From: Candidatus Woesebacteria bacterium UBA1430
GTDB lineage: Bacteria; Patescibacteriota; Microgenomatia; UBA8517
DNA: 64,000 nt
Direction of reading: 5' to 3'
Assembly (NCBI GenBank): GCA_002329465.1
Contig: DCTW01000004.1
Span: forward strand, 66,933 to 130,932
The notes beneath the pieces were generated by a model. The model was given only the letters and a program-made list of their open reading frames with translations. It had not been told where the DNA came from and did no database searches. The position numbers and the translations under genes are program-made. Of this stretch, positions 1-64,000 are shown one piece after another. Within the stretch, counting starts at the first letter, position 1, and every line of letters begins with the position of its first letter.

Positions 1-526
1 TTCTTAAAACTTCGACCACTTGTAAAGCCCGGACATCACCGGGGAAAAGATAAGTATCGGGGAACAAATATCCCTCCATTCCGGCAGAAGCCTCCAAAAA
101 GCTCTCAACAAACTCTTCTGCGCGCTCTCCCTTAATGTCCAAGGATTCGATAAACAACATCGGGTACTGTTCACGCCTCAATCCTTCGGGAATAGTTACC
201 CAAAACTCACTTGGCCCGGATAAAAGTTCGTTTACAAGCCTAAAAAGAGAAAGATTATTCTTCAAATTAAACTCACCCGGGGGTATGCTTTTTGACAAAC
301 CTTTAAATTGTACATAAACCTTAAACGCCAATTTACTTTTAATTAAACCCTGATCATAAAGATCCTCGGCTATTTCTTCAGCCGAAGAACCCTTAACAAC
401 AACAAATCGTTTTTCAATAGGTTCTACACCCGGTGCTTCTGTAGCATTTGTCCACCAAAACACAAAACCACTAACAAATAAAACAAAAAATAAAATAACT
501 GTTATAAATAATTTAAGAAACTTCAT
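1..526 (-). CDS. mltG: Endolytic murein transglycosylase MltG/YceG family, N-terminal part (gene runs off the window start)
   Basis: Absent from the ORF track because it has no stop inside the window. My reverse-complement reading from ATG 526..524 gives MKFLKLFITVILFFVLFVSGFVFWW (TM anchor) ...VVKGSSAEEIAEDLYDQGLIKS...PPGEFNL...MEGYLFPDTYLFP, a YceG-like pattern. It lies downstream of ruvX, as in Firmicute alaS-ruvX-mltG clusters. Confidence 0.8.
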   Translation of the reverse strand, partial: MKFLKLFITVILFFVLFVSGFVFWWTNATEAPGVEPIEKRFVVVKGSSAEEIAEDLYDQGLIKSKLAFKVYVQFKGLSKSIPPGEFNLKNNLSLFRLVNELLSGPSEFWVTIPEGLRREQYPMLFIESLDIKGERAEEFVESFLEASAGMEGYLFPDTYLFPGDVRALQVVEVLR

Positions 527-719
527 CAAGAAGCGCCCTGCGATATGTTTTCTTTTTCTCATCAAAAATAAAAATCCTGCCGCATTTTTTGCAAGTAACC
601 TTTTTGTATCCCTTTTTAAAATTCTCCACCTTCCCTTTGCTAAGCTCACGCCCGCATCCTACACACTTTCCCTGGCTCAAAAGCCAAGCTTGAATTGGAG
701 CAATTACGCTTTTAATCAT
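513..719 (-). CDS. Small zinc-ribbon protein (CVGC...x22...CKKC), function unknown
   Basis: The ORF track gives 513..740, but that start is TTG; the first ATG is at 719 (MIKSVIAP...). Two CxxC pairs and a basic composition. Its 3' end overlaps the mltG start by 14 nt. Confidence 0.55.
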   Translation of the reverse strand: MIKSVIAPIQAWLLSQGKCVGCGRELSKGKVENFKKGYKKVTCKKCGRIFIFDEKKKTYRRALLDEVS

Positions 720-726
720 AAATTTT

Positions 727-1116
727 CTAATTATAATCAAAAAACCTCTCCAAAATCAACGAGGCAGAATATGCATCCAAAAAATTTCTCCTTTTTTTCC
801 TACTCTTTCCGGCTTTAATAGCCTTATCCAAAGCCTCAACACTACTTAAAGTCTCATCAACAAGATGAACTTTTTTACCGCTTTTACGCTTTAGTAAATT
901 AGCAAACTCCCTTTGTTTCACACTCATCTCGCCCTCGGATACGCCCACCACAATCTCATCAATTTTTTTTTCTTTTATAATTCCTGTTATCTTTGCGATA
1001 AGCTCTAAATCATCTTTATGCTCCAACACGCAATAAGGCTCTCCAAACTTCCCAAAAGACAAAGCCACACCCGTTCTTTTCTTACCATAATCAATGCCCA
1101 AATAATTTCTCATCAT
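727..1116 (-). CDS. ruvX: Holliday-junction resolvase-like nuclease YqgF/RuvX
   Basis: N-terminal LGIDYGKKRTGVALS motif, about 130 aa, C-terminal DAYSASLILERF. ATGATGA overlap with the sortase stop. Confidence 0.85.
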   Translation of the reverse strand: MMRNYLGIDYGKKRTGVALSFGKFGEPYCVLEHKDDLELIAKITGIIKEKKIDEIVVGVSEGEMSVKQREFANLLKRKSGKKVHLVDETLSSVEALDKAIKAGKSRKKRRNFLDAYSASLILERFFDYN

Positions 1117-1781
1117 ATCCTCTCGCCAAAAGGAACAACTCTTGCACGCACAATCAATCTTTTAGGACGAAGCGGATGCCCAGGCGGCACGCAGGTTACA
1201 AGCGTTAAAAACGAATCGCTTGTATTCTGCTCAAGTATCTGAATGTCAGTAGGCAGCACCTCAAACGAACTTTCCACTTTATATTCATAAGTAATCCCGT
1301 CATGTTCAATAAAAATAGAATCATTCTTCTTAATAGTAGGTAAGGTCGAAAATATTGTAAGATAATCCTCGGGATTAAAAAATTGCGGAAGCACCGAATG
1401 CCCAAATACCACGGCATTGCCACGCCTACCCGGATAAGCAGTGCCTGGATACTGTACCAACGACTTAGACAAATCCTCCCCGCCTATCGAAACAGTTGCA
1501 TTCTTTATGTCCAATGAAGGTATTGATAAAGTATAATATTTAGCACTTGCTTCATCAAAATTCGTTTCTTTCAAGGGCAACCAGTTGCTTGCTTTTGTAA
1601 AATCGACAGCTTGCCTGCTAGGTTCAAGGCCCTGTCCTTCAGGAACCGGAGACAAATAAGTAGGATATTTTAAACTACTTACTATCTCATAAGAAAAAAT
1701 AGGATATAAAACATAAAAAAGCAAACCAATCCCGGATAAAAAAGACACTATTCCCAAAAACCTTATTGACTTTTTCTTCAT
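1113..1781 (-). CDS. Sortase family transpeptidase with N-terminal TM anchor
   Basis: Catalytic His (VVFGHS), Cys in TLVTC (FLTLVTCVPPG) and Arg (RLIVRAR). The track start at 1787 is TTG; the ATG is at 1781, 2 nt after the orf728 stop. Confidence 0.85.
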   Translation of the reverse strand: MKKKSIRFLGIVSFLSGIGLLFYVLYPIFSYEIVSSLKYPTYLSPVPEGQGLEPSRQAVDFTKASNWLPLKETNFDEASAKYYTLSIPSLDIKNATVSIGGEDLSKSLVQYPGTAYPGRRGNAVVFGHSVLPQFFNPEDYLTIFSTLPTIKKNDSIFIEHDGITYEYKVESSFEVLPTDIQILEQNTSDSFLTLVTCVPPGHPLRPKRLIVRARVVPFGERI

Positions 1782-1783
1782 CT

Positions 1784-3970
1784 TCAAACATTTCTATCGG
1801 CTATTGTCTCTATATTTATATTCTTATGCATCCTTGGGATAACTCCAAAAATCCAAGGAAATTTGTACTTTACACTAATCTCGGAACGCGTAAACCCGGG
1901 TATCGTCTCCAAATATTCATTAACCCTATCAAAACTTTTACCGGCTATATTTTTCTTTATCTCATCAGGTTCCACTCGCGGAAGAAGATTTGCTTTAATA
2001 GTAACATCAAAATCCCAATAAGAAGACCCAGAGCCTTGAAAAGAATAACTTATATTAAGCTGTTCCTCTTTCAAAGTATATCCCTCAGGCACTTGAGACT
2101 CAAGCCGTCTTTTTGAGAGCTCATTCATAGCGCTCTTTGAAATTACCAGTCCTTCAAGCTTCAGAGTCATCAATAGCTCCACGCTCCCGCTCTCCTCTCC
2201 CACCTCGTGACTATACTCTTCTGACACAATTTCGTACTCAAAAGCCTCGTCCTCTTCAATAAAAATCTTATCTTTCCCTATTTGTCCACTAATTTTATCC
2301 ATACCCTGTTTTTTAAGCTCATCTATAAGATCCTCCTTTAACTTATCGATATCGTCTTGTGATACCGCCACAATATCTTTGCTCGAGCCACCGCTGAAAT
2401 CTTCTTTCGCCACAGCATCAACCTCGCTTTTGGGATAATTACCAACCGAAAAAGATTCGTCTTTTGCAAGATTGTATTCTGCGCCAATATCTTCTGCAGT
2501 AACATTTATATCATCAGTTCCGGGTGACGAGGGACTCTCGGCAGCAGAAACCGACGCCGACTCGTCCAAACTAAACTTTAGTTCTCCCGGGCCAACCAAA
2601 ACAGTCCCCTCAGAAAGCTTAATAGAGGATGAGGTTCCGTTTCTAACTATTACAACACCCTTTGCCTTATCGCCAACCGTCTTAGTCCCGCTTGCATCTT
2701 TTGTTTTTTCTCCGCTAACCTCAACGGTTACAATCTCGGCAGGCAACAAAAATTCATCATAATTAGCCTGAGCCAAATCCTTCTCAAAAGTAACGCCGAC
2801 ACTCTCTGAAAGAAGCTTTGGAGAAACAAAAACAACAACATTAGCCTTCGGCAAAAACCACCAAGCCGCAAAGAACCCTATAATACCCAAAACCAATACA
2901 ATAAATAAAATCCTGCCAAAACCTCCAAAAGGCAGCACCTTCCTAGGAAAACTTCGGAATCTTAAAACAGGTTTTCTAAACCTCGGCAAATGGATAAAAC
3001 CTGCAACTCTTTTTAAAAAACCCTTTTTCTTTTCAGGCACATACTCCTGCTCCGCACCCGCTTCTTCAGGCTCAACAGTTGTTTTTTTTATTTTCGATAC
3101 ATCACCACCAAAAACAAATCCTACATCCCGTGGATCAACCGAGTTTATTTCGGAAAAATTCATCTCATTGCTGCCTTCAACATCCTCCTCGGCTTGTAAA
3201 TTCTCATTCTCTTCATTTTCCGCTTTCGCAAGACCTTCTATCTCTCCGAATTCGGATGCTCCTGCAAGACAAACCGCTGTTAATTTTTTCTCTGGAGGAA
3301 ATATCTCAATCTTAGGAGTATGTAAAAATTTCACTTTACCCGCACTCTTTTCAGACCAATCTACATCAATAATAAGCTGCCTTGCTTCCTCAAGCTCGGC
3401 TTCTTTTCCATTGTAAATAATTATTCTTGAAGGAAAATTCTCGCCTGTATAAAACCTTGCAAGCCCCTCGATAACATCATCTGCAAAAGAAACACTTCTT
3501 CCGATATTTACAGTACCTGCAATATTTCCAAGCTTAAACAAAGTTACATCAAGCATTTCCTTGCCATAACCGATTACAATCCCGGAAAACGGTGTTCCCT
3601 CATCAAGCTTAATCGCATGAGAAATTGCCTCTGGTAAAACCACAAAACCCGATGGCTCCAAAGAAAGTTTCGAACACACCTCTTTTATCTTCTCCAAATA
3701 CTCTTTTTTAATCTGCCCATCAGAAACCCAAAAAGGAGCCACACCAAAAACAGTCTTACTTGGCTCAATCAATTCTTCTGGATAATTCTGTGAAGCGGAC
3801 GAAAGCGCTGAATTACATGCCTCAACAAGCTCGGTATCATCACCCCAGGCAACAGAAGAACTAGTAATCATTACTTTTGCCCGCCTTTCTTCTATTGTCC
3901 AAATTGCAGCTTGAACCCACCCTGGTTCAATTACAAGCGACCAATAATATTCTTGTTTTTTGCTATCCAT
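1784..3970 (-). CDS. Hypothetical 728-aa bitopic envelope protein: N-terminal degenerate actin/FtsA/PilM-like region, acidic linker, one TM (ILFIVLVLGIIGFFAAWWFLP), large extracytoplasmic C-terminal domain
   Basis: Long uninterrupted ORF. The N-terminus WSLVIEPGWVQAAIW...GIVIGYGKEMLDVTLFKLG...VNIGRSV resembles FtsA/PilM strand patterns, but the phosphate-binding Asp/Gly motifs are replaced. The fold assignment is inference only. Confidence 0.6.
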   Translation of the reverse strand: MDSKKQEYYWSLVIEPGWVQAAIWTIEERRAKVMITSSSVAWGDDTELVEACNSALSSASQNYPEELIEPSKTVFGVAPFWVSDGQIKKEYLEKIKEVCSKLSLEPSGFVVLPEAISHAIKLDEGTPFSGIVIGYGKEMLDVTLFKLGNIAGTVNIGRSVSFADDVIEGLARFYTGENFPSRIIIYNGKEAELEEARQLIIDVDWSEKSAGKVKFLHTPKIEIFPPEKKLTAVCLAGASEFGEIEGLAKAENEENENLQAEEDVEGSNEMNFSEINSVDPRDVGFVFGGDVSKIKKTTVEPEEAGAEQEYVPEKKKGFLKRVAGFIHLPRFRKPVLRFRSFPRKVLPFGGFGRILFIVLVLGIIGFFAAWWFLPKANVVVFVSPKLLSESVGVTFEKDLAQANYDEFLLPAEIVTVEVSGEKTKDASGTKTVGDKAKGVVIVRNGTSSSIKLSEGTVLVGPGELKFSLDESASVSAAESPSSPGTDDINVTAEDIGAEYNLAKDESFSVGNYPKSEVDAVAKEDFSGGSSKDIVAVSQDDIDKLKEDLIDELKKQGMDKISGQIGKDKIFIEEDEAFEYEIVSEEYSHEVGEESGSVELLMTLKLEGLVISKSAMNELSKRRLESQVPEGYTLKEEQLNISYSFQGSGSSYWDFDVTIKANLLPRVEPDEIKKNIAGKSFDRVNEYLETIPGFTRSEISVKYKFPWIFGVIPRMHKNINIETIADRNV

Positions 3971-3978
3971 GAGGTAAT

Positions 3979-5775
3979 TTATTCAATAGTAGCATATATC
4001 CTTCGTACTCCGTGAGAAACGGATTTTTCCTTAATAATTTTAACACGTCCGTCGATTTCCGAAAGCCTTTTAACATGAGGGCCGCCGCAAACCTCCTTTG
4101 AGAATACTTCTCCGCTTTTTTCATCTTCGATAAAATAAACCTTCACTACTTCACCATATTTATGCTTAAAAAAAGCCAAAGCACCCTGCTTTTGTGCCTT
4201 TTCAATAGGCATTAATTTACATCTCACTACAAGATTTTTATCAATCTGTTTATTAACCATTGCCTCAATTTTTTTTATCTGCTCATGGCTCAAGGCAGTC
4301 GGATAAGTAAAATCAAATCTCAACCGGCTCGGATTAATATTACTGCCTTTCTGAACTGCTTCCTTACCTAAAACCCTCCTCAAGGACTCGTGCAATAAAT
4401 GAGTAGCCGTATGAAGCTTTACGCTCTCCGCTTTTGAATCTGCCAACCCCCCTTTAAAAACTCCGGCACTCAAAGTCTTACTTTTCTCTTTATGTTCAGC
4501 AAGCATGCTATCAAAAGCGCTCCTTTCCAAATTCAAGCCCTTTTTTTCAAAAATCTCCTGCATCAATTCGAAAGGAAACCCAAAAGATTGATATAAATCA
4601 AATACCGTCTTCGCATCCACTCTTTCAAGCTTTTCAACTATTTTTAACCCTCGCGAAAGAGTTTTGGAAAACTTCTCAATCTCGACACGAATTATTTCAA
4701 CGACGTTTTCCTTTTTAGTCTCATCAAGAAGCACCCCCACATAAGTTTGGTAAACAGTTAACACAATATCCGAAAAAAGCTTAGTAACAAACAAATCCTG
4801 ATTAAGATTCATCCCCATCAAAGCCGCCCTTCTCAAAAGCCTCCTCATAACATATCCCTGAAGTTTATTAGAAGGAGTAATACCCGAATCCGCCAAAAAC
4901 ACGCACGCCCTTAAATGGTCTGCCATTATTCTCATCTCTCGAGAATTATCCCCATAACTTTTGCCGGAATACTTTTCAATAGCGTTAATAATTTTCTCAA
5001 AAACATCAATCTTAAATATATCCGGATTATTGTTGGAGGCAGCCGTCAACCTCTCAAGACCTCCTCCAAAATCTATATTCTTCTGCGGCAACTCTGAAAA
5101 AACTCCACCATCCCTTTTTAAATATTGCATAAAAACACTGTTTCCAATTTCAAGAAACCTGCCACAATTACATGCTGGATGGCACTCTCTCCCATACTTT
5201 GAATCGTGCTTAACTTCGTCAAACTCAAAAAAAACCTCACTATCCGGTCCTCCTATCTCCCCGACAGGCATATCATCTGGTTTTCCGGATCTGCTCCACC
5301 AATTATCTTTATAATAAAATATGCGCCGAGAAGGCACCCCAAGCTTACGCCACAAAAAATATGATGTCTCATCTTTCGGTATTTTTCCGTCACCCTCAAA
5401 CACACTAACCCATAGCTTCTCTTTAGGCAAATTAAGCTTTTTGGTCAAAAATTCCCAAAACCAAGAAAGCTGCTCTTCCTTAAAATAATCCCCCAATGAC
5501 CAGTTTCCAAGCATTTCAAAAAAGGTAGTATGCCTATTATCTCCAACCTCCTCAATATCCTGGGTACGCAATGAAGGTTGCGAATTCACAAGCCTTCTGC
5601 CCAAAGGATGCGCTTCACCCATAAGATAAGGAACTAAAGGCTGCATCCCCGACGATGTAAAAAGTGTAGTTGGATCATTTTCAATCACCAAAGGAAATGC
5701 GGATATTTCCTTGTGATTTCTGGGTGGAGCTTTAAAATAATTAAGATATAAAGCTCTTACCTCATCTACTTTCAT
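3979..5775 (-). CDS. alaS: Alanine--tRNA ligase, short form (598 aa; catalytic, tRNA-binding and editing domains, no C-Ala domain)
   Basis: FTSSGMQPLVPY, RTQDIEEVGDNRHTTFFEMLGNWSLGDYFK, editing-site HTATHLLH and CGGPHV. Confidence 0.93.
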   Translation of the reverse strand: MKVDEVRALYLNYFKAPPRNHKEISAFPLVIENDPTTLFTSSGMQPLVPYLMGEAHPLGRRLVNSQPSLRTQDIEEVGDNRHTTFFEMLGNWSLGDYFKEEQLSWFWEFLTKKLNLPKEKLWVSVFEGDGKIPKDETSYFLWRKLGVPSRRIFYYKDNWWSRSGKPDDMPVGEIGGPDSEVFFEFDEVKHDSKYGRECHPACNCGRFLEIGNSVFMQYLKRDGGVFSELPQKNIDFGGGLERLTAASNNNPDIFKIDVFEKIINAIEKYSGKSYGDNSREMRIMADHLRACVFLADSGITPSNKLQGYVMRRLLRRAALMGMNLNQDLFVTKLFSDIVLTVYQTYVGVLLDETKKENVVEIIRVEIEKFSKTLSRGLKIVEKLERVDAKTVFDLYQSFGFPFELMQEIFEKKGLNLERSAFDSMLAEHKEKSKTLSAGVFKGGLADSKAESVKLHTATHLLHESLRRVLGKEAVQKGSNINPSRLRFDFTYPTALSHEQIKKIEAMVNKQIDKNLVVRCKLMPIEKAQKQGALAFFKHKYGEVVKVYFIEDEKSGEVFSKEVCGGPHVKRLSEIDGRVKIIKEKSVSHGVRRIYATIE

Positions 5776-5788
5776 GCCAAATTATAAA

Positions 5789-6049
5789 CTATTCAACCAA
5801 ACTTTCATCCGAAACTCCATGCTGCTTCATTTTCTTATGTTTTTTTCTTCTAAACATCTCAACAATTCCGGTAAGTCTTCCCGGGCTGATCAACCCTCCA
5901 CCAAGTATCGCATCATCAAGAATGCTGTTTAATCTCTTAAGCGCCCTTCTCATATCGGCAATAATCAAAACAACCTGTATCCCCACAATTATCAAAAGCA
6001 AAGTAAGCGCAACCACAACTACTATTAAAACTGTTTGAATATCCCCCAT
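5789..6049 (-). CDS. Small single-TM membrane protein, unknown function
   Basis: 86-aa ORF with an N-terminal hydrophobic helix (VLIVVVVALTLLLIIVGIQVVLII) and a basic tail. Tightly packed between the rodZ-like gene and alaS. Confidence 0.5.
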   Translation of the reverse strand: MGDIQTVLIVVVVALTLLLIIVGIQVVLIIADMRRALKRLNSILDDAILGGGLISPGRLTGIVEMFRRKKHKKMKQHGVSDESLVE

Positions 6050-6051
6050 AG

Positions 6052-6678
6052 TTATTCTAAAACAACATCTATATTCCTTTCAGCCGAAACGGCTTTTCCC
6101 GTTCGCGAAACAGCCCTAACGTTTATTTTATCTGTATCCGGTGAAACCTCAACCTCTGTTTCAAAATTACCCTCATCGTCAACAAACGCAGGCTGATTAT
6201 TCACCACAACGCTTGATCCGGAATCTGTCTTTCCCGAAACCTTTACAACCCTTTGCACAATAATCTCACCTTCCTTTGGGGTATCTATCACAAGCTCCGG
6301 CGGCGAATTAAACCGCATATACTGAAACATCAAATAAAAAACTGCAGCGCTTACAATCAAAAATACTCCCAAAAAAAAGGTAAGTTTAGGGCTCCACCTA
6401 AAACCTCCGGTTGCATCTGGTTTAGGATTTACACTCTCATGCCCAGGTGGATAGTCTCGTCTCAAAAAAGCAGTCACCTTACCTTTATCAAGCTCGAACT
6501 GTGACGCTATGTTTTTTACAAAACCCATAGTAACAGCCATCTCGGGAAGCTTGTTCCAATCTTCATCTTCCAAAGCTTTTATAAATTCCTTTTTAATTTT
6601 TGTTTCCTCCGAAAGTCTATCAAGGCTTATCCCCTTTTTAATTCGAATTTCTTTTAAATATTTCCCTATTGTTTTCAT
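6052..6678 (-). CDS. RodZ-like HTH (XRE-type) membrane protein
   Basis: GKYLKEIRIKKGISLDRLSEETKIKKEFIKALEDEDWNKLP...GFVKNIA, followed by one TM and a beta-rich C-terminal domain. This is the RodZ architecture. Confidence 0.65.
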   Translation of the reverse strand: MKTIGKYLKEIRIKKGISLDRLSEETKIKKEFIKALEDEDWNKLPEMAVTMGFVKNIASQFELDKGKVTAFLRRDYPPGHESVNPKPDATGGFRWSPKLTFFLGVFLIVSAAVFYLMFQYMRFNSPPELVIDTPKEGEIIVQRVVKVSGKTDSGSSVVVNNQPAFVDDEGNFETEVEVSPDTDKINVRAVSRTGKAVSAERNIDVVLE

Positions 6679-6693
6679 CTTTTATTCTGCCCT

Positions 6694-8847
6694 TTAAGAT
6701 ATACCGGATTCACCGGAAGAGCCAAATATCTCAGAAGGAGACTGAATAAGCACTTCCCTTGGCTTAGAAGCATCTGCAGCGCCCACAACACCCGCATCTT
6801 GAAGCTGGTCGATTATCCTGGCCGCTCTGGAATAGCCAATCGCAAGCCTTCTCTGAAGAAGAGAGGCAGAAGCTTTTTCATACTGGCAAACTATTTCAAC
6901 TGCCTCTTTAAAAAGCTCATCCACATCCCCATCTACACCGGATACAGACGTTGATCCGGGTTTTGGCATCGAAACCACCTCATCTGTGTATTGCGGACTA
7001 ATTCCTTGGTTTTTCAAAAAAGAAGTTAATGTCTGCGTATCTTTATCAGATATAAAAGCGCCTTGTATTCTTGTTGGCTTTGCCTGATCGGGAGCAAGAT
7101 AAAGCATATCTCCTCGCCCCAAAAGCTTTTCGGCTCCTTGTGTATCAAGAATAACTCTTGAATCAACCTGGCTCGACACGGCAAAAGCAATTCTACAAGG
7201 AATATTAGCTTTTATAAGTCCTGTTATTACATCAACCGAAGGCCTCTGTGTAGCAAGAACCATATGAATACCGGTAGCACGGCTCATCTGTGCAATCCTG
7301 GTAACAGAATCCTCTACCTCAACTGGCGAAAAAAGCATCACATCAGCAAGCTCATCAACAACCAAAACAATGTAAGGAAGAGCCTGAAATCCGCTCATTT
7401 CGTTATATCCGGCAATATTTCTCACGCCGGCTTGAGCAAAAAGCTTATATCTTCTATCCATTTCACTCAAAATCCAACGAAGCGCCGAAACAACCTTCTC
7501 GGGCTCAACAATTACAGGAGCAAGCATGTGTGGAATATCATTGTACCCTGTCAGCTCAACACGCTTTGGATCGACCAATATTAATTTAACCTCACTAGGG
7601 GATGCTCTAAAAAGAATGGATGACAAAAATGCGTTCAAACACACGCTCTTTCCCGAACCCGTCTGCCCGGCAATCAAAACATGAGGCATTTTTGAAATAT
7701 CGGCAGCTATAGGATTACCGGCAACATCAAGGCCCAAAGCAACAGTTAGCTTAGACTTATCACTATCCATTGCGCTTGAAGTCAACATCTTTTTCATAGG
7801 AACAAACTCGGGCGATCTATTCGGAAGTTCAATGCCCACCAAATTTCTTCCGGGTATCGGAGCCTCAATTCGTACCGTTCCTGTGGGAGCAGCCAAAGAA
7901 AGCGCCAAATCTCGCTCAAGAGCTGTAATTTTGGATAACTTTGTGCCCAAAGCCACTTCCAACGCATACTGAGTAACGGCCGGCCCCAAATTTACCTCTA
8001 CTACATTAGCCTTTATTCCAAAAGATCCCAAAGTCTCCTCTATTGTATCCGCGTTTCCTTTAATATCCCCCCTATCGGCCTTACCCGCTTGAGTATCGCT
8101 AAGCAAACTCAATGGCGGATGACTCCAAAGCCTCTCTTCCCCGGGCATATTACTAACAAGCTTCTGGCTAAGCTCATCGCTTCCTTTTTCTTTAACCTGC
8201 CTTACCTGAGTAGAATCAATAGATTTCTCATCCTGCTGGTTATAATTCTGCCCTCCACCCACAACCCTCAACTCACTTCTCCGCTTCTGGAAAACACTTT
8301 TACTACCAACCGAAGCGGTCCCGGGCTCACCCACCAAATACTTTCTCAAAAGCTTAAGAAATGACGCAAAAACAAGAAGAACTCTATCAAACGAAGTATT
8401 AAAAAGTATTATTATTCCTGTTAACGTAGTCCCCGCCAAAACAACTGCTGCACCGGGTGCTGTTATCAAAGTTACCACTCCGTCCCACGAAGACCGGCCA
8501 AAAAACCCCGCTCTGGTCAACGTAGCCACTGAAACAAAAAAAAGTATCGATCCGACTATCACATTCGGCTCGCCCAAAGGTACTCTTACGAGCTTTGTGA
8601 AAGAAAAGCCCAGTGACAACAATATAAAAGGTATAAAAATAGAAGACCAACCAAAATATAAAACCAAATAATCATTTAGCCTTACCAGTACATTTCCCTG
8701 CCTGGAAAAAGACACAAGAACCAAACCCGATAATGAAATAAGGCTGATCTGAATAATCCCCAAAGCAGTATGTTTTTTAAAAGGCAGTCTCAATTTTAGG
8801 CCTTTTGTTCTTTCGCTTTTTGTTTTTCTCTTTCGTCTTCTGGCCAT
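6694..8847 (-). CDS. ftsK: DNA translocase FtsK/SpoIIIE
   Basis: N-terminal multi-TM region, Walker A GQTGSGKS, LVVDELADVM, ATQRPSVDVITG, and a C-terminal gamma winged-helix (SASLLQRRLAIGYSRAARIIDQL). Confidence 0.93.
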   Translation of the reverse strand: MARRRKRKTKSERTKGLKLRLPFKKHTALGIIQISLISLSGLVLVSFSRQGNVLVRLNDYLVLYFGWSSIFIPFILLSLGFSFTKLVRVPLGEPNVIVGSILFFVSVATLTRAGFFGRSSWDGVVTLITAPGAAVVLAGTTLTGIIILFNTSFDRVLLVFASFLKLLRKYLVGEPGTASVGSKSVFQKRRSELRVVGGGQNYNQQDEKSIDSTQVRQVKEKGSDELSQKLVSNMPGEERLWSHPPLSLLSDTQAGKADRGDIKGNADTIEETLGSFGIKANVVEVNLGPAVTQYALEVALGTKLSKITALERDLALSLAAPTGTVRIEAPIPGRNLVGIELPNRSPEFVPMKKMLTSSAMDSDKSKLTVALGLDVAGNPIAADISKMPHVLIAGQTGSGKSVCLNAFLSSILFRASPSEVKLILVDPKRVELTGYNDIPHMLAPVIVEPEKVVSALRWILSEMDRRYKLFAQAGVRNIAGYNEMSGFQALPYIVLVVDELADVMLFSPVEVEDSVTRIAQMSRATGIHMVLATQRPSVDVITGLIKANIPCRIAFAVSSQVDSRVILDTQGAEKLLGRGDMLYLAPDQAKPTRIQGAFISDKDTQTLTSFLKNQGISPQYTDEVVSMPKPGSTSVSGVDGDVDELFKEAVEIVCQYEKASASLLQRRLAIGYSRAARIIDQLQDAGVVGAADASKPREVLIQSPSEIFGSSGESGIS

Positions 8848-8895
8848 TTATTAACTACCATTATAAACCAGGGTTTAAAAGCTTAAAAGTAAGGA

Positions 8896-10551
8896 TTAAA
8901 TCTCAATAACAACAGGGAGTATCATTGGTCTTCTTCCGGTCTCACGGAAAAAAAACTGCTCCAAAATTTCAACTGTCTCATTTTTTATCTGTCTTGCATC
9001 CCGTGCCCTTATCAAAGAAAGTTTTTTAGCCAATAATTTCGAAGCGTCGTTAAGAAAATGCTTAGTCTGCTTTTCAAAAACAAACCCGCGGCTTATTATC
9101 TCTGGGTTTGCAAAAAGTTTCTCTCTTGCTTTATCTATCTGAACTATAGCCACCACTATCCCGTCTTGCGAAAGTATCCTTCTGTCGCGAAGCACGACAT
9201 TGCCAACATCGCCAATACCAAGCCCATCAACAAGGACATTTTTCACCCAAACCCGCCTCCCAAGACGCGCTCCGTTCTGGCTAAATTCAATAACATCACC
9301 CGAGAGCAGTTCAAACACATCGCTTTCTTTAGCTCCCATATCAACAGCCAAACGCCTATAAGCTCTCATGTGCCTAATTGTTCCCCCGATCGGTACAAAG
9401 TACTTCGGCTTAGCAATGCCAAAAAGCATTTGAATATCCTGCTGGCTTCCATGTCCGGAAACATGAAGGTCCTCCTGCATATCATAATAATGAACATCAA
9501 CATTAAGCTCAAAAAGCCTATCAACTACAAAGTCCACATTTGCCTTTGATCCAGGAGGAGCAGGATCACCGGAAAATATCACTGTATCACCCTCTTCTAT
9601 TTTCAAAAATTGATGCTCATCCATAGCAGTTCTATATAACGCACTCCCAGGCTGTCCGTAAGACCCGGAAATAACATAAAGCACCTGATCTCTAGCGTAT
9701 TTTCCAATCTCTTTTGGGTTAATCATTAAATCATTAGGATAGTGTAGATAGCCCAAATTCTTTGCGATATCGCTTTTGGCAACCACGGATCTTCCCACCA
9801 TGCAAACTTTTCTATTAAGCCTACCCGCGACATTAATAGCCTGCTGCATCCTTGAAATATTCGATGAAATTGTGGTAAAAAACACTCTCCCATCGGCTTT
9901 TTCAACAATATCCTCAATTCGATCCTCAATCATCCTCTCGCTCTCTGTATATCCGGGGCTAGTCGAACCCAAACAATCCGACGCCAAGCACATTACACCC
10001 TTTGATGAAAGATATGCAGCTTTATTAACATTAAACGGTTTATTATCAACAGGAGTCCAGTCAAATTTATAATCCGATACATGAAGCATATTTCCAACAG
10101 GAGTTTCTATAAAAAAAGCAATAGAATCCGGCACTGAATGAGAAACACGAAAAGAAGTAAGTTTAAAAACTCCAAGCTCTAAAGGAGTATCTTTCTCAGG
10201 ATCAACCTCATTAATTTCGAAATCTTTTATATCATAATCGGCAAACTTATCTTTAATAAATCCCGCAGTTAGCTTCGAAGCGTAGATCGGAGCTTTTACC
10301 TCCCGCAACAAAAAAGGCAAAGCGCCAAAATGGTCCTCATGGCCATGGGTGATAACAATTCCTCTCAATTTTGAAGAATTTTCCTTAATGTAAGAAAAAT
10401 CAGGAATCACCAAATCCACTCCATACATTTCAGGATCCGGAAAACCTACCCCACAATCAATTACAATCATATCGCCGCCATACTCATAAACATAAAAATT
10501 TTCGGTAACGGCAGTAGTCCCCGATAACGCAATAAATTTTAATCTATCCAT
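8896..10551 (-). CDS. rnj: Ribonuclease J (metallo-beta-lactamase / beta-CASP)
   Basis: VITHGHEDHFGALP, SDYKFD, LHVSGHGSQQD; 551 aa. Confidence 0.9.
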   Translation of the reverse strand: MDRLKFIALSGTTAVTENFYVYEYGGDMIVIDCGVGFPDPEMYGVDLVIPDFSYIKENSSKLRGIVITHGHEDHFGALPFLLREVKAPIYASKLTAGFIKDKFADYDIKDFEINEVDPEKDTPLELGVFKLTSFRVSHSVPDSIAFFIETPVGNMLHVSDYKFDWTPVDNKPFNVNKAAYLSSKGVMCLASDCLGSTSPGYTESERMIEDRIEDIVEKADGRVFFTTISSNISRMQQAINVAGRLNRKVCMVGRSVVAKSDIAKNLGYLHYPNDLMINPKEIGKYARDQVLYVISGSYGQPGSALYRTAMDEHQFLKIEEGDTVIFSGDPAPPGSKANVDFVVDRLFELNVDVHYYDMQEDLHVSGHGSQQDIQMLFGIAKPKYFVPIGGTIRHMRAYRRLAVDMGAKESDVFELLSGDVIEFSQNGARLGRRVWVKNVLVDGLGIGDVGNVVLRDRRILSQDGIVVAIVQIDKAREKLFANPEIISRGFVFEKQTKHFLNDASKLLAKKLSLIRARDARQIKNETVEILEQFFFRETGRRPMILPVVIEI

Positions 10552-10568
10552 TATTCACTTTCACTCCT

Positions 10569-11609
10569 TCACCAGGTAGGTAAATATTCTTTTACATTAT
10601 CCTTGGTAATTTTAAACTTTTCACCCTTTCCTTCTACTATCATTCTGGCAATTTTTCTAACCATTCCCTTAATTGTCCTCTCAAGAGTTCTTATACCCGC
10701 ATCGTACCCTAAAGGCCTCACAAACTGTGACCAAACAACGTCATCTATCTCAATAACGTCAGTAGAAATACCGGATTCTGAAAGAGCTTTTGGCAAAATG
10801 TAATCGCGCCCGATTACTATTTTTTCCTCATCCGTATAAGAGGGCATTTGTATTGGCTCAATTCTATCCATAACAGCAGTAGCAATATTTGTCGTATTAT
10901 TGGCAGTGGCAATAAATATCGCCTCACTCAAATCAAAAGGATAGTCAATATAGTGATCCGTAAAAGCGTTATTTTGCTCGGGATCCAAAAGTTCCACCAA
11001 AACTCCCATTATCGAAGCCCTGCCTTCATCTGTTACTCTATCAATCTCATCAAGAAGAATAACACAATTTTTGCTCTGGGTAGATCTCAGTGATTTTATT
11101 ATCTTTCCAGGCTCAGCCTCGGGATGAAGCTTCGACTGACCCCTCAAGTCAAGGGGGTCTCCCATACCGCCAAAAGGAATTCGCGCGATTTTCCTCCCCA
11201 AAGCTTCTGCCACCGAATAAGCAAAAGTTGTCTTTCCTGTTCCCACAAGACCTACAAAACAAAGGATCGGAGCACGAGCAATATTTTGCCCGCTTTCCTC
11301 TTTTAATTTCATAACAGCCAAGTATTCAAGTACGCGGTCTTTAAGCTGGTTTAAACCATAATGGTTCTTATTCATAATCTCAGAAGCATGGGGTAAATCT
11401 AGTGAATCCTCGGTTTTCTTATTCCAAGGAAGATCTGTAATCCAATCAACATATCTGTTAAGTCTGTCTAGCTCCGGCAAAAAGGTAGGAGACTGCGTTA
11501 ATTTAGCCAACTGCTCAAGCCTTGCCAAAACACTCTCGGCTAAATCCTCAGGGATATTACCCGCCTTTATTTTTTCTTCCAATGAAGTAATTAGCTCGTT
11601 TCCTTCCAC
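10569..11609 (-). CDS. Lon-type AAA+ ATPase module without LON N-domain or protease domain
   Basis: NHYGLNQLKDRVLEYLAV, Walker A GLVGTGKTT, Walker B ILLDEID, LLDPEQNNAFTDHY, IATANN...MDRIEPI, GIRTLER. These match the Lon A-type ATPase core. The ORF ends at 346 aa and the next gene is rnj. GTG start. Confidence 0.8.
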   Translation of the reverse strand: MEGNELITSLEEKIKAGNIPEDLAESVLARLEQLAKLTQSPTFLPELDRLNRYVDWITDLPWNKKTEDSLDLPHASEIMNKNHYGLNQLKDRVLEYLAVMKLKEESGQNIARAPILCFVGLVGTGKTTFAYSVAEALGRKIARIPFGGMGDPLDLRGQSKLHPEAEPGKIIKSLRSTQSKNCVILLDEIDRVTDEGRASIMGVLVELLDPEQNNAFTDHYIDYPFDLSEAIFIATANNTTNIATAVMDRIEPIQMPSYTDEEKIVIGRDYILPKALSESGISTDVIEIDDVVWSQFVRPLGYDAGIRTLERTIKGMVRKIARMIVEGKGEKFKITKDNVKEYLPTW

Positions 11610-11629
11610 ACTTTTAATATAACACTCTC

Positions 11630-13873
11630 TTAACGTCTAAAGCCACCTTTTTTATTATCAGAAGAAACTAGTCTACTTGCTGGAAAATGAGGACCGGATC
11701 TTTGTGTCGATTTTCCCCCGCTTCTTCTGTTTCTGCCCAGATTTCGTCTGTCAAAACCCCTGTCGTTTCTATTACCCCGTGAATTATTGTTTTTTTCTTT
11801 TGAAGGATCAAGTATCATCGAAAGATTAATTCGTCCCATGTCATCAATTTCTTTTACCCGAACGTCCACTTTATCATTTACATCTACAAGATCCGACGGT
11901 TCTTTCACAAATTCTGTTGACATATCGCCAATGCGTACAAGCCCTTCCTTGCTAGGCAATATTTCCACAAACACGCCAAAAGGCTGTATTCTTCTCACTG
12001 TACCGCTGTATATCTCGCCAATAACAACATCCTTCGTCAATCCCTCAATTTTTTCCAAAGCACTGTTAACTGATTCATCAGTCATGCCGGTTATGTTTAC
12101 AGTCCCATCGTCCTCTACCTCAACCTCCGCTCCCGTATCGGCAATTATCTTTTTAATAACCCTTCCTCCTGGCCCTATTACTTCGCCTATTTTCTCCACA
12201 TCAATCTTCAAAATTTTAATTTTTGGAGCATATGTAGAAACCTTTGCTCTTGGTTCCGAAATAGTTTTAAGCATAGACTCTAAAATATAAGCTCTTCCCT
12301 GTTTTGCCTGCTCCATTGCTTTAGATAATATCGGCAGAGTTAAATTAAGCGTCTTCACATCTAGCTGTAAAGCGGTAACCCCATTCTTAGTACCGGCAAC
12401 CTTAAAATCCATATCACCATTAAAGTCCTCAATCCCGGCAATATCGGAGACTACCGAGTATTCCTTCTCGTTATTTATCACAAGACCCATAGCTATCCCT
12501 GAAACCGGCGATTTAATAGGTACTCCCGCATCCATAAGAGACAAGGTAGATCCGCACACCGAAGCCATCGAAGTAGATCCGTTCGAGCTTAAAACCTCGG
12601 ACACAACACGTATGGCATAAGGAAACTCAGCCTCGAGCGGAAGAACAGGCTCCAATGCGCGCTCGGCCAAAGCCCCATGACCGATTTCTCGTCTTGACGG
12701 AGAACCGATTCTACCGGTTTCACCGGTCGAATAAGGAGGCATTGAATAGTGATGTATGTAACGCTTCTCCTCTTCACCCTCCGCAGATTCAATAAGTTGC
12801 CCCAAAGAAGGTGAACCCAAAGTGGTCACAGTCAGAACCTGTGTCATTCCTCTTGTAAAAACAGCAGACCCATGTGTCCTAGGAAGCACACCAACCTCGG
12901 AAGATAGCTTTCTAATTTCATTCAGTTTCCGTCCGTCTGGTCTTTTACCTGATAAAATCATTTCCCTTACTCTCCGCTTCACCAATAAATCAAGGGTTTC
13001 AGCAGCTTCTTTTTTATTCTCTTCACCAACAGACTCAAAAACCGCTTCTCGAAGATCCAAAAAATCGGCAAATCCACCCTCCTTTGAAGACATTCTCAAA
13101 ATCAAAGAGTCAAGATCCTTCTCAACAATTTTCTTAATCTGATTCTCTAAAGAAGCGTTATGAGACGTTTTTTCGACCTTTTCTTTCTTATTTCCTACCG
13201 CTTTTGCAAATTCTTCGATAAAATCAATTATGTGAACTAGTTCTTTTTGTGCAAACTCAATTCCACCCAAAATGTCCTTTTCAGTTACTTCATTCGCACC
13301 GGCTTCAATCATAACTACTGAATCTCGCGTCGTCGCAACTACCAAGTCCATATCCGAATAAGCCCTTTCCGATTCACGCGGGTTCAAAAAATAAGCTTTG
13401 TCCTTTACTCCAACGGAAACAACTCCCACAGGTCCCATCCAATAAAGCTTCGATGCCGCCAAAGCGGCTGAAACAGCAATAGAAGCAGGATAAATTGGAT
13501 CATTCTCCAAATCAACCGACAAAACAGTAACGGTAATTTGTACATCCTTTTTGTAATCCTTTGGGAATAACGGCCTTATAGATCTATCAATAAGCCTTCC
13601 TTTTAAAACTTCGTCATCTGAAGGACGACCCTCCCTTTTTACCCACCTGCTACCCTTTATACGACCACCCGCATAAAGCCTCTCCTGATACTCAACGCTC
13701 AACGGAAAATAGCCACGGTCTTCAAACAAATCCGAACTAGCAACAGTCACAAGCACCACCGTTTCACCATACTGAGCAAGAACACTACAATCCGCCTGTC
13801 CGGCTAAATTTCCAGTAGAAAGAGTTAATTTTCTCTCCCCCAATTCAATTGTCTTCTCTATTTTTTTACCCAT
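11630..13873 (-). CDS. pnp: Polyribonucleotide nucleotidyltransferase (PNPase) with Arg/Gly-rich C-terminal tail
   Basis: Two RNase PH domains (PLSVEYQERLYAGGRIKG; REIGHGALAERAL), KH (IGPGGRVIKKI) and S1 (GTVRRIQPFGVFVEI). Starts directly after the rpsO stop. Confidence 0.95.
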   Translation of the reverse strand: MGKKIEKTIELGERKLTLSTGNLAGQADCSVLAQYGETVVLVTVASSDLFEDRGYFPLSVEYQERLYAGGRIKGSRWVKREGRPSDDEVLKGRLIDRSIRPLFPKDYKKDVQITVTVLSVDLENDPIYPASIAVSAALAASKLYWMGPVGVVSVGVKDKAYFLNPRESERAYSDMDLVVATTRDSVVMIEAGANEVTEKDILGGIEFAQKELVHIIDFIEEFAKAVGNKKEKVEKTSHNASLENQIKKIVEKDLDSLILRMSSKEGGFADFLDLREAVFESVGEENKKEAAETLDLLVKRRVREMILSGKRPDGRKLNEIRKLSSEVGVLPRTHGSAVFTRGMTQVLTVTTLGSPSLGQLIESAEGEEEKRYIHHYSMPPYSTGETGRIGSPSRREIGHGALAERALEPVLPLEAEFPYAIRVVSEVLSSNGSTSMASVCGSTLSLMDAGVPIKSPVSGIAMGLVINNEKEYSVVSDIAGIEDFNGDMDFKVAGTKNGVTALQLDVKTLNLTLPILSKAMEQAKQGRAYILESMLKTISEPRAKVSTYAPKIKILKIDVEKIGEVIGPGGRVIKKIIADTGAEVEVEDDGTVNITGMTDESVNSALEKIEGLTKDVVIGEIYSGTVRRIQPFGVFVEILPSKEGLVRIGDMSTEFVKEPSDLVDVNDKVDVRVKEIDDMGRINLSMILDPSKEKNNNSRGNRNDRGFDRRNLGRNRRSGGKSTQRSGPHFPASRLVSSDNKKGGFRR

Positions 13874-14140
13874 TTACTTCAAACCCAAAATTTTCTTAAG
13901 ATCAACAAAGCGCTTTTCGTCGCGCTTTTGAAGATAGCTCAAAAGCCTCCTTCTCTTTGCAACCATGCTTAAAAGTCCCCGCCTTGAGTGAACATCTTTC
14001 TTGTGTAGCTTAAGATGTTCGGAAAGTTTATTAATTTTCTCTGTCAACAAGGCTATCTGTACTTCAGGAGATCCAGTATCCCCTTTCTCTCTTGCGTACT
14101 TTTTAATTATGGTCTGTTTTTCTTTAGTAGTTAATGCCAT
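13874..14140 (-). CDS. rpsO: 30S ribosomal protein S15
   Basis: [51 protein letters not shown]; 88 aa. Confidence 0.95.
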
Positions 14141-14201
14141 ATTGTCATGCCAAGCCGAGATGAGGTTTTATACCACCTCCCAGTCATGCATCGCGAAACT
14201 T

Positions 14202-14229
14202 ATAATAGCATACAAAAAAGTCTTGTCAA
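14202..14229 (-). promoter_or_regulatory. Sigma70-like promoter for rpsO-pnp (TTGACA-16 nt-TATTAT), followed by a ~60-nt leader
   Basis: Read on the minus strand: TTGACA (14229..14224) and TATTAT (14207..14202). The leader holds a GAGGT-N8-ACCTC hairpin and a duplicated GCATGAC. Confidence 0.5.
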
Positions 14230-14248
14230 ACACAAATTTTTTCGCCTT

Positions 14249-15109
14249 TTAAGAAATATTTTTAGTTCCTTTATAAATCTTTGGAGTTTGCATCCACTCG
14301 GAAGGTGGATTTGTACTCTCAACTTGAGGTTTCTCCATAGAAAAAGCACTCCTTAAATCAGCCGGGTTAAACCTCATTTGCTGCCTTGCAGGCTCGTTTG
14401 TTGAAGGAATTCTGCCCCCGGCACCAAAAAGCTCCCCGCTGATTTTAAAAGTATCAACACCAACTCTGGAACTTGTAAAGTTCTTGCTTCCGCTATAAAT
14501 CCCTGTCAACAAATTTGAAGCAATATCGGAATCAAATTCTGTAAATTCTTTAATATAAAAGGCGACAAGCTCCGATACAGATGAAGAATGCCTGGCAAAA
14601 GAAATTATCTCTAAAGAGGAAGGTAGAGAAATTTCAGTCACTCCAATATGTACAATTTTTACACCCTCAAACTCGCTGGAAGTTATTTGTGGAAAATCTT
14701 TCTGATTTGTCCCACCTATCAAAATAACAAGCTGAGAAGACACACCCGAATACGAAATTTTCAAATTCTCATCAAGCGGCGGATCATAATTCTCTTTCGT
14801 AACTACGGTTAACTTAAACAAACCATCATCACTATCGGCTGAAACACGCTCTATTGCCGTAGCATCATAGTTTTCAAAACTAATCACCAAATTTTTGTTC
14901 CCGTAACTTTCCCTAATCTTATCAACGCCGACAAGCCTATTAAAAGCAACCGTCATAGGGCTTGGGCAAGATATATTAACTTCGTGTTCCTTTTTAAGGG
15001 CTAAAAAAAGCGATAGCCCCGAGGCAACAAAATCAAGCTGCGGATTCTGGGGTAATAGTATCAGCGCTGATTTATAATTTTTAATAAAATTACCAAACGA
15101 ATTTTCCAT
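14249..15109 (-). CDS. Degenerate DHH-family (NrnA-like) domain protein, probably catalytically inactive
   Basis: ALILLPQNPQLDFVASGLSLFLAL aligns to DHH motif I (H-x-N-P-D-G-D-A-x-G-S), with His and the first Asp lost. No DHH triad. DIASNLLTGIYSGSKNF aligns to the GI-x-TDT-x-F motif, with the Asp lost. Its position after infB matches the actinobacterial infB-rbfA-DHH order. Confidence 0.5.
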   Translation of the reverse strand: MENSFGNFIKNYKSALILLPQNPQLDFVASGLSLFLALKKEHEVNISCPSPMTVAFNRLVGVDKIRESYGNKNLVISFENYDATAIERVSADSDDGLFKLTVVTKENYDPPLDENLKISYSGVSSQLVILIGGTNQKDFPQITSSEFEGVKIVHIGVTEISLPSSLEIISFARHSSSVSELVAFYIKEFTEFDSDIASNLLTGIYSGSKNFTSSRVGVDTFKISGELFGAGGRIPSTNEPARQQMRFNPADLRSAFSMEKPQVESTNPPSEWMQTPKIYKGTKNIS

Positions 15110-15121
15110 ACTACTATCGGA

Positions 15122-16519
15122 TTAAAATCCTAATGATACTATCACATCTCCCCTATCAAAATCAAGCTGTGGAACAAATATTAATCCACACTCCTCACCC
15201 GCAGAAACCACTTTCACCTCAACTTTTTGTTTTCTCATAGAAATAATCTTGGCAACACCAATCTGTTTTCCACCCTCTAAAATTTTGACGGTATCACCCA
15301 AAGCAATTTTTCCCTCCTTAACTTTAATTCCGGCAACCTTTTTATTTTCATAAGGAAAAACCTGAAGAACTTCACCCTTTCCCAAAATTTTCTTTTTTTT
15401 AGAATCAACAATCTCAGCAAGTCTCTTAATAAGCTCATAAATTATCTCAAAGCTCTCAATCTTAACGCCTTCTGTTTCAGCTAGCTTCTTTACCAAAGAA
15501 CCTAACTTTACATCAAAAGTGAATATCATTGCCCCAGCGGCTTTAGCAAAAAAAATATCGGCATCATTAATCTCACCCACATCGGCACGGATAACTATCA
15601 CATCCTCGGGCAAACTTCCCAATACTGCTTCAAGGCACCCTGCACTACTGGCTTTAATCACCACTGCTATTTGCTCCTCTTTAGCTTTAGCAACGACATT
15701 GCCGCTTAAATTATCTACATTCTTCTCCCTTTCGCCGATCAAATCATCTTTTTTAATTTCGCTTCCCACACTTGGTGAAACAGAAAAACCCATTATCGCA
15801 ACAGGATCAGACGGACCAGCCCTTTCAACCGCCTTATTTCCCTCATCAAAAAGTCCTCTCACCCTAGCTTGTATGCCCCCGGATTCAATATCATCCCCTC
15901 TTCTTAAAGTACCGTTTCTAATAACACCGAAAACCAAAAGGCCGCGCTTATCCTTTCTGGTCTCTATAACAACGCCCTCGAGCTCACCATCGGGATCTCC
16001 TTTAATTTCATTTACTTGCGCAAACAAATTAATAAGTTCCAAAAGATCCTCAATACCCTCTTGCCTTTTAGCTGAAACAGAAATATAAGGAGTATCTCCG
16101 CCTCGCCCCTCAAAAAATACTCCCAACGCCTCAAGTTCACCCAAAGATTTTTCAATATTGCTTGTAGGTAAATCAGTCTTTGTAAATACAACCATAAAAG
16201 GCGTTTTTGACTCTTTAATATAACTTAAAGCTTCTTGCGTTTGAGGTTTAACTCCGTCATCTGATGCCACGACCAAAAGAGCAATATCGGCAATCTTCGC
16301 ACCCCGTTGCCTCATCTCGGAAAAAGCGGCGTGCCCGGGAGTATCTATAAATACTACCTCACCCTGCTTAGTATTAACCTTTGAAGCTCCTATGCCCTGA
16401 GTTATTCCTCCAGCTTCCCGATTGGCCACATTTGTCTTTCTGATAGCATCAAGAAGCGTAGTCTTTCCATGATCCACATGGCCCAAAACAGTTACAATCG
16501 GGTTTCTCGTCTTTAACAT
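15122..16519 (-). CDS. infB: Translation initiation factor IF-2, short form starting at the G domain
   Basis: IVTVLGHVDHGKTTLLD, DTPGH, TKTD; 465 aa with no N-terminal extension. Confidence 0.93.
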   Translation of the reverse strand: MLKTRNPIVTVLGHVDHGKTTLLDAIRKTNVANREAGGITQGIGASKVNTKQGEVVFIDTPGHAAFSEMRQRGAKIADIALLVVASDDGVKPQTQEALSYIKESKTPFMVVFTKTDLPTSNIEKSLGELEALGVFFEGRGGDTPYISVSAKRQEGIEDLLELINLFAQVNEIKGDPDGELEGVVIETRKDKRGLLVFGVIRNGTLRRGDDIESGGIQARVRGLFDEGNKAVERAGPSDPVAIMGFSVSPSVGSEIKKDDLIGEREKNVDNLSGNVVAKAKEEQIAVVIKASSAGCLEAVLGSLPEDVIVIRADVGEINDADIFFAKAAGAMIFTFDVKLGSLVKKLAETEGVKIESFEIIYELIKRLAEIVDSKKKKILGKGEVLQVFPYENKKVAGIKVKEGKIALGDTVKILEGGKQIGVAKIISMRKQKVEVKVVSAGEECGLIFVPQLDFDRGDVIVSLGF

Positions 16520-16545
16520 AATTATTCGCCTTTCTAAGCCCCATG

Positions 16546-17562
16546 CTAATCCTCTTTTTGAGACTCTTCGCTCTCGTCCGCCTTTTCAACCTCAATTTTG
16601 TAGCCTGTAATCTCAGAGGCAAGCCTTGCATTCTGTCCCTCTCTGCCTATTGCAAGCGAAAGTTCATCTTCGCTTACGCTTACAACAGCAACTTTTGCAT
16701 CTTCATTAATTTTAATAGACAAAATATTTACAGGTGACAAAGAAGCTTTTATAAACTCCTTCTTATCCTCCGTCCAAGCAATAATATCAACTCTTTCGCC
16801 ACCAAGCTCGTTAGTCACAGCTTGAACGCGCACCCCCTTTTGGCCAACGCAAGATCCAACCGGATCAACCCCGGTTTGCGACGAAGAAGCAACAGCAATC
16901 TTTGTTCTTACCCCCGGCTCTCTTGCAATGCCTTTAATCTCAACGCTGCCGGTCGCAATTTCAGGCACCTCCCTCATAAATACTTTTCTCACAAACTCAG
17001 TATCGGCTCTCGATAACAAAACCTGCTTTCCTCTCGGAGTATCCTCTATATCTTTCAAAAGAAAAGTCAACCTCTGTCCTGGATTAAGCCTCTCATTAGG
17101 TATCCTGTCCGAAGCAAGCAAAAGTCCCTCCGTCCTTCCCAAATCCACTCGGACATTCGGCCCATCAAACCTTAAAACAATCCCCGAAATCAAACTTCCT
17201 ATCTTTCCACTAAACTCATCCATAATCGCGCCCTTCTCAGCTTCCCTAATTTTCTGATGAATAACCTGCTTAGCAGTCTGAGCTGCTATCCTTCCAAATC
17301 CCGGTGGAGTAACATCCTTTTTTTCATCAGGCTTATCCTCAGACCAAGCCACAATTCTTGCCTCACCGGTAACAGGATCTATTTCCGCATCATATTCTAA
17401 ATCTTCAACTTCCTCTCCAAGCTCTTTCGCGTCTTTTTTATATGCCGCCACATAAGCCTGCTTTATAGCATCCATAACCACGTCAAGATCAAGCCCGCGC
17501 TCGGTCACTATTGCCTTAAGGGCTTGACTAAACTCTGTCCTTTTTGTCATTTGTCCCGCCAT
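16546..17562 (-). CDS. nusA: Transcription termination/antitermination factor NusA (no AR repeats)
   Basis: S1 domain (GIVLRFDGPNVRVDLG), KH1 (VGSCVGQKGVRVQAVTNELGGERVDII) and KH2 (AIGREGQNARLASEITGYKIEV). Confidence 0.93.
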   Translation of the reverse strand: MAGQMTKRTEFSQALKAIVTERGLDLDVVMDAIKQAYVAAYKKDAKELGEEVEDLEYDAEIDPVTGEARIVAWSEDKPDEKKDVTPPGFGRIAAQTAKQVIHQKIREAEKGAIMDEFSGKIGSLISGIVLRFDGPNVRVDLGRTEGLLLASDRIPNERLNPGQRLTFLLKDIEDTPRGKQVLLSRADTEFVRKVFMREVPEIATGSVEIKGIAREPGVRTKIAVASSSQTGVDPVGSCVGQKGVRVQAVTNELGGERVDIIAWTEDKKEFIKASLSPVNILSIKINEDAKVAVVSVSEDELSLAIGREGQNARLASEITGYKIEVEKADESEESQKED

Positions 17563-17575
17563 ATATCTAATTTTT

Positions 17576-17608
17576 CATTAAAAAATAAGGTGGGCATTTC
17601 ATCCCACC
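17576..17608 (-). terminator. Rho-independent terminator after dnaJ
   Basis: Minus strand: GGTGGG-ATGAAATG-CCCACC hairpin (17608..17589) followed by TTATTTTTTAATG. It ends only about 14 nt upstream of the nusA ATG. Confidence 0.75.
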
Positions 17609-17666
17609 CCAATACTACTTAAACTTACTTATTTTAAGATAACGCCACAATGAAGTCAACAAGTGC

Positions 17667-18533
17667 TCAAAGGCCTTTTCTGCTCAACTGCTCAAGAAGT
17701 CTCCTTTGCTCACGACTCAACTCCTTTGGCACATCAACTATTAACCTTATATACTGATCTCCCCTCCCGCGTCCATGAAGAATAGGTATTCCCTTTCCTC
17801 TAAGTCTCATCATTGTCCCAGACTGAACACCTTTTCTAACTTTTATCTTTATTTCTCCATCTAAAGTAGGCACTAAAATCTCTCCTCCCAAACAAGCAGT
17901 TGAAAAGGGAATAAAAATTTTTACAAAAACATCAGATCCATCTCTTTCAAAAAGGGAATGTGGCTTAACATTAATGGATAAAATAAAATCGTCAAATCTG
18001 ATCCTGCTTCCGTCGTCAACTCCGGCGGGAATCTTAATTTTATGCTTTTTACCTTCAATACTAACCTCCTTCTCTGCACCGGAAACAGCTTCCATAAAAT
18101 CAATGTCTATGCTGTAGCGCGGAATACGAGTAGAACGGGTACCAAAAGGAGATCCGCCGCCAAAAAACTGCTCAAATATTTCAAAAGGGTCACCAAAATC
18201 AAATCCGGAAAAAGGATTCTCTCCTCCCGTGTTCGTCGAATAAGTATATGTAAACGGCCCCCACCTACTCTGAGCAGAACCAAAAGGCTGTCCTCCAGGT
18301 GAAAAAGCCTGATGCCCAAAATTATCATACGCCCTCTTTTTCTCAGGGTCGGATAAAACCTGATAAGCCTCGTTAATTTCCTTAAAACGCTTCTCTGCAG
18401 CCTCCTTATCATCTTTATGTTTATCCGGGTGCCACAAAAGAGCTTGCTTTTTATAAGCAGCCTTTATCTCCCCCGCACTCGCAGACTTATCAATCCCTAA
18501 AATATCGTAATAATCAGCCTTTCCATTAGCCAT
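17667..18533 (-). CDS. dnaJ: J-domain co-chaperone DnaJ/CbpA type (no Cys-rich zinc-finger domain)
   Basis: DYYDILGIDKSAS...AYKKQALLWHPDKH (HPD), a G/F-rich region and two C-terminal beta domains. No CxxCxGxG repeats. Confidence 0.85.
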   Translation of the reverse strand: MANGKADYYDILGIDKSASAGEIKAAYKKQALLWHPDKHKDDKEAAEKRFKEINEAYQVLSDPEKKRAYDNFGHQAFSPGGQPFGSAQSRWGPFTYTYSTNTGGENPFSGFDFGDPFEIFEQFFGGGSPFGTRSTRIPRYSIDIDFMEAVSGAEKEVSIEGKKHKIKIPAGVDDGSRIRFDDFILSINVKPHSLFERDGSDVFVKIFIPFSTACLGGEILVPTLDGEIKIKVRKGVQSGTMMRLRGKGIPILHGRGRGDQYIRLIVDVPKELSREQRRLLEQLSRKGL

Positions 18534-18541
18534 AATTTAAA

Positions 18542-18570
18542 ATTGTATCAAATTCATGCCCACCTGTTAA
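18542..18570 (-). promoter_or_regulatory. Candidate promoter for dnaJ (TTAACA-17 nt-TACAAT), with the ATG 8 nt after the -10 (leaderless geometry)
   Basis: Minus strand: TTAACA (18570..18565), TACAAT (18547..18542), then TTTAAATT and ATG (18533). No Shine-Dalgarno sequence. Confidence 0.45.
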
Positions 18571-18594
18571 GCACTCAATCAATATGATTGCTAA
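18568..18594 (-). promoter_or_regulatory. CIRCE-like HrcA operator upstream of dnaJ
   Basis: Minus strand TTAGCAATC-N9-GAGTGCTTA versus consensus TTAGCACTC-N9-GAGTGCTAA (one mismatch per arm). Overlaps the putative -35. Confidence 0.6.
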
Positions 18595-18599
18595 CACAC

Positions 18600-18974
18600 T
18601 CACTCATCAGAAGAAAAATAAAGATCTCTCAAACCACTTCCAATCTTAAAACCATAACATTCTAAATTTTCTAAAAGCCTGGCTACTTTTTCCCTTCCAA
18701 CATCTCCGGGAAAAGTACCTGAGTCTTTCGAAATTCTTTTGATTTCACCTCCCTGGGCATCTATTACCAACCCGCCTTTTACTTTTGCACTCTTATCAAT
18801 CAAATCTGCTCTTTGCGCTTCTAGCAAAATCCTCTCGTGCATTGGTCCATTCTCATAAGAATTAGCTCCCCAAATAATTAAATCAGCCCCACCTGTTCCC
18901 ACTACGAGTGAAGAAATTCCTCGCAACCTATCAATTGAAGCGCCATCGTCAAAAACTCTCTCAACCCTACTCAA
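18600..18974 (-). CDS. Hypothetical 124-aa soluble protein inserted between dnaK and dnaJ
   Basis: The only long ORF in a 367-nt stretch of an otherwise gapless genome. TTG start embedded in the dnaK stop context (GTTGAGTAG). I recognise no motif. Confidence 0.5.
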
Positions 18975-20871
18975 CTATCTCTCCCTCTTCCACCCGACCA
19001 TCCGAATTCTTTTTATCATCATCTTTTTTATCACCGGACTCAGAAGTCTTCTCCTCCTTGCTCTTATCCTGACTCCCATACATTGCCTGTCCCACTTTCG
19101 AAAGTTCCTCTGATAATTCTTGTGTCTTTTTCTCTAAATCTTCCTTATTCAACTCCGTTTTTGCCAACTCATCTTTTACCGCTTTAATCTTTTCGTTGAT
19201 CTTCTCAACAATATCAGAGGGAACCTTTTCGCCAGCATCTTTTAGAGCCTTTTCGGCAGCAGCCACCAACCCGTCCGCCTTATTTCTTATCTCAATCTCT
19301 TCGGCTTTTCGCTTATCCTCCTCTTTATGCGCTTCAGCCTCCTTCTTCATTTTTTCAATTTCCTCATCGCTCAAGCCTACCGCTCCCGTTATAGTAATAT
19401 CCTGACTTTTACCCGTTGCCTTGTCTTTAGCAGTTACTTTCAATATGCCGTTGCTATCAATGTCAAAAGTTACCTCAATTTGAGGAATACCACGAGGAGC
19501 AGGTGGAATTCCGTCCAGCGTAAATGTCCCCAAAACTTTGTTGTCTGCGCTCATTGGCCTCTCACCCTGAGTTACAACTATCTGTACTTGAGTCTGGTTG
19601 TCAGAAGCAGTCGAAAAAACCTCGGTTTTAGAAGTAGGAACAGTCGTATTTCGAGGAATCATCGGGGTAGCCACACCACCCAACGTCTCAATAGCTAACG
19701 TAAGTGGAGTCACATCCAAAAGCAAAACATCCTTTACTTCACCCGCTAAAACTCCCCCTTGAATAGCAGCTCCTATAGCTACAACTTCATCGGGGTTTAC
19801 GCTCTTATTCGGCTCTTTTCCAAAATACCCCTTTACCGCCTCGACAATCTTCGGCATCCTCGTCATTCCACCAACCATAATAACCTCGTCTATATCTTTC
19901 GGATCAAGCTTTGCGTCCTTCAAACATTCATTCACAGGCTTCATGGTTCTTTCAATTAAATCATCAACCAAAGACTCAAGCTTTGCTCTTGTTATTTTTA
20001 ATGTAAGATGAAGCGGTGCACCATCCTTCTGGGTTATATAAGGCTGGTTAACTTCGACCTCGGAAGCGCTCGAAAGCTCAATTTTAGCTTTCTCGGCCGC
20101 ATCCCGAATTCTTTGAAGAGCCTGCTTATCATCCCTTAAATCAACTCCATGCTCTTTCTTAAATTCCTCCGCTATATAATCAACCAGTCTCTCGTCAAAA
20201 TCATCCCCTCCAAGATGTGTGTCTCCATTCGTCGCCTTCACCTCAAAAACGCCATCGCCAAGCTCAAGAATCGATATATCAAAGGTGCCTCCTCCAAGAT
20301 CATAAACAGCAATTTTTTCACTCTTTTTCTTATCAAGCCCATAAGCAAGCGAAGCGGCCGTAGGCTCATTTATGATTCTCTCAACTGTAAGTCCGGCTAT
20401 CTCACCGGCCTGCTTGGTAGCCTGTCTTTGAGAATCATCAAAATAAGCAGGCACTGTAATTACAGCCTTTTCAACGCTCTCTCCCAAATAAGTCTCGGCA
20501 TCTTTCTTAAGCTTCATTAGTATCCTCGCAGAAATCTCCTGTGGAGTATAAGTTTTGCCTTCTACTTCGACAACAGCGCCGCCGTCTTTTCCTTTAACAA
20601 CCTCATATGAAACCATTTTTTGAGTCTTTTTAACCTCCTCGGAGTCAAATCTTCTTCCCATCAGTCTCTTAACGGAGTGTATTGTTTTTTTAGGATTAAG
20701 TATCATTTGTCGCTTTGCCACATCCCCAACCAAATTTTTAACAGGTTCAACCACCGACGGAGTAATATTTCTCCCCGTATCGGAAGCTGAAATAACCTTT
20801 GCCTGCCCACCCTCCATCACGGAAACCACAGAATTTGTTGTACCCAAGTCTATCCCAATAATTTTACTCAT
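18967..20871 (-). CDS. dnaK: Chaperone DnaK (Hsp70)
   Basis: [30 protein letters not shown]. The probable ATG is at 20871 (the track start 20895 adds 8 residues), overlapping the grpE stop by 8 nt. Confidence 0.97.
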
Positions 20872-21322
20872 CTTTATCCCTCCTTTTTGCAACAATCACC
20901 TTAGCAGGTCTCAAAACAAAATCGTTCATAATCCACCCCTTTAATACTGTCTCCAATATTTGTCCGTCTGATAATTTATCCTGTTCTAAAGAGTCAACGG
21001 CTTCGTGCAATTCTCCGTCAAACCGGTCTCCTCTTTTGGGTTCAATTCTGGCGACACCTTCCTCCTTTAATTTAGAAAAAAGCTCATCAATCGCAATAGC
21101 AAGCCCGGAATCATTAAGATGGTTCTGTGCATTTTCAATCATATCAAAAACAGGCAACAATTTGCCAACAAATCTTGCGTTCAGTATCTTTTCAAAACTC
21201 TCTTTCTCCTTTTCACTGCGTTTTCTCAAATTATCATAATCTGCAAGCGCCCTTGCAAGCTGATTTTTAAGCTCCTCTACTTCTTTTGTCTTGTTTTTAT
21301 TTAGCCGTTTTTGTTTAGCCAT
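20864..21322 (-). CDS. grpE: Nucleotide exchange factor GrpE
   Basis: [23 protein letters not shown], then the C-terminal beta domain ([14 protein letters not shown]). ATG 21322 lies 1 nt after the hrcA stop. The track start 21358 would overlap hrcA. Confidence 0.88.
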
Positions 21323-21323
21323 A

Positions 21324-22052
21324 CTATTTTTTAGCAACTTGCTCGACCAGATCACCAAAATATCTTACCACAGGAATCACCGCAGAATAATTAAGTCTAA
21401 AAGGACCAATTACGCCAATAGCCCCCTCATGACCACCCGCATTAAAGCGTGTAGCCACTATACCCACAGGATCAAAATATTCCCAACCCAACTCTTCTCC
21501 AAACAAAACTTCAATCTGACTCAAACCGGTAAACTTGCCAAAAAACAGCTCAACAAGCCTTTTTTCTTGTTCTATCAAAGAAAAAAGAGTTTGACAAACC
21601 TGAAAATTATTAAATTCCGGATTATTAAATACCTGCGAATACCCATGGCTCCAAGTTGAACCGTCAACCGTAGCCGCTACGGACAAAATTTTAGTTTTCT
21701 GAGAAAGCGCCCTTGTTGCCTGATCCATCAATACATCAAAATCATTTCTTACCTCCCAAACACCCTCTTTTGCTCGCACCTCATCCGCAACAGACAATTT
21801 CTTCTCCTCCATTAGTTGATTTATATAAAACTTCATCGCCGGCGGAGTGGGCACCCGTCCGGCAGAGGTGTAGGGCTGTTTAAGAAAACCCGCTTTTGTT
21901 AACGCTACCATCTCGTTTCTTATGGTAGCTGGAGAAATTCCAAGGTTATACTTTTTTTCCAATGCCAAAGATCCGACTGGCAAAGCGGTTTCAATATACT
22001 CATCAATCAAAGCCTTTAAAATCTGTGTCTGTCTTGCAGATAAAGCTTCCAT
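21324..22052 (-). CDS. hrcA: Heat-inducible transcription repressor HrcA (short form)
   Basis: LSARQTQILKALIDEYIETALPVGS...ISPATIRNEMVALTKAGFLKQPYTSAGRVPT. I place the start at MEALSARQ (22052), because the 15 upstream codons of the track ORF are encoded by the CIRCE palindrome. Confidence 0.85.
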   Translation of the reverse strand: MEALSARQTQILKALIDEYIETALPVGSLALEKKYNLGISPATIRNEMVALTKAGFLKQPYTSAGRVPTPPAMKFYINQLMEEKKLSVADEVRAKEGVWEVRNDFDVLMDQATRALSQKTKILSVAATVDGSTWSHGYSQVFNNPEFNNFQVCQTLFSLIEQEKRLVELFFGKFTGLSQIEVLFGEELGWEYFDPVGIVATRFNAGGHEGAIGVIGPFRLNYSAVIPVVRYFGDLVEQVAKK

Positions 22053-22054
22053 TA

Positions 22055-22081
22055 TTAGCAGTAAAATACCACGAGTGCTAA
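22055..22081 (-). promoter_or_regulatory. CIRCE operator immediately upstream of hrcA
   Basis: Minus strand TTAGCACTC-GTGGTATTT-TACTGCTAA (perfect left arm, two mismatches in the right arm). Lies between the murJ stop and the hrcA ATG. Confidence 0.8.
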
Positions 22082-22091
22082 ACCGTGTCAA
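22063..22091 (-). promoter_or_regulatory. Candidate hrcA promoter (TTGACA-17 nt-TATTTT) wrapped around CIRCE, with the ATG 10 nt after the -10
   Basis: Minus strand TTGACA (22091..22086) lies right after the murJ stop; TATTTT is at 22068..22063. No SD before ATG 22052. Confidence 0.4.
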
Positions 22092-22093
22092 TA

Positions 22094-23824
22094 TCAAAAT
22101 TCCGTATTATCCTTTGCAGAAGGGGATACTGTTTCGGATTCTCGAAGAGGTGGAGAAGATATCTTTTTTCTCCTTTTAATAAGGCTTGTTAAAGTAAACA
22201 GTTCCTGCGATTTCAGTAAATAACTTGCCAAAAAGTAAAAAACACCACCCACAAAAAAGGTTACCAAAGTAAGAATTAATAAATTTGTAGTATATCGGGT
22301 ATCCAATACAAATTTCTCAAAATCAAGTCTTTTATGCGCATCCAAACTCCCCAAAAAAGACAGTCGCTTAACCCAAACCGATCTATCAAAAAACTTGAGA
22401 ATAAAGTACATCACTCCGCTTGATACCAAACTTGAAACAACCGTCTTGAAAAAAGGATATAAATTTATCAAAACTCCACCGTTTATCCTATTGCTCAATA
22501 TATAAAAAAGTACAATGGATTGAACAATTACCCCCGACGAAAAGGATGCGGACAGTGCCCAAGTTGGAAGGTCTAAAAGCAGTATCCCGATAAAAGAAAA
22601 AATAATTGCAATTGTCGTACCAATAAGAGAAATAAAAACAGGAGTTTTTGTGTCATTTAGCGCATAAAACGCCCTATTAAGAAGCATTACGGCAGCTTGA
22701 AAAGGAACTCCCAATGCAAAAGCGGATAAAACAAGCCCTGTCTGTACAGTAGCCTCCCAATCAAAAATATCCGTGCCAAATAACAATCTGACAATTGGTA
22801 TTCGAAACACAATCAACCCACCCGCGATAGGCATCACTAAAAAAACCACCTGATACAAAGTCGAGAGAAAAGTGCTTTTAAATCTGGCGAGATCATCCGA
22901 CTGACTGGTCAGAGTAGGAAGCGCAGCTTTTGCCAAACTCACGCCAAAAAGTCCCACAGGTATAAGTTGCACGGAATTTGCAAGAGTGTAATAAGTATAC
23001 GATGCGGTAGAAATAAGAGAGGCCAAAAAAAGCTCTACAGTTTTCGAAATCTGCAAAACCGAAAGCTCAAATATCCTAGGCATCGCAAGCCTACCAATCT
23101 TTTTTACTTCTTTTGTAGGTCTTAACGAAATCTCAAACCTAAACCCAAGCTTATATGACAAAGGAAGCTGTATTAAAAAGTGAGCAAATGCACCCATAAG
23201 TACGCCCAGCGAAGGAGCAAGAAGATGAAATCTGCTCGAAAAAAGCACGGTTCCCGCTATAATTCCGAGATTATAAAAAAGAGGAGCCAGCGCCGGGATC
23301 AAAAATCGTCTTAATGACTCCAAAACTCCGGTTAAAACATAGCTAATTACAAAAAACCCCTGAGCGGCAAACAAAACTCGTGCCAAATATCCAATCTTCT
23401 CCGTTTGCTCTGAACTAAACCCTGGAGCCACTATCCTATATAAATCTTCGGCAAATATACCAAACACTATGGATATCAGGGCAAATATCAAAAGCCCAAG
23501 ATTAAGCATCCTTCCAGCAGTTTTCCAAGCAAGCTGCTGATCTTTCTTAAAAAGTTTTGTAAAAACAGGTATAAAAGCACTAGATAAGGTACCCAGCGTA
23601 AGCACCTCAAACACAAGGTCGGGAAATCTAAACGCAGCAAAAAAAAGGCTAAGCTCATCCGGAACAAAAAAACTCAAAAGCACCCTTTGTCTAACTAACC
23701 CCAAAATCTTTGAAAAGACAATCATCACCATAATAATGCTCGCGGCAGAAAGTATCGAAGTCTGCTCAGAAAAAATAAGTCTTTTACCCCTCAAAACAAT
23801 TCCTCTTGGTATTTTTATTATCAT
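22094..23824 (-). CDS. murJ: Lipid II flippase MurJ/MviN
   Basis: 576-aa polytopic protein. N-terminus AASIIMVMIVFSKILGLVRQRVLLSFFG-like, FRFPDLVFE, and the MOP-superfamily pattern throughout. Confidence 0.88.
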   Translation of the reverse strand: MIIKIPRGIVLRGKRLIFSEQTSILSAASIIMVMIVFSKILGLVRQRVLLSFFVPDELSLFFAAFRFPDLVFEVLTLGTLSSAFIPVFTKLFKKDQQLAWKTAGRMLNLGLLIFALISIVFGIFAEDLYRIVAPGFSSEQTEKIGYLARVLFAAQGFFVISYVLTGVLESLRRFLIPALAPLFYNLGIIAGTVLFSSRFHLLAPSLGVLMGAFAHFLIQLPLSYKLGFRFEISLRPTKEVKKIGRLAMPRIFELSVLQISKTVELFLASLISTASYTYYTLANSVQLIPVGLFGVSLAKAALPTLTSQSDDLARFKSTFLSTLYQVVFLVMPIAGGLIVFRIPIVRLLFGTDIFDWEATVQTGLVLSAFALGVPFQAAVMLLNRAFYALNDTKTPVFISLIGTTIAIIFSFIGILLLDLPTWALSASFSSGVIVQSIVLFYILSNRINGGVLINLYPFFKTVVSSLVSSGVMYFILKFFDRSVWVKRLSFLGSLDAHKRLDFEKFVLDTRYTTNLLILTLVTFFVGGVFYFLASYLLKSQELFTLTSLIKRRKKISSPPLRESETVSPSAKDNTEF

Positions 23825-23828
23825 CTAT

Positions 23829-23857
23829 TTGATATTTTATATCGCATGCTTTATACT
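23829..23857 (+). promoter_or_regulatory. Candidate rpsT promoter (TTGATA-17 nt-TATACT)
   Basis: Hexamers at 23829..23834 and 23852..23857, in the 78-nt divergent murJ/rpsT spacer. Confidence 0.45.
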
Positions 23858-23902
23858 CACAATCGACAATCCACAACAAATTGCTATTAAAGTTTATAAT
23901 TT

Positions 23903-24151
23903 ATGCCTATAACAAAAACAGCCAAAAGAGCTCTCAGAAGCTCAAAAAGAAAAACAAAAATAAACAAAAAAATAATATCCTCAATGGAGGCTTCGTTACG
24001 CATTGCTAAAAAAAGCAAAAAGGTAAAAGATATCTCAAAAGCAATATCCCAAGCCGATAAAGCCGCTAAAAAGAAAATAATTCACAAAAACAAAGCGTCC
24101 CGCATCAAAAGCACTCTCTCCAAACTTCAAATCTCTAAAAAACAAAAATAA
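23903..24151 (+). CDS. rpsT: 30S ribosomal protein S20
   Basis: MPITKTAKRALRSSKRKTKINK...; 82 aa, highly basic helical protein. Confidence 0.9.
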   Translation: MPITKTAKRALRSSKRKTKINKKIISSMEASLRIAKKSKKVKDISKAISQADKAAKKKIIHKNKASRIKSTLSKLQISKKQK

Positions 24152-24211
24152 TCTACCAGAGCGGGCTTACTCTGTGTTATATTTACATAAAGCACAAAGA
24201 AAGCAAAGGAT

Positions 24212-24784
24212 ATGCCTGTCCGTTCTAAAAAAAGACAAATAAATCTTCTCCCACAAAGCGAATTCGAATCATCGCCAACGGGACGAGTGTTAAAATGGAT
24301 TCTAACAACATTTAGGTTCATAGTTATATTTGTAGAATTAATAGTTATAATGGGCTTTATTGCACGCTTCTGGCTAGATATTAAACACTCAAACCTAAAC
24401 GACGAAATAGAACAAAAAGAAAATCTAATAAAGTCTTACTCCAATTTTGAAAAAGAGTTTAAGCTTACCCAGAAAAAACTCGCCATCTATAAATTTCTAA
24501 ACGACGAGAAATATAAACCAGCACCAAGCTTGGAAAAAATAGTCAAAAGGCTGCCGCAAGAAATAACGCTTACTTCCTATTCCAAAAAACCCGAGGAAAT
24601 AATAATTAAAGGACAAAGCCTGGGGGAACAAAACATATCTCAATTCGTAGCAAACTTAAAAGCCGAAGGCGAATTTGAAAACATCACAATCTCTCAAATA
24701 GAATCAAACGAAGAATCTATCTTTATAGATTTTACAATCAATATTAGCCCAATATTTTCGGAAAACGCAGAAAATGAAACTTAG
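24212..24784 (+). CDS. pilN: Type IV pilus assembly protein PilN-like
   Basis: N-terminal QINLLP motif, one TM, a coiled coil, then an alpha/beta domain. AAGGA SD upstream. Confidence 0.65.
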   Translation: MPVRSKKRQINLLPQSEFESSPTGRVLKWILTTFRFIVIFVELIVIMGFIARFWLDIKHSNLNDEIEQKENLIKSYSNFEKEFKLTQKKLAIYKFLNDEKYKPAPSLEKIVKRLPQEITLTSYSKKPEEIIIKGQSLGEQNISQFVANLKAEGEFENITISQIESNEESIFIDFTINISPIFSENAENET

Positions 24785-24797
24785 TTAAAATAAAAAA

Positions 24798-25463
24798 ATG
24801 AAACAAACAAAGTGGCAGCAAAACTACGAAGTTTACAAAAAGTATCTAAGAAACGTCGCTACGCTTTATAAAAGCCGGCAAGACCTAAAAATGTTTACCG
24901 AGCTTTTGCTTTCGATGGCAACCGTAATAACCTTCGGACTTTTTGCAATTAAACCCACTCTTGTAACAATAGCCAAACTATATAGACAAATGACCGAAAA
25001 AGAAGAAACAATAAAAACAATGGATCAAAAAATAAGCAATCTCGTAAAGGCAAAAGAGCTCTACGACTCTCAAACCCAAAGCATCAATCTCCTAAACGAA
25101 GCAGTCCCTACCGAACCCGAAGTTCACAAGTTTGTTAGACAAATCGAAGGTTTATCACAAAAAAACGGGGTAAATCTAATCGAATTTTCAATATCTGACG
25201 CCACCATTATCGGCAGAAAAGATACACAAGAAGAACTCGATGATAATTTAGTAATCATTCCTGAAGACGCACAAAACATTCCCGTCATAATAGGAGCAAC
25301 CGGGGATTATTCCTCTCTCTTTTCATTTATTTCCGATCTTCAGATACTAAAAAGACCAGTCTTTTTTGATATATCATTAGTAAGCATCTCTAATGAAGAA
25401 ACAGCTTTTTCTCTTACCGCAAACATAACAGGAAGAATAGTTTATATAAATAAAAATGAATAA
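24798..25463 (+). CDS. pilO: Type IV pilus assembly protein PilO-like
   Basis: Short cytoplasmic head, one TM, a coiled coil, then LNEAVPTEPEVHKFVRQIEGLSQKNGVNLIEFSI, which is typical of PilO. Confidence 0.55.
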   Translation: MKQTKWQQNYEVYKKYLRNVATLYKSRQDLKMFTELLLSMATVITFGLFAIKPTLVTIAKLYRQMTEKEETIKTMDQKISNLVKAKELYDSQTQSINLLNEAVPTEPEVHKFVRQIEGLSQKNGVNLIEFSISDATIIGRKDTQEELDDNLVIIPEDAQNIPVIIGATGDYSSLFSFISDLQILKRPVFFDISLVSISNEETAFSLTANITGRIVYINKNE

Positions 25464-25791
25464 AAAAAACTCGCCCACCATAGTCAAGCTAGGAATTCTT
25501 ACTGTAATAACAACCTTTATCTGGATAGGTTTCGAGGTCTATAGAGCATTAAGTACCGAGCCCGAACCGATCGTATCCGAAGAAACACTCGCAAAAGTCG
25601 AACCAAACTTGGATACTAATGAAATGGACTCACTCCAACAAAGAATATACATAAACGAGGAAAACATAGCACCCATAAACATTGTTTCAAACACGCAAAC
25701 ATCACAAGAAGAACAAGAAGAAAATGCAGTTGAATCCGAAGAAGCAACAAATTCTGCACAAGAACAAATAGAGGAATCGGCAAATGAATAA
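25456..25791 (+). CDS. Small bitopic protein with acidic C-terminal tail, unknown function
   Basis: 111 aa with one TM (LGILTVITTFIWIGFEV). 8-nt overlaps with both neighbours, so it is co-translated with pilO and orf457. Confidence 0.45.
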   Translation: MNKKNSPTIVKLGILTVITTFIWIGFEVYRALSTEPEPIVSEETLAKVEPNLDTNEMDSLQQRIYINEENIAPINIVSNTQTSQEEQEENAVESEEATNSAQEQIEESANE

Positions 25792-27157
25792 ATCAAAAAT
25801 TCCCACAATATTAGGCATACTAATACTTATTACCGGAGTTGCCATGGGCGTTTTCATACTTCAGCAACAACAAACTTTTAAACTGGGGGCATCTCCCGAG
25901 GCATCTCCCAAAAACATAGAAATAACCAATATAACAAGCGAGTCATTTACAGTTTCCTGGACCACGGACAAAAAAACTGTAGGCTATCTCAAATGGGGCA
26001 AGGAAAAGCCTAGCGAAAATAACTCATATCAAGCCGAAAAAACGGCAAAAAACATACATCAAATATCACTTCACAACCTCGAGCCAAACACAAACTATTC
26101 CTTTATAATCAACTCGGACGGCAAAGACCACGATAACAACAATATTCCCTGGCAGGTAAAAACAGGCCCACCGCTTCCTCCTCCCCAAAAAACAAACATT
26201 ATCTCAGGAAAAGTCATACTTCCAACTGGACAACCCGCATCAAATACACTTATATATCTAAACGCAGCTGGTATATCACCGCTATCAACGCTAACCTCCT
26301 CAAATGGTGACTGGGTTATAGCAATATCAAACGCAAGATCAAACTCACTTAATTCATATGCGAACATCGATGAAAACACGCTTCTTGAAATTCTTGTTCA
26401 AGGAGGACCAAGTGGAATTGCCTCAGCACAAATTTATTTAAAAGCCGCAAATCCAACTCCACCGATAACCCTCGGGAAAATCCACGACTTTAGATCGGAA
26501 ACAGGAAACCCCCAAGAAGAAATCCCCGCATCGCAAATAAATCTTCCGGAGGAAACGGAAAAAGATATCGAATCAAAATTCGTCGTCCCGGAAGTTGAAA
26601 AAGAAGAAGAAACAAGCTCGGTTACCCTAGATAGCATCGAAGATAACGAAATAATATTCACAAACGACCCGGAATTCTTTGGAAAAGGCCCATCAGGAAA
26701 CTCAATTAAAATAACTGTTGAATCAGAACTCATAAGCGACGAGTTAACAATCCCCAGCTCGGGTGCATGGAAATGGAGCCCGCCTGAAAACTTGGAGCCC
26801 GGAGAGCACAAAATAACCCTCTCCTGGGTTGATAAAACAGGAATATTAAGAACACTCACAAGAACTTTTATAGTTCAAGCTGCGGAAAGCGAACCTGCAT
26901 TTGAATCTACACCGTCAGGCAACGAACCTTCGCCAACCCCCACCGTCAAACCAACGCAAACTCCCAAACCTACAGCAACAGCCACACCCGTATCTACAGC
27001 TACACCCAAAGCAACCGCCTCACCAACAAGTACCCCCAGAGTTAGTATCCCGTCAACCGATTCGGCTACGCCAATAGCAGGAAACCCCATACCAACAATA
27101 ATAATGCTTTCATTCGGAGCCGTATTTCTATTCTTAGGACTCTTTCTGGCAGTTTAA
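25784..27157 (+). CDS. Multidomain surface protein: signal anchor, FN3-like domain, CarboxypepD_reg-like domain, Ig-like domain, Pro/Thr-rich stalk, C-terminal sorting-signal-like TM
   Basis: ITNITSESFTVSWTTDKKTVGYLKWG...LEPNTNYSF (FN3), ISGKVILPTGQPASNTLIYLN...SSNGDWVI, a PTPTVKPTQTPKPTATATP stalk, and the end TPIAGNPIPTIIMLSFGAVFLFLGLFLAV. Confidence 0.7.
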   Translation: MNKSKIPTILGILILITGVAMGVFILQQQQTFKLGASPEASPKNIEITNITSESFTVSWTTDKKTVGYLKWGKEKPSENNSYQAEKTAKNIHQISLHNLEPNTNYSFIINSDGKDHDNNNIPWQVKTGPPLPPPQKTNIISGKVILPTGQPASNTLIYLNAAGISPLSTLTSSNGDWVIAISNARSNSLNSYANIDENTLLEILVQGGPSGIASAQIYLKAANPTPPITLGKIHDFRSETGNPQEEIPASQINLPEETEKDIESKFVVPEVEKEEETSSVTLDSIEDNEIIFTNDPEFFGKGPSGNSIKITVESELISDELTIPSSGAWKWSPPENLEPGEHKITLSWVDKTGILRTLTRTFIVQAAESEPAFESTPSGNEPSPTPTVKPTQTPKPTATATPVSTATPKATASPTSTPRVSIPSTDSATPIAGNPIPTIIMLSFGAVFLFLGLFLAV

Positions 27158-27184
27158 TCCCAAAAACCCAAAAACTTCAAAAAC

Positions 27185-29644
27185 TTATCGCCAAGACTCT
27201 ATCCAATAATAACTCTCATTAATCCATCGTGGAACAAAAATTCCTGTCCAGTGTGGATAAAAATACAAAAAAGCCAGCGCTCCAAGGAAAAAAAATACAA
27301 AAACATACTTAGGTCTCATTCGTAAAAAAACACCTATACCCATCGAAAGAAATGGAATAGAAGGCAAATAATGATAAAAAAACATTATTCTTGGGGAAAA
27401 AGCCCAAGGTACAAAAAACACTAAATAAGATAGCACAACAAATCCTAATCTTTTACTTTTAGTCCTAAACGAATAAAAAGAAAGGAAAGCAATACTTAAA
27501 AGCCCAAACCAAACAACAACAGGATTGCCCATCGCATAAATATTTGATACTAATCCAGAATCATTCGAACCCGTATAAAGCCAAACAGGCCTAATAAGCA
27601 AAGGCCAGCTCCACCATGGCGAAGTGTACGCGTGCTCCGCCTCCAAATTGGTGTGGTACCACCACATCTGCTTTTGCATGCCAGTAAATATACTAAAATC
27701 ATGTCCCGTCAAAAACATTGGGATGTAACTAGCAACATAAAGGGTAGCCGGAATCAATAAATACCAAAAATAACCTAAAGAAAATTTCTTTTTAAAAGAA
27801 AAGTGAGCAACGACAAGAAGCGGAAAAAACCAAAAAGCCGTCCATTTCGACGCTAAAGAAAATCCAAAAGCTAAAGATGAAAAAAAGTACTTTGATCTTA
27901 AAAACATATATAAACTCAAGAGCATAAAAAACAAAAAATAAATATCGTTCATCCCAATCCTGCTCATAACCAAAAACAGCCCCTCAAGCGAAAGCGCACC
28001 CACCGAAAAAAGCGCCGTCTTTCTATCCTTAAATATTTCATAAGAAATAAAATAAACCAGTATTCCCGCTCCGACCCCGAAAATAGCAGCAGGCACTCTA
28101 TAGCCATAAGAACTCTCACCCATAAAATGCATCCCCACGGCCATAATTTCCTTCGCCAACGGCGGGTGAGTCCATTCGTAAGCAAACCCTTCAGGGTGAG
28201 GGTTCCACCACTCCCAAGCCTTAGGATCACCATGAAGTATAAGCTTTGCAGTAAAAGCATGATAAATCTCATCAAAATACTCATGCTTCGGAAGGCCAAT
28301 CCCGTAAATTCTCGAGACCAAAAGAAACAAAGTCATCGCTATCAATACTCGCTTAGCCCTTCTTGAATCAAGATCCTTTCCCTTAAAAAGGGTAGTTTTT
28401 ACAGCTCCCCCGCGCTCTTTAAATAAGCCTGACAAATTCTTAACATCAAAGTCTCCAAAACTCTCCCTCATTAAAGAAAAAACAAAAAGGAAAATACTAC
28501 ACAACGAAAAAAGGATAATTGCGGGTGCATTAAACACCTCTCTAAAGCCGTCGGTTATCCAAACGTAAGAATAATAAAGGTTCACAACATATAAAAAAGA
28601 AAGCCCCACATAAACAATCATCAAAAAAGGGTTAAACGCAACGGCTATAAGCAAAGGGGCAATAACAGGCAAAAGATGTCTCTCGTGCATTCGTGTCATA
28701 AAAAGATATAAAGTAAAAAACACAATCGAAGCGTAATAATATTTATCTTTTTCAACCAGCAAAGAACTCCTCCTCCAAGCTTTATAAAAAATACCCGAAA
28801 GAATAATAAAACTAATAAAATAACCTATTAAAAAAGGAGGGATAATCCCGCTTGTGTCACTTTTCCAAAATCCAAAAATACTCCAAAAATTAATAGCGTT
28901 TACACTTGTATAAGGATACTGTCCCAAAGACAAAAACACCCGCCGAAAAACAAACTCAACCAAATTCCCCGATGAAAAGGGAATAAACATCATAAAGAAA
29001 AAAATAGCAGAAGATAAAATATATAAAAACATATTTTTAACTATCCATTTCTTCTTCCAAAAAACAAATAAAATAATGGGTAGGATAAACAAAGTCTGGG
29101 GTTTAACCAGCACTCCATAAGAAAACAAAACACTTGATACAAAAAACGAACTCTTATCTAAAAAGTACAAAGCTGCAATCGAAAAAAACGAAGTAAGCGA
29201 ATCCACCTGTCCCCACAAAGAAGAATTTGCAAAAACCGCCGGATTAAAAATATAAAAACTTGCGACGATTAAAGAAAAATTCTTACTTTTGTATCTTCTG
29301 ACGATTTTATAAATCAAATAACCGGTTGCTATATCGGCAATTATCGCAGGCAGTTTATAAATTAAATGGGGATCTAAAAAACTAAACCAAACGCTTATTT
29401 TTCCCAAAAAATAAAGCACATAAAGATATCCGGGCAAGTAATCAGACCAGCCGTTATAAAATTCGCTAAATCCATGCTCCGAAAGCGTTCTGCTCCAGGA
29501 AACAAAAGTATTAAAATCAAGCTCTAAAGTACCAAAAGGCGAAAGAAAAATTCTCAACAAAAACCCAACAGCAAGAAAAAATAATATTTCATATTCTAAT
29601 TTTTTCATTTTACTAACCATGGCTTTATACATAATATAACCCAT
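27185..29644 (-). CDS. Fused double GT-C glycosyltransferase: N-terminal DUF2029/PIG-V-like mannosyltransferase module plus C-terminal GT39 (PMT-type, polyprenyl-phosphate-sugar dependent) module
   Basis: The C-terminal half has YFDEIYHAFTA...WTHPPLAKEIMAVG...YRVPAAIFG...MSRIGMNDIY (bacterial Pmt pattern). The N-terminal half has about 11 TMs with WSDYLPGYLYVLY. The track start 29755 would overlap the receiver gene; in-frame Met codons lie at 29644, 29632, 29620 and 29608. Confidence 0.82.
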   Translation of the reverse strand: MGYIMYKAMVSKMKKLEYEILFFLAVGFLLRIFLSPFGTLELDFNTFVSWSRTLSEHGFSEFYNGWSDYLPGYLYVLYFLGKISVWFSFLDPHLIYKLPAIIADIATGYLIYKIVRRYKSKNFSLIVASFYIFNPAVFANSSLWGQVDSLTSFFSIAALYFLDKSSFFVSSVLFSYGVLVKPQTLFILPIILFVFWKKKWIVKNMFLYILSSAIFFFMMFIPFSSGNLVEFVFRRVFLSLGQYPYTSVNAINFWSIFGFWKSDTSGIIPPFLIGYFISFIILSGIFYKAWRRSSLLVEKDKYYYASIVFFTLYLFMTRMHERHLLPVIAPLLIAVAFNPFLMIVYVGLSFLYVVNLYYSYVWITDGFREVFNAPAIILFSLCSIFLFVFSLMRESFGDFDVKNLSGLFKERGGAVKTTLFKGKDLDSRRAKRVLIAMTLFLLVSRIYGIGLPKHEYFDEIYHAFTAKLILHGDPKAWEWWNPHPEGFAYEWTHPPLAKEIMAVGMHFMGESSYGYRVPAAIFGVGAGILVYFISYEIFKDRKTALFSVGALSLEGLFLVMSRIGMNDIYFLFFMLLSLYMFLRSKYFFSSLAFGFSLASKWTAFWFFPLLVVAHFSFKKKFSLGYFWYLLIPATLYVASYIPMFLTGHDFSIFTGMQKQMWWYHTNLEAEHAYTSPWWSWPLLIRPVWLYTGSNDSGLVSNIYAMGNPVVVWFGLLSIAFLSFYSFRTKSKRLGFVVLSYLVFFVPWAFSPRIMFFYHYLPSIPFLSMGIGVFLRMRPKYVFVFFFLGALAFLYFYPHWTGIFVPRWINESYYWIESWR

Positions 29645-29679
29645 ACTGACCACTTGGACTATATAATATAATAAATAAA

Positions 29680-30072
29680 GTGGACACAAACCCAAAAAAC
29701 CCAACGGTGTTAATAATAGAAGACGATCAAGCCCTGGCAAAAATGTATTCGACAAAATTCCAAATGGAAGGCTTCAACTCAATAGTTGCAAAAGACGGTA
29801 AAAGCGGTATGGATTTTCTAAATACAAAAAGCCCTGACGCGATACTTCTCGACATCATGCTTCCCGGATATTCGGGATTGGATCTTCTCTCAAGCCTCCA
29901 ATCAAACCCCAAAGCCAAAAATACTGTTATATTAGCGCTCACAAATCACCCTCAAAAAGAAAGCGCTCAAAAAGCACTAAACCTCGGAGTAAAAGAATAT
30001 CTTGTAAAAGCAATGCAAACACCCGAAGAAGTAGTAGAAAAAGTCAAAAAATACCTAAATCTTCCACAATGA
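29680..30072 (+). CDS. Stand-alone response-regulator receiver domain (CheY-like)
   Basis: VLIIEDD, phospho-acceptor context AILLDIMLPGYSG, ILALTN, EYLVKA. All five conserved receiver positions are present. GTG start. ATGA overlap with the next gene. Confidence 0.85.
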   Translation: MDTNPKNPTVLIIEDDQALAKMYSTKFQMEGFNSIVAKDGKSGMDFLNTKSPDAILLDIMLPGYSGLDLLSSLQSNPKAKNTVILALTNHPQKESAQKALNLGVKEYLVKAMQTPEEVVEKVKKYLNLPQ

Positions 30073-31226
30073 GTCTTCAGGCCAAAACAAAACTGCCGTA
30101 TATCATTTTTATTTTTACTTTTTTAATCTATCTATTAACCTCAGGAGGCAACACTCCCTATAACTACTTTGTACTTTTCGCAGAAAGTTTCACAAAAGGC
30201 AAATACTGGATCGAGTCGGCGCCACCCTGGCTAAACGAACTCGTACCCACCGGCAGGGGACGCTACTATCTTGTCTATCCGCCAATGCCTTCTATCCTTC
30301 TTATGCCCTTCGTTCTATTCTTCGGCACCGCCTTTCCACAACAAATTCTGGCACACCTGTTGGGAGCTGGTTCAGTAACCTTAACATACCAAATAGCTCA
30401 AAAAAAACTGAAGTCGGCAAAAAAAGCACTTTGGGTATCCACGCTGACGGGATTTGGAACAATCATATGGTTTCTCTCAGCTACAGGCTCCGCCTGGTAT
30501 TTGGGACAAATATCAGCGTATTTTTTTGTAACGGCTGCAATTTACGAAACCGTCTCAAAAAAACGCCCAATTGCAATAGGGCTTTTCCTGGGAGCAGCCT
30601 ATCTTTCACGACTCCAAACTATACTTACTCTGCCTCTTATACTTTACCTTACCAATAAAGAAAGATTTAGTACTTGGCCAAAAATTTTAATCATACTAAG
30701 TATTTTTCTATCAATAAACTTCGGGTATAATTTCATTCGCTTCGGATCAATTCTTGATAAAGCATATATACTAATCCCGGGCGTTTTGAATGAACACTGG
30801 TACTCCAAAGGTCTTTTCCACCCAAGCTACATACCAAGACATATCAAAACAATTCTGCTGGAATTGCCCAAATTCTCAAAAAACCCTCCATTCATATGGC
30901 CGTCATGGGCCGGACTTGCTATTTGGATCACAACACCCGCATTTATATTTTCTCTATTCGCACCTCTCAAAAAAGCCGAGGTGGCTTTTTCTTGGCTGGT
31001 AATTTTTCTAGTATCAGCAGTAATATTTATGCACGGAACAGTAGGGTTCAGTCAATTCGGATACCGCTTTGCTGTCGACTTCTATCCGGTACTAATTTTT
31101 TTAATCATCATCTATCTTAAAAAAACAAATCTAAACTTCATCCACTGGACTCTTCTTACAATTTCGGTAATAGTTAACACATGGGGAGTACTGTGGATAA
31201 ACAAATTTGGCTGGGTATCCTTCTAA
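30069..31226 (+). CDS. GT-C fold membrane glycosyltransferase (ArnT/PMT_2-like)
   Basis: 385 aa with about 10 TMs; YYLVYPPMPSILLMPF loop motif. Translationally coupled to the receiver gene. Confidence 0.65.
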   Translation: MSLQAKTKLPYIIFIFTFLIYLLTSGGNTPYNYFVLFAESFTKGKYWIESAPPWLNELVPTGRGRYYLVYPPMPSILLMPFVLFFGTAFPQQILAHLLGAGSVTLTYQIAQKKLKSAKKALWVSTLTGFGTIIWFLSATGSAWYLGQISAYFFVTAAIYETVSKKRPIAIGLFLGAAYLSRLQTILTLPLILYLTNKERFSTWPKILIILSIFLSINFGYNFIRFGSILDKAYILIPGVLNEHWYSKGLFHPSYIPRHIKTILLELPKFSKNPPFIWPSWAGLAIWITTPAFIFSLFAPLKKAEVAFSWLVIFLVSAVIFMHGTVGFSQFGYRFAVDFYPVLIFLIIIYLKKTNLNFIHWTLLTISVIVNTWGVLWINKFGWVSF

Positions 31227-32608
31227 TACCTGCCTCTTTGGCGCTATATTCCTTAACTTTACTAAAAGACGTCGGCTTTTGGGACACGGCAGAATTCCAA
31301 ACCATCCTCTACACGCTCGACATCGCACACCCCACAGGCTACCCCACTTACATACTTTTAGGAAAACTGTTTCTTATTTTACTCCCGCTAAAAAATGTAG
31401 CACTTCAAATCAATTTTCTCTCAAGCATCCTTATATCTCTAGGATTATACTTTATTTCAAATTCAATATTCACAATCACCAAAAACAAATATGTCTCAAT
31501 ACTCACACCCTTTTTAATAATGACTTCCTCCGTTGTTTGGTCGCTCTCAACAGCTGCAGACCCTCACGCACTCCACTTTCTTTTTACATCTCTTTTTATA
31601 TATCTCTCCACCAAAATATTAATCCAAAATAGAACAAATTTTCTGCCAACTATTTTTCTTATTACAGGGCTATCGCTCGGAAATCACTTATTATCAATAT
31701 TTTTCTTATTGCCTCTTTTTTTAATTCTGGCAACAAAAGCCAAAAAAGCCCGGCCTTTTATAATAAAATCAATTCTTTTATTCTTTCTTGGTCTAAGCGT
31801 CTATGCGCTACTGCCGATAATTTCTTACTTTAAACCTCCCCTAACTACCGATTATTCTATAAACAGTCTTGATTCCTTTAGCCGCCACGTTTTCGGCAAA
31901 GATTTTAGTCCCCACTCCGGAAAATGGATCGGAGGAAGCGTGCTTTCAGCCCTTCAATTTTATTCGATTCAACTAAAACAATTTATCTCAATCGTTTTTC
32001 TGCCTCTTGCTTTAATTGGAATTGTCTCTCTTAAAAAAGAAAATCGCATTCTAAACTTTTCTCTATCATTTATTTTTCTCGGTACACTCCTTTTCAGCCT
32101 TAGATATCAAAACGCCGTTATAGAAAGATATTTCGCACCCTCTTTTGTTGTTATTCTTATCTGGATATCCTCATCAATCAACCCAATTTTACGTCTCTCT
32201 AAAAAATTCAAATTTATAGCTCTCCTTAGTTTTATACTTATTATCACAGTCCAAACAACAAAAAACATAAAAACAGTCTTTCCCTTAGTAAAACAAAACG
32301 GGTCAAACTCAGCGCGCACTTTTGCCGAAAAAACCATGGATCTGCTTCCGAAAAATTCGGCAATTATCTCTTGGTGGAGTTATTCTACACCGCTTTGGTA
32401 TCTACAAAAAGTCGAAGGAAAAAGGCAAGACGTTTTAATAATTAACGCGTCACAAAACGAATGGGAACAAATTGCGCTTAATCTTTATTCAAAAAAAGAA
32501 ATTTTCTTAATCAATTACATCGATCTTAAAAACCCTTCCTTTAAACTAATACACAAAGAGCACCTCTATCAATTTACTCCCCTGTCTTATGAGAATTCTC
32601 CCCAATAA
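31181..32608 (+). CDS. DUF2723 (TMEM260-like) GT-C glycosyltransferase
   Basis: GFWDTAEFQTILYTLDIAHPTGYPTYILLGKLF is the hallmark DUF2723 N-terminal loop. Polytopic, followed by a soluble C-terminal domain. Confidence 0.75.
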   Translation: MGSTVDKQIWLGILLIPASLALYSLTLLKDVGFWDTAEFQTILYTLDIAHPTGYPTYILLGKLFLILLPLKNVALQINFLSSILISLGLYFISNSIFTITKNKYVSILTPFLIMTSSVVWSLSTAADPHALHFLFTSLFIYLSTKILIQNRTNFLPTIFLITGLSLGNHLLSIFFLLPLFLILATKAKKARPFIIKSILLFFLGLSVYALLPIISYFKPPLTTDYSINSLDSFSRHVFGKDFSPHSGKWIGGSVLSALQFYSIQLKQFISIVFLPLALIGIVSLKKENRILNFSLSFIFLGTLLFSLRYQNAVIERYFAPSFVVILIWISSSINPILRLSKKFKFIALLSFILIITVQTTKNIKTVFPLVKQNGSNSARTFAEKTMDLLPKNSAIISWWSYSTPLWYLQKVEGKRQDVLIINASQNEWEQIALNLYSKKEIFLINYIDLKNPSFKLIHKEHLYQFTPLSYENSPQ

Positions 32609-33686
32609 TCTTGCCAACCCACTCATGCATTCCGCTCCAATCTCCAGCGATGGGAACTAAAACATACAAATTATTATAATCAGAAAATGGCGGGTTTTTA
32701 AGTAAACTTTCCTCAAAATCATGCATCTTTATCTTATCCCTAAAATCATAAGCTTTCCGCGCCAAAAAAACCTGGGCATATTCATCCATATCAGTCTCCG
32801 AAATAGATTTTATTAAATCCCAAAAACCAAAAAGTTTCCGCGGATGATACAAAAAATCACGACTTACTAACTTATCTTTAATCGCCACCATCACAAGCTG
32901 TGCACGTCTTGTCCTTGCAAAATCAGTGCCTTCTTCCAAATCCTCCGAATGCCTCGAACGCACATACTTTAAAGCAGTACCTCCATCCATGGTTGTCAGC
33001 CCTTTTTCAAACCTTATCGTCTCATACCGGCAAGCATACTCAGGGTCTCCATCACACAAATCTTCCCCTCTCCCCTCGATGGGATATTTTTTATCTTCAA
33101 AGCTCCTTGGTACGTCAACTTCCACCCCACCCAAATAATCAACGACCTCTTTAAATCCGTCAAAATTCATAGAAAAACCGTAATGAATAGGTATTCCCAA
33201 TATCTCCTCAACATAAGACTTGGCAAGAACAATTCCACCACCCGCCCTTCTTTCATTACCTATGCGATAAGCTCCATTAAGCTTGTCTCCAAGCTCCTCA
33301 ATCCATATATCACGAGGAACAGGTATTAAATCCACGCCAGAGCCGTAAATATCAAAAGAAGCAACTATCATAGTATCTGATAAAATTGGATTTTTTTCTC
33401 CGTCACCCGATAAGCCGAGAAAAAGCAAATTAGTTCTTCCGTCTGTAGATTTTACTTTTTTATTACTTGCAAAAATAAATGTAAAGCCCAATTCAGCGTA
33501 TTTATAATAACCGCTGAATTTCAGAAAAAAAACACCCACAGCCACAAAAAGGCTCAAAAAAACAAATATAGATAAAAAAACGCCGAAACGAACAAACAAA
33601 ATATGTCTTGCCAAAATTCTTCTTTTTACTCTCGCCAAAAACCTTTTCCTTCTCTCTGATAAAAATTTATGCCTTCTTTTTTCCAT
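32574..33686 (-). CDS. LytR-CpsA-Psr (LCP) family glycopolymer-to-peptidoglycan phosphotransferase
   Basis: N-terminal TM; TNLLFLGLSG...SDTMIVASFD...VDLIPVPRDIWI; RSRH...DFARTRRAQ. The ATG is at 33686 (the track start 33710 is TTG). The 3' end overlaps the DUF2723 gene convergently by 35 nt. Confidence 0.85.
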   Translation of the reverse strand: MEKRRHKFLSERRKRFLARVKRRILARHILFVRFGVFLSIFVFLSLFVAVGVFFLKFSGYYKYAELGFTFIFASNKKVKSTDGRTNLLFLGLSGDGEKNPILSDTMIVASFDIYGSGVDLIPVPRDIWIEELGDKLNGAYRIGNERRAGGGIVLAKSYVEEILGIPIHYGFSMNFDGFKEVVDYLGGVEVDVPRSFEDKKYPIEGRGEDLCDGDPEYACRYETIRFEKGLTTMDGGTALKYVRSRHSEDLEEGTDFARTRRAQLVMVAIKDKLVSRDFLYHPRKLFGFWDLIKSISETDMDEYAQVFLARKAYDFRDKIKMHDFEESLLKNPPFSDYNNLYVLVPIAGDWSGMHEWVGKIIGENSHKTGE

Positions 33687-33742
33687 GTTAGAATAAGTCT
33701 TGCAAAACAAAAACGCTTTTAATTATTGTATTTTATACCAAA

Positions 33743-35605
33743 ATGGCAGACAAGCTAACTGATAATCTTAATAAGGAACAAATCAAAGCAGTTACCTTCG
33801 ACGGAAAAGCGCTTCTTATTTTAGCAGGCGCCGGTTCCGGCAAAACAAAAGTCCTAACACACAGAGCCGCTTGGTTTATCAAAAACAAAAAAATAAATCC
33901 GGACCAAATCCTCCTTCTGACATTCACAAATAAGGCATCGGATGAGATGAAACTTCGCATAGCAAAACTATCAGGAAATGTACCTAAATATTCGGGTACA
34001 TTTCACAGCTTTTGCGTCAAAGTATTAAGAATAGACGGCCAAAAAATCAATATTCCAAAAAATTTTATAATCTACGACCAAACCGATCAAAAAGAAATTA
34101 TTAAAAGCATCATTGAAAAGCGCAATTTCAACAAAGACAGCTTCAAACCCGAGGCCTTTCTATCACAAATATCTGACGCAAAAAACCAAATGATAAGTCC
34201 GGTTCATTACGCTGAAATTGCAAATGGAGAATTCCAAGAAAAAGTATTCGCAATATATGTAGAATACGAAAAATATCTTAAAAAAGCAGGGGGGTTAGAT
34301 TTTGATGATTTACTTCTTAAAACAGTAGCTCTGTTTCAAGAAAAACCAGAGGTACTAAATATTTGGCAGGAAAAAACAGCTCAAATTCTAGTTGACGAAT
34401 GGCAAGACACAAACAAAATTCAGTATCAACTTACAAAACTGCTAATTGGGCACAGAAAAAATATCACAGCAGTAGGCGATGCCTCGCAATCAATATATAG
34501 CTGGAGAGGGGCAGATTACAGAAACATCAACTATCTCACAAAAGATTTTCCCGACATAAAAATAATAAATCTTGAACAAAATTACCGCTCCACCCAGACA
34601 ATATTAAACGCCGCAAATTCGGTAATATCCAAAAATACCACGCATCCAATTCTTAAACTCTGGACTCGTAACGCCCAAGGAGAAAAAATAAAACTTTTTA
34701 GGGCAAACAGCGGACAAGACGAAGTCCGCTACATTGTGGAAAAAATTAACGAACTCACGCGCACAGGCTACAATTACAGCGACGTTGCAATTCTTTATAG
34801 AACCAACGCCCAGTCCCGCACGATCGAAGAAGCACTTCTTCAAAACGGAATTCCTTATCGATTAGTTGGAGGAATACGATTCTACGATAGAACAGAAATT
34901 AAAGATATCATCTCTTATCTAAGACTAATAATTAATCCTAAAAATCCGGTATCCCTAAAAAGAGCACTCAAGACAGGAAAAAAAAGGACGCAAAACCTTC
35001 TCTTGCTCCAAAAAAGTCTGAATACGCAAAAACTAACTACTCTGGAAATTATGGACAAAACACTTAACAAAACTGATTACCTTTCAAAATTTGCCCAAGA
35101 AACGGATGAAAATTTTGCTAGGCTGGAAAACATAAAAGAGCTACGTTCTGTCGCGGCTGAATTCCAAAACATCGATGAATTTTTGGAAAACGTAGCCTTA
35201 GTTGAGGCCGAACAACTCTCGACCTCCAAATCACTCCATCAGTCATCAGTCACTAGTCATCAGTCACTAGTCACTCTCATGACTCTACATGCAGCAAAAG
35301 GGCTTGAATTTCCCGTTATATTCATAACTGGCCTTGAAGAAGGCCTTTTCCCACACTCAAGGTCGCTTTTTGACCCGGGACAATTGGAAGAGGAAAGAAG
35401 GCTCGCATACGTAGGTATAACAAGAGCAAAAGAAATCTTATTTCTCACATACGCTCAACAAAGGCTCTATTTCGGACAAAAAACAAGCAATCCTCCAAGT
35501 CGTTTCCTTTCGGACATACCAGAAGACCTATTAAACACATCAGATAATTCTGGCTATTCCCAAACGGTTAGATACGACTTCAACGATATTAACGACATAC
35601 TCTGA
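33743..35605 (+). CDS. pcrA: UvrD/PcrA-type SF1 DNA helicase (620 aa)
   Basis: LNKEQIKAVT, AGAGSGKTKVLTHR, VDEWQDTN, GDASQSIYSWRGA, NYRST, MTLHAAKGLEFPVIFITG, RRLAYVGITRAK. Confidence 0.9.
   Translation: MADKLTDNLNKEQIKAVTFDGKALLILAGAGSGKTKVLTHRAAWFIKNKKINPDQILLLTFTNKASDEMKLRIAKLSGNVPKYSGTFHSFCVKVLRIDGQKINIPKNFIIYDQTDQKEIIKSIIEKRNFNKDSFKPEAFLSQISDAKNQMISPVHYAEIANGEFQEKVFAIYVEYEKYLKKAGGLDFDDLLLKTVALFQEKPEVLNIWQEKTAQILVDEWQDTNKIQYQLTKLLIGHRKNITAVGDASQSIYSWRGADYRNINYLTKDFPDIKIINLEQNYRSTQTILNAANSVISKNTTHPILKLWTRNAQGEKIKLFRANSGQDEVRYIVEKINELTRTGYNYSDVAILYRTNAQSRTIEEALLQNGIPYRLVGGIRFYDRTEIKDIISYLRLIINPKNPVSLKRALKTGKKRTQNLLLLQKSLNTQKLTTLEIMDKTLNKTDYLSKFAQETDENFARLENIKELRSVAAEFQNIDEFLENVALVEAEQLSTSKSLHQSSVTSHQSLVTLMTLHAAKGLEFPVIFITGLEEGLFPHSRSLFDPGQLEEERRLAYVGITRAKEILFLTYAQQRLYFGQKTSNPPSRFLSDIPEDLLNTSDNSGYSQTVRYDFNDINDIL
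35241..35275 (+). repeat. 14-bp tandem repeat (AGTCATCAGTCACT x2.5) inside pcrA
   Basis: Read directly: agtcatcagtcact agtcatcagtcact agtcact. It encodes SVTSHQSLVT just before helicase motif V/VI (LMTLHAAKG). Confidence 0.85.
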
Positions 35606-35616
35606 AAAATTAATGC

Positions 35617-35625
35617 TGTTATAAT
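35617..35625 (+). promoter_or_regulatory. Extended -10 promoter (TGtTATAAT), with the fem-gene ATG 6 nt downstream (leaderless geometry)
   Basis: tgTTATAAT at 35617..35625, then AAGCTC, then ATG 35632. No SD. Confidence 0.45.
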
Positions 35626-35631
35626 AAGCTC

Positions 35632-36576
35632 ATGCTACCGCGACACCCCCTTCAATCCAAATCTTGGGCGGACTTTAGGCGTACTTGGGGTAACGAAGTC
35701 ATCAAAACCAAATATGGATATATTACTTGTCACAAGTTACCGGTTACTAGCTACAAAGTAGGCATGTTTATCCGAGGCCCCAAACCCACTCAACCAATGC
35801 TCACCGACCTTAAAAAAATTGCTAAAGAAAACAATCTAATATTTATCAAGCTCGAGCCCTTCGCCCTCAAAGAGCAAGGGCTTGAAAATCTCCTCAAGAA
35901 AAACAATTGCCTCCCGGGTAAAACTCTCTTTACTCCAACCTCCTTTTGGATCGACCTAACCAAATCCGAAGAAGAGTTAATGCAAAGCTTCTCCCCCAAA
36001 ACCCGCTACAACATCCGCCTGGCTCAAAAAAAAGGAGTCATTGTAAAAGAAGACAATTCCGATCAAGCCTTCGAGACCTACCTCAGGCTCACCCGCGAAA
36101 CCATCCAAAGGCAAGGCTTCTATGCCCACTCCGAGCGCTACCACCGCCTCATGTGGAACCACCTTCACACCAAGCCACAAGCCATAAGCCATAAGCCTTT
36201 AGCCTTCCTTCTGACCGCGACCTACCAAAAAAAAATAATAACTGCTTGGATATTATTCGCCTATAAAGGATTCCTGTATTACCCCTACGGCGCCTCCTCC
36301 GATAAATATAAAAATGTCATGGCCAATAACCTTATGATGTGGGAGGCAATCCGCTTTGGGAAAAAAAGAAACCTTAAAATATTCGATCTCTGGGGCAGGG
36401 AAGAAGGCAAGGGATTTACCCGCTTCAAAGAAGGCTACAATCCCAAAGTCGTCGAATTCGTCGGCACTTGGGATCTGATCATTAACAAACCCCTTTACAA
36501 CACCTACCGCACCATAGACTTTCTCCGCTGGATCCTCCTGCGCACCAAATCCCGCCTTATCAAGCCAAAATTCTAA
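35632..36576 (+). CDS. FemAB/FemX-family peptidoglycan interpeptide-bridge aminoacyltransferase
   Basis: PLQSKSWADFRRTWG, TRYNIRLAQKKG, YPYGASSDKYKNVMANNLMMWEAIRFGKKRNLKIFDLWG, FKEGY. Confidence 0.8.
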   Translation: MLPRHPLQSKSWADFRRTWGNEVIKTKYGYITCHKLPVTSYKVGMFIRGPKPTQPMLTDLKKIAKENNLIFIKLEPFALKEQGLENLLKKNNCLPGKTLFTPTSFWIDLTKSEEELMQSFSPKTRYNIRLAQKKGVIVKEDNSDQAFETYLRLTRETIQRQGFYAHSERYHRLMWNHLHTKPQAISHKPLAFLLTATYQKKIITAWILFAYKGFLYYPYGASSDKYKNVMANNLMMWEAIRFGKKRNLKIFDLWGREEGKGFTRFKEGYNPKVVEFVGTWDLIINKPLYNTYRTIDFLRWILLRTKSRLIKPKF

Positions 36577-37406
36577 TGGATATTCGCCAGTCCCCATCCT
36601 ATGCCCGCTTCATGTCCTTAGAAGGCTGGACAGCCGATAAATCCGAAGGCACTTACTCCTACATCAAAAAGCTCCCCCTGCTCGGCCACTTCATAAAAAT
36701 CCAGCGCCCCGCCACCATCACGCCCAAGCTAATCAAAACACTCGAAGGCAAATACCACCCCTTCCAAATCCTCCTCGAGCCCTCATTAAATACCGATTAC
36801 AGTTTACTTCTTACTGATCACGGATTTCACAAAATGAAATCTCCTTACCTACCGTCAAAAACCTTAACCTTAGATCTCACCCAATCGGAAGAAAAGCTCT
36901 ATTCTAATCTCAAAAAAGACTGCCGCTATGCCCTGCGCAAAACAAAAGACTCACTGCTCACCACCCCTTCCTCACTCCCTAAAATTTATGAATTTCGTAA
37001 AGCCTGGAAACGCTCTGTCCCCTTCACTCGCTACGTCCCCTCTCGCAAAAATCTGGAAAACCTTAAAAACTCGTTTAAAAAAACCTCCCTTTTTCTAACT
37101 ACCCCAGACTTTACAGCAGGCGCCATTTTTCTAAAAGCCGGCCCTACAGCCTACTACTGGCAAGCATTCACCGATAAAGAAGCCAGAAAAACGCTCATCC
37201 AGTACCAAATTGTCTGGCAGGGAATCCTCTGGGCAAAAAAGGAAGGAGCAAAAACATTCGATTTCGAAGGCATCTATGACAATCGCTTTCCCAACAAAAG
37301 CTGGATCGGCTTCACCTATTTCAAAAAAGGTTTCGGAGGTATAGAAATTATTTATCCGCAAAGCCTCAGCAAAACTTATTTCAAAAATCTGCTTTACAAA
37401 AAATAG
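36576..37406 (+). CDS. Second FemAB-family paralogue
   Basis: DIRQSPSYARFMSLEGW, CRYALRKT, AYYWQAF...YQIVWQGILWAKKEGAKTFDFEGIYD...FKKGFGG. TAATG overlap with the upstream paralogue. Confidence 0.72.
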   Translation: MDIRQSPSYARFMSLEGWTADKSEGTYSYIKKLPLLGHFIKIQRPATITPKLIKTLEGKYHPFQILLEPSLNTDYSLLLTDHGFHKMKSPYLPSKTLTLDLTQSEEKLYSNLKKDCRYALRKTKDSLLTTPSSLPKIYEFRKAWKRSVPFTRYVPSRKNLENLKNSFKKTSLFLTTPDFTAGAIFLKAGPTAYYWQAFTDKEARKTLIQYQIVWQGILWAKKEGAKTFDFEGIYDNRFPNKSWIGFTYFKKGFGGIEIIYPQSLSKTYFKNLLYKK

Positions 37407-40314
37407 AATACTCACAATTCCGACAAATATAGTTTCCGCTACATCTAAAATCGCTCTTTTCTATCTCTCTTTTAACCTCAAAAATTCTCTTTTTTGCCTC
37501 TTCAAGCTGCGCTCTGCTCCTTTTGGTAACTATTTTTGTTTGGTCCTCAAAATAATAAAGCGATAACTTGATATCCTCAACATCCTTACCGAACGGTTCT
37601 GTATTTATACCTGTTGCGGCCAAAGCATAAATACTAAGCTGAAGATCTTTATCAGCCTCCTTCTGCGTCGGAATTTTTTCTCCTGTTTTATAATCAACAA
37701 TCTCTATCCCCCCATTACTCAATAAATCAACCCTATCCATCTTTCCGCCAATTCTTACCTTCTCCCGTCCGCTTTCCGTTTCTTCATAAAGCGGAATAGA
37801 AAAATCCTGTTCAACCAATACAGGCAAATTTGCATAATCAAACTCTTTATCATAATACTCTCTCAAAAAGACAAGCGCTTTTTCAAAAGCCTCTTTTTCA
37901 TGTCTTTTGCTTTTATATCCGGCTGTGATCCAATCATCCTCAAAAATCTCTTCAAGCAACTTTTTACTAGGCTTTCTACCCAACTTTACTAAATTATAAA
38001 AATCTTTCAATGTTTCATGAACGCTTGTACCAAGGCTCATTGAAGGTGATGGAGAAGTAGGAATCTTCAAAATATAAGAAAGCTTATAATGAAGAGGGCA
38101 AATTTCAAACGTCCTTATCTGGGAATACGAAAGATAGTAAACCACGTGCCTTACCTGGGAACCAGACAAACCGGCCTTTTTTTCTCCTGAATAATCAAGA
38201 AAGGATAGCTGTTTTACGCTTTTCTGCTCCAAAAAAGAAATGTCCTCACCCAAAGCTTCAAATAAAAAAGGCGACAAACGCCTTTGCCTTTTACCCTCAG
38301 AATAATAGTCGGCTGCGCTAAAAAACAAATACTTCTGAGCTCTTGTCATACCCACATAAAAAAGTCTTCTTTCCTCCTGAAGATGATAATCACCCGAAGG
38401 CAGAGTCTCCTTTATAAGGTCATCGGGAATCGGTATAGGCTCGCGCCTCTCAACCGAAGGAAATCTCTGCTCAACAAGGTTTACCAAAAAAACAACAGGA
38501 AACTCAAGCCCCTTACTCGAATGTACAGTCAATATGTTTACAGCATTATTCTCACCCCAATCTTCTGTCGAAGCCAAAGGAGACTCACCAAGCTCCATGG
38601 ACAAATCTACCCAGTCAACAACGCTGTAAACATCGGCTTTTTCATAATCTGTTTCAAAAGATTTTAATTTATCAAAAAACTTAGATATATTCTTAGCTTC
38701 GCTTTCCGCTTTTTCGCTGGAGGGATCAACCAAATTTTTAATAATACCCGTGTCTTCCAAAAAATAATACAATATCTGTCCCGCAGTCTCTTTTTTTATT
38801 AAACCCAAATGACGCTTAATAATTTTAACCAAATCTAAAACCTTTTTTTTGGATTTTTCGCTTATATTATTTATCTCCCCAACGCGCTCTGCAGCCTCAT
38901 ACAAAGACATATTATTTTTCTTTGCATAACTACCAATAAACGAAACATCTCTAGAATCAAGCTTCAAATAATCCAAAGAAAGAACCCTGTAAAAAGAAAC
39001 TGAATCAGTAGGATCATAAAGCACCTTTAGATACGAAATAAAATCTACCACCTCGGGCTGTCTAAAAAGCCGCCCCGGCCCCAAAAACTGATAGGGCACC
39101 CCCGCCCTTGAAAAGGCACGAACAAAAGCCTCAGCCTGATTATTTGCTCGAACAAGCACTGCAAAATCTCTAAACTCAAAATTTTCCAAATCCACAAGTT
39201 CTAAAACCTTTTTAGCCACAAGCTCAGCCTCTTCTTCACCCCTTTGCGCATGTATAAAAAATACTCCACCGGAATCACTTTCTAAATCACAGGAAAGCTT
39301 TTTCTCAATCCCTTCAATCGCCTCGAGCCTATCCGGATTGTTATTCTGAATCAATTTATACGATGCATCCAAAATTTTCTGTATTGACCTGTAATTTTTA
39401 GTCAAAACAACAACCTTAGCCTTAGGAAAAGTTCTGCGAAACTGAAAAATATTACTAACGGCAGCACCCCTAAATCTATATATGCTTTGGTCATCGTCTC
39501 CACAAACAGTAATATTGGCTCGATTACCAGAAAGCAAAATTGCAAGCTCATTTTGAGCAAAATTAGTATCCTGAAACTCATCAACAAGTATATATTTAAA
39601 CTGCTCCCTGTACCTCGAAAGTATATTTGGCCGCTTTCTAAAAAGATCAAGGGTCTTTACTATCAAATCGCCAAAATCCATTAAACCCTCACGAATTTTT
39701 ATCTTGTCGAATTTTTTATAAGCCTGCGCAAGTTCGCTCCATTTCTCAATCTCCAGCTTTTCTTCCTTATCCGGTTTGGAATTTAACGTTTTTATTTTAG
39801 AATTTACCCAGGCAATATATTCACCCGGGGCTATATCCTCGTCCTGAAGTCTGGAAAAATGCTTCAAAATAGCGTCCAAAAATTTGTTTGGATTCCCAAG
39901 TGGTCTAAAATAAGACAAACCAAGCTCAAAAATATTCTCTCTCAAAAGCCCGACAGACTCTGCTCCTGTTAATAATCTATATCTTGGATTAAGCCCAACC
40001 TCCAAAGCTTCTGCCCTCAAAACTTTGTCGCAAAAAGAATGAAAAGTAGATATCCACATCTGCGTATATCCGTATGGCATCTCCTGATCAACGCGCTCAA
40101 CCATCTCAAAAGACGCCTTCTCGGTAAAACTCAAAGCAAGTATCTCATTAGGCCTCGCCAACCCGGAAGAAATAAGATATTTAATTCTTTCTGTTATCAC
40201 GGTTGTCTTACCCGTACCCGCCCCCGCAATAATAAGAAGCGGCCCTTTTTTATGTTCAACCGCGTCAATTTGCTGCCTATTAAGAGTCCTGCTCGTCAAG
40301 AAGTTTTTCCCCAC
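37381..40314 (-). CDS. UvrD-type helicase fused to a C-terminal PD-(D/E)XK (RecB/Cas4-like, 4-Cys) nuclease; AddA-like single-chain helicase-nuclease
   Basis: AGAGTGKTTVITER, VDEFQDTN, GDDDQSIYRFRGA, NYRS, VHSSKGLEFPVVFL, RRLFYVGMTRAQ. Nuclease part: ICPLHY...GKMDRVD...IEIVDYKTG...QLSIYALA...CRNCEYSIFC (C-x2-C-x5-C). Confidence 0.88.
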   Translation of the reverse strand: MGKNFLTSRTLNRQQIDAVEHKKGPLLIIAGAGTGKTTVITERIKYLISSGLARPNEILALSFTEKASFEMVERVDQEMPYGYTQMWISTFHSFCDKVLRAEALEVGLNPRYRLLTGAESVGLLRENIFELGLSYFRPLGNPNKFLDAILKHFSRLQDEDIAPGEYIAWVNSKIKTLNSKPDKEEKLEIEKWSELAQAYKKFDKIKIREGLMDFGDLIVKTLDLFRKRPNILSRYREQFKYILVDEFQDTNFAQNELAILLSGNRANITVCGDDDQSIYRFRGAAVSNIFQFRRTFPKAKVVVLTKNYRSIQKILDASYKLIQNNNPDRLEAIEGIEKKLSCDLESDSGGVFFIHAQRGEEEAELVAKKVLELVDLENFEFRDFAVLVRANNQAEAFVRAFSRAGVPYQFLGPGRLFRQPEVVDFISYLKVLYDPTDSVSFYRVLSLDYLKLDSRDVSFIGSYAKKNNMSLYEAAERVGEINNISEKSKKKVLDLVKIIKRHLGLIKKETAGQILYYFLEDTGIIKNLVDPSSEKAESEAKNISKFFDKLKSFETDYEKADVYSVVDWVDLSMELGESPLASTEDWGENNAVNILTVHSSKGLEFPVVFLVNLVEQRFPSVERREPIPIPDDLIKETLPSGDYHLQEERRLFYVGMTRAQKYLFFSAADYYSEGKRQRRLSPFLFEALGEDISFLEQKSVKQLSFLDYSGEKKAGLSGSQVRHVVYYLSYSQIRTFEICPLHYKLSYILKIPTSPSPSMSLGTSVHETLKDFYNLVKLGRKPSKKLLEEIFEDDWITAGYKSKRHEKEAFEKALVFLREYYDKEFDYANLPVLVEQDFSIPLYEETESGREKVRIGGKMDRVDLLSNGGIEIVDYKTGEKIPTQKEADKDLQLSIYALAATGINTEPFGKDVEDIKLSLYYFEDQTKIVTKRSRAQLEEAKKRIFEVKREIEKSDFRCSGNYICRNCEYSIFCKADF

Positions 40315-41275
40315 CTTCCTTCAAATTATTAGTAGCGTCTATTTTTCTCCCCAAATGACTAAAATAAGTCAAAACATTACCCATCATATTATAAGAATTA
40401 TTTATATGCCTCTGAAGAGTAGCCAAACTTTCTTCCACTCTTGAATAATCCTTTCTTATTGCCCTAAGCATCCCAAACACCTCACGAGCTTGTGTTTCAA
40501 TTTTCTTTCCTTCAAACGACAAAAGAATAGTTTGAAGATGTGAATATAAAGTAGTAGGGGAGACCGGATAAACCCTCGCCCTTTGTGCAATCTCTAAAAG
40601 CTCCTGCTCTCTCACAAGCTCATAATAAACCGCTTCACTAGGCACATACATAAGCGCAAAATCCATGGTTCCTTCATCGGGCAATATATACTTCCGACTA
40701 ATATCTTTTATGTGCTTTTTAATATCTCTTATAAAAGCTTTTCGATGTAAATTTACATCTTCTCCCTCGGCTTTAGACATTTTCTGAAAATTTTCCATTG
40801 GAAATTTAGAATCAATAGGAAGTATACCGGCACCAGTTTTTATAGCAGCGTCAACCTTTTCACCGGATTTAAAAGTGTACTGAAGAAAAAAACTGCTCTT
40901 CGGAAACATCTGGGCAATCAAATCCTTCAAAACTTGCTCTCCAATATTTCCTCTAAGCTTCGGGCTCTGAAGAAATTCTTGAAGCTCCTTCATTCCTCTT
41001 CCGATTTCACTAAACTCACCAATATTTCTCTGAACTTGTCCTATCACCTTCGCAGCATTATCAAGCCTCTCATTAAGAGATTGAGTATTTTTCTGTAAAG
41101 ACTCAAGTAGTGTCTTTCTATCCTCCTTAGAACCCTCCTGAAGAAGCTTTACTATTTCCATCAATTCGTTAGAAGGCTTTTGTTTTTCAGAAATATCGTT
41201 AAGTTTCTTGTTTACCCACAATCCCAAAATCAAAATCCCGCCCAAAATTAATATCAGAATTATAATCGGATCCAT
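40280..41275 (-). CDS. rmuC: DNA recombination protein RmuC
   Basis: N-terminal TM, long coiled coil, then the nuclease-like core (LPIDSKFP, FALMYVPSEAVYYE, YPVSPTTLYSHLQTI). The 3' end overlaps the helicase-nuclease start by 35 nt. Confidence 0.85.
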   Translation of the reverse strand: MDPIIILILILGGILILGLWVNKKLNDISEKQKPSNELMEIVKLLQEGSKEDRKTLLESLQKNTQSLNERLDNAAKVIGQVQRNIGEFSEIGRGMKELQEFLQSPKLRGNIGEQVLKDLIAQMFPKSSFFLQYTFKSGEKVDAAIKTGAGILPIDSKFPMENFQKMSKAEGEDVNLHRKAFIRDIKKHIKDISRKYILPDEGTMDFALMYVPSEAVYYELVREQELLEIAQRARVYPVSPTTLYSHLQTILLSFEGKKIETQAREVFGMLRAIRKDYSRVEESLATLQRHINNSYNMMGNVLTYFSHLGRKIDATNNLKEGGEKLLDEQDS

Positions 41276-41319
41276 GTTTCAACAAGCATTTTAGCACCCT
41301 CTTAGGTTAAAATAAAATA

Positions 41320-41640
41320 ATGAAATCAAAAAAAAGCCACTCAAGCGGTTTAATACTTTCTTTAATAATTATAATTCTCTGGACACTGCTCTCGGTTATT
41401 ATAGTCTTTACAAGCCCCAAAGATTTTGCCGCCATACCAATATTTTTTTCAGTTCTTTTTCTCGCTCTTTTCTTTACTCTTTCAGTAATATTCACAAACT
41501 CCAAAAAAGGTTTTTTATTCAGCTTATCCATAGTTTTTGCACTCATCCTTAGATATTTTGGCATAGGCAACCTTCTCAATATTCTCCTGCTTTTTGGATC
41601 AACCATAGCTTTCAACCTTTATATTTCAAAACACAATTGA
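41320..41640 (+). CDS. Small polytopic membrane protein (about 4 TM), unknown function
   Basis: Four regular hydrophobic helices. The mirror ORF on the minus strand looks like an antisense artefact. Confidence 0.5.
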   Translation: MKSKKSHSSGLILSLIIIILWTLLSVIIVFTSPKDFAAIPIFFSVLFLALFFTLSVIFTNSKKGFLFSLSIVFALILRYFGIGNLLNILLLFGSTIAFNLYISKHN

Positions 41641-41676
41641 CACACTCTGTTATACTTCAATTAAAGAAACAAACAA

Positions 41677-42030
41677 ATGAAAATCTCTCAAAAAAGAATA
41701 AACATCTCTTTAAAAAAAGAAATCGAAAAAGCTTTTGTTCAAAGTATTGCCGATATAAAAACGATTAATGAATCAAAAGTCTTTCTCGCGGATTTTCTAA
41801 CAAAATCAGAATTTGAAACTTTCTCCAAAAGATTGGCAGTAGCTTATTGGCTAAAAAAGGGTAGAAGCTACGAAAATATAAAACAAAACCTTAAAGTATC
41901 AAGCGCGACCATAGCCTCTGTTCAAGAAAATTTAGAAAAAAAGGGGTTTCAAATAGTACTAAAAAAGCTCGAGGCAGAAGAGTGGGCAAATCAATGGTCT
42001 GTAAAAATTAAAAAATTTGTTAGAAGATAA
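41677..42030 (+). CDS. TrpR-like YerC/YecD family DNA-binding protein
   Basis: FLTKSEFETFSKRLAVAYWLKKGRSYENIKQNLKVSSATIASV matches the YerC/YecD HTH pattern. Confidence 0.65.
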   Translation: MKISQKRINISLKKEIEKAFVQSIADIKTINESKVFLADFLTKSEFETFSKRLAVAYWLKKGRSYENIKQNLKVSSATIASVQENLEKKGFQIVLKKLEAEEWANQWSVKIKKFVRR

Positions 42031-42046
42031 ACCTTCTTGATACAAT
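42017..42046 (+). promoter_or_regulatory. Candidate metG promoter (TTGTTA-18 nt-TACAAT), with the ATG 8 nt after the -10
   Basis: Hexamers at 42017..42022 and 42041..42046; ATG at 42055; no SD. Lies inside the 3' end of the upstream gene. Confidence 0.35.
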
Positions 42047-42054
42047 ATTCCCAC

Positions 42055-43464
42055 ATGCGCTACTACATAACAACCACGCTTCCTTACGTCAACGCAGATC
42101 CGCATATCGGTTTCGCAATGGAGATAGTTGAAGCAGATTGCTTAGCTCGCTTTCACCGGTCTCTCGGGTATAGGGTAATATTCAATTTCGGAACCGACGA
42201 ACATGGCCAAAAAATATATCAAAAAGCGCTTGAGAAAAACCAAAACCCTAAAGCATATGTCGATGAATACGCCAAAAAATTCAACAATCTCAAAAAAGCT
42301 CTAAACTTAAGTTACGACAAATTCATAAGAACAACAGATCAAAACCACATAAAAGCTGCACAAAAATTTTGGGAATTATGTGACCAAAAAGGACTCATCG
42401 ATAAAAAAACATATGAAACTAAATATTGCGTCGGATGCGAAATGGAAATAACCGATTCGGAGCTTGTAAACGGGCGCTGCCCGTTACACCCGGACAAAAA
42501 AATAGAGTTAAGGCAGGAAGAAAACTATTTTTTTAAATTTTCCAAGTTTCAAAAACCCCTTCTGGAATTTTATAAAAAAAATCCAGACTTTGTTTTACCA
42601 AAAGAAAAATACAACGAAGTCATAAAATTTGTAGAATCGGGTATCAAAGACTTCAGCATATCTCGCCTAAAATCCAAAATGCCATGGGGGATTGAGGTGC
42701 CAAACGACCCAGACCATGTCATGTACGTTTGGTTTGACGCACTAATAAACTATATTTCAACCCTCGGCTGGCCGGACAAAAAAATTTCCGATTGGTGGCC
42801 TGGAATACAAATAGCAGGCAAAGACAATCTTCGCCAACAATCTGCAATATGGCAGGCAATGCTTATGGCGGCAGACATACCGAATACAAAACAAATATTT
42901 ATCCACAGCTTCGTCACACAAAATGGGCAAAAAATCAGTAAAAGCCAAGGTATCTTTGTCAATCCATATGATCTAATCAAAAAATACGGAACCGATGCGT
43001 TAAGGTATTATCTGCTTGCCAAACTCAACCCTTACCTCGATAGCGACTTTACAGTAAAAAAATTTGAAAACACCTATCAAGCAGATCTTGCAAACGGGCT
43101 CGGGAACCTCGTATCCAGGGTCTTTAAACTCGCAGATCAAAACAAAATCAAATTCAAAAAAAACAAAACTAAAAACCCGATTATAGACGAACTGAAAAAC
43201 CATCTTGAAATCTACAGATTTGATCTTGCAACCAAATCTATATGGGCTTTAATTAAAAAAACTGATAAATATCTTAACGAAAACAAGCCGTGGGAAAAAA
43301 AATCCAAAAACAAAAAATTTGTCATCTCAAACTCACTTACAAATATCTACTTCATCTCAGAAGCACTTAGTGCATTTCTACCCGAAACATCAGAAAAAAT
43401 TATATCGAGACTAATATCCGAAGAAAAACTGTCTGGCATGGTCTTATTTCCTAGGTTAAAATAA
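42055..43464 (+). CDS. metG: Methionine--tRNA ligase (short, MetG1-type without C-terminal tRNA-binding domain)
   Basis: YYITTTLPYVNADPHIGF (HIGH), the CVGC...CPLH zinc knuckle, KISKSQG (KMSKS). Start taken at ATG 42055 (the track start 42037 is TTG). Confidence 0.93.
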   Translation: MRYYITTTLPYVNADPHIGFAMEIVEADCLARFHRSLGYRVIFNFGTDEHGQKIYQKALEKNQNPKAYVDEYAKKFNNLKKALNLSYDKFIRTTDQNHIKAAQKFWELCDQKGLIDKKTYETKYCVGCEMEITDSELVNGRCPLHPDKKIELRQEENYFFKFSKFQKPLLEFYKKNPDFVLPKEKYNEVIKFVESGIKDFSISRLKSKMPWGIEVPNDPDHVMYVWFDALINYISTLGWPDKKISDWWPGIQIAGKDNLRQQSAIWQAMLMAADIPNTKQIFIHSFVTQNGQKISKSQGIFVNPYDLIKKYGTDALRYYLLAKLNPYLDSDFTVKKFENTYQADLANGLGNLVSRVFKLADQNKIKFKKNKTKNPIIDELKNHLEIYRFDLATKSIWALIKKTDKYLNENKPWEKKSKNKKFVISNSLTNIYFISEALSAFLPETSEKIISRLISEEKLSGMVLFPRLK

Positions 43465-43476
43465 ATCTATTCCAAT

Positions 43477-44958
43477 ATGCTCAGAAAATTTTTAATCAAA
43501 CACAAATCTAAATCCCTTAGATTCTTTGAAATTTTGCCCGGGTTCGTTTCTTGGAATCTAATACTTTTTCCATATTGGGGGATATTTATAATTCCGGAAA
43601 TAGTCGCCTATTTTATTCTACTTTTTAATGTCTATTGGTTCTATCAAGCTTTCGGAATTGCAATAACGGCGACGATATCTCACTTCAGAATTGAAGCAAC
43701 AAAACACTACAATTGGATATCAGATATTAAAAACTTTCCCGATTACAAAAAAGTTCACCACATAGTCATTATCCCAACATACAAAGAACCAATTCACATT
43801 CTCGACCGAACAATAAACTCACTAGCCAATCAAGAAATCTCCAAAAAACAAATCTCCGTAGTTCTGGCCATGGAATTTAAAGAAGATTCTAAAGAAAGAG
43901 AGAGAAAAGTGAATTTTCTGCAAAAAAAATTTGGAAATATTTTTGCAAATTTTTTAGTAACCGTTCACAAGCTAGCTCCGGGTGAAGCAGTCGGAAAAGC
44001 ATCAAACGAATGCTACGCTGCTATAACCGCCAAAAAAAGAATAAAAATCGACATGAACTATACAACAGCTACAAGTTGTGACGCCGATCATGTATTTCAT
44101 CCTAAACATTTTTCTGTCCTAACCTACAAATTTCTTGACGACCCAAATCGCTACAAAAAATTTTGGCAACCGGCAGTCCTTCTTTACAATAATATATGGC
44201 GTTTGCCTGCAATAACGCGCGTGCCAAATATTCTAGCCTCCATCTTTATACTCTCAATGCTTCCAAGAAAAGACAGATTAATAAACCAACAAAACTACTC
44301 ACTCTCTTTCAAACTATTAGACAAAACAGGCTACTGGGACCCGGATAGAATTCCGGAAGACTGGGGCATTTTCTTCAAAGCGTTTTTCAAAAACAAAGGA
44401 AAAATCGAAGTAGAACCTCTTTACCTGCCCCTCTATGCAGACGCCATGGAATCTACCACAACCATCAAAACTCTCAAAGGCCAATACACCCAAGTAAAAC
44501 GCTGGGCATGGGGCGTATCCGACTCTTCTTGGGTTCTCTATAACTTTTTTGTCACTCCGGGCATGTCTTTCTGGGATAAAATCACCCGCGTTTCCACTTT
44601 CGTCCATGGACACTTTCTTTGGCCTGTACACTGGTTTATAATTACAATCGGCCTTACTCTTCCCGCCATAATCAACCCGGCATTCGGCAGGACCACTCTT
44701 GGTTATATGACTCCAAAAATATCCTCGGCTATTCTTACCATTGCTCTTGCATTTCTAGTCATCCTTCTTATTCTAGACTACCTCTACAAACCCAAACGAC
44801 CCAAAAATTTTCCTTTCTGGCGCGCCATTCTAGTTCCATTCGAATTCATTCTTATGCCAATTGCAACGTTTTTCTTTACCACCCTCCCGGGTTTAGACGC
44901 CCACACCAGATTAATGCTGGGAAAATATATCGAATATAAAGTAACAGAAAAAGTTTAA
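43477..44958 (+). CDS. Membrane-embedded processive family-2 glycosyltransferase (cellulose/chitin/PNAG-synthase-like)
   Basis: IIPTYKEP, TSCDADHVF (DxD), QVKRWAWG (QxxRW). TM helices on both sides of the catalytic domain. Confidence 0.8.
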   Translation: MLRKFLIKHKSKSLRFFEILPGFVSWNLILFPYWGIFIIPEIVAYFILLFNVYWFYQAFGIAITATISHFRIEATKHYNWISDIKNFPDYKKVHHIVIIPTYKEPIHILDRTINSLANQEISKKQISVVLAMEFKEDSKERERKVNFLQKKFGNIFANFLVTVHKLAPGEAVGKASNECYAAITAKKRIKIDMNYTTATSCDADHVFHPKHFSVLTYKFLDDPNRYKKFWQPAVLLYNNIWRLPAITRVPNILASIFILSMLPRKDRLINQQNYSLSFKLLDKTGYWDPDRIPEDWGIFFKAFFKNKGKIEVEPLYLPLYADAMESTTTIKTLKGQYTQVKRWAWGVSDSSWVLYNFFVTPGMSFWDKITRVSTFVHGHFLWPVHWFIITIGLTLPAIINPAFGRTTLGYMTPKISSAILTIALAFLVILLILDYLYKPKRPKNFPFWRAILVPFEFILMPIATFFFTTLPGLDAHTRLMLGKYIEYKVTEKV

Positions 44959-45001
44959 GTTGAAGACAGCAAAACAACTGGATATACTGAAATAAAGACA
45001 A

Positions 45002-46498
45002 ATGGTTAAAAAGGGGATAAAAAATTTTTTGATTTTTTGCCACATTCCTAATTGGTTATTCTTTGTCCTGATAGCCACACTTCTATTGCGCATTCCAAGC
45101 TTTTTCGAGCCTTACTACTACGGAGATGAGATGATCTATTTAACCCTTGGTCAAGGAATTAAAAACGGCCTCACTCTCTACAAAGACATCCACGACAACA
45201 AACCCCCCCTGCTTTATTACACGGCAGCTATTGCCGGAAGCGTATTCTGGTTTCGAGCAATTTTAACCATATGGATGTTAATAACTACAACCATTTTCTG
45301 GAAACTGGTTGTTAAATTATTTCCCAAAAACACACTGCTCCAAATTACATCCGTTATCTCCTTTGCCATATTAACTACAATACCGCTACTCGAAGGTCAA
45401 ATATCAAACGCTGAGCTTTTCATGATAGGCCCAACAATCCTTGCTTTTTATCTCCTACTAGATAAAAAACTTACTACAACAAAGCTTTTTCTATCGGGAG
45501 TTCTTTTTTCAATTTCAACGCTTTATAAAGTACCAGGGGCTTTCGACTTAGGAGCAATAATCTTCTTTTGGATCATTTACAAAAAGCTAAACCTTAAAAA
45601 ATCAATTCTTATCTTACTCGGCTTTCTCACCCCAATTATTTTAACAACAATTTGGTTCGCCTCCAAAAACTCCTTAAACGAATATATTAAAGCGGCTTTT
45701 CTCCAAAACATAGGCTATCTTTCCTCCTGGCGCCCATCTGATGTAGAAAGACCTTTTCTCCTAAGAAATTTGCCCCTTATCATAAGATCTGCTTTACTGA
45801 TATTAGGAATTTGTATTCTCTACATCAAAAAAACAAAAATCTCCAAAGAATTTGTCCTTACCGCTCTCTGGCTTCTTTTTAGCCTTTTTGCGGTCACACT
45901 TTCGGAAAGGCCATACCCGCACTATCTCATCCAATCGGTAGCCCCGGTATCAATCTTTGTCGGTATGCTTGTAGCACGAAAAAACAAAGAACAAGTCCTA
46001 TCAATTATCCCGCTTACACTAGCAATATTTGTGCCTGTATATTACGGATTCTGGCTTTATCCTTCGTTCCCTTATTATCAAAGGTTCATAAAATTCGCAA
46101 CCAAAAGCATCACCAAAGAAGAATATTTCAATCTTTTTGACCAAAATACCCAAAAAAACTACAAAATTGCAGAATATGTGCTCACATCCACAAACAAAAA
46201 CGACAAAATATTCGTCTGGGGTGACACATCAGTAATATATGCCCTAACCAAAAGACTTCCTCCAATCAAATATACGACCGATTATCATATAAAAGATTTT
46301 TATTCAATCAACGCTGCTATAGCCGAAATCAAAAAAACAAACCCTAAAATTATCATAATCATGACAGAAAACAGCGAAATATTAACATCGGAGTTTAAAC
46401 AGTTTCTTGATATAAATTATATTAAAGTTATACAAATCGAAAAAGCAATAATCTATAAATCCCTAAGCCCCATAGTTAAAAAAGCTCTCTTTTATTAA
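45002..46498 (+). CDS. GT-C fold glycosyltransferase, ArnT/GT39-like
   Basis: YYGDEMIYLTLGQGIKNG...IHDNKPPLLYY first-loop motif, about 11 TMs and a soluble C-terminal domain. Confidence 0.75.
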   Translation: MVKKGIKNFLIFCHIPNWLFFVLIATLLLRIPSFFEPYYYGDEMIYLTLGQGIKNGLTLYKDIHDNKPPLLYYTAAIAGSVFWFRAILTIWMLITTTIFWKLVVKLFPKNTLLQITSVISFAILTTIPLLEGQISNAELFMIGPTILAFYLLLDKKLTTTKLFLSGVLFSISTLYKVPGAFDLGAIIFFWIIYKKLNLKKSILILLGFLTPIILTTIWFASKNSLNEYIKAAFLQNIGYLSSWRPSDVERPFLLRNLPLIIRSALLILGICILYIKKTKISKEFVLTALWLLFSLFAVTLSERPYPHYLIQSVAPVSIFVGMLVARKNKEQVLSIIPLTLAIFVPVYYGFWLYPSFPYYQRFIKFATKSITKEEYFNLFDQNTQKNYKIAEYVLTSTNKNDKIFVWGDTSVIYALTKRLPPIKYTTDYHIKDFYSINAAIAEIKKTNPKIIIIMTENSEILTSEFKQFLDINYIKVIQIEKAIIYKSLSPIVKKALFY

Positions 46499-46552
46499 TC
46501 CATAATAATTGCCACAATTAAAACCAATACGCTAAAATAGGTAAACCTGTTT

Positions 46553-46903
46553 ATGAAATTAAAAAAACCCAATCTAAACTTTCTGCCCAAACCTGCTGTT
46601 ACAATAACAATATTTCTACTAAACATAATTGTACTTATTTTTATCTTCGCGGTTAAAAACCTCCTGCCCCCGGAAATACCGCTTCTTTACGGCAAACCAA
46701 GTGGGGAAGAGCAGCTTGTACCAAAAATTTACCTTTTTATACCGCCATCTCTTGCAATCGTCTTTCTACTTCTTAACTTAATTTTAATAAAATTCATTAA
46801 AGATAAATTTCTTCAATATTCGCTTTTATCCCTCTCCTTAATTATTACGATCCTTTCAACAATCACAGTATTAAAAATAATTTCAATAGTTGGGAATCTT
46901 TAA
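46553..46903 (+). CDS. Small 3-4 TM membrane protein, unknown function
   Basis: 116-aa hydrophobic ORF. TAATG overlap with the WecA-like gene. Confidence 0.45.
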   Translation: MKLKKPNLNFLPKPAVTITIFLLNIIVLIFIFAVKNLLPPEIPLLYGKPSGEEQLVPKIYLFIPPSLAIVFLLLNLILIKFIKDKFLQYSLLSLSLIITILSTITVLKIISIVGNL

Positions 46904-47967
46904 TGATAATAGATATTTTTTTTATCCCTTTTCTATTGGCCACCGTCATATCTCTCTTGTCCACATATCCGACAATTAAATTGGCATGGAAGCTAAATCT
47001 TATCGACGATCCCCAAAAGAACAAACATCCCAAAGTTATCCATAAAATCAAAACTCCGCGAGGAGGCGGTCTGGCAATATTTATATCAATCCTGCTTACA
47101 AGCTTAATTTTCCTGCCACTCGACAAACATCTCAAAGGAATTATCTGTGGGGCAACAATTCTAACAGCACTGGGCCTGCTCGACGACAAATATAATCTAA
47201 ACCCGTATCTAAGACTGATAGTACAATTTACAGCCGCAAGCATGCCAATTATAGCCGGAATAGGCATCGCCTTTTGGAAAAGCCCTTTCGGCAATATAAT
47301 TGATCTTTCACAACCCCAAATAAATCTATTTCTTTTAGGAGAAACAAGATCAATCTGGATTCTATCTGATTTATTTGCGCTTTTCTGGATCGTAGCTATT
47401 ATGAATTTTCTGAACATGGGAGCTAAAGGCGTTGACGGCCAGCTAACCGGAGTTGTTGCAATCGCGGCACTAACAATAAGCCTGCTTTCGCTTAAATTTT
47501 CAGCAGATATCACCGAATGGCATACAACCACTCTCGGCGCAATTACCTTCGGAAGCTTTTTAGGTTTCTTACCTTGGCACATCTATCCTCAAAAAATAAT
47601 GCCAAGCTTCTCTGGGTCGAACCTTGGAGGCTATATGCTTGCAATTCTTTCAATTCTTACAACAGCAAAAGTAGGAACACTTGCATTAGTTCTCGCAGTG
47701 CCGCTTGTAGATACTACATATATAATAATCAGACGAGTTCTTTCTGGTAAATCACCTGTCTGGGGTGACAATAGGCATTTGCACCACAAACTTCTAGAAA
47801 GCGGCCTAAGCATTAAACAAGTTGCCGCCTTCTATTGGGCTGTAACGGCTGTCTTCGGAATACTCTCGCTGTTTTTGAACTCGGAAAATAAACTGTATAC
47901 TATGATAGGAGTAGCCCTCCTTACAGGAGGAATTACCTTATGGCTAAATCACAAACAAAAACAATAA
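46903..47967 (+). CDS. Polyprenyl-phosphate HexNAc-1-phosphate transferase (MraY/WecA/TagO family, GT4)
   Basis: LIDDPQKNKHPKVIHKIKTPRGGG, LGLLDDKYNLNP, NFLNMGAKGVDGQ; 10-11 TMs. Confidence 0.85.
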   Translation: MIIDIFFIPFLLATVISLLSTYPTIKLAWKLNLIDDPQKNKHPKVIHKIKTPRGGGLAIFISILLTSLIFLPLDKHLKGIICGATILTALGLLDDKYNLNPYLRLIVQFTAASMPIIAGIGIAFWKSPFGNIIDLSQPQINLFLLGETRSIWILSDLFALFWIVAIMNFLNMGAKGVDGQLTGVVAIAALTISLLSLKFSADITEWHTTTLGAITFGSFLGFLPWHIYPQKIMPSFSGSNLGGYMLAILSILTTAKVGTLALVLAVPLVDTTYIIIRRVLSGKSPVWGDNRHLHHKLLESGLSIKQVAAFYWAVTAVFGILSLFLNSENKLYTMIGVALLTGGITLWLNHKQKQ

Positions 47968-48887
47968 TAGGCATCATAAAAATTTCCAGACCCATCCACT
48001 GGGTTAAAAATTTCGGAATTTTCGCAGCACTTATATTTTCAAACAATCTCTTTAACAAGCCCATGTTTATCAAAACTTTCTGGGGATTTTGGATATTCAA
48101 CGTCGCGGCAAGCGCAACCTACACATTCAACGATATTCTCGATGCAAAAAGAGACCGCCTCCACCCAATCAAAAAGGAAAGACCAATAGCAAAAGGGGAT
48201 ATTAAACCCCAAACCGCACTTTTTCTTTCTGGAATACTTGCGCTAATATCACTCACCAGCGCACTTTATCTCTCTGAAATATTTTTCTTACTAATCCTTG
48301 CTTATCTATTAATTCAGATTTCGTATTCGCTCTTTCTCAAAAGCCTCCATGTTATAGACATTCTGATTATCGCAACAGGCTTTATTATTCGAGTATATTC
48401 TGGCGCTTTTCTTATTAATGCTCACTTATCCGTATGGTTCTTGTTGTGTGTAATCTCGGTAGCACTTTTTCTCGCATCAGGTAAAAGAAGAGCAGAGCTA
48501 AGCATAATGGGTAGATCAGCAAAAACAAGGCAAAGCCTTTCAAAATACAGCCCCGAGCTTCTAAATTCCTACGTTACAATGTTTGGTAACGCTGCGTGGA
48601 TGAGCTGGGCTCTTTTTTCATTTTTTGAATCTCCACAAGCATCGCTTCCTCTGTGGCTAATCTTGGCCGAATTTTCAAAAACCACAACGGTAAACAAATT
48701 AATGATGATAACAATACCCATTGCAATCTTCGGCATTATGCGGTACGAAAGCTTAATATTCGAAGGCAAATCCGAAACTCCTGAAAAACTTCTTCTCTCG
48801 GATAAATCGCTCATCGCCTCTGTGGCAATATGGGTTGCAATTATAATTTGGATTCTTTACGGCAACATCGCGGCCTATTCGGCCTAA
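47940..48887 (+). CDS. UbiA-family prenyltransferase resembling decaprenyl-phosphate phosphoribosyltransferase (DPPR synthase)
   Basis: SRPIHWVKNFGIFAALIF, NDILDAKRDRLHPIKKERPIAKG (NDxxDxxxD). AGGAGG SD 10 nt upstream, inside the wecA-like 3' end. Confidence 0.78.
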   Translation: MAKSQTKTIIGIIKISRPIHWVKNFGIFAALIFSNNLFNKPMFIKTFWGFWIFNVAASATYTFNDILDAKRDRLHPIKKERPIAKGDIKPQTALFLSGILALISLTSALYLSEIFFLLILAYLLIQISYSLFLKSLHVIDILIIATGFIIRVYSGAFLINAHLSVWFLLCVISVALFLASGKRRAELSIMGRSAKTRQSLSKYSPELLNSYVTMFGNAAWMSWALFSFFESPQASLPLWLILAEFSKTTTVNKLMMITIPIAIFGIMRYESLIFEGKSETPEKLLLSDKSLIASVAIWVAIIIWILYGNIAAYSA

Positions 48888-49738
48888 TCATCGGCGATTT
48901 CTGCCGATTCTGTGGCATATTCCGAAGATATCCAACCTTCAATTCCCTCGTCAAATTTAATCTTATACCATCCGGCAACGCTATCGCGATCCAAAAGCTC
49001 ATACTTTTCACCCGGATCAACCCTTCCAACCTCTTCAGAACTGGTAGAGGGCTCCTCCCTCACTCTTAAAAACCCGGTAGGAGTATTAAGTATTTCAACT
49101 TCTAGTGGGGAAGAGGGCCAAGAATTGTTAATTTCTTCCAAAACATCACTTTGTGCATTTTCATCTTTTTCTAAATCAACCAAAGCTGTCAAAGTATATC
49201 CAGAATAGGCATTAACCGAAAAAGCTCTTTCAAAATAGCCGTCCAAAAAAAGTCTAATTTCATGAACACCCTCTGAAACATCTTCAATTAATAAAGGAGT
49301 TAGATCAACTATCCTGTCATCAAAATAAACTTGCGCACCGTCTGGTCTCGAAATAACGGAAACATTTGCATTTTTCCCACCTGTTTTTTCAAAAGATATC
49401 TCTTCGCCGGAAGAATCCTCCACCGACTCCCCAAGTTTGCGTCGCACAATAGTTTTAACACCACGAACTAACTCTATTTTAGTATCATATGCCATTAAAG
49501 GCTTATCCAAAGCCTCCGGTACAAGCCTAACCGCTACCTCTCGTGCCGCAAACTCTCTCTCAAAAGGAGTCCTACCCACCTGTTCACCGTTAATATATAC
49601 CTGTGCAACAGGGTCAGATTCAATTAATAAAGAGGCTTTCCTATTTTTATGGTAAAACCAAACCCCAAAAGACAGAAAAAAAACCAATAATATAAAAAAA
49701 AACAAAAAAAATATTTTTTTTCTAGAGGTCACGTTCAA
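48884..49738 (-). CDS. Membrane-anchored PEGA-repeat / SH3b-domain wall-associated protein
   Basis: N-terminal TM; two PEGA-like units (ESDPVAQVYINGEQVGRTP; SRPDGAQVYFDDRIVDLTP); C-terminal SH3b (LRVREEPSTSSEEVGRVDPGEKYELL...GWYKIKF...GWISSEY). Confidence 0.7.
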   Translation of the reverse strand: MNVTSRKKIFFLFFFILLVFFLSFGVWFYHKNRKASLLIESDPVAQVYINGEQVGRTPFEREFAAREVAVRLVPEALDKPLMAYDTKIELVRGVKTIVRRKLGESVEDSSGEEISFEKTGGKNANVSVISRPDGAQVYFDDRIVDLTPLLIEDVSEGVHEIRLFLDGYFERAFSVNAYSGYTLTALVDLEKDENAQSDVLEEINNSWPSSPLEVEILNTPTGFLRVREEPSTSSEEVGRVDPGEKYELLDRDSVAGWYKIKFDEGIEGWISSEYATESAEIADD

Positions 49739-49781
49739 AAGTTTATAATCTTAAAAACAAAATTACAAGTATATATTTATC

Positions 49782-49810
49782 TTGACAAATAAAAAGATTT
49801 TTTCTACTAT
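49782..49810 (+). promoter_or_regulatory. hsp20 promoter (TTGACA-17 nt-TACTAT)
   Basis: Hexamers at 49782..49787 and 49805..49810. CIRCE starts 5 nt downstream. Confidence 0.7.
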
Positions 49811-49814
49811 ATAT

Positions 49815-49841
49815 TTAGCACTCAATTAGCGGGAGTGATAA
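49815..49841 (+). promoter_or_regulatory. CIRCE operator in the hsp20 leader
   Basis: TTAGCACTC-AATTAGCGG-GAGTGATAA (one mismatch to the consensus). Confidence 0.85.
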
Positions 49842-49879
49842 ACCACTTCCCCATCAACCAATAAAAGGAGGTGATAAAT

Positions 49880-50266
49880 ATGGCAATCACAAGATGGGAT
49901 CCGTTTTTACGATTTCCAAGAATCTTCGAAGACCTCGAAGAACCATTCCAAAAAGGGCTAAAAATAAAAGAAACGGACAACGACATAATCGCTGAAGCCG
50001 TTGTTGCAGGAGTACCTGCAAAAGACGTTGAAGTTAACATCGAAGACGGCGTACTTGCCATCAAAGCAAAGGCAAGCGAAAAAACCAAAAAAGAAAACGA
50101 AAAGCGCTATGCCCAATATGACTACTATTATTCTGCTGCTCTTTCGGGAGGCCAGTGGGATAAAGCCGAAGCTGAGGTAGAAAACGGAGTTGTCTATGTA
50201 ACAATTCCCAAAGCCGAAGCTGCAAGGCCAAAAAAAATCACAGTAAAAGAAAAAAAGTCAGAATAA
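49880..50266 (+). CDS. Small heat-shock protein, Hsp20/alpha-crystallin family
   Basis: RWDPF, IIAEAVVAGVPAKDVEVNIEDGVLAIKA, ENGVVYVTIPK. ATG 49880 is preceded by AAAGGAGGTGA (the track start 49871 is the GTG inside the SD). Confidence 0.9.
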   Translation: MAITRWDPFLRFPRIFEDLEEPFQKGLKIKETDNDIIAEAVVAGVPAKDVEVNIEDGVLAIKAKASEKTKKENEKRYAQYDYYYSAALSGGQWDKAEAEVENGVVYVTIPKAEAARPKKITVKEKKSE

Positions 50267-50284
50267 TCTAAATTATCTTTTACG

Positions 50285-50318
50285 CCCCCCCCCGAGCTTG
50301 GCTTGGGGGGGGAATTTT
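50285..50318 (+). terminator. GC-clamp hairpin terminator after hsp20 (possibly shared with the convergent orf118)
   Basis: C9-GAGC-TTG-GCTT-G8 gives a roughly 12-bp stem with a 3-nt loop, followed by AATTTT. Confidence 0.75.
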
Positions 50319-50325
50319 ACAAAAA

Positions 50326-50682
50326 TCAATCAGGTAATCCAGTCCCACCTTGTATATTTCCTCCTCCTAAAACATAAGCTTCTATAACCCCGCAAGCCCG
50401 GTTAAACAACACATTTTGAGATTCATCAAATCTTTCTTGTCCTAATTGTTCAACTATTTTTCGGGACAAAACAAAAGTGTCCACCCGTCCTTCATCCAAT
50501 AAAGTTTCTAAAACCCTTTCCTTCCACCATGCATCATGTAGTTCAGGGGCTATATGAATGTCTCTTTCTTCAAGTCTCTGTCTATATTCTTTAAGCTTTG
50601 TCCCCAATCTCTGAGCTAATATAGAATCTTCAGGTAGCTCAATAACATGCGATTTATTTCCTGAATCAAATTCTCCTGTCAT
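50326..50682 (-). CDS. Hypothetical 118-aa soluble protein
   Basis: ORF only; no motif recognised. Ends with a Gly-rich tail (GGGNIQGGTGLPD). Confidence 0.45.
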   Translation of the reverse strand: MTGEFDSGNKSHVIELPEDSILAQRLGTKLKEYRQRLEERDIHIAPELHDAWWKERVLETLLDEGRVDTFVLSRKIVEQLGQERFDESQNVLFNRACGVIEAYVLGGGNIQGGTGLPD

Positions 50683-50800
50683 ATTCTCACCCCCTACTTT
50701 TTAGGCAGAAAATTAAAGTCACTCTTTATAAATCAAATAAAAAAGAGTGTCAATAAATTTCTTTATGTTTAAAAGAAAATAGATTAAAATATACTCATTC

Positions 50801-50872
50801 GATCCGGTGGCGAAGTGGAAACGCTGCGGTCTGCAAAACCGCGATGCGCGGGTTCGATTCCCGCCCGGATCT
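50801..50872 (+). tRNA. tRNA-Cys (anticodon GCA); CCA not encoded
   Basis: Hand-folded. Acceptor GATCCGG/CCGGATC, anticodon stem GCGGT/ACCGC with loop CTGCAAA, T arm GCGGG-TTCGATT-CCCGC, discriminator T followed by CAA. Confidence 0.9.
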
Positions 50873-50896
50873 CAAAAACAATTAAGCCCAATGCCG

Positions 50897-50905
50897 TGTT
50901 ATAAT
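50897..50905 (+). promoter_or_regulatory. Extended -10 promoter (TGtTATAAT) for galU, with the ATG 13 nt downstream
   Basis: The same TGTTATAAT nonamer as upstream of the fem gene. No SD. Confidence 0.4.
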
Positions 50906-50918
50906 AATCTTCACTTCT

Positions 50919-51827
50919 ATGGCAAAAGTGAAAAAACATAAAAAAATTACAAAGGCTGTTATAACTGCCGCCGGATACGGGACCAGGTTTTTACCAGCTA
51001 CAAAAAATATACCCAAAGAGCTTCTACCAATTATTAATAAACCGACAATAAGCTATGTTGTTGATCAGTGTATTGAAGCAGGAATTAAAGATATAATTAT
51101 TGTCACAAGATTTGGTAACCACGCCGTTGAAGACTATTTTGACTCCGAACCTGCACTTGAGAAATATTTAATAGATAAAGGAAAACAAGAGCTGACAAAG
51201 GAGATCAGGGGAGTTTATAAGGGAGCAAACTTTATTTTTGTCCGCCAAAATCCTGATTTGCCTTATGGCAATGCCGCGCCGCTTTATTCGGTCAGAAATC
51301 TTATCCAGGATGAACCATTTATCTATTCTTGGGGTGACGACATTATCCTTGGTAAACAGGTCGGAGTTGTCGAGCTAGTAAAAAGCTACAAAAAAGACCC
51401 CTGCGACATAATTTTAAATTGTATCAGAACCACTAAAGAAGAAATTTCAAAAACAGGTGCTGAAGTCAAAATAAAAAAAGGGACGCTCGATCAAGTGGAG
51501 GCTTTACCGGAAAAACCGCCGGTTGAAAAAGTAAAAAGCGATCTGCTTTCAACCGCTCCTTACTTGGTTACACCTAAAATATTCAAATATCTTGACCCCA
51601 GAAAAGATGCGAGAACTGGAGAATTTCTTTTTCAAAAGGGTGTTGAGGGGATCATTAAGGATGGTGGATATGTCCGAGCCAGCGTGACCAAGGGTCGCTG
51701 GCTAACCATGGGTGATCCGCTTAATTATCTTAAAGCCACTGTTGAAATTGCGCTCTACCGCGATGATCTGCGTGAAAGTTTTATTAATTACCTAAAGTTA
51801 AGAGTAAAAGAACTAAATGGAATCTAG
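50919..51827 (+). CDS. galU: UTP--glucose-1-phosphate uridylyltransferase-like sugar nucleotidyltransferase
   Basis: KAVITAAGYGTRFLPATKNIPKELLPI. N-terminal NTP-transferase fold. Confidence 0.82.
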   Translation: MAKVKKHKKITKAVITAAGYGTRFLPATKNIPKELLPIINKPTISYVVDQCIEAGIKDIIIVTRFGNHAVEDYFDSEPALEKYLIDKGKQELTKEIRGVYKGANFIFVRQNPDLPYGNAAPLYSVRNLIQDEPFIYSWGDDIILGKQVGVVELVKSYKKDPCDIILNCIRTTKEEISKTGAEVKIKKGTLDQVEALPEKPPVEKVKSDLLSTAPYLVTPKIFKYLDPRKDARTGEFLFQKGVEGIIKDGGYVRASVTKGRWLTMGDPLNYLKATVEIALYRDDLRESFINYLKLRVKELNGI

Positions 51828-52720
51828 TATTGCAAAGATTTTTCCACTAGAAAGAATTTACCCCCGCTTTCTCCTATAATTCCCTTTATTGTCATTACTG
51901 TCAAAGCCGAAGACACCCTTGAAATATCCTCAGATAAAGCTTGAGAAATTTCATCCGCCCCCAAAGGCTCGCGCGCCAAAAGATTTAAAATCTTCTTTTC
52001 AAAAAAATCTAAATTAGATTTTTCATACTCCCTCTTTGCCGTCCTTTTCATTGATAAAATATCATAAGGCTCTGTCGCCATCTTAGCAAAACCTTTCTTA
52101 ATAAAATAATTAGTCCCCTGCGAAGTCAACGAATCAATAGGTCCGGGCACTGCCCATATCTTTCTACCCATAGAGCGGGCAAGCCTCGCAGTAATCAAAG
52201 AACCGCTCTTAATTCCAGCCTCAATAATCAAAACGCCCACAGAAGTTACTCCTGCTACAATTCTATTTCTTTGAGGGAACTTCCACAAATGAGGCTTTGC
52301 ATTTTTCTCATATTCGCTCAAAACAAGCCCATCGTTTTCAAGTATTTGAGCATAAAGCTTTTTATTCTCAGGCGGATAAACTACATCAAGCCCACAGCCA
52401 AAAACCGCCACGGTTTTGCCGCCGACCTCAAGCGTTTCACTAGCAACTTCCGTATCAACGCCGTACATAAACCCACTTACAGTCACAACTCCCTCCGAAA
52501 CGAGAGTTGGAATAAATCTCTTAACAACATTCCTTCCATATCGTGTCATTCTCCTGCTGCCGACAACACCAAGGATTTTAGATGTTAATATATCAATATT
52601 ACCTCTATAAAAAATCCTTTTTGGAGAATTTTTTATTTCAGACAATCTCTTAGGATAAATTTTATCTCCAATTTTTACGCTTTTAATCTCAAAATCTTGA
52701 TAATTCATGTATTTATACAC
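51824..52720 (-). CDS. dprA: DNA processing protein DprA (Smf)
   Basis: GSRRMTRYG, VSGFMYGVDT, VLIIEAGIKSGSLITARLA...RKIWAVPG, C-terminal winged helix. Confidence 0.88.
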   Translation of the reverse strand: MYKYMNYQDFEIKSVKIGDKIYPKRLSEIKNSPKRIFYRGNIDILTSKILGVVGSRRMTRYGRNVVKRFIPTLVSEGVVTVSGFMYGVDTEVASETLEVGGKTVAVFGCGLDVVYPPENKKLYAQILENDGLVLSEYEKNAKPHLWKFPQRNRIVAGVTSVGVLIIEAGIKSGSLITARLARSMGRKIWAVPGPIDSLTSQGTNYFIKKGFAKMATEPYDILSMKRTAKREYEKSNLDFFEKKILNLLAREPLGADEISQALSEDISRVSSALTVMTIKGIIGESGGKFFLVEKSLQY

Positions 52721-52725
52721 AAAAT

Positions 52726-53103
52726 CTAAAACCCCACGTTTTCATAATGGTCAATCCTGTCAACCCCTCCCATCTCATTAAATACTATGGCAACGACATC
52801 AATGCGGTATTTTTCATACTTTCGCGCCAAATCAGCTCTCGCAACAAGAAAACTATCGGCTATTCTTTGAATTTGATTTATTTTTCTTTTGTCCACCATC
52901 TCCTCCGGAGTACCAAAGTCATCCCCCACCTTTGCCTTTACTTCTACAAAAATTATTTCATCCCCATCCAAAAAAATTAAATCTATCTCGCCATACCTCG
53001 TCCTATAATTCCTAGCAAGCAAGCCGTAGCCCTTTTTACAAAGATAATCCTCACCAACCTCCTCTCCATATCTGCCTTTCGGCAAATTATATCGTTTACT
53101 CAT
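52726..53103 (-). CDS. yraN: YraN family (UPF0102) PD-(D/E)XK endonuclease
   Basis: GEEVGEDYLCKKGY, YGEIDLIF, IIFVEVKAK, YRIDVVAI. Confidence 0.85.
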   Translation of the reverse strand: MSKRYNLPKGRYGEEVGEDYLCKKGYGLLARNYRTRYGEIDLIFLDGDEIIFVEVKAKVGDDFGTPEEMVDKRKINQIQRIADSFLVARADLARKYEKYRIDVVAIVFNEMGGVDRIDHYENVGF

Positions 53104-54636
53104 TTAATCGCTTGACCGCACTCTATACTGAAGCGCTTCGGCAACACAAGTAGCATCAATATCCTTTCTTCCTGCCAAATCGGCAATCGTTCTTGCCACT
53201 TTTATAATCCTAAAATATGTTCTTGCGGATAATCCATAGGTATTAACCGCCTGTTTTAAAATTGCCTGTCCCGCGCTATCAAGCACGCAGTACTTCTTAA
53301 TATGCTTATTTTTCATGTCCGAATTTGTATAAATCCCGTCTTTCTCAAACCTTTTTAATTGTATTTTTCTCGCCCTCAAAACACGCTCCCGCACAGAAAT
53401 CGATCGTTCAGGTTTCTTTACAACACCTCTCTCCATCAGCTCATCAACATCCAAAGCGGGAACATTAATGTGTATATCAATTCTATCCATCAAAGGTCCA
53501 GAGAGCTTTGTCTGATACCTCATTATCTGCCTAGGGCTACATTTACACTCACGCTTAGCATCCCCCAAATAGCCGCACGGGCAAGGATTACTGGCCGCAA
53601 CAAGCATAAAAGAAGCCGGAAACTTTACACTTCCGGCAGCCCTTGTTATAGAAACTTCACCATCCTCCATTGGCTGCCTCAAAGCCTCAAGCGTTCCTCT
53701 GCTAAATTCAGGAAACTCATCCAAAAACAAAACTCCACGGTGAGCAAGCGAGATCTCCCCGGGGTGAGGATTGCTTCCACCGCCTATAAGCCCAATCCTG
53801 CTTGTTGTATGATGAGATACTCGAAACGGCCTGTCATAAACAAGGCTTGCCCCAGCAGGCAAATTCCCCGAAACCGAATATATCTTAGTTACTTCAAGAC
53901 TTTCCTTTTCGCTCAATGGAGGCAAAATTCCGGCCATCGCTCTTGCAAGCATGGTTTTCCCCGATCCCGGAGGACCTTGCATATGAACATTGTGCCCACC
54001 GGAAGCAGCAATCTCCAAAGCCCGCTTTGCGCTCTCCTGCCCCAGTATGTCGGAAAAATCAATCTCCGGAAATATATCTTCATGAATATCGATTTCTTTC
54101 AAACCACGAAACACGCCAATTTGCCCTCCTCCATTAAAATGAGAAAGAATTTGTGCCAAATTCTCAACCGGATAAACCCGCACTCCACTCACCACAGCAG
54201 CCTCAAATGAAGAATCTTTAGGAACAAATAAACTTTTTATTCCACGCTCTTTTGCATAAAGAGCAAGAAGTAAAACCCCCTTAGTATGTCTTAAACTTCC
54301 ATCCAGCGAAAGCTCTCCATAAAAAAACATCTTTTCCGAAGGCAAGCTTATAGCTTCCAAAGATCTTAAAATCCCGCATGCAATTGGCAAATCATAACTG
54401 CTTCCTTCCTTGGGAATATCGGCAGGAGCAAGATTAACCACTATCTTTGCGTTCGGAAACTCAACTCCACTATTAACAAGCGCCGTCTTCACTCGCTCCT
54501 TCGCTTCCTCAACAGACTTACTGGGAAGCCCAATAATATTAAATCCCGGAAAACCTTTTTTAGCAATATTTACCTCAACTTCAACAGGCAACGTATCAAG
54601 TCCAAAGTGCGTAGCAGACATTACCTTCGTAAGCAT
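53104..54636 (-). CDS. comM: Mg-chelatase-like AAA+ ATPase YifB/ComM
   Basis: Lon-like N-domain, DFSDILGQESAKRALEIAASGGHN, GPPGSGKTMLA, GVLFLDEFPEF, a CxxC zinc motif and a C-terminal ChlI helical domain. Confidence 0.92.
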   Translation of the reverse strand: MLTKVMSATHFGLDTLPVEVEVNIAKKGFPGFNIIGLPSKSVEEAKERVKTALVNSGVEFPNAKIVVNLAPADIPKEGSSYDLPIACGILRSLEAISLPSEKMFFYGELSLDGSLRHTKGVLLLALYAKERGIKSLFVPKDSSFEAAVVSGVRVYPVENLAQILSHFNGGGQIGVFRGLKEIDIHEDIFPEIDFSDILGQESAKRALEIAASGGHNVHMQGPPGSGKTMLARAMAGILPPLSEKESLEVTKIYSVSGNLPAGASLVYDRPFRVSHHTTSRIGLIGGGSNPHPGEISLAHRGVLFLDEFPEFSRGTLEALRQPMEDGEVSITRAAGSVKFPASFMLVAASNPCPCGYLGDAKRECKCSPRQIMRYQTKLSGPLMDRIDIHINVPALDVDELMERGVVKKPERSISVRERVLRARKIQLKRFEKDGIYTNSDMKNKHIKKYCVLDSAGQAILKQAVNTYGLSARTYFRIIKVARTIADLAGRKDIDATCVAEALQYRVRSSD

Positions 54637-54684
54637 TAAAAAATATTTTACTTTAAAAAAACTCCCCTTTTCCAGAGATAATCG

Positions 54685-54713
54685 TTGATTTAAATTTCAA
54701 AACATCCTATAAT
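54685..54713 (+). promoter_or_regulatory. Near-consensus promoter (TTGATT-17 nt-TATAAT), with the orf171 ATG 6 nt downstream (leaderless geometry)
   Basis: Hexamers at 54685..54690 and 54708..54713; ATATTT, then ATG 54720; no SD. Confidence 0.55.
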
Positions 54714-54719
54714 ATATTT

Positions 54720-55235
54720 ATGGTTGAATATAAACCATCACTACCCCTACCAAAACACATTATCAATCGCAAAAACGCCAACGATAAAGGAGTCGTAATT
54801 CCAATACCTATAATCGAAAGGAAATTAACAATTAAAATCCCCGATTTGTTAAAAACAGAAGCTCTGGGAGCAGCGAACATAGCATCCATGACGCCGGATG
54901 TATTGGGTCATTGTGAAAAATTATACGCAGTAAAATTGAATAAAATGATTGGTGATTCGCCGTTACGCCTTTTACTTCCCCAAAAACGTCTGTTATACGA
55001 ATACAAATATTCCGGCAACCCAAGCACTTTTTTCCAAATTATTTCAATTACCGATCCCATAACAGCAAGTGCTATTGTCTGCACTCGCCCTTTTTTTTGT
55101 GCCAATCAACCAATTGATCCAAATAATCTAGACCTTGTCAAAATCTATCGTTTTTATCCAATGGGAAATTTCCCGGAACCCACGTTTAAAGATACTGAAA
55201 CGGGTGAAGTATTAAATGAGCTAAAACTGCATTAA
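54720..55235 (+). CDS. Hypothetical 171-aa soluble protein
   Basis: ORF with its own promoter; no TM and no recognised motif. Confidence 0.45.
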   Translation: MVEYKPSLPLPKHIINRKNANDKGVVIPIPIIERKLTIKIPDLLKTEALGAANIASMTPDVLGHCEKLYAVKLNKMIGDSPLRLLLPQKRLLYEYKYSGNPSTFFQIISITDPITASAIVCTRPFFCANQPIDPNNLDLVKIYRFYPMGNFPEPTFKDTETGEVLNELKLH

Positions 55236-55253
55236 AGTTTTGAACATCTTTTC

Positions 55254-56453
55254 TTACTCATATCTTATAGCCTCAATAGGCGTCAAATTGGCAGCCCTTC
55301 TTGCCGGGAACACACCGAAAAATACTCCGATAAAAGAAGATATCCCAATAGCGGCAAAAACAGCCAAAAAATTTAAAGCCACAGGAAAAAATGGCCTGAC
55401 AACTAAAACAATAAGCGCGGAGGCAACAAGCCCCATTATCCCTCCAAGCCCGGATAAAAGCACACTTTCTGCAACAAACTGAACCAAAATATCCTTCTTT
55501 GTTGCGCCAATCGCCCGTCTTATCCCAATCTCCTTAGTTCTCTCGGTCACATTAGCATACATTATATTCATAATTCCAATACCGCCGACTATCAAAGATA
55601 TCGATCCAATAGCTACCAAAACCGAATTTATCATCCCAAAAATCTGGTTTACAACATCCAAAAGCTCAGACTGTTCGGATACCGAAAACTCATCTTCTTC
55701 ATATCTTTTTAAAAGAGCTTCTTCAATATCGCTCTTAACTCCCTCTATTGCGCCCTCGGAATCTACTCCGACATAAATCGTAAAAAAATTTTTATCCGGA
55801 TTAATGCTTCCAAAAGTAGTTTTATATGACATAAAAATCCCGCCATCCATCTCAGGATCCCCCATCTTTTCAACAACGCCTATTACTTTAAATCTCTGAT
55901 TACCCAGGCGCACCGTTTTTCCGATAGCATTTCCCGCATCATCAAAAAGTTTCTCAGCAATGCTTATACCCAAAACTACATCCTTAGACCTGCTTGAAAT
56001 ATCTTGTCCTTCAAGTATCCTTCCCTCAACAGCTTTAAGATCCATAAGCTTAAACAAGTCTTCGTTCGTCCCCATAAGTGACGCCAACTCCTCTTTTTCT
56101 AAAGAAGTAACAACCATAGATTTCATAAATATCGGCACAACATAGTCAATGTTATCCACCCGGCTAATCGTATTCAAATCCCGCTCATCAAATCTTATTC
56201 CCGTAGCAAGGCTTGATCCAAAAGATGAAAAACCTCCCTCACTAAGGTCGTTTCCCGGCATAATCATAACCAAATTGCTCCCCATATTCTCAAACTGCTG
56301 CCTAATATAATTTTTAAGCCCTATCCCAAGAGCAATAAGCATAACCACCGAAAAAACGCCTATCGTTATACCCAAAGAAGCAAGAATGGTTCGCGTTTTA
56401 TTTCGCTTAAAATCCTCAAAAGCATTTTTTAACAAAAAAGAGTAATAATTCAT
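55254..56453 (-). CDS. ABC transporter permease, MacB/FtsX type
   Basis: TM1, a large extracytoplasmic MacB_PCD-like domain, then three C-terminal TMs with RTKEIGIRRAIGATKKDI. ATG 56453 lies 1 nt after the ATPase stop. Confidence 0.88.
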   Translation of the reverse strand: MNYYSFLLKNAFEDFKRNKTRTILASLGITIGVFSVVMLIALGIGLKNYIRQQFENMGSNLVMIMPGNDLSEGGFSSFGSSLATGIRFDERDLNTISRVDNIDYVVPIFMKSMVVTSLEKEELASLMGTNEDLFKLMDLKAVEGRILEGQDISSRSKDVVLGISIAEKLFDDAGNAIGKTVRLGNQRFKVIGVVEKMGDPEMDGGIFMSYKTTFGSINPDKNFFTIYVGVDSEGAIEGVKSDIEEALLKRYEEDEFSVSEQSELLDVVNQIFGMINSVLVAIGSISLIVGGIGIMNIMYANVTERTKEIGIRRAIGATKKDILVQFVAESVLLSGLGGIMGLVASALIVLVVRPFFPVALNFLAVFAAIGISSFIGVFFGVFPARRAANLTPIEAIRYE

Positions 56454-56454
56454 T

Positions 56455-57129
56455 CTAATATTTATCAACAATAACACCGTCTTTTACGTATATTTTTCTT
56501 TTTGTTCTCTCGGCCACCTCGCTCTCATGAGTAACAACAACAATAGTTACACCAAGATCCTTGTTCAAACTCTCAAGAAGCTTCATAATCTCATCCCCCG
56601 TTTTACTGTCAATATTGCCCGTAGGCTCATCAGCCAAAATAAGCTTGGGTTTCATTATCAACGCTCTAGCTATGGCGGTTCTTTGCTGCTGTCCTCCGGA
56701 AATTTTATTGGGATAAAAATTAGCCCTATCTTCAATGCCAAATCTCTCCAAAAGCTCAAGCGCATACTCCCGTGGGTTAAAAGAAAGCTTATTCTTTGCA
56801 TACTGCGCTGGAAGCATTACATTCTCAAGCACGCTAAACTTCTCAATCAGATTGAACTGTTGAAATACAAATCCTATATTTTCATTCCTTAAAGAAGAAA
56901 TTTCCGAATCGTTTAATTTGCTCGTATCTTTGTCAAACAAATAAACCGCACCGCTCGTCGGTTGATCCAAAAGACCTATAATGTGCATTAAGGTTGACTT
57001 GCCGCTTCCCGAAGATCCCAATATTCCCACATAATCTTTATCTTTAATCTCAATATTTACGCTCTTTAGCGCCTCTACTTTCTCCTCACCAAGCCAATAA
57101 GTTTTATCGACATTTTTAAGTTTAATCAT
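56455..57129 (-). CDS. ABC transporter ATP-binding protein (MacB/LolD-type)
   Basis: GSSGSGKST, ISGGQQQRTAIARAL, LILADEPTGNID, THE. Confidence 0.93.
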   Translation of the reverse strand: MIKLKNVDKTYWLGEEKVEALKSVNIEIKDKDYVGILGSSGSGKSTLMHIIGLLDQPTSGAVYLFDKDTSKLNDSEISSLRNENIGFVFQQFNLIEKFSVLENVMLPAQYAKNKLSFNPREYALELLERFGIEDRANFYPNKISGGQQQRTAIARALIMKPKLILADEPTGNIDSKTGDEIMKLLESLNKDLGVTIVVVTHESEVAERTKRKIYVKDGVIVDKY

Positions 57130-58132
57130 CCCAGATTAAATCTCCCTCGTTAAAATCTCCCTTTATTTCAACGCGGTCTTCACCCTCTACACCAATCTCG
57201 ACTTCTACTTTATCCTTCTTTTTATTTATATAAACAAAACTTTTCCCATCTTCGTCTCTATTTATAAATTTAGGATCAACATAAAGGACATCTTTTACCT
57301 CTTCAAGCACAAAACTCGCATCTCCTGTCATTCCAAGCCTATATTCAAAATCTTCATTCGAAACGCCATCAAATTCCACTTTCACGGCATACGATACTCC
57401 TATTTCCTCCTGGCTAGGTGAAATCGCTATTTCCGAAATACTGCCCGAAAACTCCTTCTCGGAAAAAGAATCAAGAACAATTCCTACATAGTCCCCCTCC
57501 TTTAACCTAACAACCTCTGTTTGATCCGCGGTAACCTCAAAATATATTGTTTCAGGATCAACTATCTCATATTGAGCCTGGTTATAAATAATATTCACCC
57601 CGGGATTCGGATGACTAACGTAAGCAACAACCCCATCAAAAGGAGCATAAATAGTAGCATCATTCAAAGCAGAAAGAGCTTTAAGATAGTTCTCATACGC
57701 CTTATCTTTAGCAACCTCAGCAGCAGTCCTAGTTTCTTTTTCTGTAAAAGTCTCATCTGATTCGCTATCCTTTACACCATCATAAACTCTCTCAAGCGTT
57801 GCCTCAGCGCTTCTTAAATCAGACTTGGCCTGCTGAAAAGTTGAATTTAAAAGTGCTGTATCAAGCTTAGCAATCGCTTGCCCACGCCTAACTCTATCGC
57901 CCTCACTTACTCCAACCCACGCAATCTTCCCGCTACTGGAAAACTGCAAAACCGCATGTTTCTTCGCCACAACCTCACCGGTCAAGATAAGCTCCTCCTT
58001 AACATCACCTCGCATTACAAACGTACTTTCCATTCCGTCCCCATCTCTTAAAACAAAGTACCAAACGCCAGCTATTAAGACAGCTCCCGCAAACACCACC
58101 GCTATATACTTTTTCTTCAAAAACCTTCTCAT
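57122..58132 (-). CDS. HlyD/MacA-type membrane-fusion (periplasmic adaptor) protein
   Basis: N-terminal TM, lipoyl-like VSEGDRVRRGQAIAKLD, coiled-coil hairpin, IYAPFDGVVAYV, beta-barrel and MP domains. Confidence 0.75.
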   Translation of the reverse strand: MRRFLKKKYIAVVFAGAVLIAGVWYFVLRDGDGMESTFVMRGDVKEELILTGEVVAKKHAVLQFSSSGKIAWVGVSEGDRVRRGQAIAKLDTALLNSTFQQAKSDLRSAEATLERVYDGVKDSESDETFTEKETRTAAEVAKDKAYENYLKALSALNDATIYAPFDGVVAYVSHPNPGVNIIYNQAQYEIVDPETIYFEVTADQTEVVRLKEGDYVGIVLDSFSEKEFSGSISEIAISPSQEEIGVSYAVKVEFDGVSNEDFEYRLGMTGDASFVLEEVKDVLYVDPKFINRDEDGKSFVYINKKKDKVEVEIGVEGEDRVEIKGDFNEGDLIWDD

Positions 58133-58182
58133 AAATTAATTCTAGCGTATATTCTACATCCAAACCCCATTAATAACAAAAA

Positions 58183-58210
58183 TTGACACAACGGGGAAAT
58201 ACCGTATAAC
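58183..58210 (+). promoter_or_regulatory. Candidate promoter (TTGACA-16 nt-TATAAC), with the orf279 ATG 9 nt after the -10
   Basis: Hexamers at 58183..58188 and 58205..58210; ATG at 58220; no SD. Confidence 0.5.
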
Positions 58211-58219
58211 ATTATAGAT

Positions 58220-59059
58220 ATGGATCAACCTGTCCAAGATAATAACGCATCATCTACAAATCCACAAAACGGACCGATATTTACACCCAATCCGGAAGCA
58301 ACACAACCATCCACCGATTCCACGACCGCTCCCCAAAGCCCGCCCCAACAAAATAGCGATCCTGTCAACATAGTAACATCAGAACCACCACAATCAGGCA
58401 ACGGAAACGGCAAAAAGGCTATATTTGCAATAGCAGGAATTACGGTTTTAATAACAGGTCTTGTTACAGGAGTCTTCCTTATAGGAAGAACCAACCTCAG
58501 AAAAAGCAGCGCGTGGGATTGTAGTGGCTATACTTTTAAACTGGAAAAAACAGGAGAAGTTATAGCAAGCAATCTTTCTGCCTATAACGAACCTCCCCAA
58601 CAAGCAAGAGTTATTATAAATTCCCAAGAAGTAGCAGTTTTTGATGTACCGGCATTAGCCTCGGGAGACACAGCCTCTCTCGGTAATGTTCAACCTCCAA
58701 CTGGTAGCTATAGCTGGGAAATAGTAGGCACTGTTGACTGCAGCAATTCAGGCTCCCACGAACAAGAAATTACGGCACGATGCGAAATCATCAAAGCATA
58801 CGACACCGAAGGCAACCTTCTCAACTTGGACGAGCTAAGCGCACTTCCAGGGGGAAGTACGGTAAGATTTACTGTTTTGGGAAGTACAAGCGAAGGAATT
58901 TTTGATAAAGCAAAATTTATCATTAACGACAGCCCACAAGAAGTAACTAATAAAAACGAATCTGGCGAATTCTACATAGATTACCAAATTCCCGAAGGCA
59001 CAAACACCATAAAAGTTGATGCCCAAGTCCACCACTCGACACTAGACAATTGGTACTAA
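58220..59059 (+). CDS. Bitopic surface protein: Q/P/T-rich N-terminus, one TM, Cys-containing beta-rich ectodomain
   Basis: ORF; TM at AIFAIAGITVLITGLVTGVFLIG; four Cys in the ectodomain. Confidence 0.55.
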   Translation: MDQPVQDNNASSTNPQNGPIFTPNPEATQPSTDSTTAPQSPPQQNSDPVNIVTSEPPQSGNGNGKKAIFAIAGITVLITGLVTGVFLIGRTNLRKSSAWDCSGYTFKLEKTGEVIASNLSAYNEPPQQARVIINSQEVAVFDVPALASGDTASLGNVQPPTGSYSWEIVGTVDCSNSGSHEQEITARCEIIKAYDTEGNLLNLDELSALPGGSTVRFTVLGSTSEGIFDKAKFIINDSPQEVTNKNESGEFYIDYQIPEGTNTIKVDAQVHHSTLDNWY

Positions 59060-59060
59060 T

Positions 59061-59588
59061 ATGAAATATATAAAACAAAACTTATTTACAATCTTAATAG
59101 TATTAGCAACAGTTATTCTTGCCGTTATTGCCGTATTTACAGCTATAAAACTCTATACAGGCGAGCAAAAACCACAAGCTCCGACAGCGCCGCAAAGCGT
59201 TCCTGAAGCAAAAGTAGAAACACAAAACACCCAATGCCAATCGCTGGTATTTACTCTGTCAACCCCCACAGCCACTCCAACAGCTACTCCCGAGGCAACA
59301 CCAAGCCCATCAGCCACACCAAAAGAAACCTCTACACCGTCTCCTACGCCGACATCTACACCCGAAGAAACATCTACTCCGTCACCGTCTCCTACTCCTA
59401 CTTCTACATCAACGCCGTCAGGAACATCAACTCCCGCGCCGACATCTACACCCACAGATACGCCGGCAACCGCGACTCCCACACCCACCCAAGAAGCCAT
59501 GCCGGCTGCTGGCGTAGCATTACCAACGATTATCGGAGTAAGCGCGGGTGTAATTCTAATCCTTGGAGCACTTCTCTTGGCTCTATAA
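59061..59588 (+). CDS. Thr/Pro-rich stalk surface protein with signal anchor and C-terminal sorting-signal-like TM
   Basis: N-terminal TM, about 80 residues of (T/S/A/E)P repeats, and the end MPAAGVALPTIIGVSAGVILILGALLLAL. Confidence 0.6.
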   Translation: MKYIKQNLFTILIVLATVILAVIAVFTAIKLYTGEQKPQAPTAPQSVPEAKVETQNTQCQSLVFTLSTPTATPTATPEATPSPSATPKETSTPSPTPTSTPEETSTPSPSPTPTSTSTPSGTSTPAPTSTPTDTPATATPTPTQEAMPAAGVALPTIIGVSAGVILILGALLLAL

Positions 59589-59592
59589 AAAA

Positions 59593-61206
59593 TTAAAACA
59601 AATCAATTTGCGTAGTTTTAGAACGTTTAGAACTCTTTTTTCGAAACACTCTCTCTACCTCAACACCTTCTAATTCATAATAATATCTTGAGATCTGACA
59701 ATTAGCACCATCCCTATTCAACGAACTCATCAAATAAAGCTCGTCTTTTGCTCTTGTCATAGCTACATATAAAAGCCTTTTTTCTTCATCCAACCGCCCA
59801 TCATCTTCTCCTGCCTTTAAATAAGGGATTGCACCCTCTTCAAATCCGATTACAAAAACAAATCTAAACTCAAGGCCCTTAGAAGCATGCATGCTCATAA
59901 TCGTCAAAAGATCTGCATTTTTATCGTAGTATTCATTTCTCCTTACATCCTCAACTATGTTTAAAAACGCACCCACATCTAAATCTAAATACAAAGAAAC
60001 ATAATTCAAAAAATCATCAAATTTTTTAGATTTTTTAACAAATTCACCCTTTTTTAAAATTTCCTCAAGACAAACACCAAGCTTCATATGAAAATAGCGC
60101 TTTTCGGAAAGAATTGATAAAACTTTTTTCACCTCACTATTTTCAAAAATAGATTCCTCACCCACAACCTGGTGTGGCATACCAGACTCCTCAATCATTT
60201 TTCGCACAATTCTACCAATCCTATGAGTTCTGTAAACTATTGCAAAATCGCCAAACCCGACATCAGCTGAGCCTTGCGCACCCACCTCATTCAAATCAAG
60301 TCCCCCCATCCTTTTTTTAATAAAATTAACAACCCATCTTGCCTCTGCATATTCGTTTGCCACATACATAACACACACCCGGCCAGGTTCCTGTCTTACC
60401 GGCTCGTGTTTATAAGCTTCACTTTCAAACAGCCGGCTGCTAAATCCAATTATCTCCCTACTATTTCTGTAATTCTTGTCAAAAAAAATTCTTTCGGAAT
60501 CCGGAAAATCAAGCTCAAATCTTTTAAAAACACTCTGTATGGAACCTCTAAAAGTATAAATAGACTGGTTTGGATCCCCAATTACATTAATATTTCTCGT
60601 TTCCTTCTCGAATTTCTTCAATATCTCATACTGAACGTCATTCACGTCCTGAAACTCATCTACAAGCACCCATTTATAACCCATCTTTGCCTTTTTCAAA
60701 TATCTTAAATAATCAAGCAAAAGATCATCATAATCCTTTAGTCCTCTCTGTTTAAGTAATCTGTTATAATCTTTAAGAACGTTTTCCACAAACCCACCCG
60801 CACTAGCTAATAAATTAGCCTTTTTATTCGACACAGCCAAAGAAACCTCCCGATCGGAAAGGTCCAAACCGTATTTCTTCTTTAAATTTCTAAGCATCTT
60901 AGACCTTTCATCATTGTTTACAATATCAATGTCGGAAAAACGATTCAAATACTCATAAGCCAGAGAGTGAAACGTATGTACCCCACACCCCTTATCCTCA
61001 AATCCGGAAAGCCTCTCTTTTATCTCAAAACAAGCCTTTCTGGTAAAAGTTAATGCCAGTATTTCATTTCCCCCCACACCGTTTCGAAGAAGCTTCTCGA
61101 TCCGGCAAACCAAAGCACGCGTCTTTCCGGTTCCAGGTCCGGCAATAACAAAAAGCGGCCCCTCACCATAATCTACAAATTTAGCCTGATTACTATTAAG
61201 CTCCAT
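59593..61206 (-). CDS. Short UvrD-family SF1 helicase (537 aa)
   Basis: AGPGTGKTRALVCR, VDEFQDVN, GDPNQSIYTFRGS, NYRNS, MSMHASKGLEFRFVFV, KRLLYVAMTRAK. Starts directly after the EndoQ-like stop. Confidence 0.85.
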   Translation of the reverse strand: MELNSNQAKFVDYGEGPLFVIAGPGTGKTRALVCRIEKLLRNGVGGNEILALTFTRKACFEIKERLSGFEDKGCGVHTFHSLAYEYLNRFSDIDIVNNDERSKMLRNLKKKYGLDLSDREVSLAVSNKKANLLASAGGFVENVLKDYNRLLKQRGLKDYDDLLLDYLRYLKKAKMGYKWVLVDEFQDVNDVQYEILKKFEKETRNINVIGDPNQSIYTFRGSIQSVFKRFELDFPDSERIFFDKNYRNSREIIGFSSRLFESEAYKHEPVRQEPGRVCVMYVANEYAEARWVVNFIKKRMGGLDLNEVGAQGSADVGFGDFAIVYRTHRIGRIVRKMIEESGMPHQVVGEESIFENSEVKKVLSILSEKRYFHMKLGVCLEEILKKGEFVKKSKKFDDFLNYVSLYLDLDVGAFLNIVEDVRRNEYYDKNADLLTIMSMHASKGLEFRFVFVIGFEEGAIPYLKAGEDDGRLDEEKRLLYVAMTRAKDELYLMSSLNRDGANCQISRYYYELEGVEVERVFRKKSSKRSKTTQIDLF

Positions 61207-62490
61207 CTAAATATCAAGTGCGAGCTGGTTAGAAGAATCCTTTCCCTCAAAAACCTTTACCACCCCAAACACACCGTCATACCCCGGCTCAATCTTTAAA
61301 TTTCCGCTTCTCATTCTTTCAATAGCTTCCTTAAGCCTAACTCCACCCGCCTTCTCAATATCTGCCAAATTCACATCCCTTAATATACTAAACTCACTCC
61401 CCAGCAAAGCACAAAGCTCGTTATAAACTCCGGTTACGCTCTTTGCATTAACGGAAACAATCCCCAGAGTTTCCGCTATTATATTGTCAAGAGGAACAAT
61501 ATATTCAACACTTTTATGTTTTTTGGGTTTATATTCGCTACTTCTATCCGAAAGATCATTCACTCTATGCATTACCCCCAAAACCAAAGGCTCACCACAC
61601 TTCGGACAAATATTATTATTTTTCAACGCCTCCTCGGGTGCCATGCATACACTACACATTCTATGTCCGTCATAATGATATTTACCCTCCTCTGGATAAA
61701 ATTCAATAGTACCAACAAAACGCTCATCTCCGCTTTTTATTGCACCCATAATTTGATCGTAATCAATCCCGCAATCAATAACATTCGCCTCTCGCCCCAA
61801 TTTTTTTGGCGAATGAGCATCGGAATTGGAAACCAAGGTCAAACCATCCAAATCCTTAACCCTCCAATTCATATAAGGATCGGATGAAAGGCCTGTTTCA
61901 ACCGCGTAGATGTATTTCGAACTCTCCCCAAAAGCTTCTTCAACCGAATCAAAACCGCTTTTACTTCCAAACATCGAAAACCAAGGAGTCCAAATATGAG
62001 CCGGTATAAAAAAATTGCCAGATCCGCTGTCAAGAGCAATTTTTAGCAACTCCTCACTATCAAGTCCAAGTATCGGCCTCCCGTCTGACTTTAAATTCCC
62101 GATTTTTGAAAGTTTGGCATTTAGCCTGTCAACACTTTTGAATTCGGAAGAAATAACTACATTGTGTACCTTCCTTACCTTTCCCCCTCTTTTGTATATA
62201 TTACTTATCTCAACAGTCAAAACAAACCGCAAAACACTATCCCGTACGCTTTTTGGTAAAGCCCTGTCCAAAGAATCCGAAAATTTTTTCTTTAGCTTAA
62301 AAAGGCCATTCTCGGCAGGTTCAAGTTTCTCTTTTAACTCGGCCAGCCACAAAGGATGTGTAAAATCGCCGCTACCGATTATGTTTATGCCCTTAAGCTT
62401 TCCCCAGCTATAAAGCGAGGAAAGATCCATATCACGGCTAGTTGCCCGCGAATAATGAGAATGTAAATGCAAATCTACAATCAGTTTCAC
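61207..62490 (-). CDS. Endonuclease Q (EndoQ, TIGR00375-like) family PHP-domain nuclease with zinc ribbon
   Basis: DLHLHSHYSRATS, GSGDFTHP, IPAHIWTPW, SNSDAHSPKKLGREAN, GKYHYDGH, CPKCGEPL, GSEF, PGYDGVFG. This follows the P. furiosus EndoQ motif order as I recall it. Confidence 0.78.
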   Translation of the reverse strand: MKLIVDLHLHSHYSRATSRDMDLSSLYSWGKLKGINIIGSGDFTHPLWLAELKEKLEPAENGLFKLKKKFSDSLDRALPKSVRDSVLRFVLTVEISNIYKRGGKVRKVHNVVISSEFKSVDRLNAKLSKIGNLKSDGRPILGLDSEELLKIALDSGSGNFFIPAHIWTPWFSMFGSKSGFDSVEEAFGESSKYIYAVETGLSSDPYMNWRVKDLDGLTLVSNSDAHSPKKLGREANVIDCGIDYDQIMGAIKSGDERFVGTIEFYPEEGKYHYDGHRMCSVCMAPEEALKNNNICPKCGEPLVLGVMHRVNDLSDRSSEYKPKKHKSVEYIVPLDNIIAETLGIVSVNAKSVTGVYNELCALLGSEFSILRDVNLADIEKAGGVRLKEAIERMRSGNLKIEPGYDGVFGVVKVFEGKDSSNQLALDI

Positions 62491-62494
62491 ACCA

Positions 62495-63043
62495 TTAATA
62501 TCCCAAATCCTCCATCATGGAATTAACATCCACAAACTCCACATCCGAAGGAAGATCAAACATTGACTCAGAAATGTCGTAAGATTCGCAATTATAAACA
62601 ACATCACTACCGTAATCTACTTGTTCCCAAACATCGGATCCCTGGACACCAGGCTCAATTTCACTTTCATCATAACAAGCTTTTACTCCCTGGCTTTGCC
62701 CCTCAATCCAAGTATAGCTACAATTATCCTTAACTATTACTTGTCCCGTCTGTCCTTCTGCGGTATCAATACTGCCTTTATAATTTGCCCCCTTAATATA
62801 TCCCTCATAAACATTCCCCTCAATCCCATAACTACACTTCAATCCGGATCCACGGGCTATCATATCCTTCAAAGAACCCGTAACCATTTCGATCCCGCTC
62901 GGCTCATCGGCGGAACCGGTCTCCTCAACGTTGTTGGGCACAACAATGTCCTCAGTCGCTCCATCATCTTTCGAGAAAAAATATACTACTCCCAAAACAA
63001 TAATGACTGCCAAAACCAAAACCGGTATCAAAAATTTTTTCAT
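62495..63043 (-). CDS. Secreted or membrane-anchored acidic protein with 4 Cys, unknown function
   Basis: ORF with an N-terminal signal/TM (FLIPVLVLAVIIVLGVVYFF). Confidence 0.5.
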   Translation of the reverse strand: MKKFLIPVLVLAVIIVLGVVYFFSKDDGATEDIVVPNNVEETGSADEPSGIEMVTGSLKDMIARGSGLKCSYGIEGNVYEGYIKGANYKGSIDTAEGQTGQVIVKDNCSYTWIEGQSQGVKACYDESEIEPGVQGSDVWEQVDYGSDVVYNCESYDISESMFDLPSDVEFVDVNSMMEDLGY

Positions 63044-63045
63044 CC

Positions 63046-63696
63046 TTAATCACCCCCAATTTCTCTAAAGTTTAACACATTCTCTTTTGAAAAACTTGAA
63101 AGCATTTTATCTAATATTTCCTCAAATCCCTGGTTCTTAGGATCCTCAAGAAGATAAAAGATATTTAGATAACCCCCCTCATCACCCCAAGGCAAATAAA
63201 TATTTGTAAATTCACCCAAAGCAGACTCGGTAAACCGATATCCGGATATTCCCCCGATATCCACTTCTTCAACATCACCAACCTCTATATATATCGGGTC
63301 ATTTCTTTTCTCAGAAACAAGCTGATCTACATATTCCAATAAGCTATCATCAGAATAATTGCCCAGAAAAAAAGTCAAAATAATTCCATCATAGACCTCT
63401 GTTCCCCTTGTTTGACTGGGCCCAATAAGCAAAAAACGCACACTTCCGTCCTCATTCTCGGCCACTTCCATTTCGGGAGGATATCTCAAAGAAAAACCGA
63501 AAGCCTCTGATTCAAACATTTTCCAACCATCCAAAACAGGGGGTATATCACTTTCAACCGCAGAAGACATAGAGGTTGGTATAATGCCCGTATTTTGATC
63601 CGAAAAATCATTTCTTCCGAAATTCCCGAAATAACGCCAAAAAACTGTAGCACCTACCAACAAAATCACGAAAACGATTAAAAACACTTTTTTCAT
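63046..63696 (-). CDS. Secreted or membrane-anchored protein, unknown function
   Basis: N-terminal TM, then W-x-x-F-x-S-E-A-F-G-F-S-L-R-Y-P, typical of uncharacterised extracytoplasmic proteins. Confidence 0.5.
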   Translation of the reverse strand: MKKVFLIVFVILLVGATVFWRYFGNFGRNDFSDQNTGIIPTSMSSAVESDIPPVLDGWKMFESEAFGFSLRYPPEMEVAENEDGSVRFLLIGPSQTRGTEVYDGIILTFFLGNYSDDSLLEYVDQLVSEKRNDPIYIEVGDVEEVDIGGISGYRFTESALGEFTNIYLPWGDEGGYLNIFYLLEDPKNQGFEEILDKMLSSFSKENVLNFREIGGD

Positions 63697-63796
63697 CTAT
63701 CAAATTGTATGTTTATCCCCCACTAATTAACAAGCAGCATTTGACATTAACCAATTTACAATGAAAAAATTAATAAAAGAAAGGAGGTGAAAATAA

Positions 63797-64000
63797 ATGA
63801 AAAAAATATATATTGGTTTAGCTGCCGTTTTAATTTTAATAGGAGCAATGCTTTTAAATACAAATGTATCTAGCGCCAAAAAACCAGAGGCTTGCACCAC
63901 AATTCAAGACGGTGTACTTACATACTCGGCTACTCATTACCTAAACCCAAACCCGCTTAAAATAGGTTACGATGAATACGGATATAACTACCAAGCACAC
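63797..64000 (+). CDS. Secreted protein, N-terminal fragment (runs off the window end)
   Basis: AAGGAGGTG SD at 63781..63789; ATG 63797. My reading gives MKKIYIGLAAVLILIGAMLLNTNVSSAKKPEACTTIQDG..., a signal peptide. Open to the last base. Confidence 0.55.
   Translation, partial: MKKIYIGLAAVLILIGAMLLNTNVSSAKKPEACTTIQDGVLTYSATHYLNPNPLKIGYDEYGYNYQAH

Follow-up and report, generated by a model that had tools for sequence, protein, structure and literature searches.

A conserved LPx[A/S/T]G-type C-terminal module on surface proteins of Microgenomates, probably the sorting signal of the resident sortase

Introduction

Why should two bacterial surface proteins with unrelated ectodomains end in the same way? 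The question is raised by W175 and W457, two open reading frames (ORFs) of the window, the whole stretch of 64,000 nucleotides analysed here (G+C content 39%). An earlier note on this DNA had taken their common ending for a non-LPXTG sorting module of surface proteins, specific to one lineage. Our answer is that the shared tail probably serves the one conserved sortase of the Microgenomates/Woesebacteria as its cell-wall sorting signal; the enzyme would cleave it after its fourth position and transfer the protein to peptidoglycan.

What would follow if this is so? The recognition motif of the Microgenomates sortase would be defined, namely LPx[A/S]G-x3-PT followed by a 19-residue uncharged helix. 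[quoted passage not shown] In the literature searched we found no description of sortase substrates, or of this motif, in the CPR, Patescibacteria, Microgenomates or Saccharibacteria, and none of the curated models detects them. The module therefore offers a search model for the surface proteins of these cells, and the clustering of its carriers with pilN-pilO and a GT39 gene offers a testable picture of how ultra-small, episymbiont-like cells build their surface. If functional, it would also be a natural sortase signal without the charged tail that is held essential in staphylococci.

The shared C-terminal tail

W175 (175 aa; 59061..59588, forward strand) is a bitopic surface protein with the C-terminus MPAAGVALPTIIGVSAGVILILGALLLAL. 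W457 (457 aa; 25784..27157, forward strand) has the C-terminus TPIAGNPIPTIIMLSFGAVFLFLGLFLAV. How alike are these endings? The last 29 residues align without gaps, as the earlier note had reported, with 12/29 identities and a BLOSUM62 score of 53. The comparison took in the window ORFs of at least 60 aa; the other 287 tails scored -27.6 on average (s.d. 10.9), and the runner-up reached 10. A score of 53 was attained in 0 of 20,000 shuffles of the whole tail, and in 0 of 20,000 segment-wise shuffles in which the motif and helix parts were shuffled apart. The shuffles and the other window tails together rule out chance or low complexity as the source of the likeness, while a DNA identity of only ~50% between the two tails rules out recent gene conversion. 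No third ORF in the window has a W175- or W457-like ending.

The translations of both proteins have the three-part layout that had been claimed for them. A K-rich N-terminus runs into a hydrophobic anchor of 20–23 residues, a spacer rich in T, P, S and A follows, and the uncharged module closes the chain with a 21-residue hydrophobic segment reaching from the PT to the C-terminal end. In W175 the anchor is encoded at nt 59082–59147, the spacer at nt 59259–59498 and the 29-residue module at 59499..59585; the module comprises MPAAG (59499–59513), VAL, PT (59523–59528) and a 19-residue helix up to the stop codon. The spacer of W457, rich in T and P, lies at nt 26885–27067 and its module at 27068..27154, made up of TPIAG (27068–27082), NPI, PT and a helix that likewise runs to the stop. 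In each protein 24 residues lie beyond the G of the pentapeptide and none of them is K or R, so that the positively charged C-terminal tail is absent from both. With M or T at position 1, MPAAG and TPIAG appear to be copies of L-P-x-[A/S/T]-G that are degenerate at that position. A pilin-type (class III) signal in the two N-termini was ruled out by inspection, the G-1/E+5 motif being absent.

Is W175, with its low-complexity middle, a real gene? It was compared with the genome of Ca. Woesebacteria Ch104b (CP055307.1), which is 93% identical and marks the window as Woesebacteria/Microgenomates (CPR) DNA. Of the 34 base differences 22 affect the third base of a codon, the codon changes divide into 20 synonymous and 11 non-synonymous, and the sole change in the N-terminus and tail is V to I. 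We conclude from the third-position bias and the synonymous excess that W175 is real and that its coding frame is under purifying selection.

W457 is built differently. Pfam recognises fn3, Pur_ac_phosph_N and Big_13 in it, and the order along the chain is N-terminal anchor, fn3-like domain, second beta-sandwich, acidic linker, Big_13 Ig-like domain, T/P-rich spacer and module. The AlphaFold2 (AF2) model has an N-terminal helix at residues 6–27, disorder from 368 to 428 and a helix at 436–456 (pLDDT 81–94) that begins at the PT. A fold search with this model returned generic tandem-fn3 matches only.

Conservation of the tail

If the tail is a module, it should be found by searches that do not see it. 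A phmmer search with residues 1–70 of W175 against 1.84 billion representatives found 207 of them at E<=1e-3. The tail is present in 126 of the best 150 of these 207; the remainder are for the most part incomplete sequences or fall just short of the pattern. The stretch after the G is exactly 24 residues long in 103/126 tails, PT stands at +4/+5 in 101/126, and K or R occurs in only 5/126, leaving 121/126 without either. We place W175 in a large family of Microgenomates proteins whose N-terminal anchor is strongly conserved (…LAGVAIFTAIRLYQLRQQAVAPTAPESKP…C.ALTF), whose middle is variable and rich in T and P or in Cys, and whose total length is 105–512 aa.

The reverse approach used the helix alone. 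The DNA pattern P-T-x2-G-x3-G-[IV]-[IL]-L-x2-G-[AS]-x-L-x-[AV]-x-stop, which is blind to the pentapeptide, has one match in the window against 0 expected, and 49 matches at 47 metagenome loci where chance would give about 0. Many of the loci stem from 0.1-µm fractions of Hainich groundwater. Thirty-six distinct metagenome tails were scorable, that is, long enough to reach the pentapeptide, and in all 36 it lies exactly three residues before PT. The commonest forms are LPEAG (15), LPDAG (8), LPPAG (3) and LPNAG (2); LPSAG, LPAAG, LPGAG, LPTAG, LPNTG, MPAAG, VPESG and IADAG were seen once each. Thus 33/36 are of the LPxAG type (LPNTG counted as one of them), the others being MPAAG, VPESG and IADAG. 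Both searches, the helix-only pattern and the N-terminal one, therefore found further proteins with the module at the extreme C-terminus, as the earlier note had expected of a genuine module.

Which positions of the tail are kept? We counted residues in 112 W175-family tails in register. Position 1 is L in 107. P at position 2 and G at position 5 are found in all 112, counts partly set by the register filter, which demanded P or A at the former and G at the latter. Position 4 is A in 82, S in 23 and T in 5, hence A or S in 105/112 and A, S or T in 110/112. Farther on, position 9 is P in 108 and position 10 is T in 101; position 17 is G in 99, position 24 is S, A or G in 110, position 27 is L in 97, position 28 is A in 89 and position 29 is L or F in 101. 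The conserved helix positions 10, 17, 24 and 28 (T10, G17, S/A24, A28) lie on one helix face as heptad-spaced small residues.

The homologues of W457 tell much the same story from another direction. Among 8,000 candidates scored, 612 are homologous at E<=0.001; those that are named come from Woesebacteria, the Microgenomates group or Patescibacteria. The pentapeptide consensus of 121 C-termini is [ILVT]-P-[DEV]-[SA]-G, with P in 103/121 and S (69) or A (40) at position 4 in 109/121; these C-termini were picked by a regular expression anchored on G, so that this residue is fixed by selection. Independently, G433 of W457 is invariant in a MAFFT alignment of 60 sequences, and P430, G433 and T438 are all invariant or nearly so in the 60 homologues. 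Their conservation stands out because the site is a disordered T/P-rich linker in the AF2 model. After the pentapeptide come three residues, P-T and a hydrophobic stretch, and 111/121 then end in K/R (for example …WKKSEI). Most W457 orthologues accordingly have [ILV]P[DEV][SA]G…TM…K/R instead of an uncharged ending, and this is the layout of the classical tripartite sortase signal, with A or S where T would stand. A minority, which includes the window copy, has the W175-like ending without basic residues.

The module is also found on other bodies. Besides the fn3/Big_13 protein W457 and the W175 family, its carriers include cohesin-domain proteins and a 279-aa protein of a related locus (L054) that ends in VPETG plus 24 residues; the ectodomains are unrelated. 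On this evidence the tail is, to judge by its sequence, a conserved and portable module of the Microgenomates/Woesebacteria (CPR), composed of L-P-x-[A/S/T]-G, three residues, P-T and a 19-residue helix to the stop. The tripartite, lineage-specific design proposed in the earlier note is thus borne out by its recurrence at 47 metagenome loci and in 126 of the best 150 relatives. Searches with the tail itself yielded less: a profile of seven tails had 0 matches at E<=10 in a set of 5.8 billion proteins, the query being too short and compositionally biased, and a profile of three tails matched 2 loci among genome contigs.

Comparison with known sorting signals

Is the motif then a new one? Occasional signals of the form LPX(A/S)G instead of LPXTG have been documented in S. 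aureus (in two proteins) and S. uberis (PMC3436756, PMC2657157), and the canonical LPNTG and VPETG also occur among the related tails. Since the homologues show L-P-x-[A/S/T]-G, the tail is best regarded as a variant of LPXTG (L in 107/112, T in 5/112) and not as a non-LPXTG class. That part of the earlier note did not stand. The part that set the motif apart from PEP-CTERM, PGF-CTERM and IPTL-CTERM did: models of these and of GlyGly-CTERM have no match at E<=10 to the window proteins or to consensus type-B tails, and the one PEP-CTERM match, on a type-A tail, is below threshold.

The NCBIfam and Pfam sorting-signal models gave 0 matches at E<=1 to W175 and W457. Among curated sorting-signal models, those for LPXTG anchors are the only ones to reach related tails, in register and below threshold: the consensus tail scores 13.4 bits against TIGR01167 (cutoff 15.9), and the tail of a member of the cohesin family scores 12.7 bits against PF00746 (cutoff 20).

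The likeness to the Firmicutes substrates of class A sortases, with LPXTG or LPX(A/S)G, extends beyond the pentapeptide. Ahead of a pentapeptide in which L, P and G are fixed come a signal for export at the N-terminus and a spacer rich in Pro and Thr that spans the wall; a C-terminal hydrophobic segment follows directly, the genome has a sortase, and most W457 orthologues have the basic tail. The Microgenomates tail differs in having A or S at position 4 as a rule, T being rare (5/112); in an extra conserved P-T at +4/+5; in a helix of fixed length with a conserved face; and in lacking a basic tail in the window copies and in 121/126 members of the W175 family. It also lies below both curated thresholds, and the window sortase lies below every class cutoff. 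In staphylococci a positively charged tail helps to define the signal and is needed for its function. The absence of such a tail, together with the fixed length of 24 residues after the G, is what is truly atypical here.

Could some other enzyme process the tail, its likeness to LPXTG being convergent? A short, lineage-restricted, conserved motif with a helix, borne by varied and often low-complexity or glycosylated surface proteins, is equally the style of the domains described by Haft (PEP-CTERM/exosortase, PGF-CTERM/archaeosortase A, GlyGly-CTERM/rhombosortase and IPTL-CTERM), and the Microgenomates tail resembles them as a compact domain of fixed length that an HMM can define. An enzyme akin to an exosortase, archaeosortase or rhombosortase might be sought among the multi-pass membrane proteins of no assigned function nearby, such as orf385 and orf498. 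However, the Haft-type domains use other enzyme families and motifs and normally end in a basic cluster; apart from the sub-threshold PEP-CTERM hit their models are silent, as described above; and exosortase, archaeosortase and rhomboid models match none of the window membrane proteins scanned. We regard this explanation as very improbable. The multi-pass protein orf385 has a weak match to a glycosyltransferase family.

The sortase

If the tail is a sortase signal, where is the sortase? The window does encode one, as had been claimed: a membrane-anchored protein on the reverse strand at 1113..1787 (ATG at 1781) that scores 80.6 bits against PF04203 (cutoff 26.6). The enzyme appears intact. Its catalytic residues H129 (VVFGHS), C198 (LTLVTC) and R213 (RLIVRA) do not vary among 16 homologues and can be aligned with the structures of class C sortases. 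The general sortase_fam model (55.6 against 39.35) is the sole NCBIfam model that it passes; the class models all give sub-cutoff scores, of 56.7 for class C (cutoff 160), 46.9 for class E (160) and 44.2 for class D (165). The best PDB match is the class C pilus-assembly sortase 24rr (E 1e-11). An AF2 model built on 16 close homologues had low confidence (pLDDT 60) and was left out of the fold search and class assignment.

Should the enzyme then be seen as a pilus sortase, which joins or polymerises the tail-bearing proteins rather than attaching them to peptidoglycan? The best NCBIfam and PDB matches are indeed to class C, and several tail-bearing proteins lie together in one cluster. Yet the class C score is far under its cutoff and little above those of classes E and D, and the substrates carry no conserved pilin-motif lysine: the K of the …ESKP… of the W175 family is missing in several members, W175 included. 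The sortase, moreover, sits in a housekeeping context and not beside its supposed substrates. Ligation of protein to protein accordingly seems to us quite unlikely.

That context is constant. Homologues of the sortase are 57–67% identical across many assemblies, and the neighbourhood reads alaS, orf~740, sortase, ruvX, mltG(YceG), rpoB; it is a housekeeping setting, not a substrate-linked one. In the window the neighbour is orf728, a bitopic protein (1784..3970, reverse strand) whose stop overlaps the sortase start. This adjacency is kept in other Microgenomates; orf728 has no NCBIfam match, and no PDB sequence match either alone or as a three-sequence profile.

Do sortase and tail occur in the same genomes? 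Three contigs carry both the sortase gene and the gene for W457 or a homologue: that of the window, JBFOMY010000007.1, where some 25 kb separate the two, and a JGI contig of 91 kb. This supports the co-occurrence that the earlier note would predict. Other evident sortase substrates were not seen in the sequence examined. In 306 kb of related tail loci there is no sortase gene in or near the tail cluster, and this counts against the sortase reading.

The gene cluster

What genes keep company with the tail? Directly upstream of W457, on the same strand and overlapping it, lie pilN (24212–24784; Pfam PilN, 2.8e-12), pilO (24798–25463; PilO, 2.6e-6) and orf111 (25456–25791), all forward. These three genes (24212..25791) are a type IV pilus alignment-complex operon, and the upstream order pilN-pilO is conserved in loci from many assemblies. 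W175 is immediately preceded by orf279 (58220..59059, forward), a pairing kept in nearly all related loci. In relatives the conserved order is murJ (reverse strand), rpsT, pilN, pilO, orf111, the W457-like gene, further genes, the orf279-like gene, the W175-like gene and a convergent gene for a GT39 PMT-like protein O-mannosyltransferase; beyond it come a GT-C-like gene, an LCP gene, uvrD and FemAB genes. Since relatives hold both tail-bearing genes in one cluster, we conclude that the two window genes are ancestral neighbours in the pilN-pilO cluster. Both in the window and in Ch104b, orf279 and W175 have been displaced together by about 31 kb.

The envelope genes around this cluster bear on the fate of a sorted protein. 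The window has a gene for the lipid II flippase MurJ (22094..23824, reverse), one for a LytR-CpsA-Psr (LCP) family protein (32574..33710, reverse) and two of the FemAB family (35632–36576 and 36576–37406, forward). The LCP gene also stands beside the cluster in two related loci (L053 and L054), and the FemAB genes hold the same position in L054. FemAB proteins build peptidoglycan cross-bridges, and the cross-bridge is the usual acceptor in sortase reactions. MurJ, the two FemAB proteins and the LCP protein together indicate a wall of Gram-positive type, with cross-bridges to which sorted proteins could be joined.

How, then, might the tail work? A tail-bearing protein would be exported by Sec with its N-terminal anchor; its T/P-rich spacer would span the wall, possibly O-mannosylated by the neighbouring GT39 enzyme, and its C-terminal helix would hold it in the membrane. 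The sortase would cut between position 4 (A/S/T) and G and transfer the protein to a lipid II cross-bridge made by the FemAB homologues. Because the substrates come mainly from one pilN-pilO-linked cluster, the likely role of the signal is to tie surface proteins associated with the pilus platform to the wall.

Several properties of the tail sit uneasily with such a scheme. The basic tail is missing from the window copies and from nearly all of the W175 family. Position 1 is M or T in the window, against L in 107/112. The fixed length of the helix and its conserved small-residue face exceed the apparent need of a retention peptide that is to be discarded. The N-terminal anchors of W175 and W457 look uncleaved, with Pro after an AVA-like site, so that both may remain membrane-bound in any case. 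Each of these points counts against a role in sorting.

Might the tail instead be a permanent anchor? Its conserved helix face would then pack on some membrane-embedded partner in the pilus platform (PilN, PilO, orf111 or another tail-bearer), and LPxAG-x3-PT would be an uncleaved juxtamembrane docking element. A fixed-length helix with a stripe of heptad-spaced small residues and no basic tail fits such a permanent helix–helix contact equally well; the AF2 helix is confident from the PT onward; every carrier with a known context is in the pilN-pilO cluster, and that cluster does not encode a sortase. But the most conserved positions, L1, P2 and G5, belong to a disordered linker and not to the helix, and there they spell a sortase pentapeptide that in some members has T at position 4, and in most W457 orthologues the classical signal is complete, K/R included. 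The module is portable between unrelated ectodomains, moreover, and these genomes keep a sortase for which other substrates are not evident in the sequence examined. We therefore think a permanent anchor rather unlikely, though it is the likeliest of the alternatives.

What is unusual about the module, even as a sortase signal, can be stated briefly: it has no basic tail, its 24-residue remainder is fixed and has a conserved face, and its carriers, as far as they are known, are confined to a pilN-pilO cluster. A bolder version of the sortase reading would take these features at face value. The Microgenomates sortase may be a dedicated enzyme that recognises, partly inside the membrane, an uncharged helix of fixed length whose conserved face is made of small residues, and that covalently ties a few possibly O-mannosylated, N-terminally membrane-anchored proteins of the pilN-pilO cluster to peptidoglycan. 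This is speculative, and we would not expect it to hold in full. If true, cells without an outer membrane would have, in place of components of the PilQ type, a tether that spans the wall and serves the platform of their type IV pilus; sortase and signal would then form a new class, and a new component would be added to the type IV pili of monoderms.

The GT39 gene and the spacers

What role might be played by the GT39 enzyme? The window gene (27185..29755, reverse strand) is a PMT-like protein O-mannosyltransferase homologue, as the earlier note had surmised, with Pfam scores of 47.5 (PMT), 51.9 (PMT_2) and 55.6 bits (PMT_4TMC), all above cutoff. In actinobacteria proteins are O-mannosylated by GT39 PMT enzymes, such as the Pmt of Mycobacterium tuberculosis. 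The window gene resembles that case in adjoining genes for Sec-exported proteins with Thr/Pro-rich stretches. It differs in that the adjacency falls inside a syntenic block, and W175 lies 31 kb from the PMT gene in the window.

A link between glycosylation and sorting has a parallel. In Actinomyces oris the housekeeping sortase reportedly anchors the glycosylated protein GspA, glycosylation and sorting being linked at the membrane. This GspA/SrtA/LCP pathway (Wu et al. 2014) is cited in PMC11623550. The Microgenomates cluster likewise has an LCP gene near it; glycosylation in A. oris is LCP-dependent, whereas the putative enzyme in the window would be the adjacent GT39 PMT-like one.

O-glycosylation of the spacers by the GT39 enzyme may be coupled to the module, as gene adjacency and spacer composition suggest. 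Spacers rich in T and P are also the ordinary wall-spanning regions of sortase substrates, and adjacency is weak evidence for coupling because the whole block from murJ to uvrD is syntenic. Within that block the association is regular. The PMT gene is convergent with W457 in the window and with the W175-like gene in most relatives. It usually adjoins the module, and 35 of the 48 tail loci L002–L049 have a homologue of it, many of the remainder being short contigs.

Gene order and domain mosaicism

How are the genes for the tail-bearing proteins arranged? In the window, the gene for the 175-residue surface protein W175 is paired with orf279 immediately upstream, and 31 kb separate this pair (58220-59588) from the pilN-pilO-W457-PMT block (24212-29755), where W457 is the 457-residue fn3/Big_13 protein and PMT the GT39 PMT-like gene. 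The same arrangement is seen in Ch104b, the Ca. Woesebacteria genome CP055307.1. Since the pair is contiguous with this block in nearly all other loci, we conclude that its displacement is a lineage-specific rearrangement. Full Microgenomates synteny (murJ-rpsT-pilN-pilO-…-PMT) extends even to L002 (CAZCXV010000006.1), from a MAG labelled 'uncultured Gammaproteobacteria'; this is probably a mis-binned CPR contig.

The C-terminal domain of orf279, about 95 residues in length (residues 185-279, window 58772-59056), recurs at tail loci L043, L030, L038, L047 and L022, with one or two additional copies per locus. Some W175-family proteins, moreover, contain an internal fusion of this domain. Thus the surface proteins of the cluster are domain mosaics.

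Anchors and tails

In the W175 family (window 59061-59270 and the family members at loci L003-L049), the N-terminal segment that comprises the anchor and the juxtamembrane residues (…AIFTAIRLYQLRQQAVAPTAPESKP…C.ALTF) is better conserved than the ectodomain and contains one conserved Cys followed by a β-strand-like motif. Because a Pro follows the AVA-like site, the anchor probably remains uncut by signal peptidase I.

Three tail-bearing proteins can occur in one cluster, as in L054 (5055-6383 and 8088-8927), a further pilN-pilO locus. Their pentapeptide regions (PESG, VPETG and LPNAG) all differ. One of the three has a charged end (…FAKDID), which the other two lack; presumably, the same cell handles both types of tail.

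The sortase neighbour and the envelope-biogenesis islands

What might be the role of orf728 (window 1784-3970, minus strand), which overlaps the start codon of the sortase? In each of the related assemblies examined, a homologue of orf728 lies upstream of the sortase gene (L050, 7744-9978; L051, 7760-9982). The protein has some 730-750 residues with a hydrophobic stretch in mid-sequence, and family searches returned a single, borderline match, to Baseplate_J (21.9 bits). It may be a partner of the sortase.

The window also contains two envelope-biogenesis islands. The first (22094-37406) encodes MurJ, PilN/O, the GT39 PMT, a response regulator, the GT-C-like orf385, a TMEM260-like GT-C, LCP and two FemAB proteins; the second (43477-49738) encodes a GT2, a 498-residue membrane protein, a GT4 (WecA/MraY-like), a UbiA prenyltransferase and a PEGA/SH3 protein.

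Some Microgenomates have a single fused rpoB-rpoC gene, encoding 2355 or 2337 residues, found at L050 (12328-19395) and on a 91-kb contig of JGI 3300071358; at L051 rpoB and rpoC are unfused.
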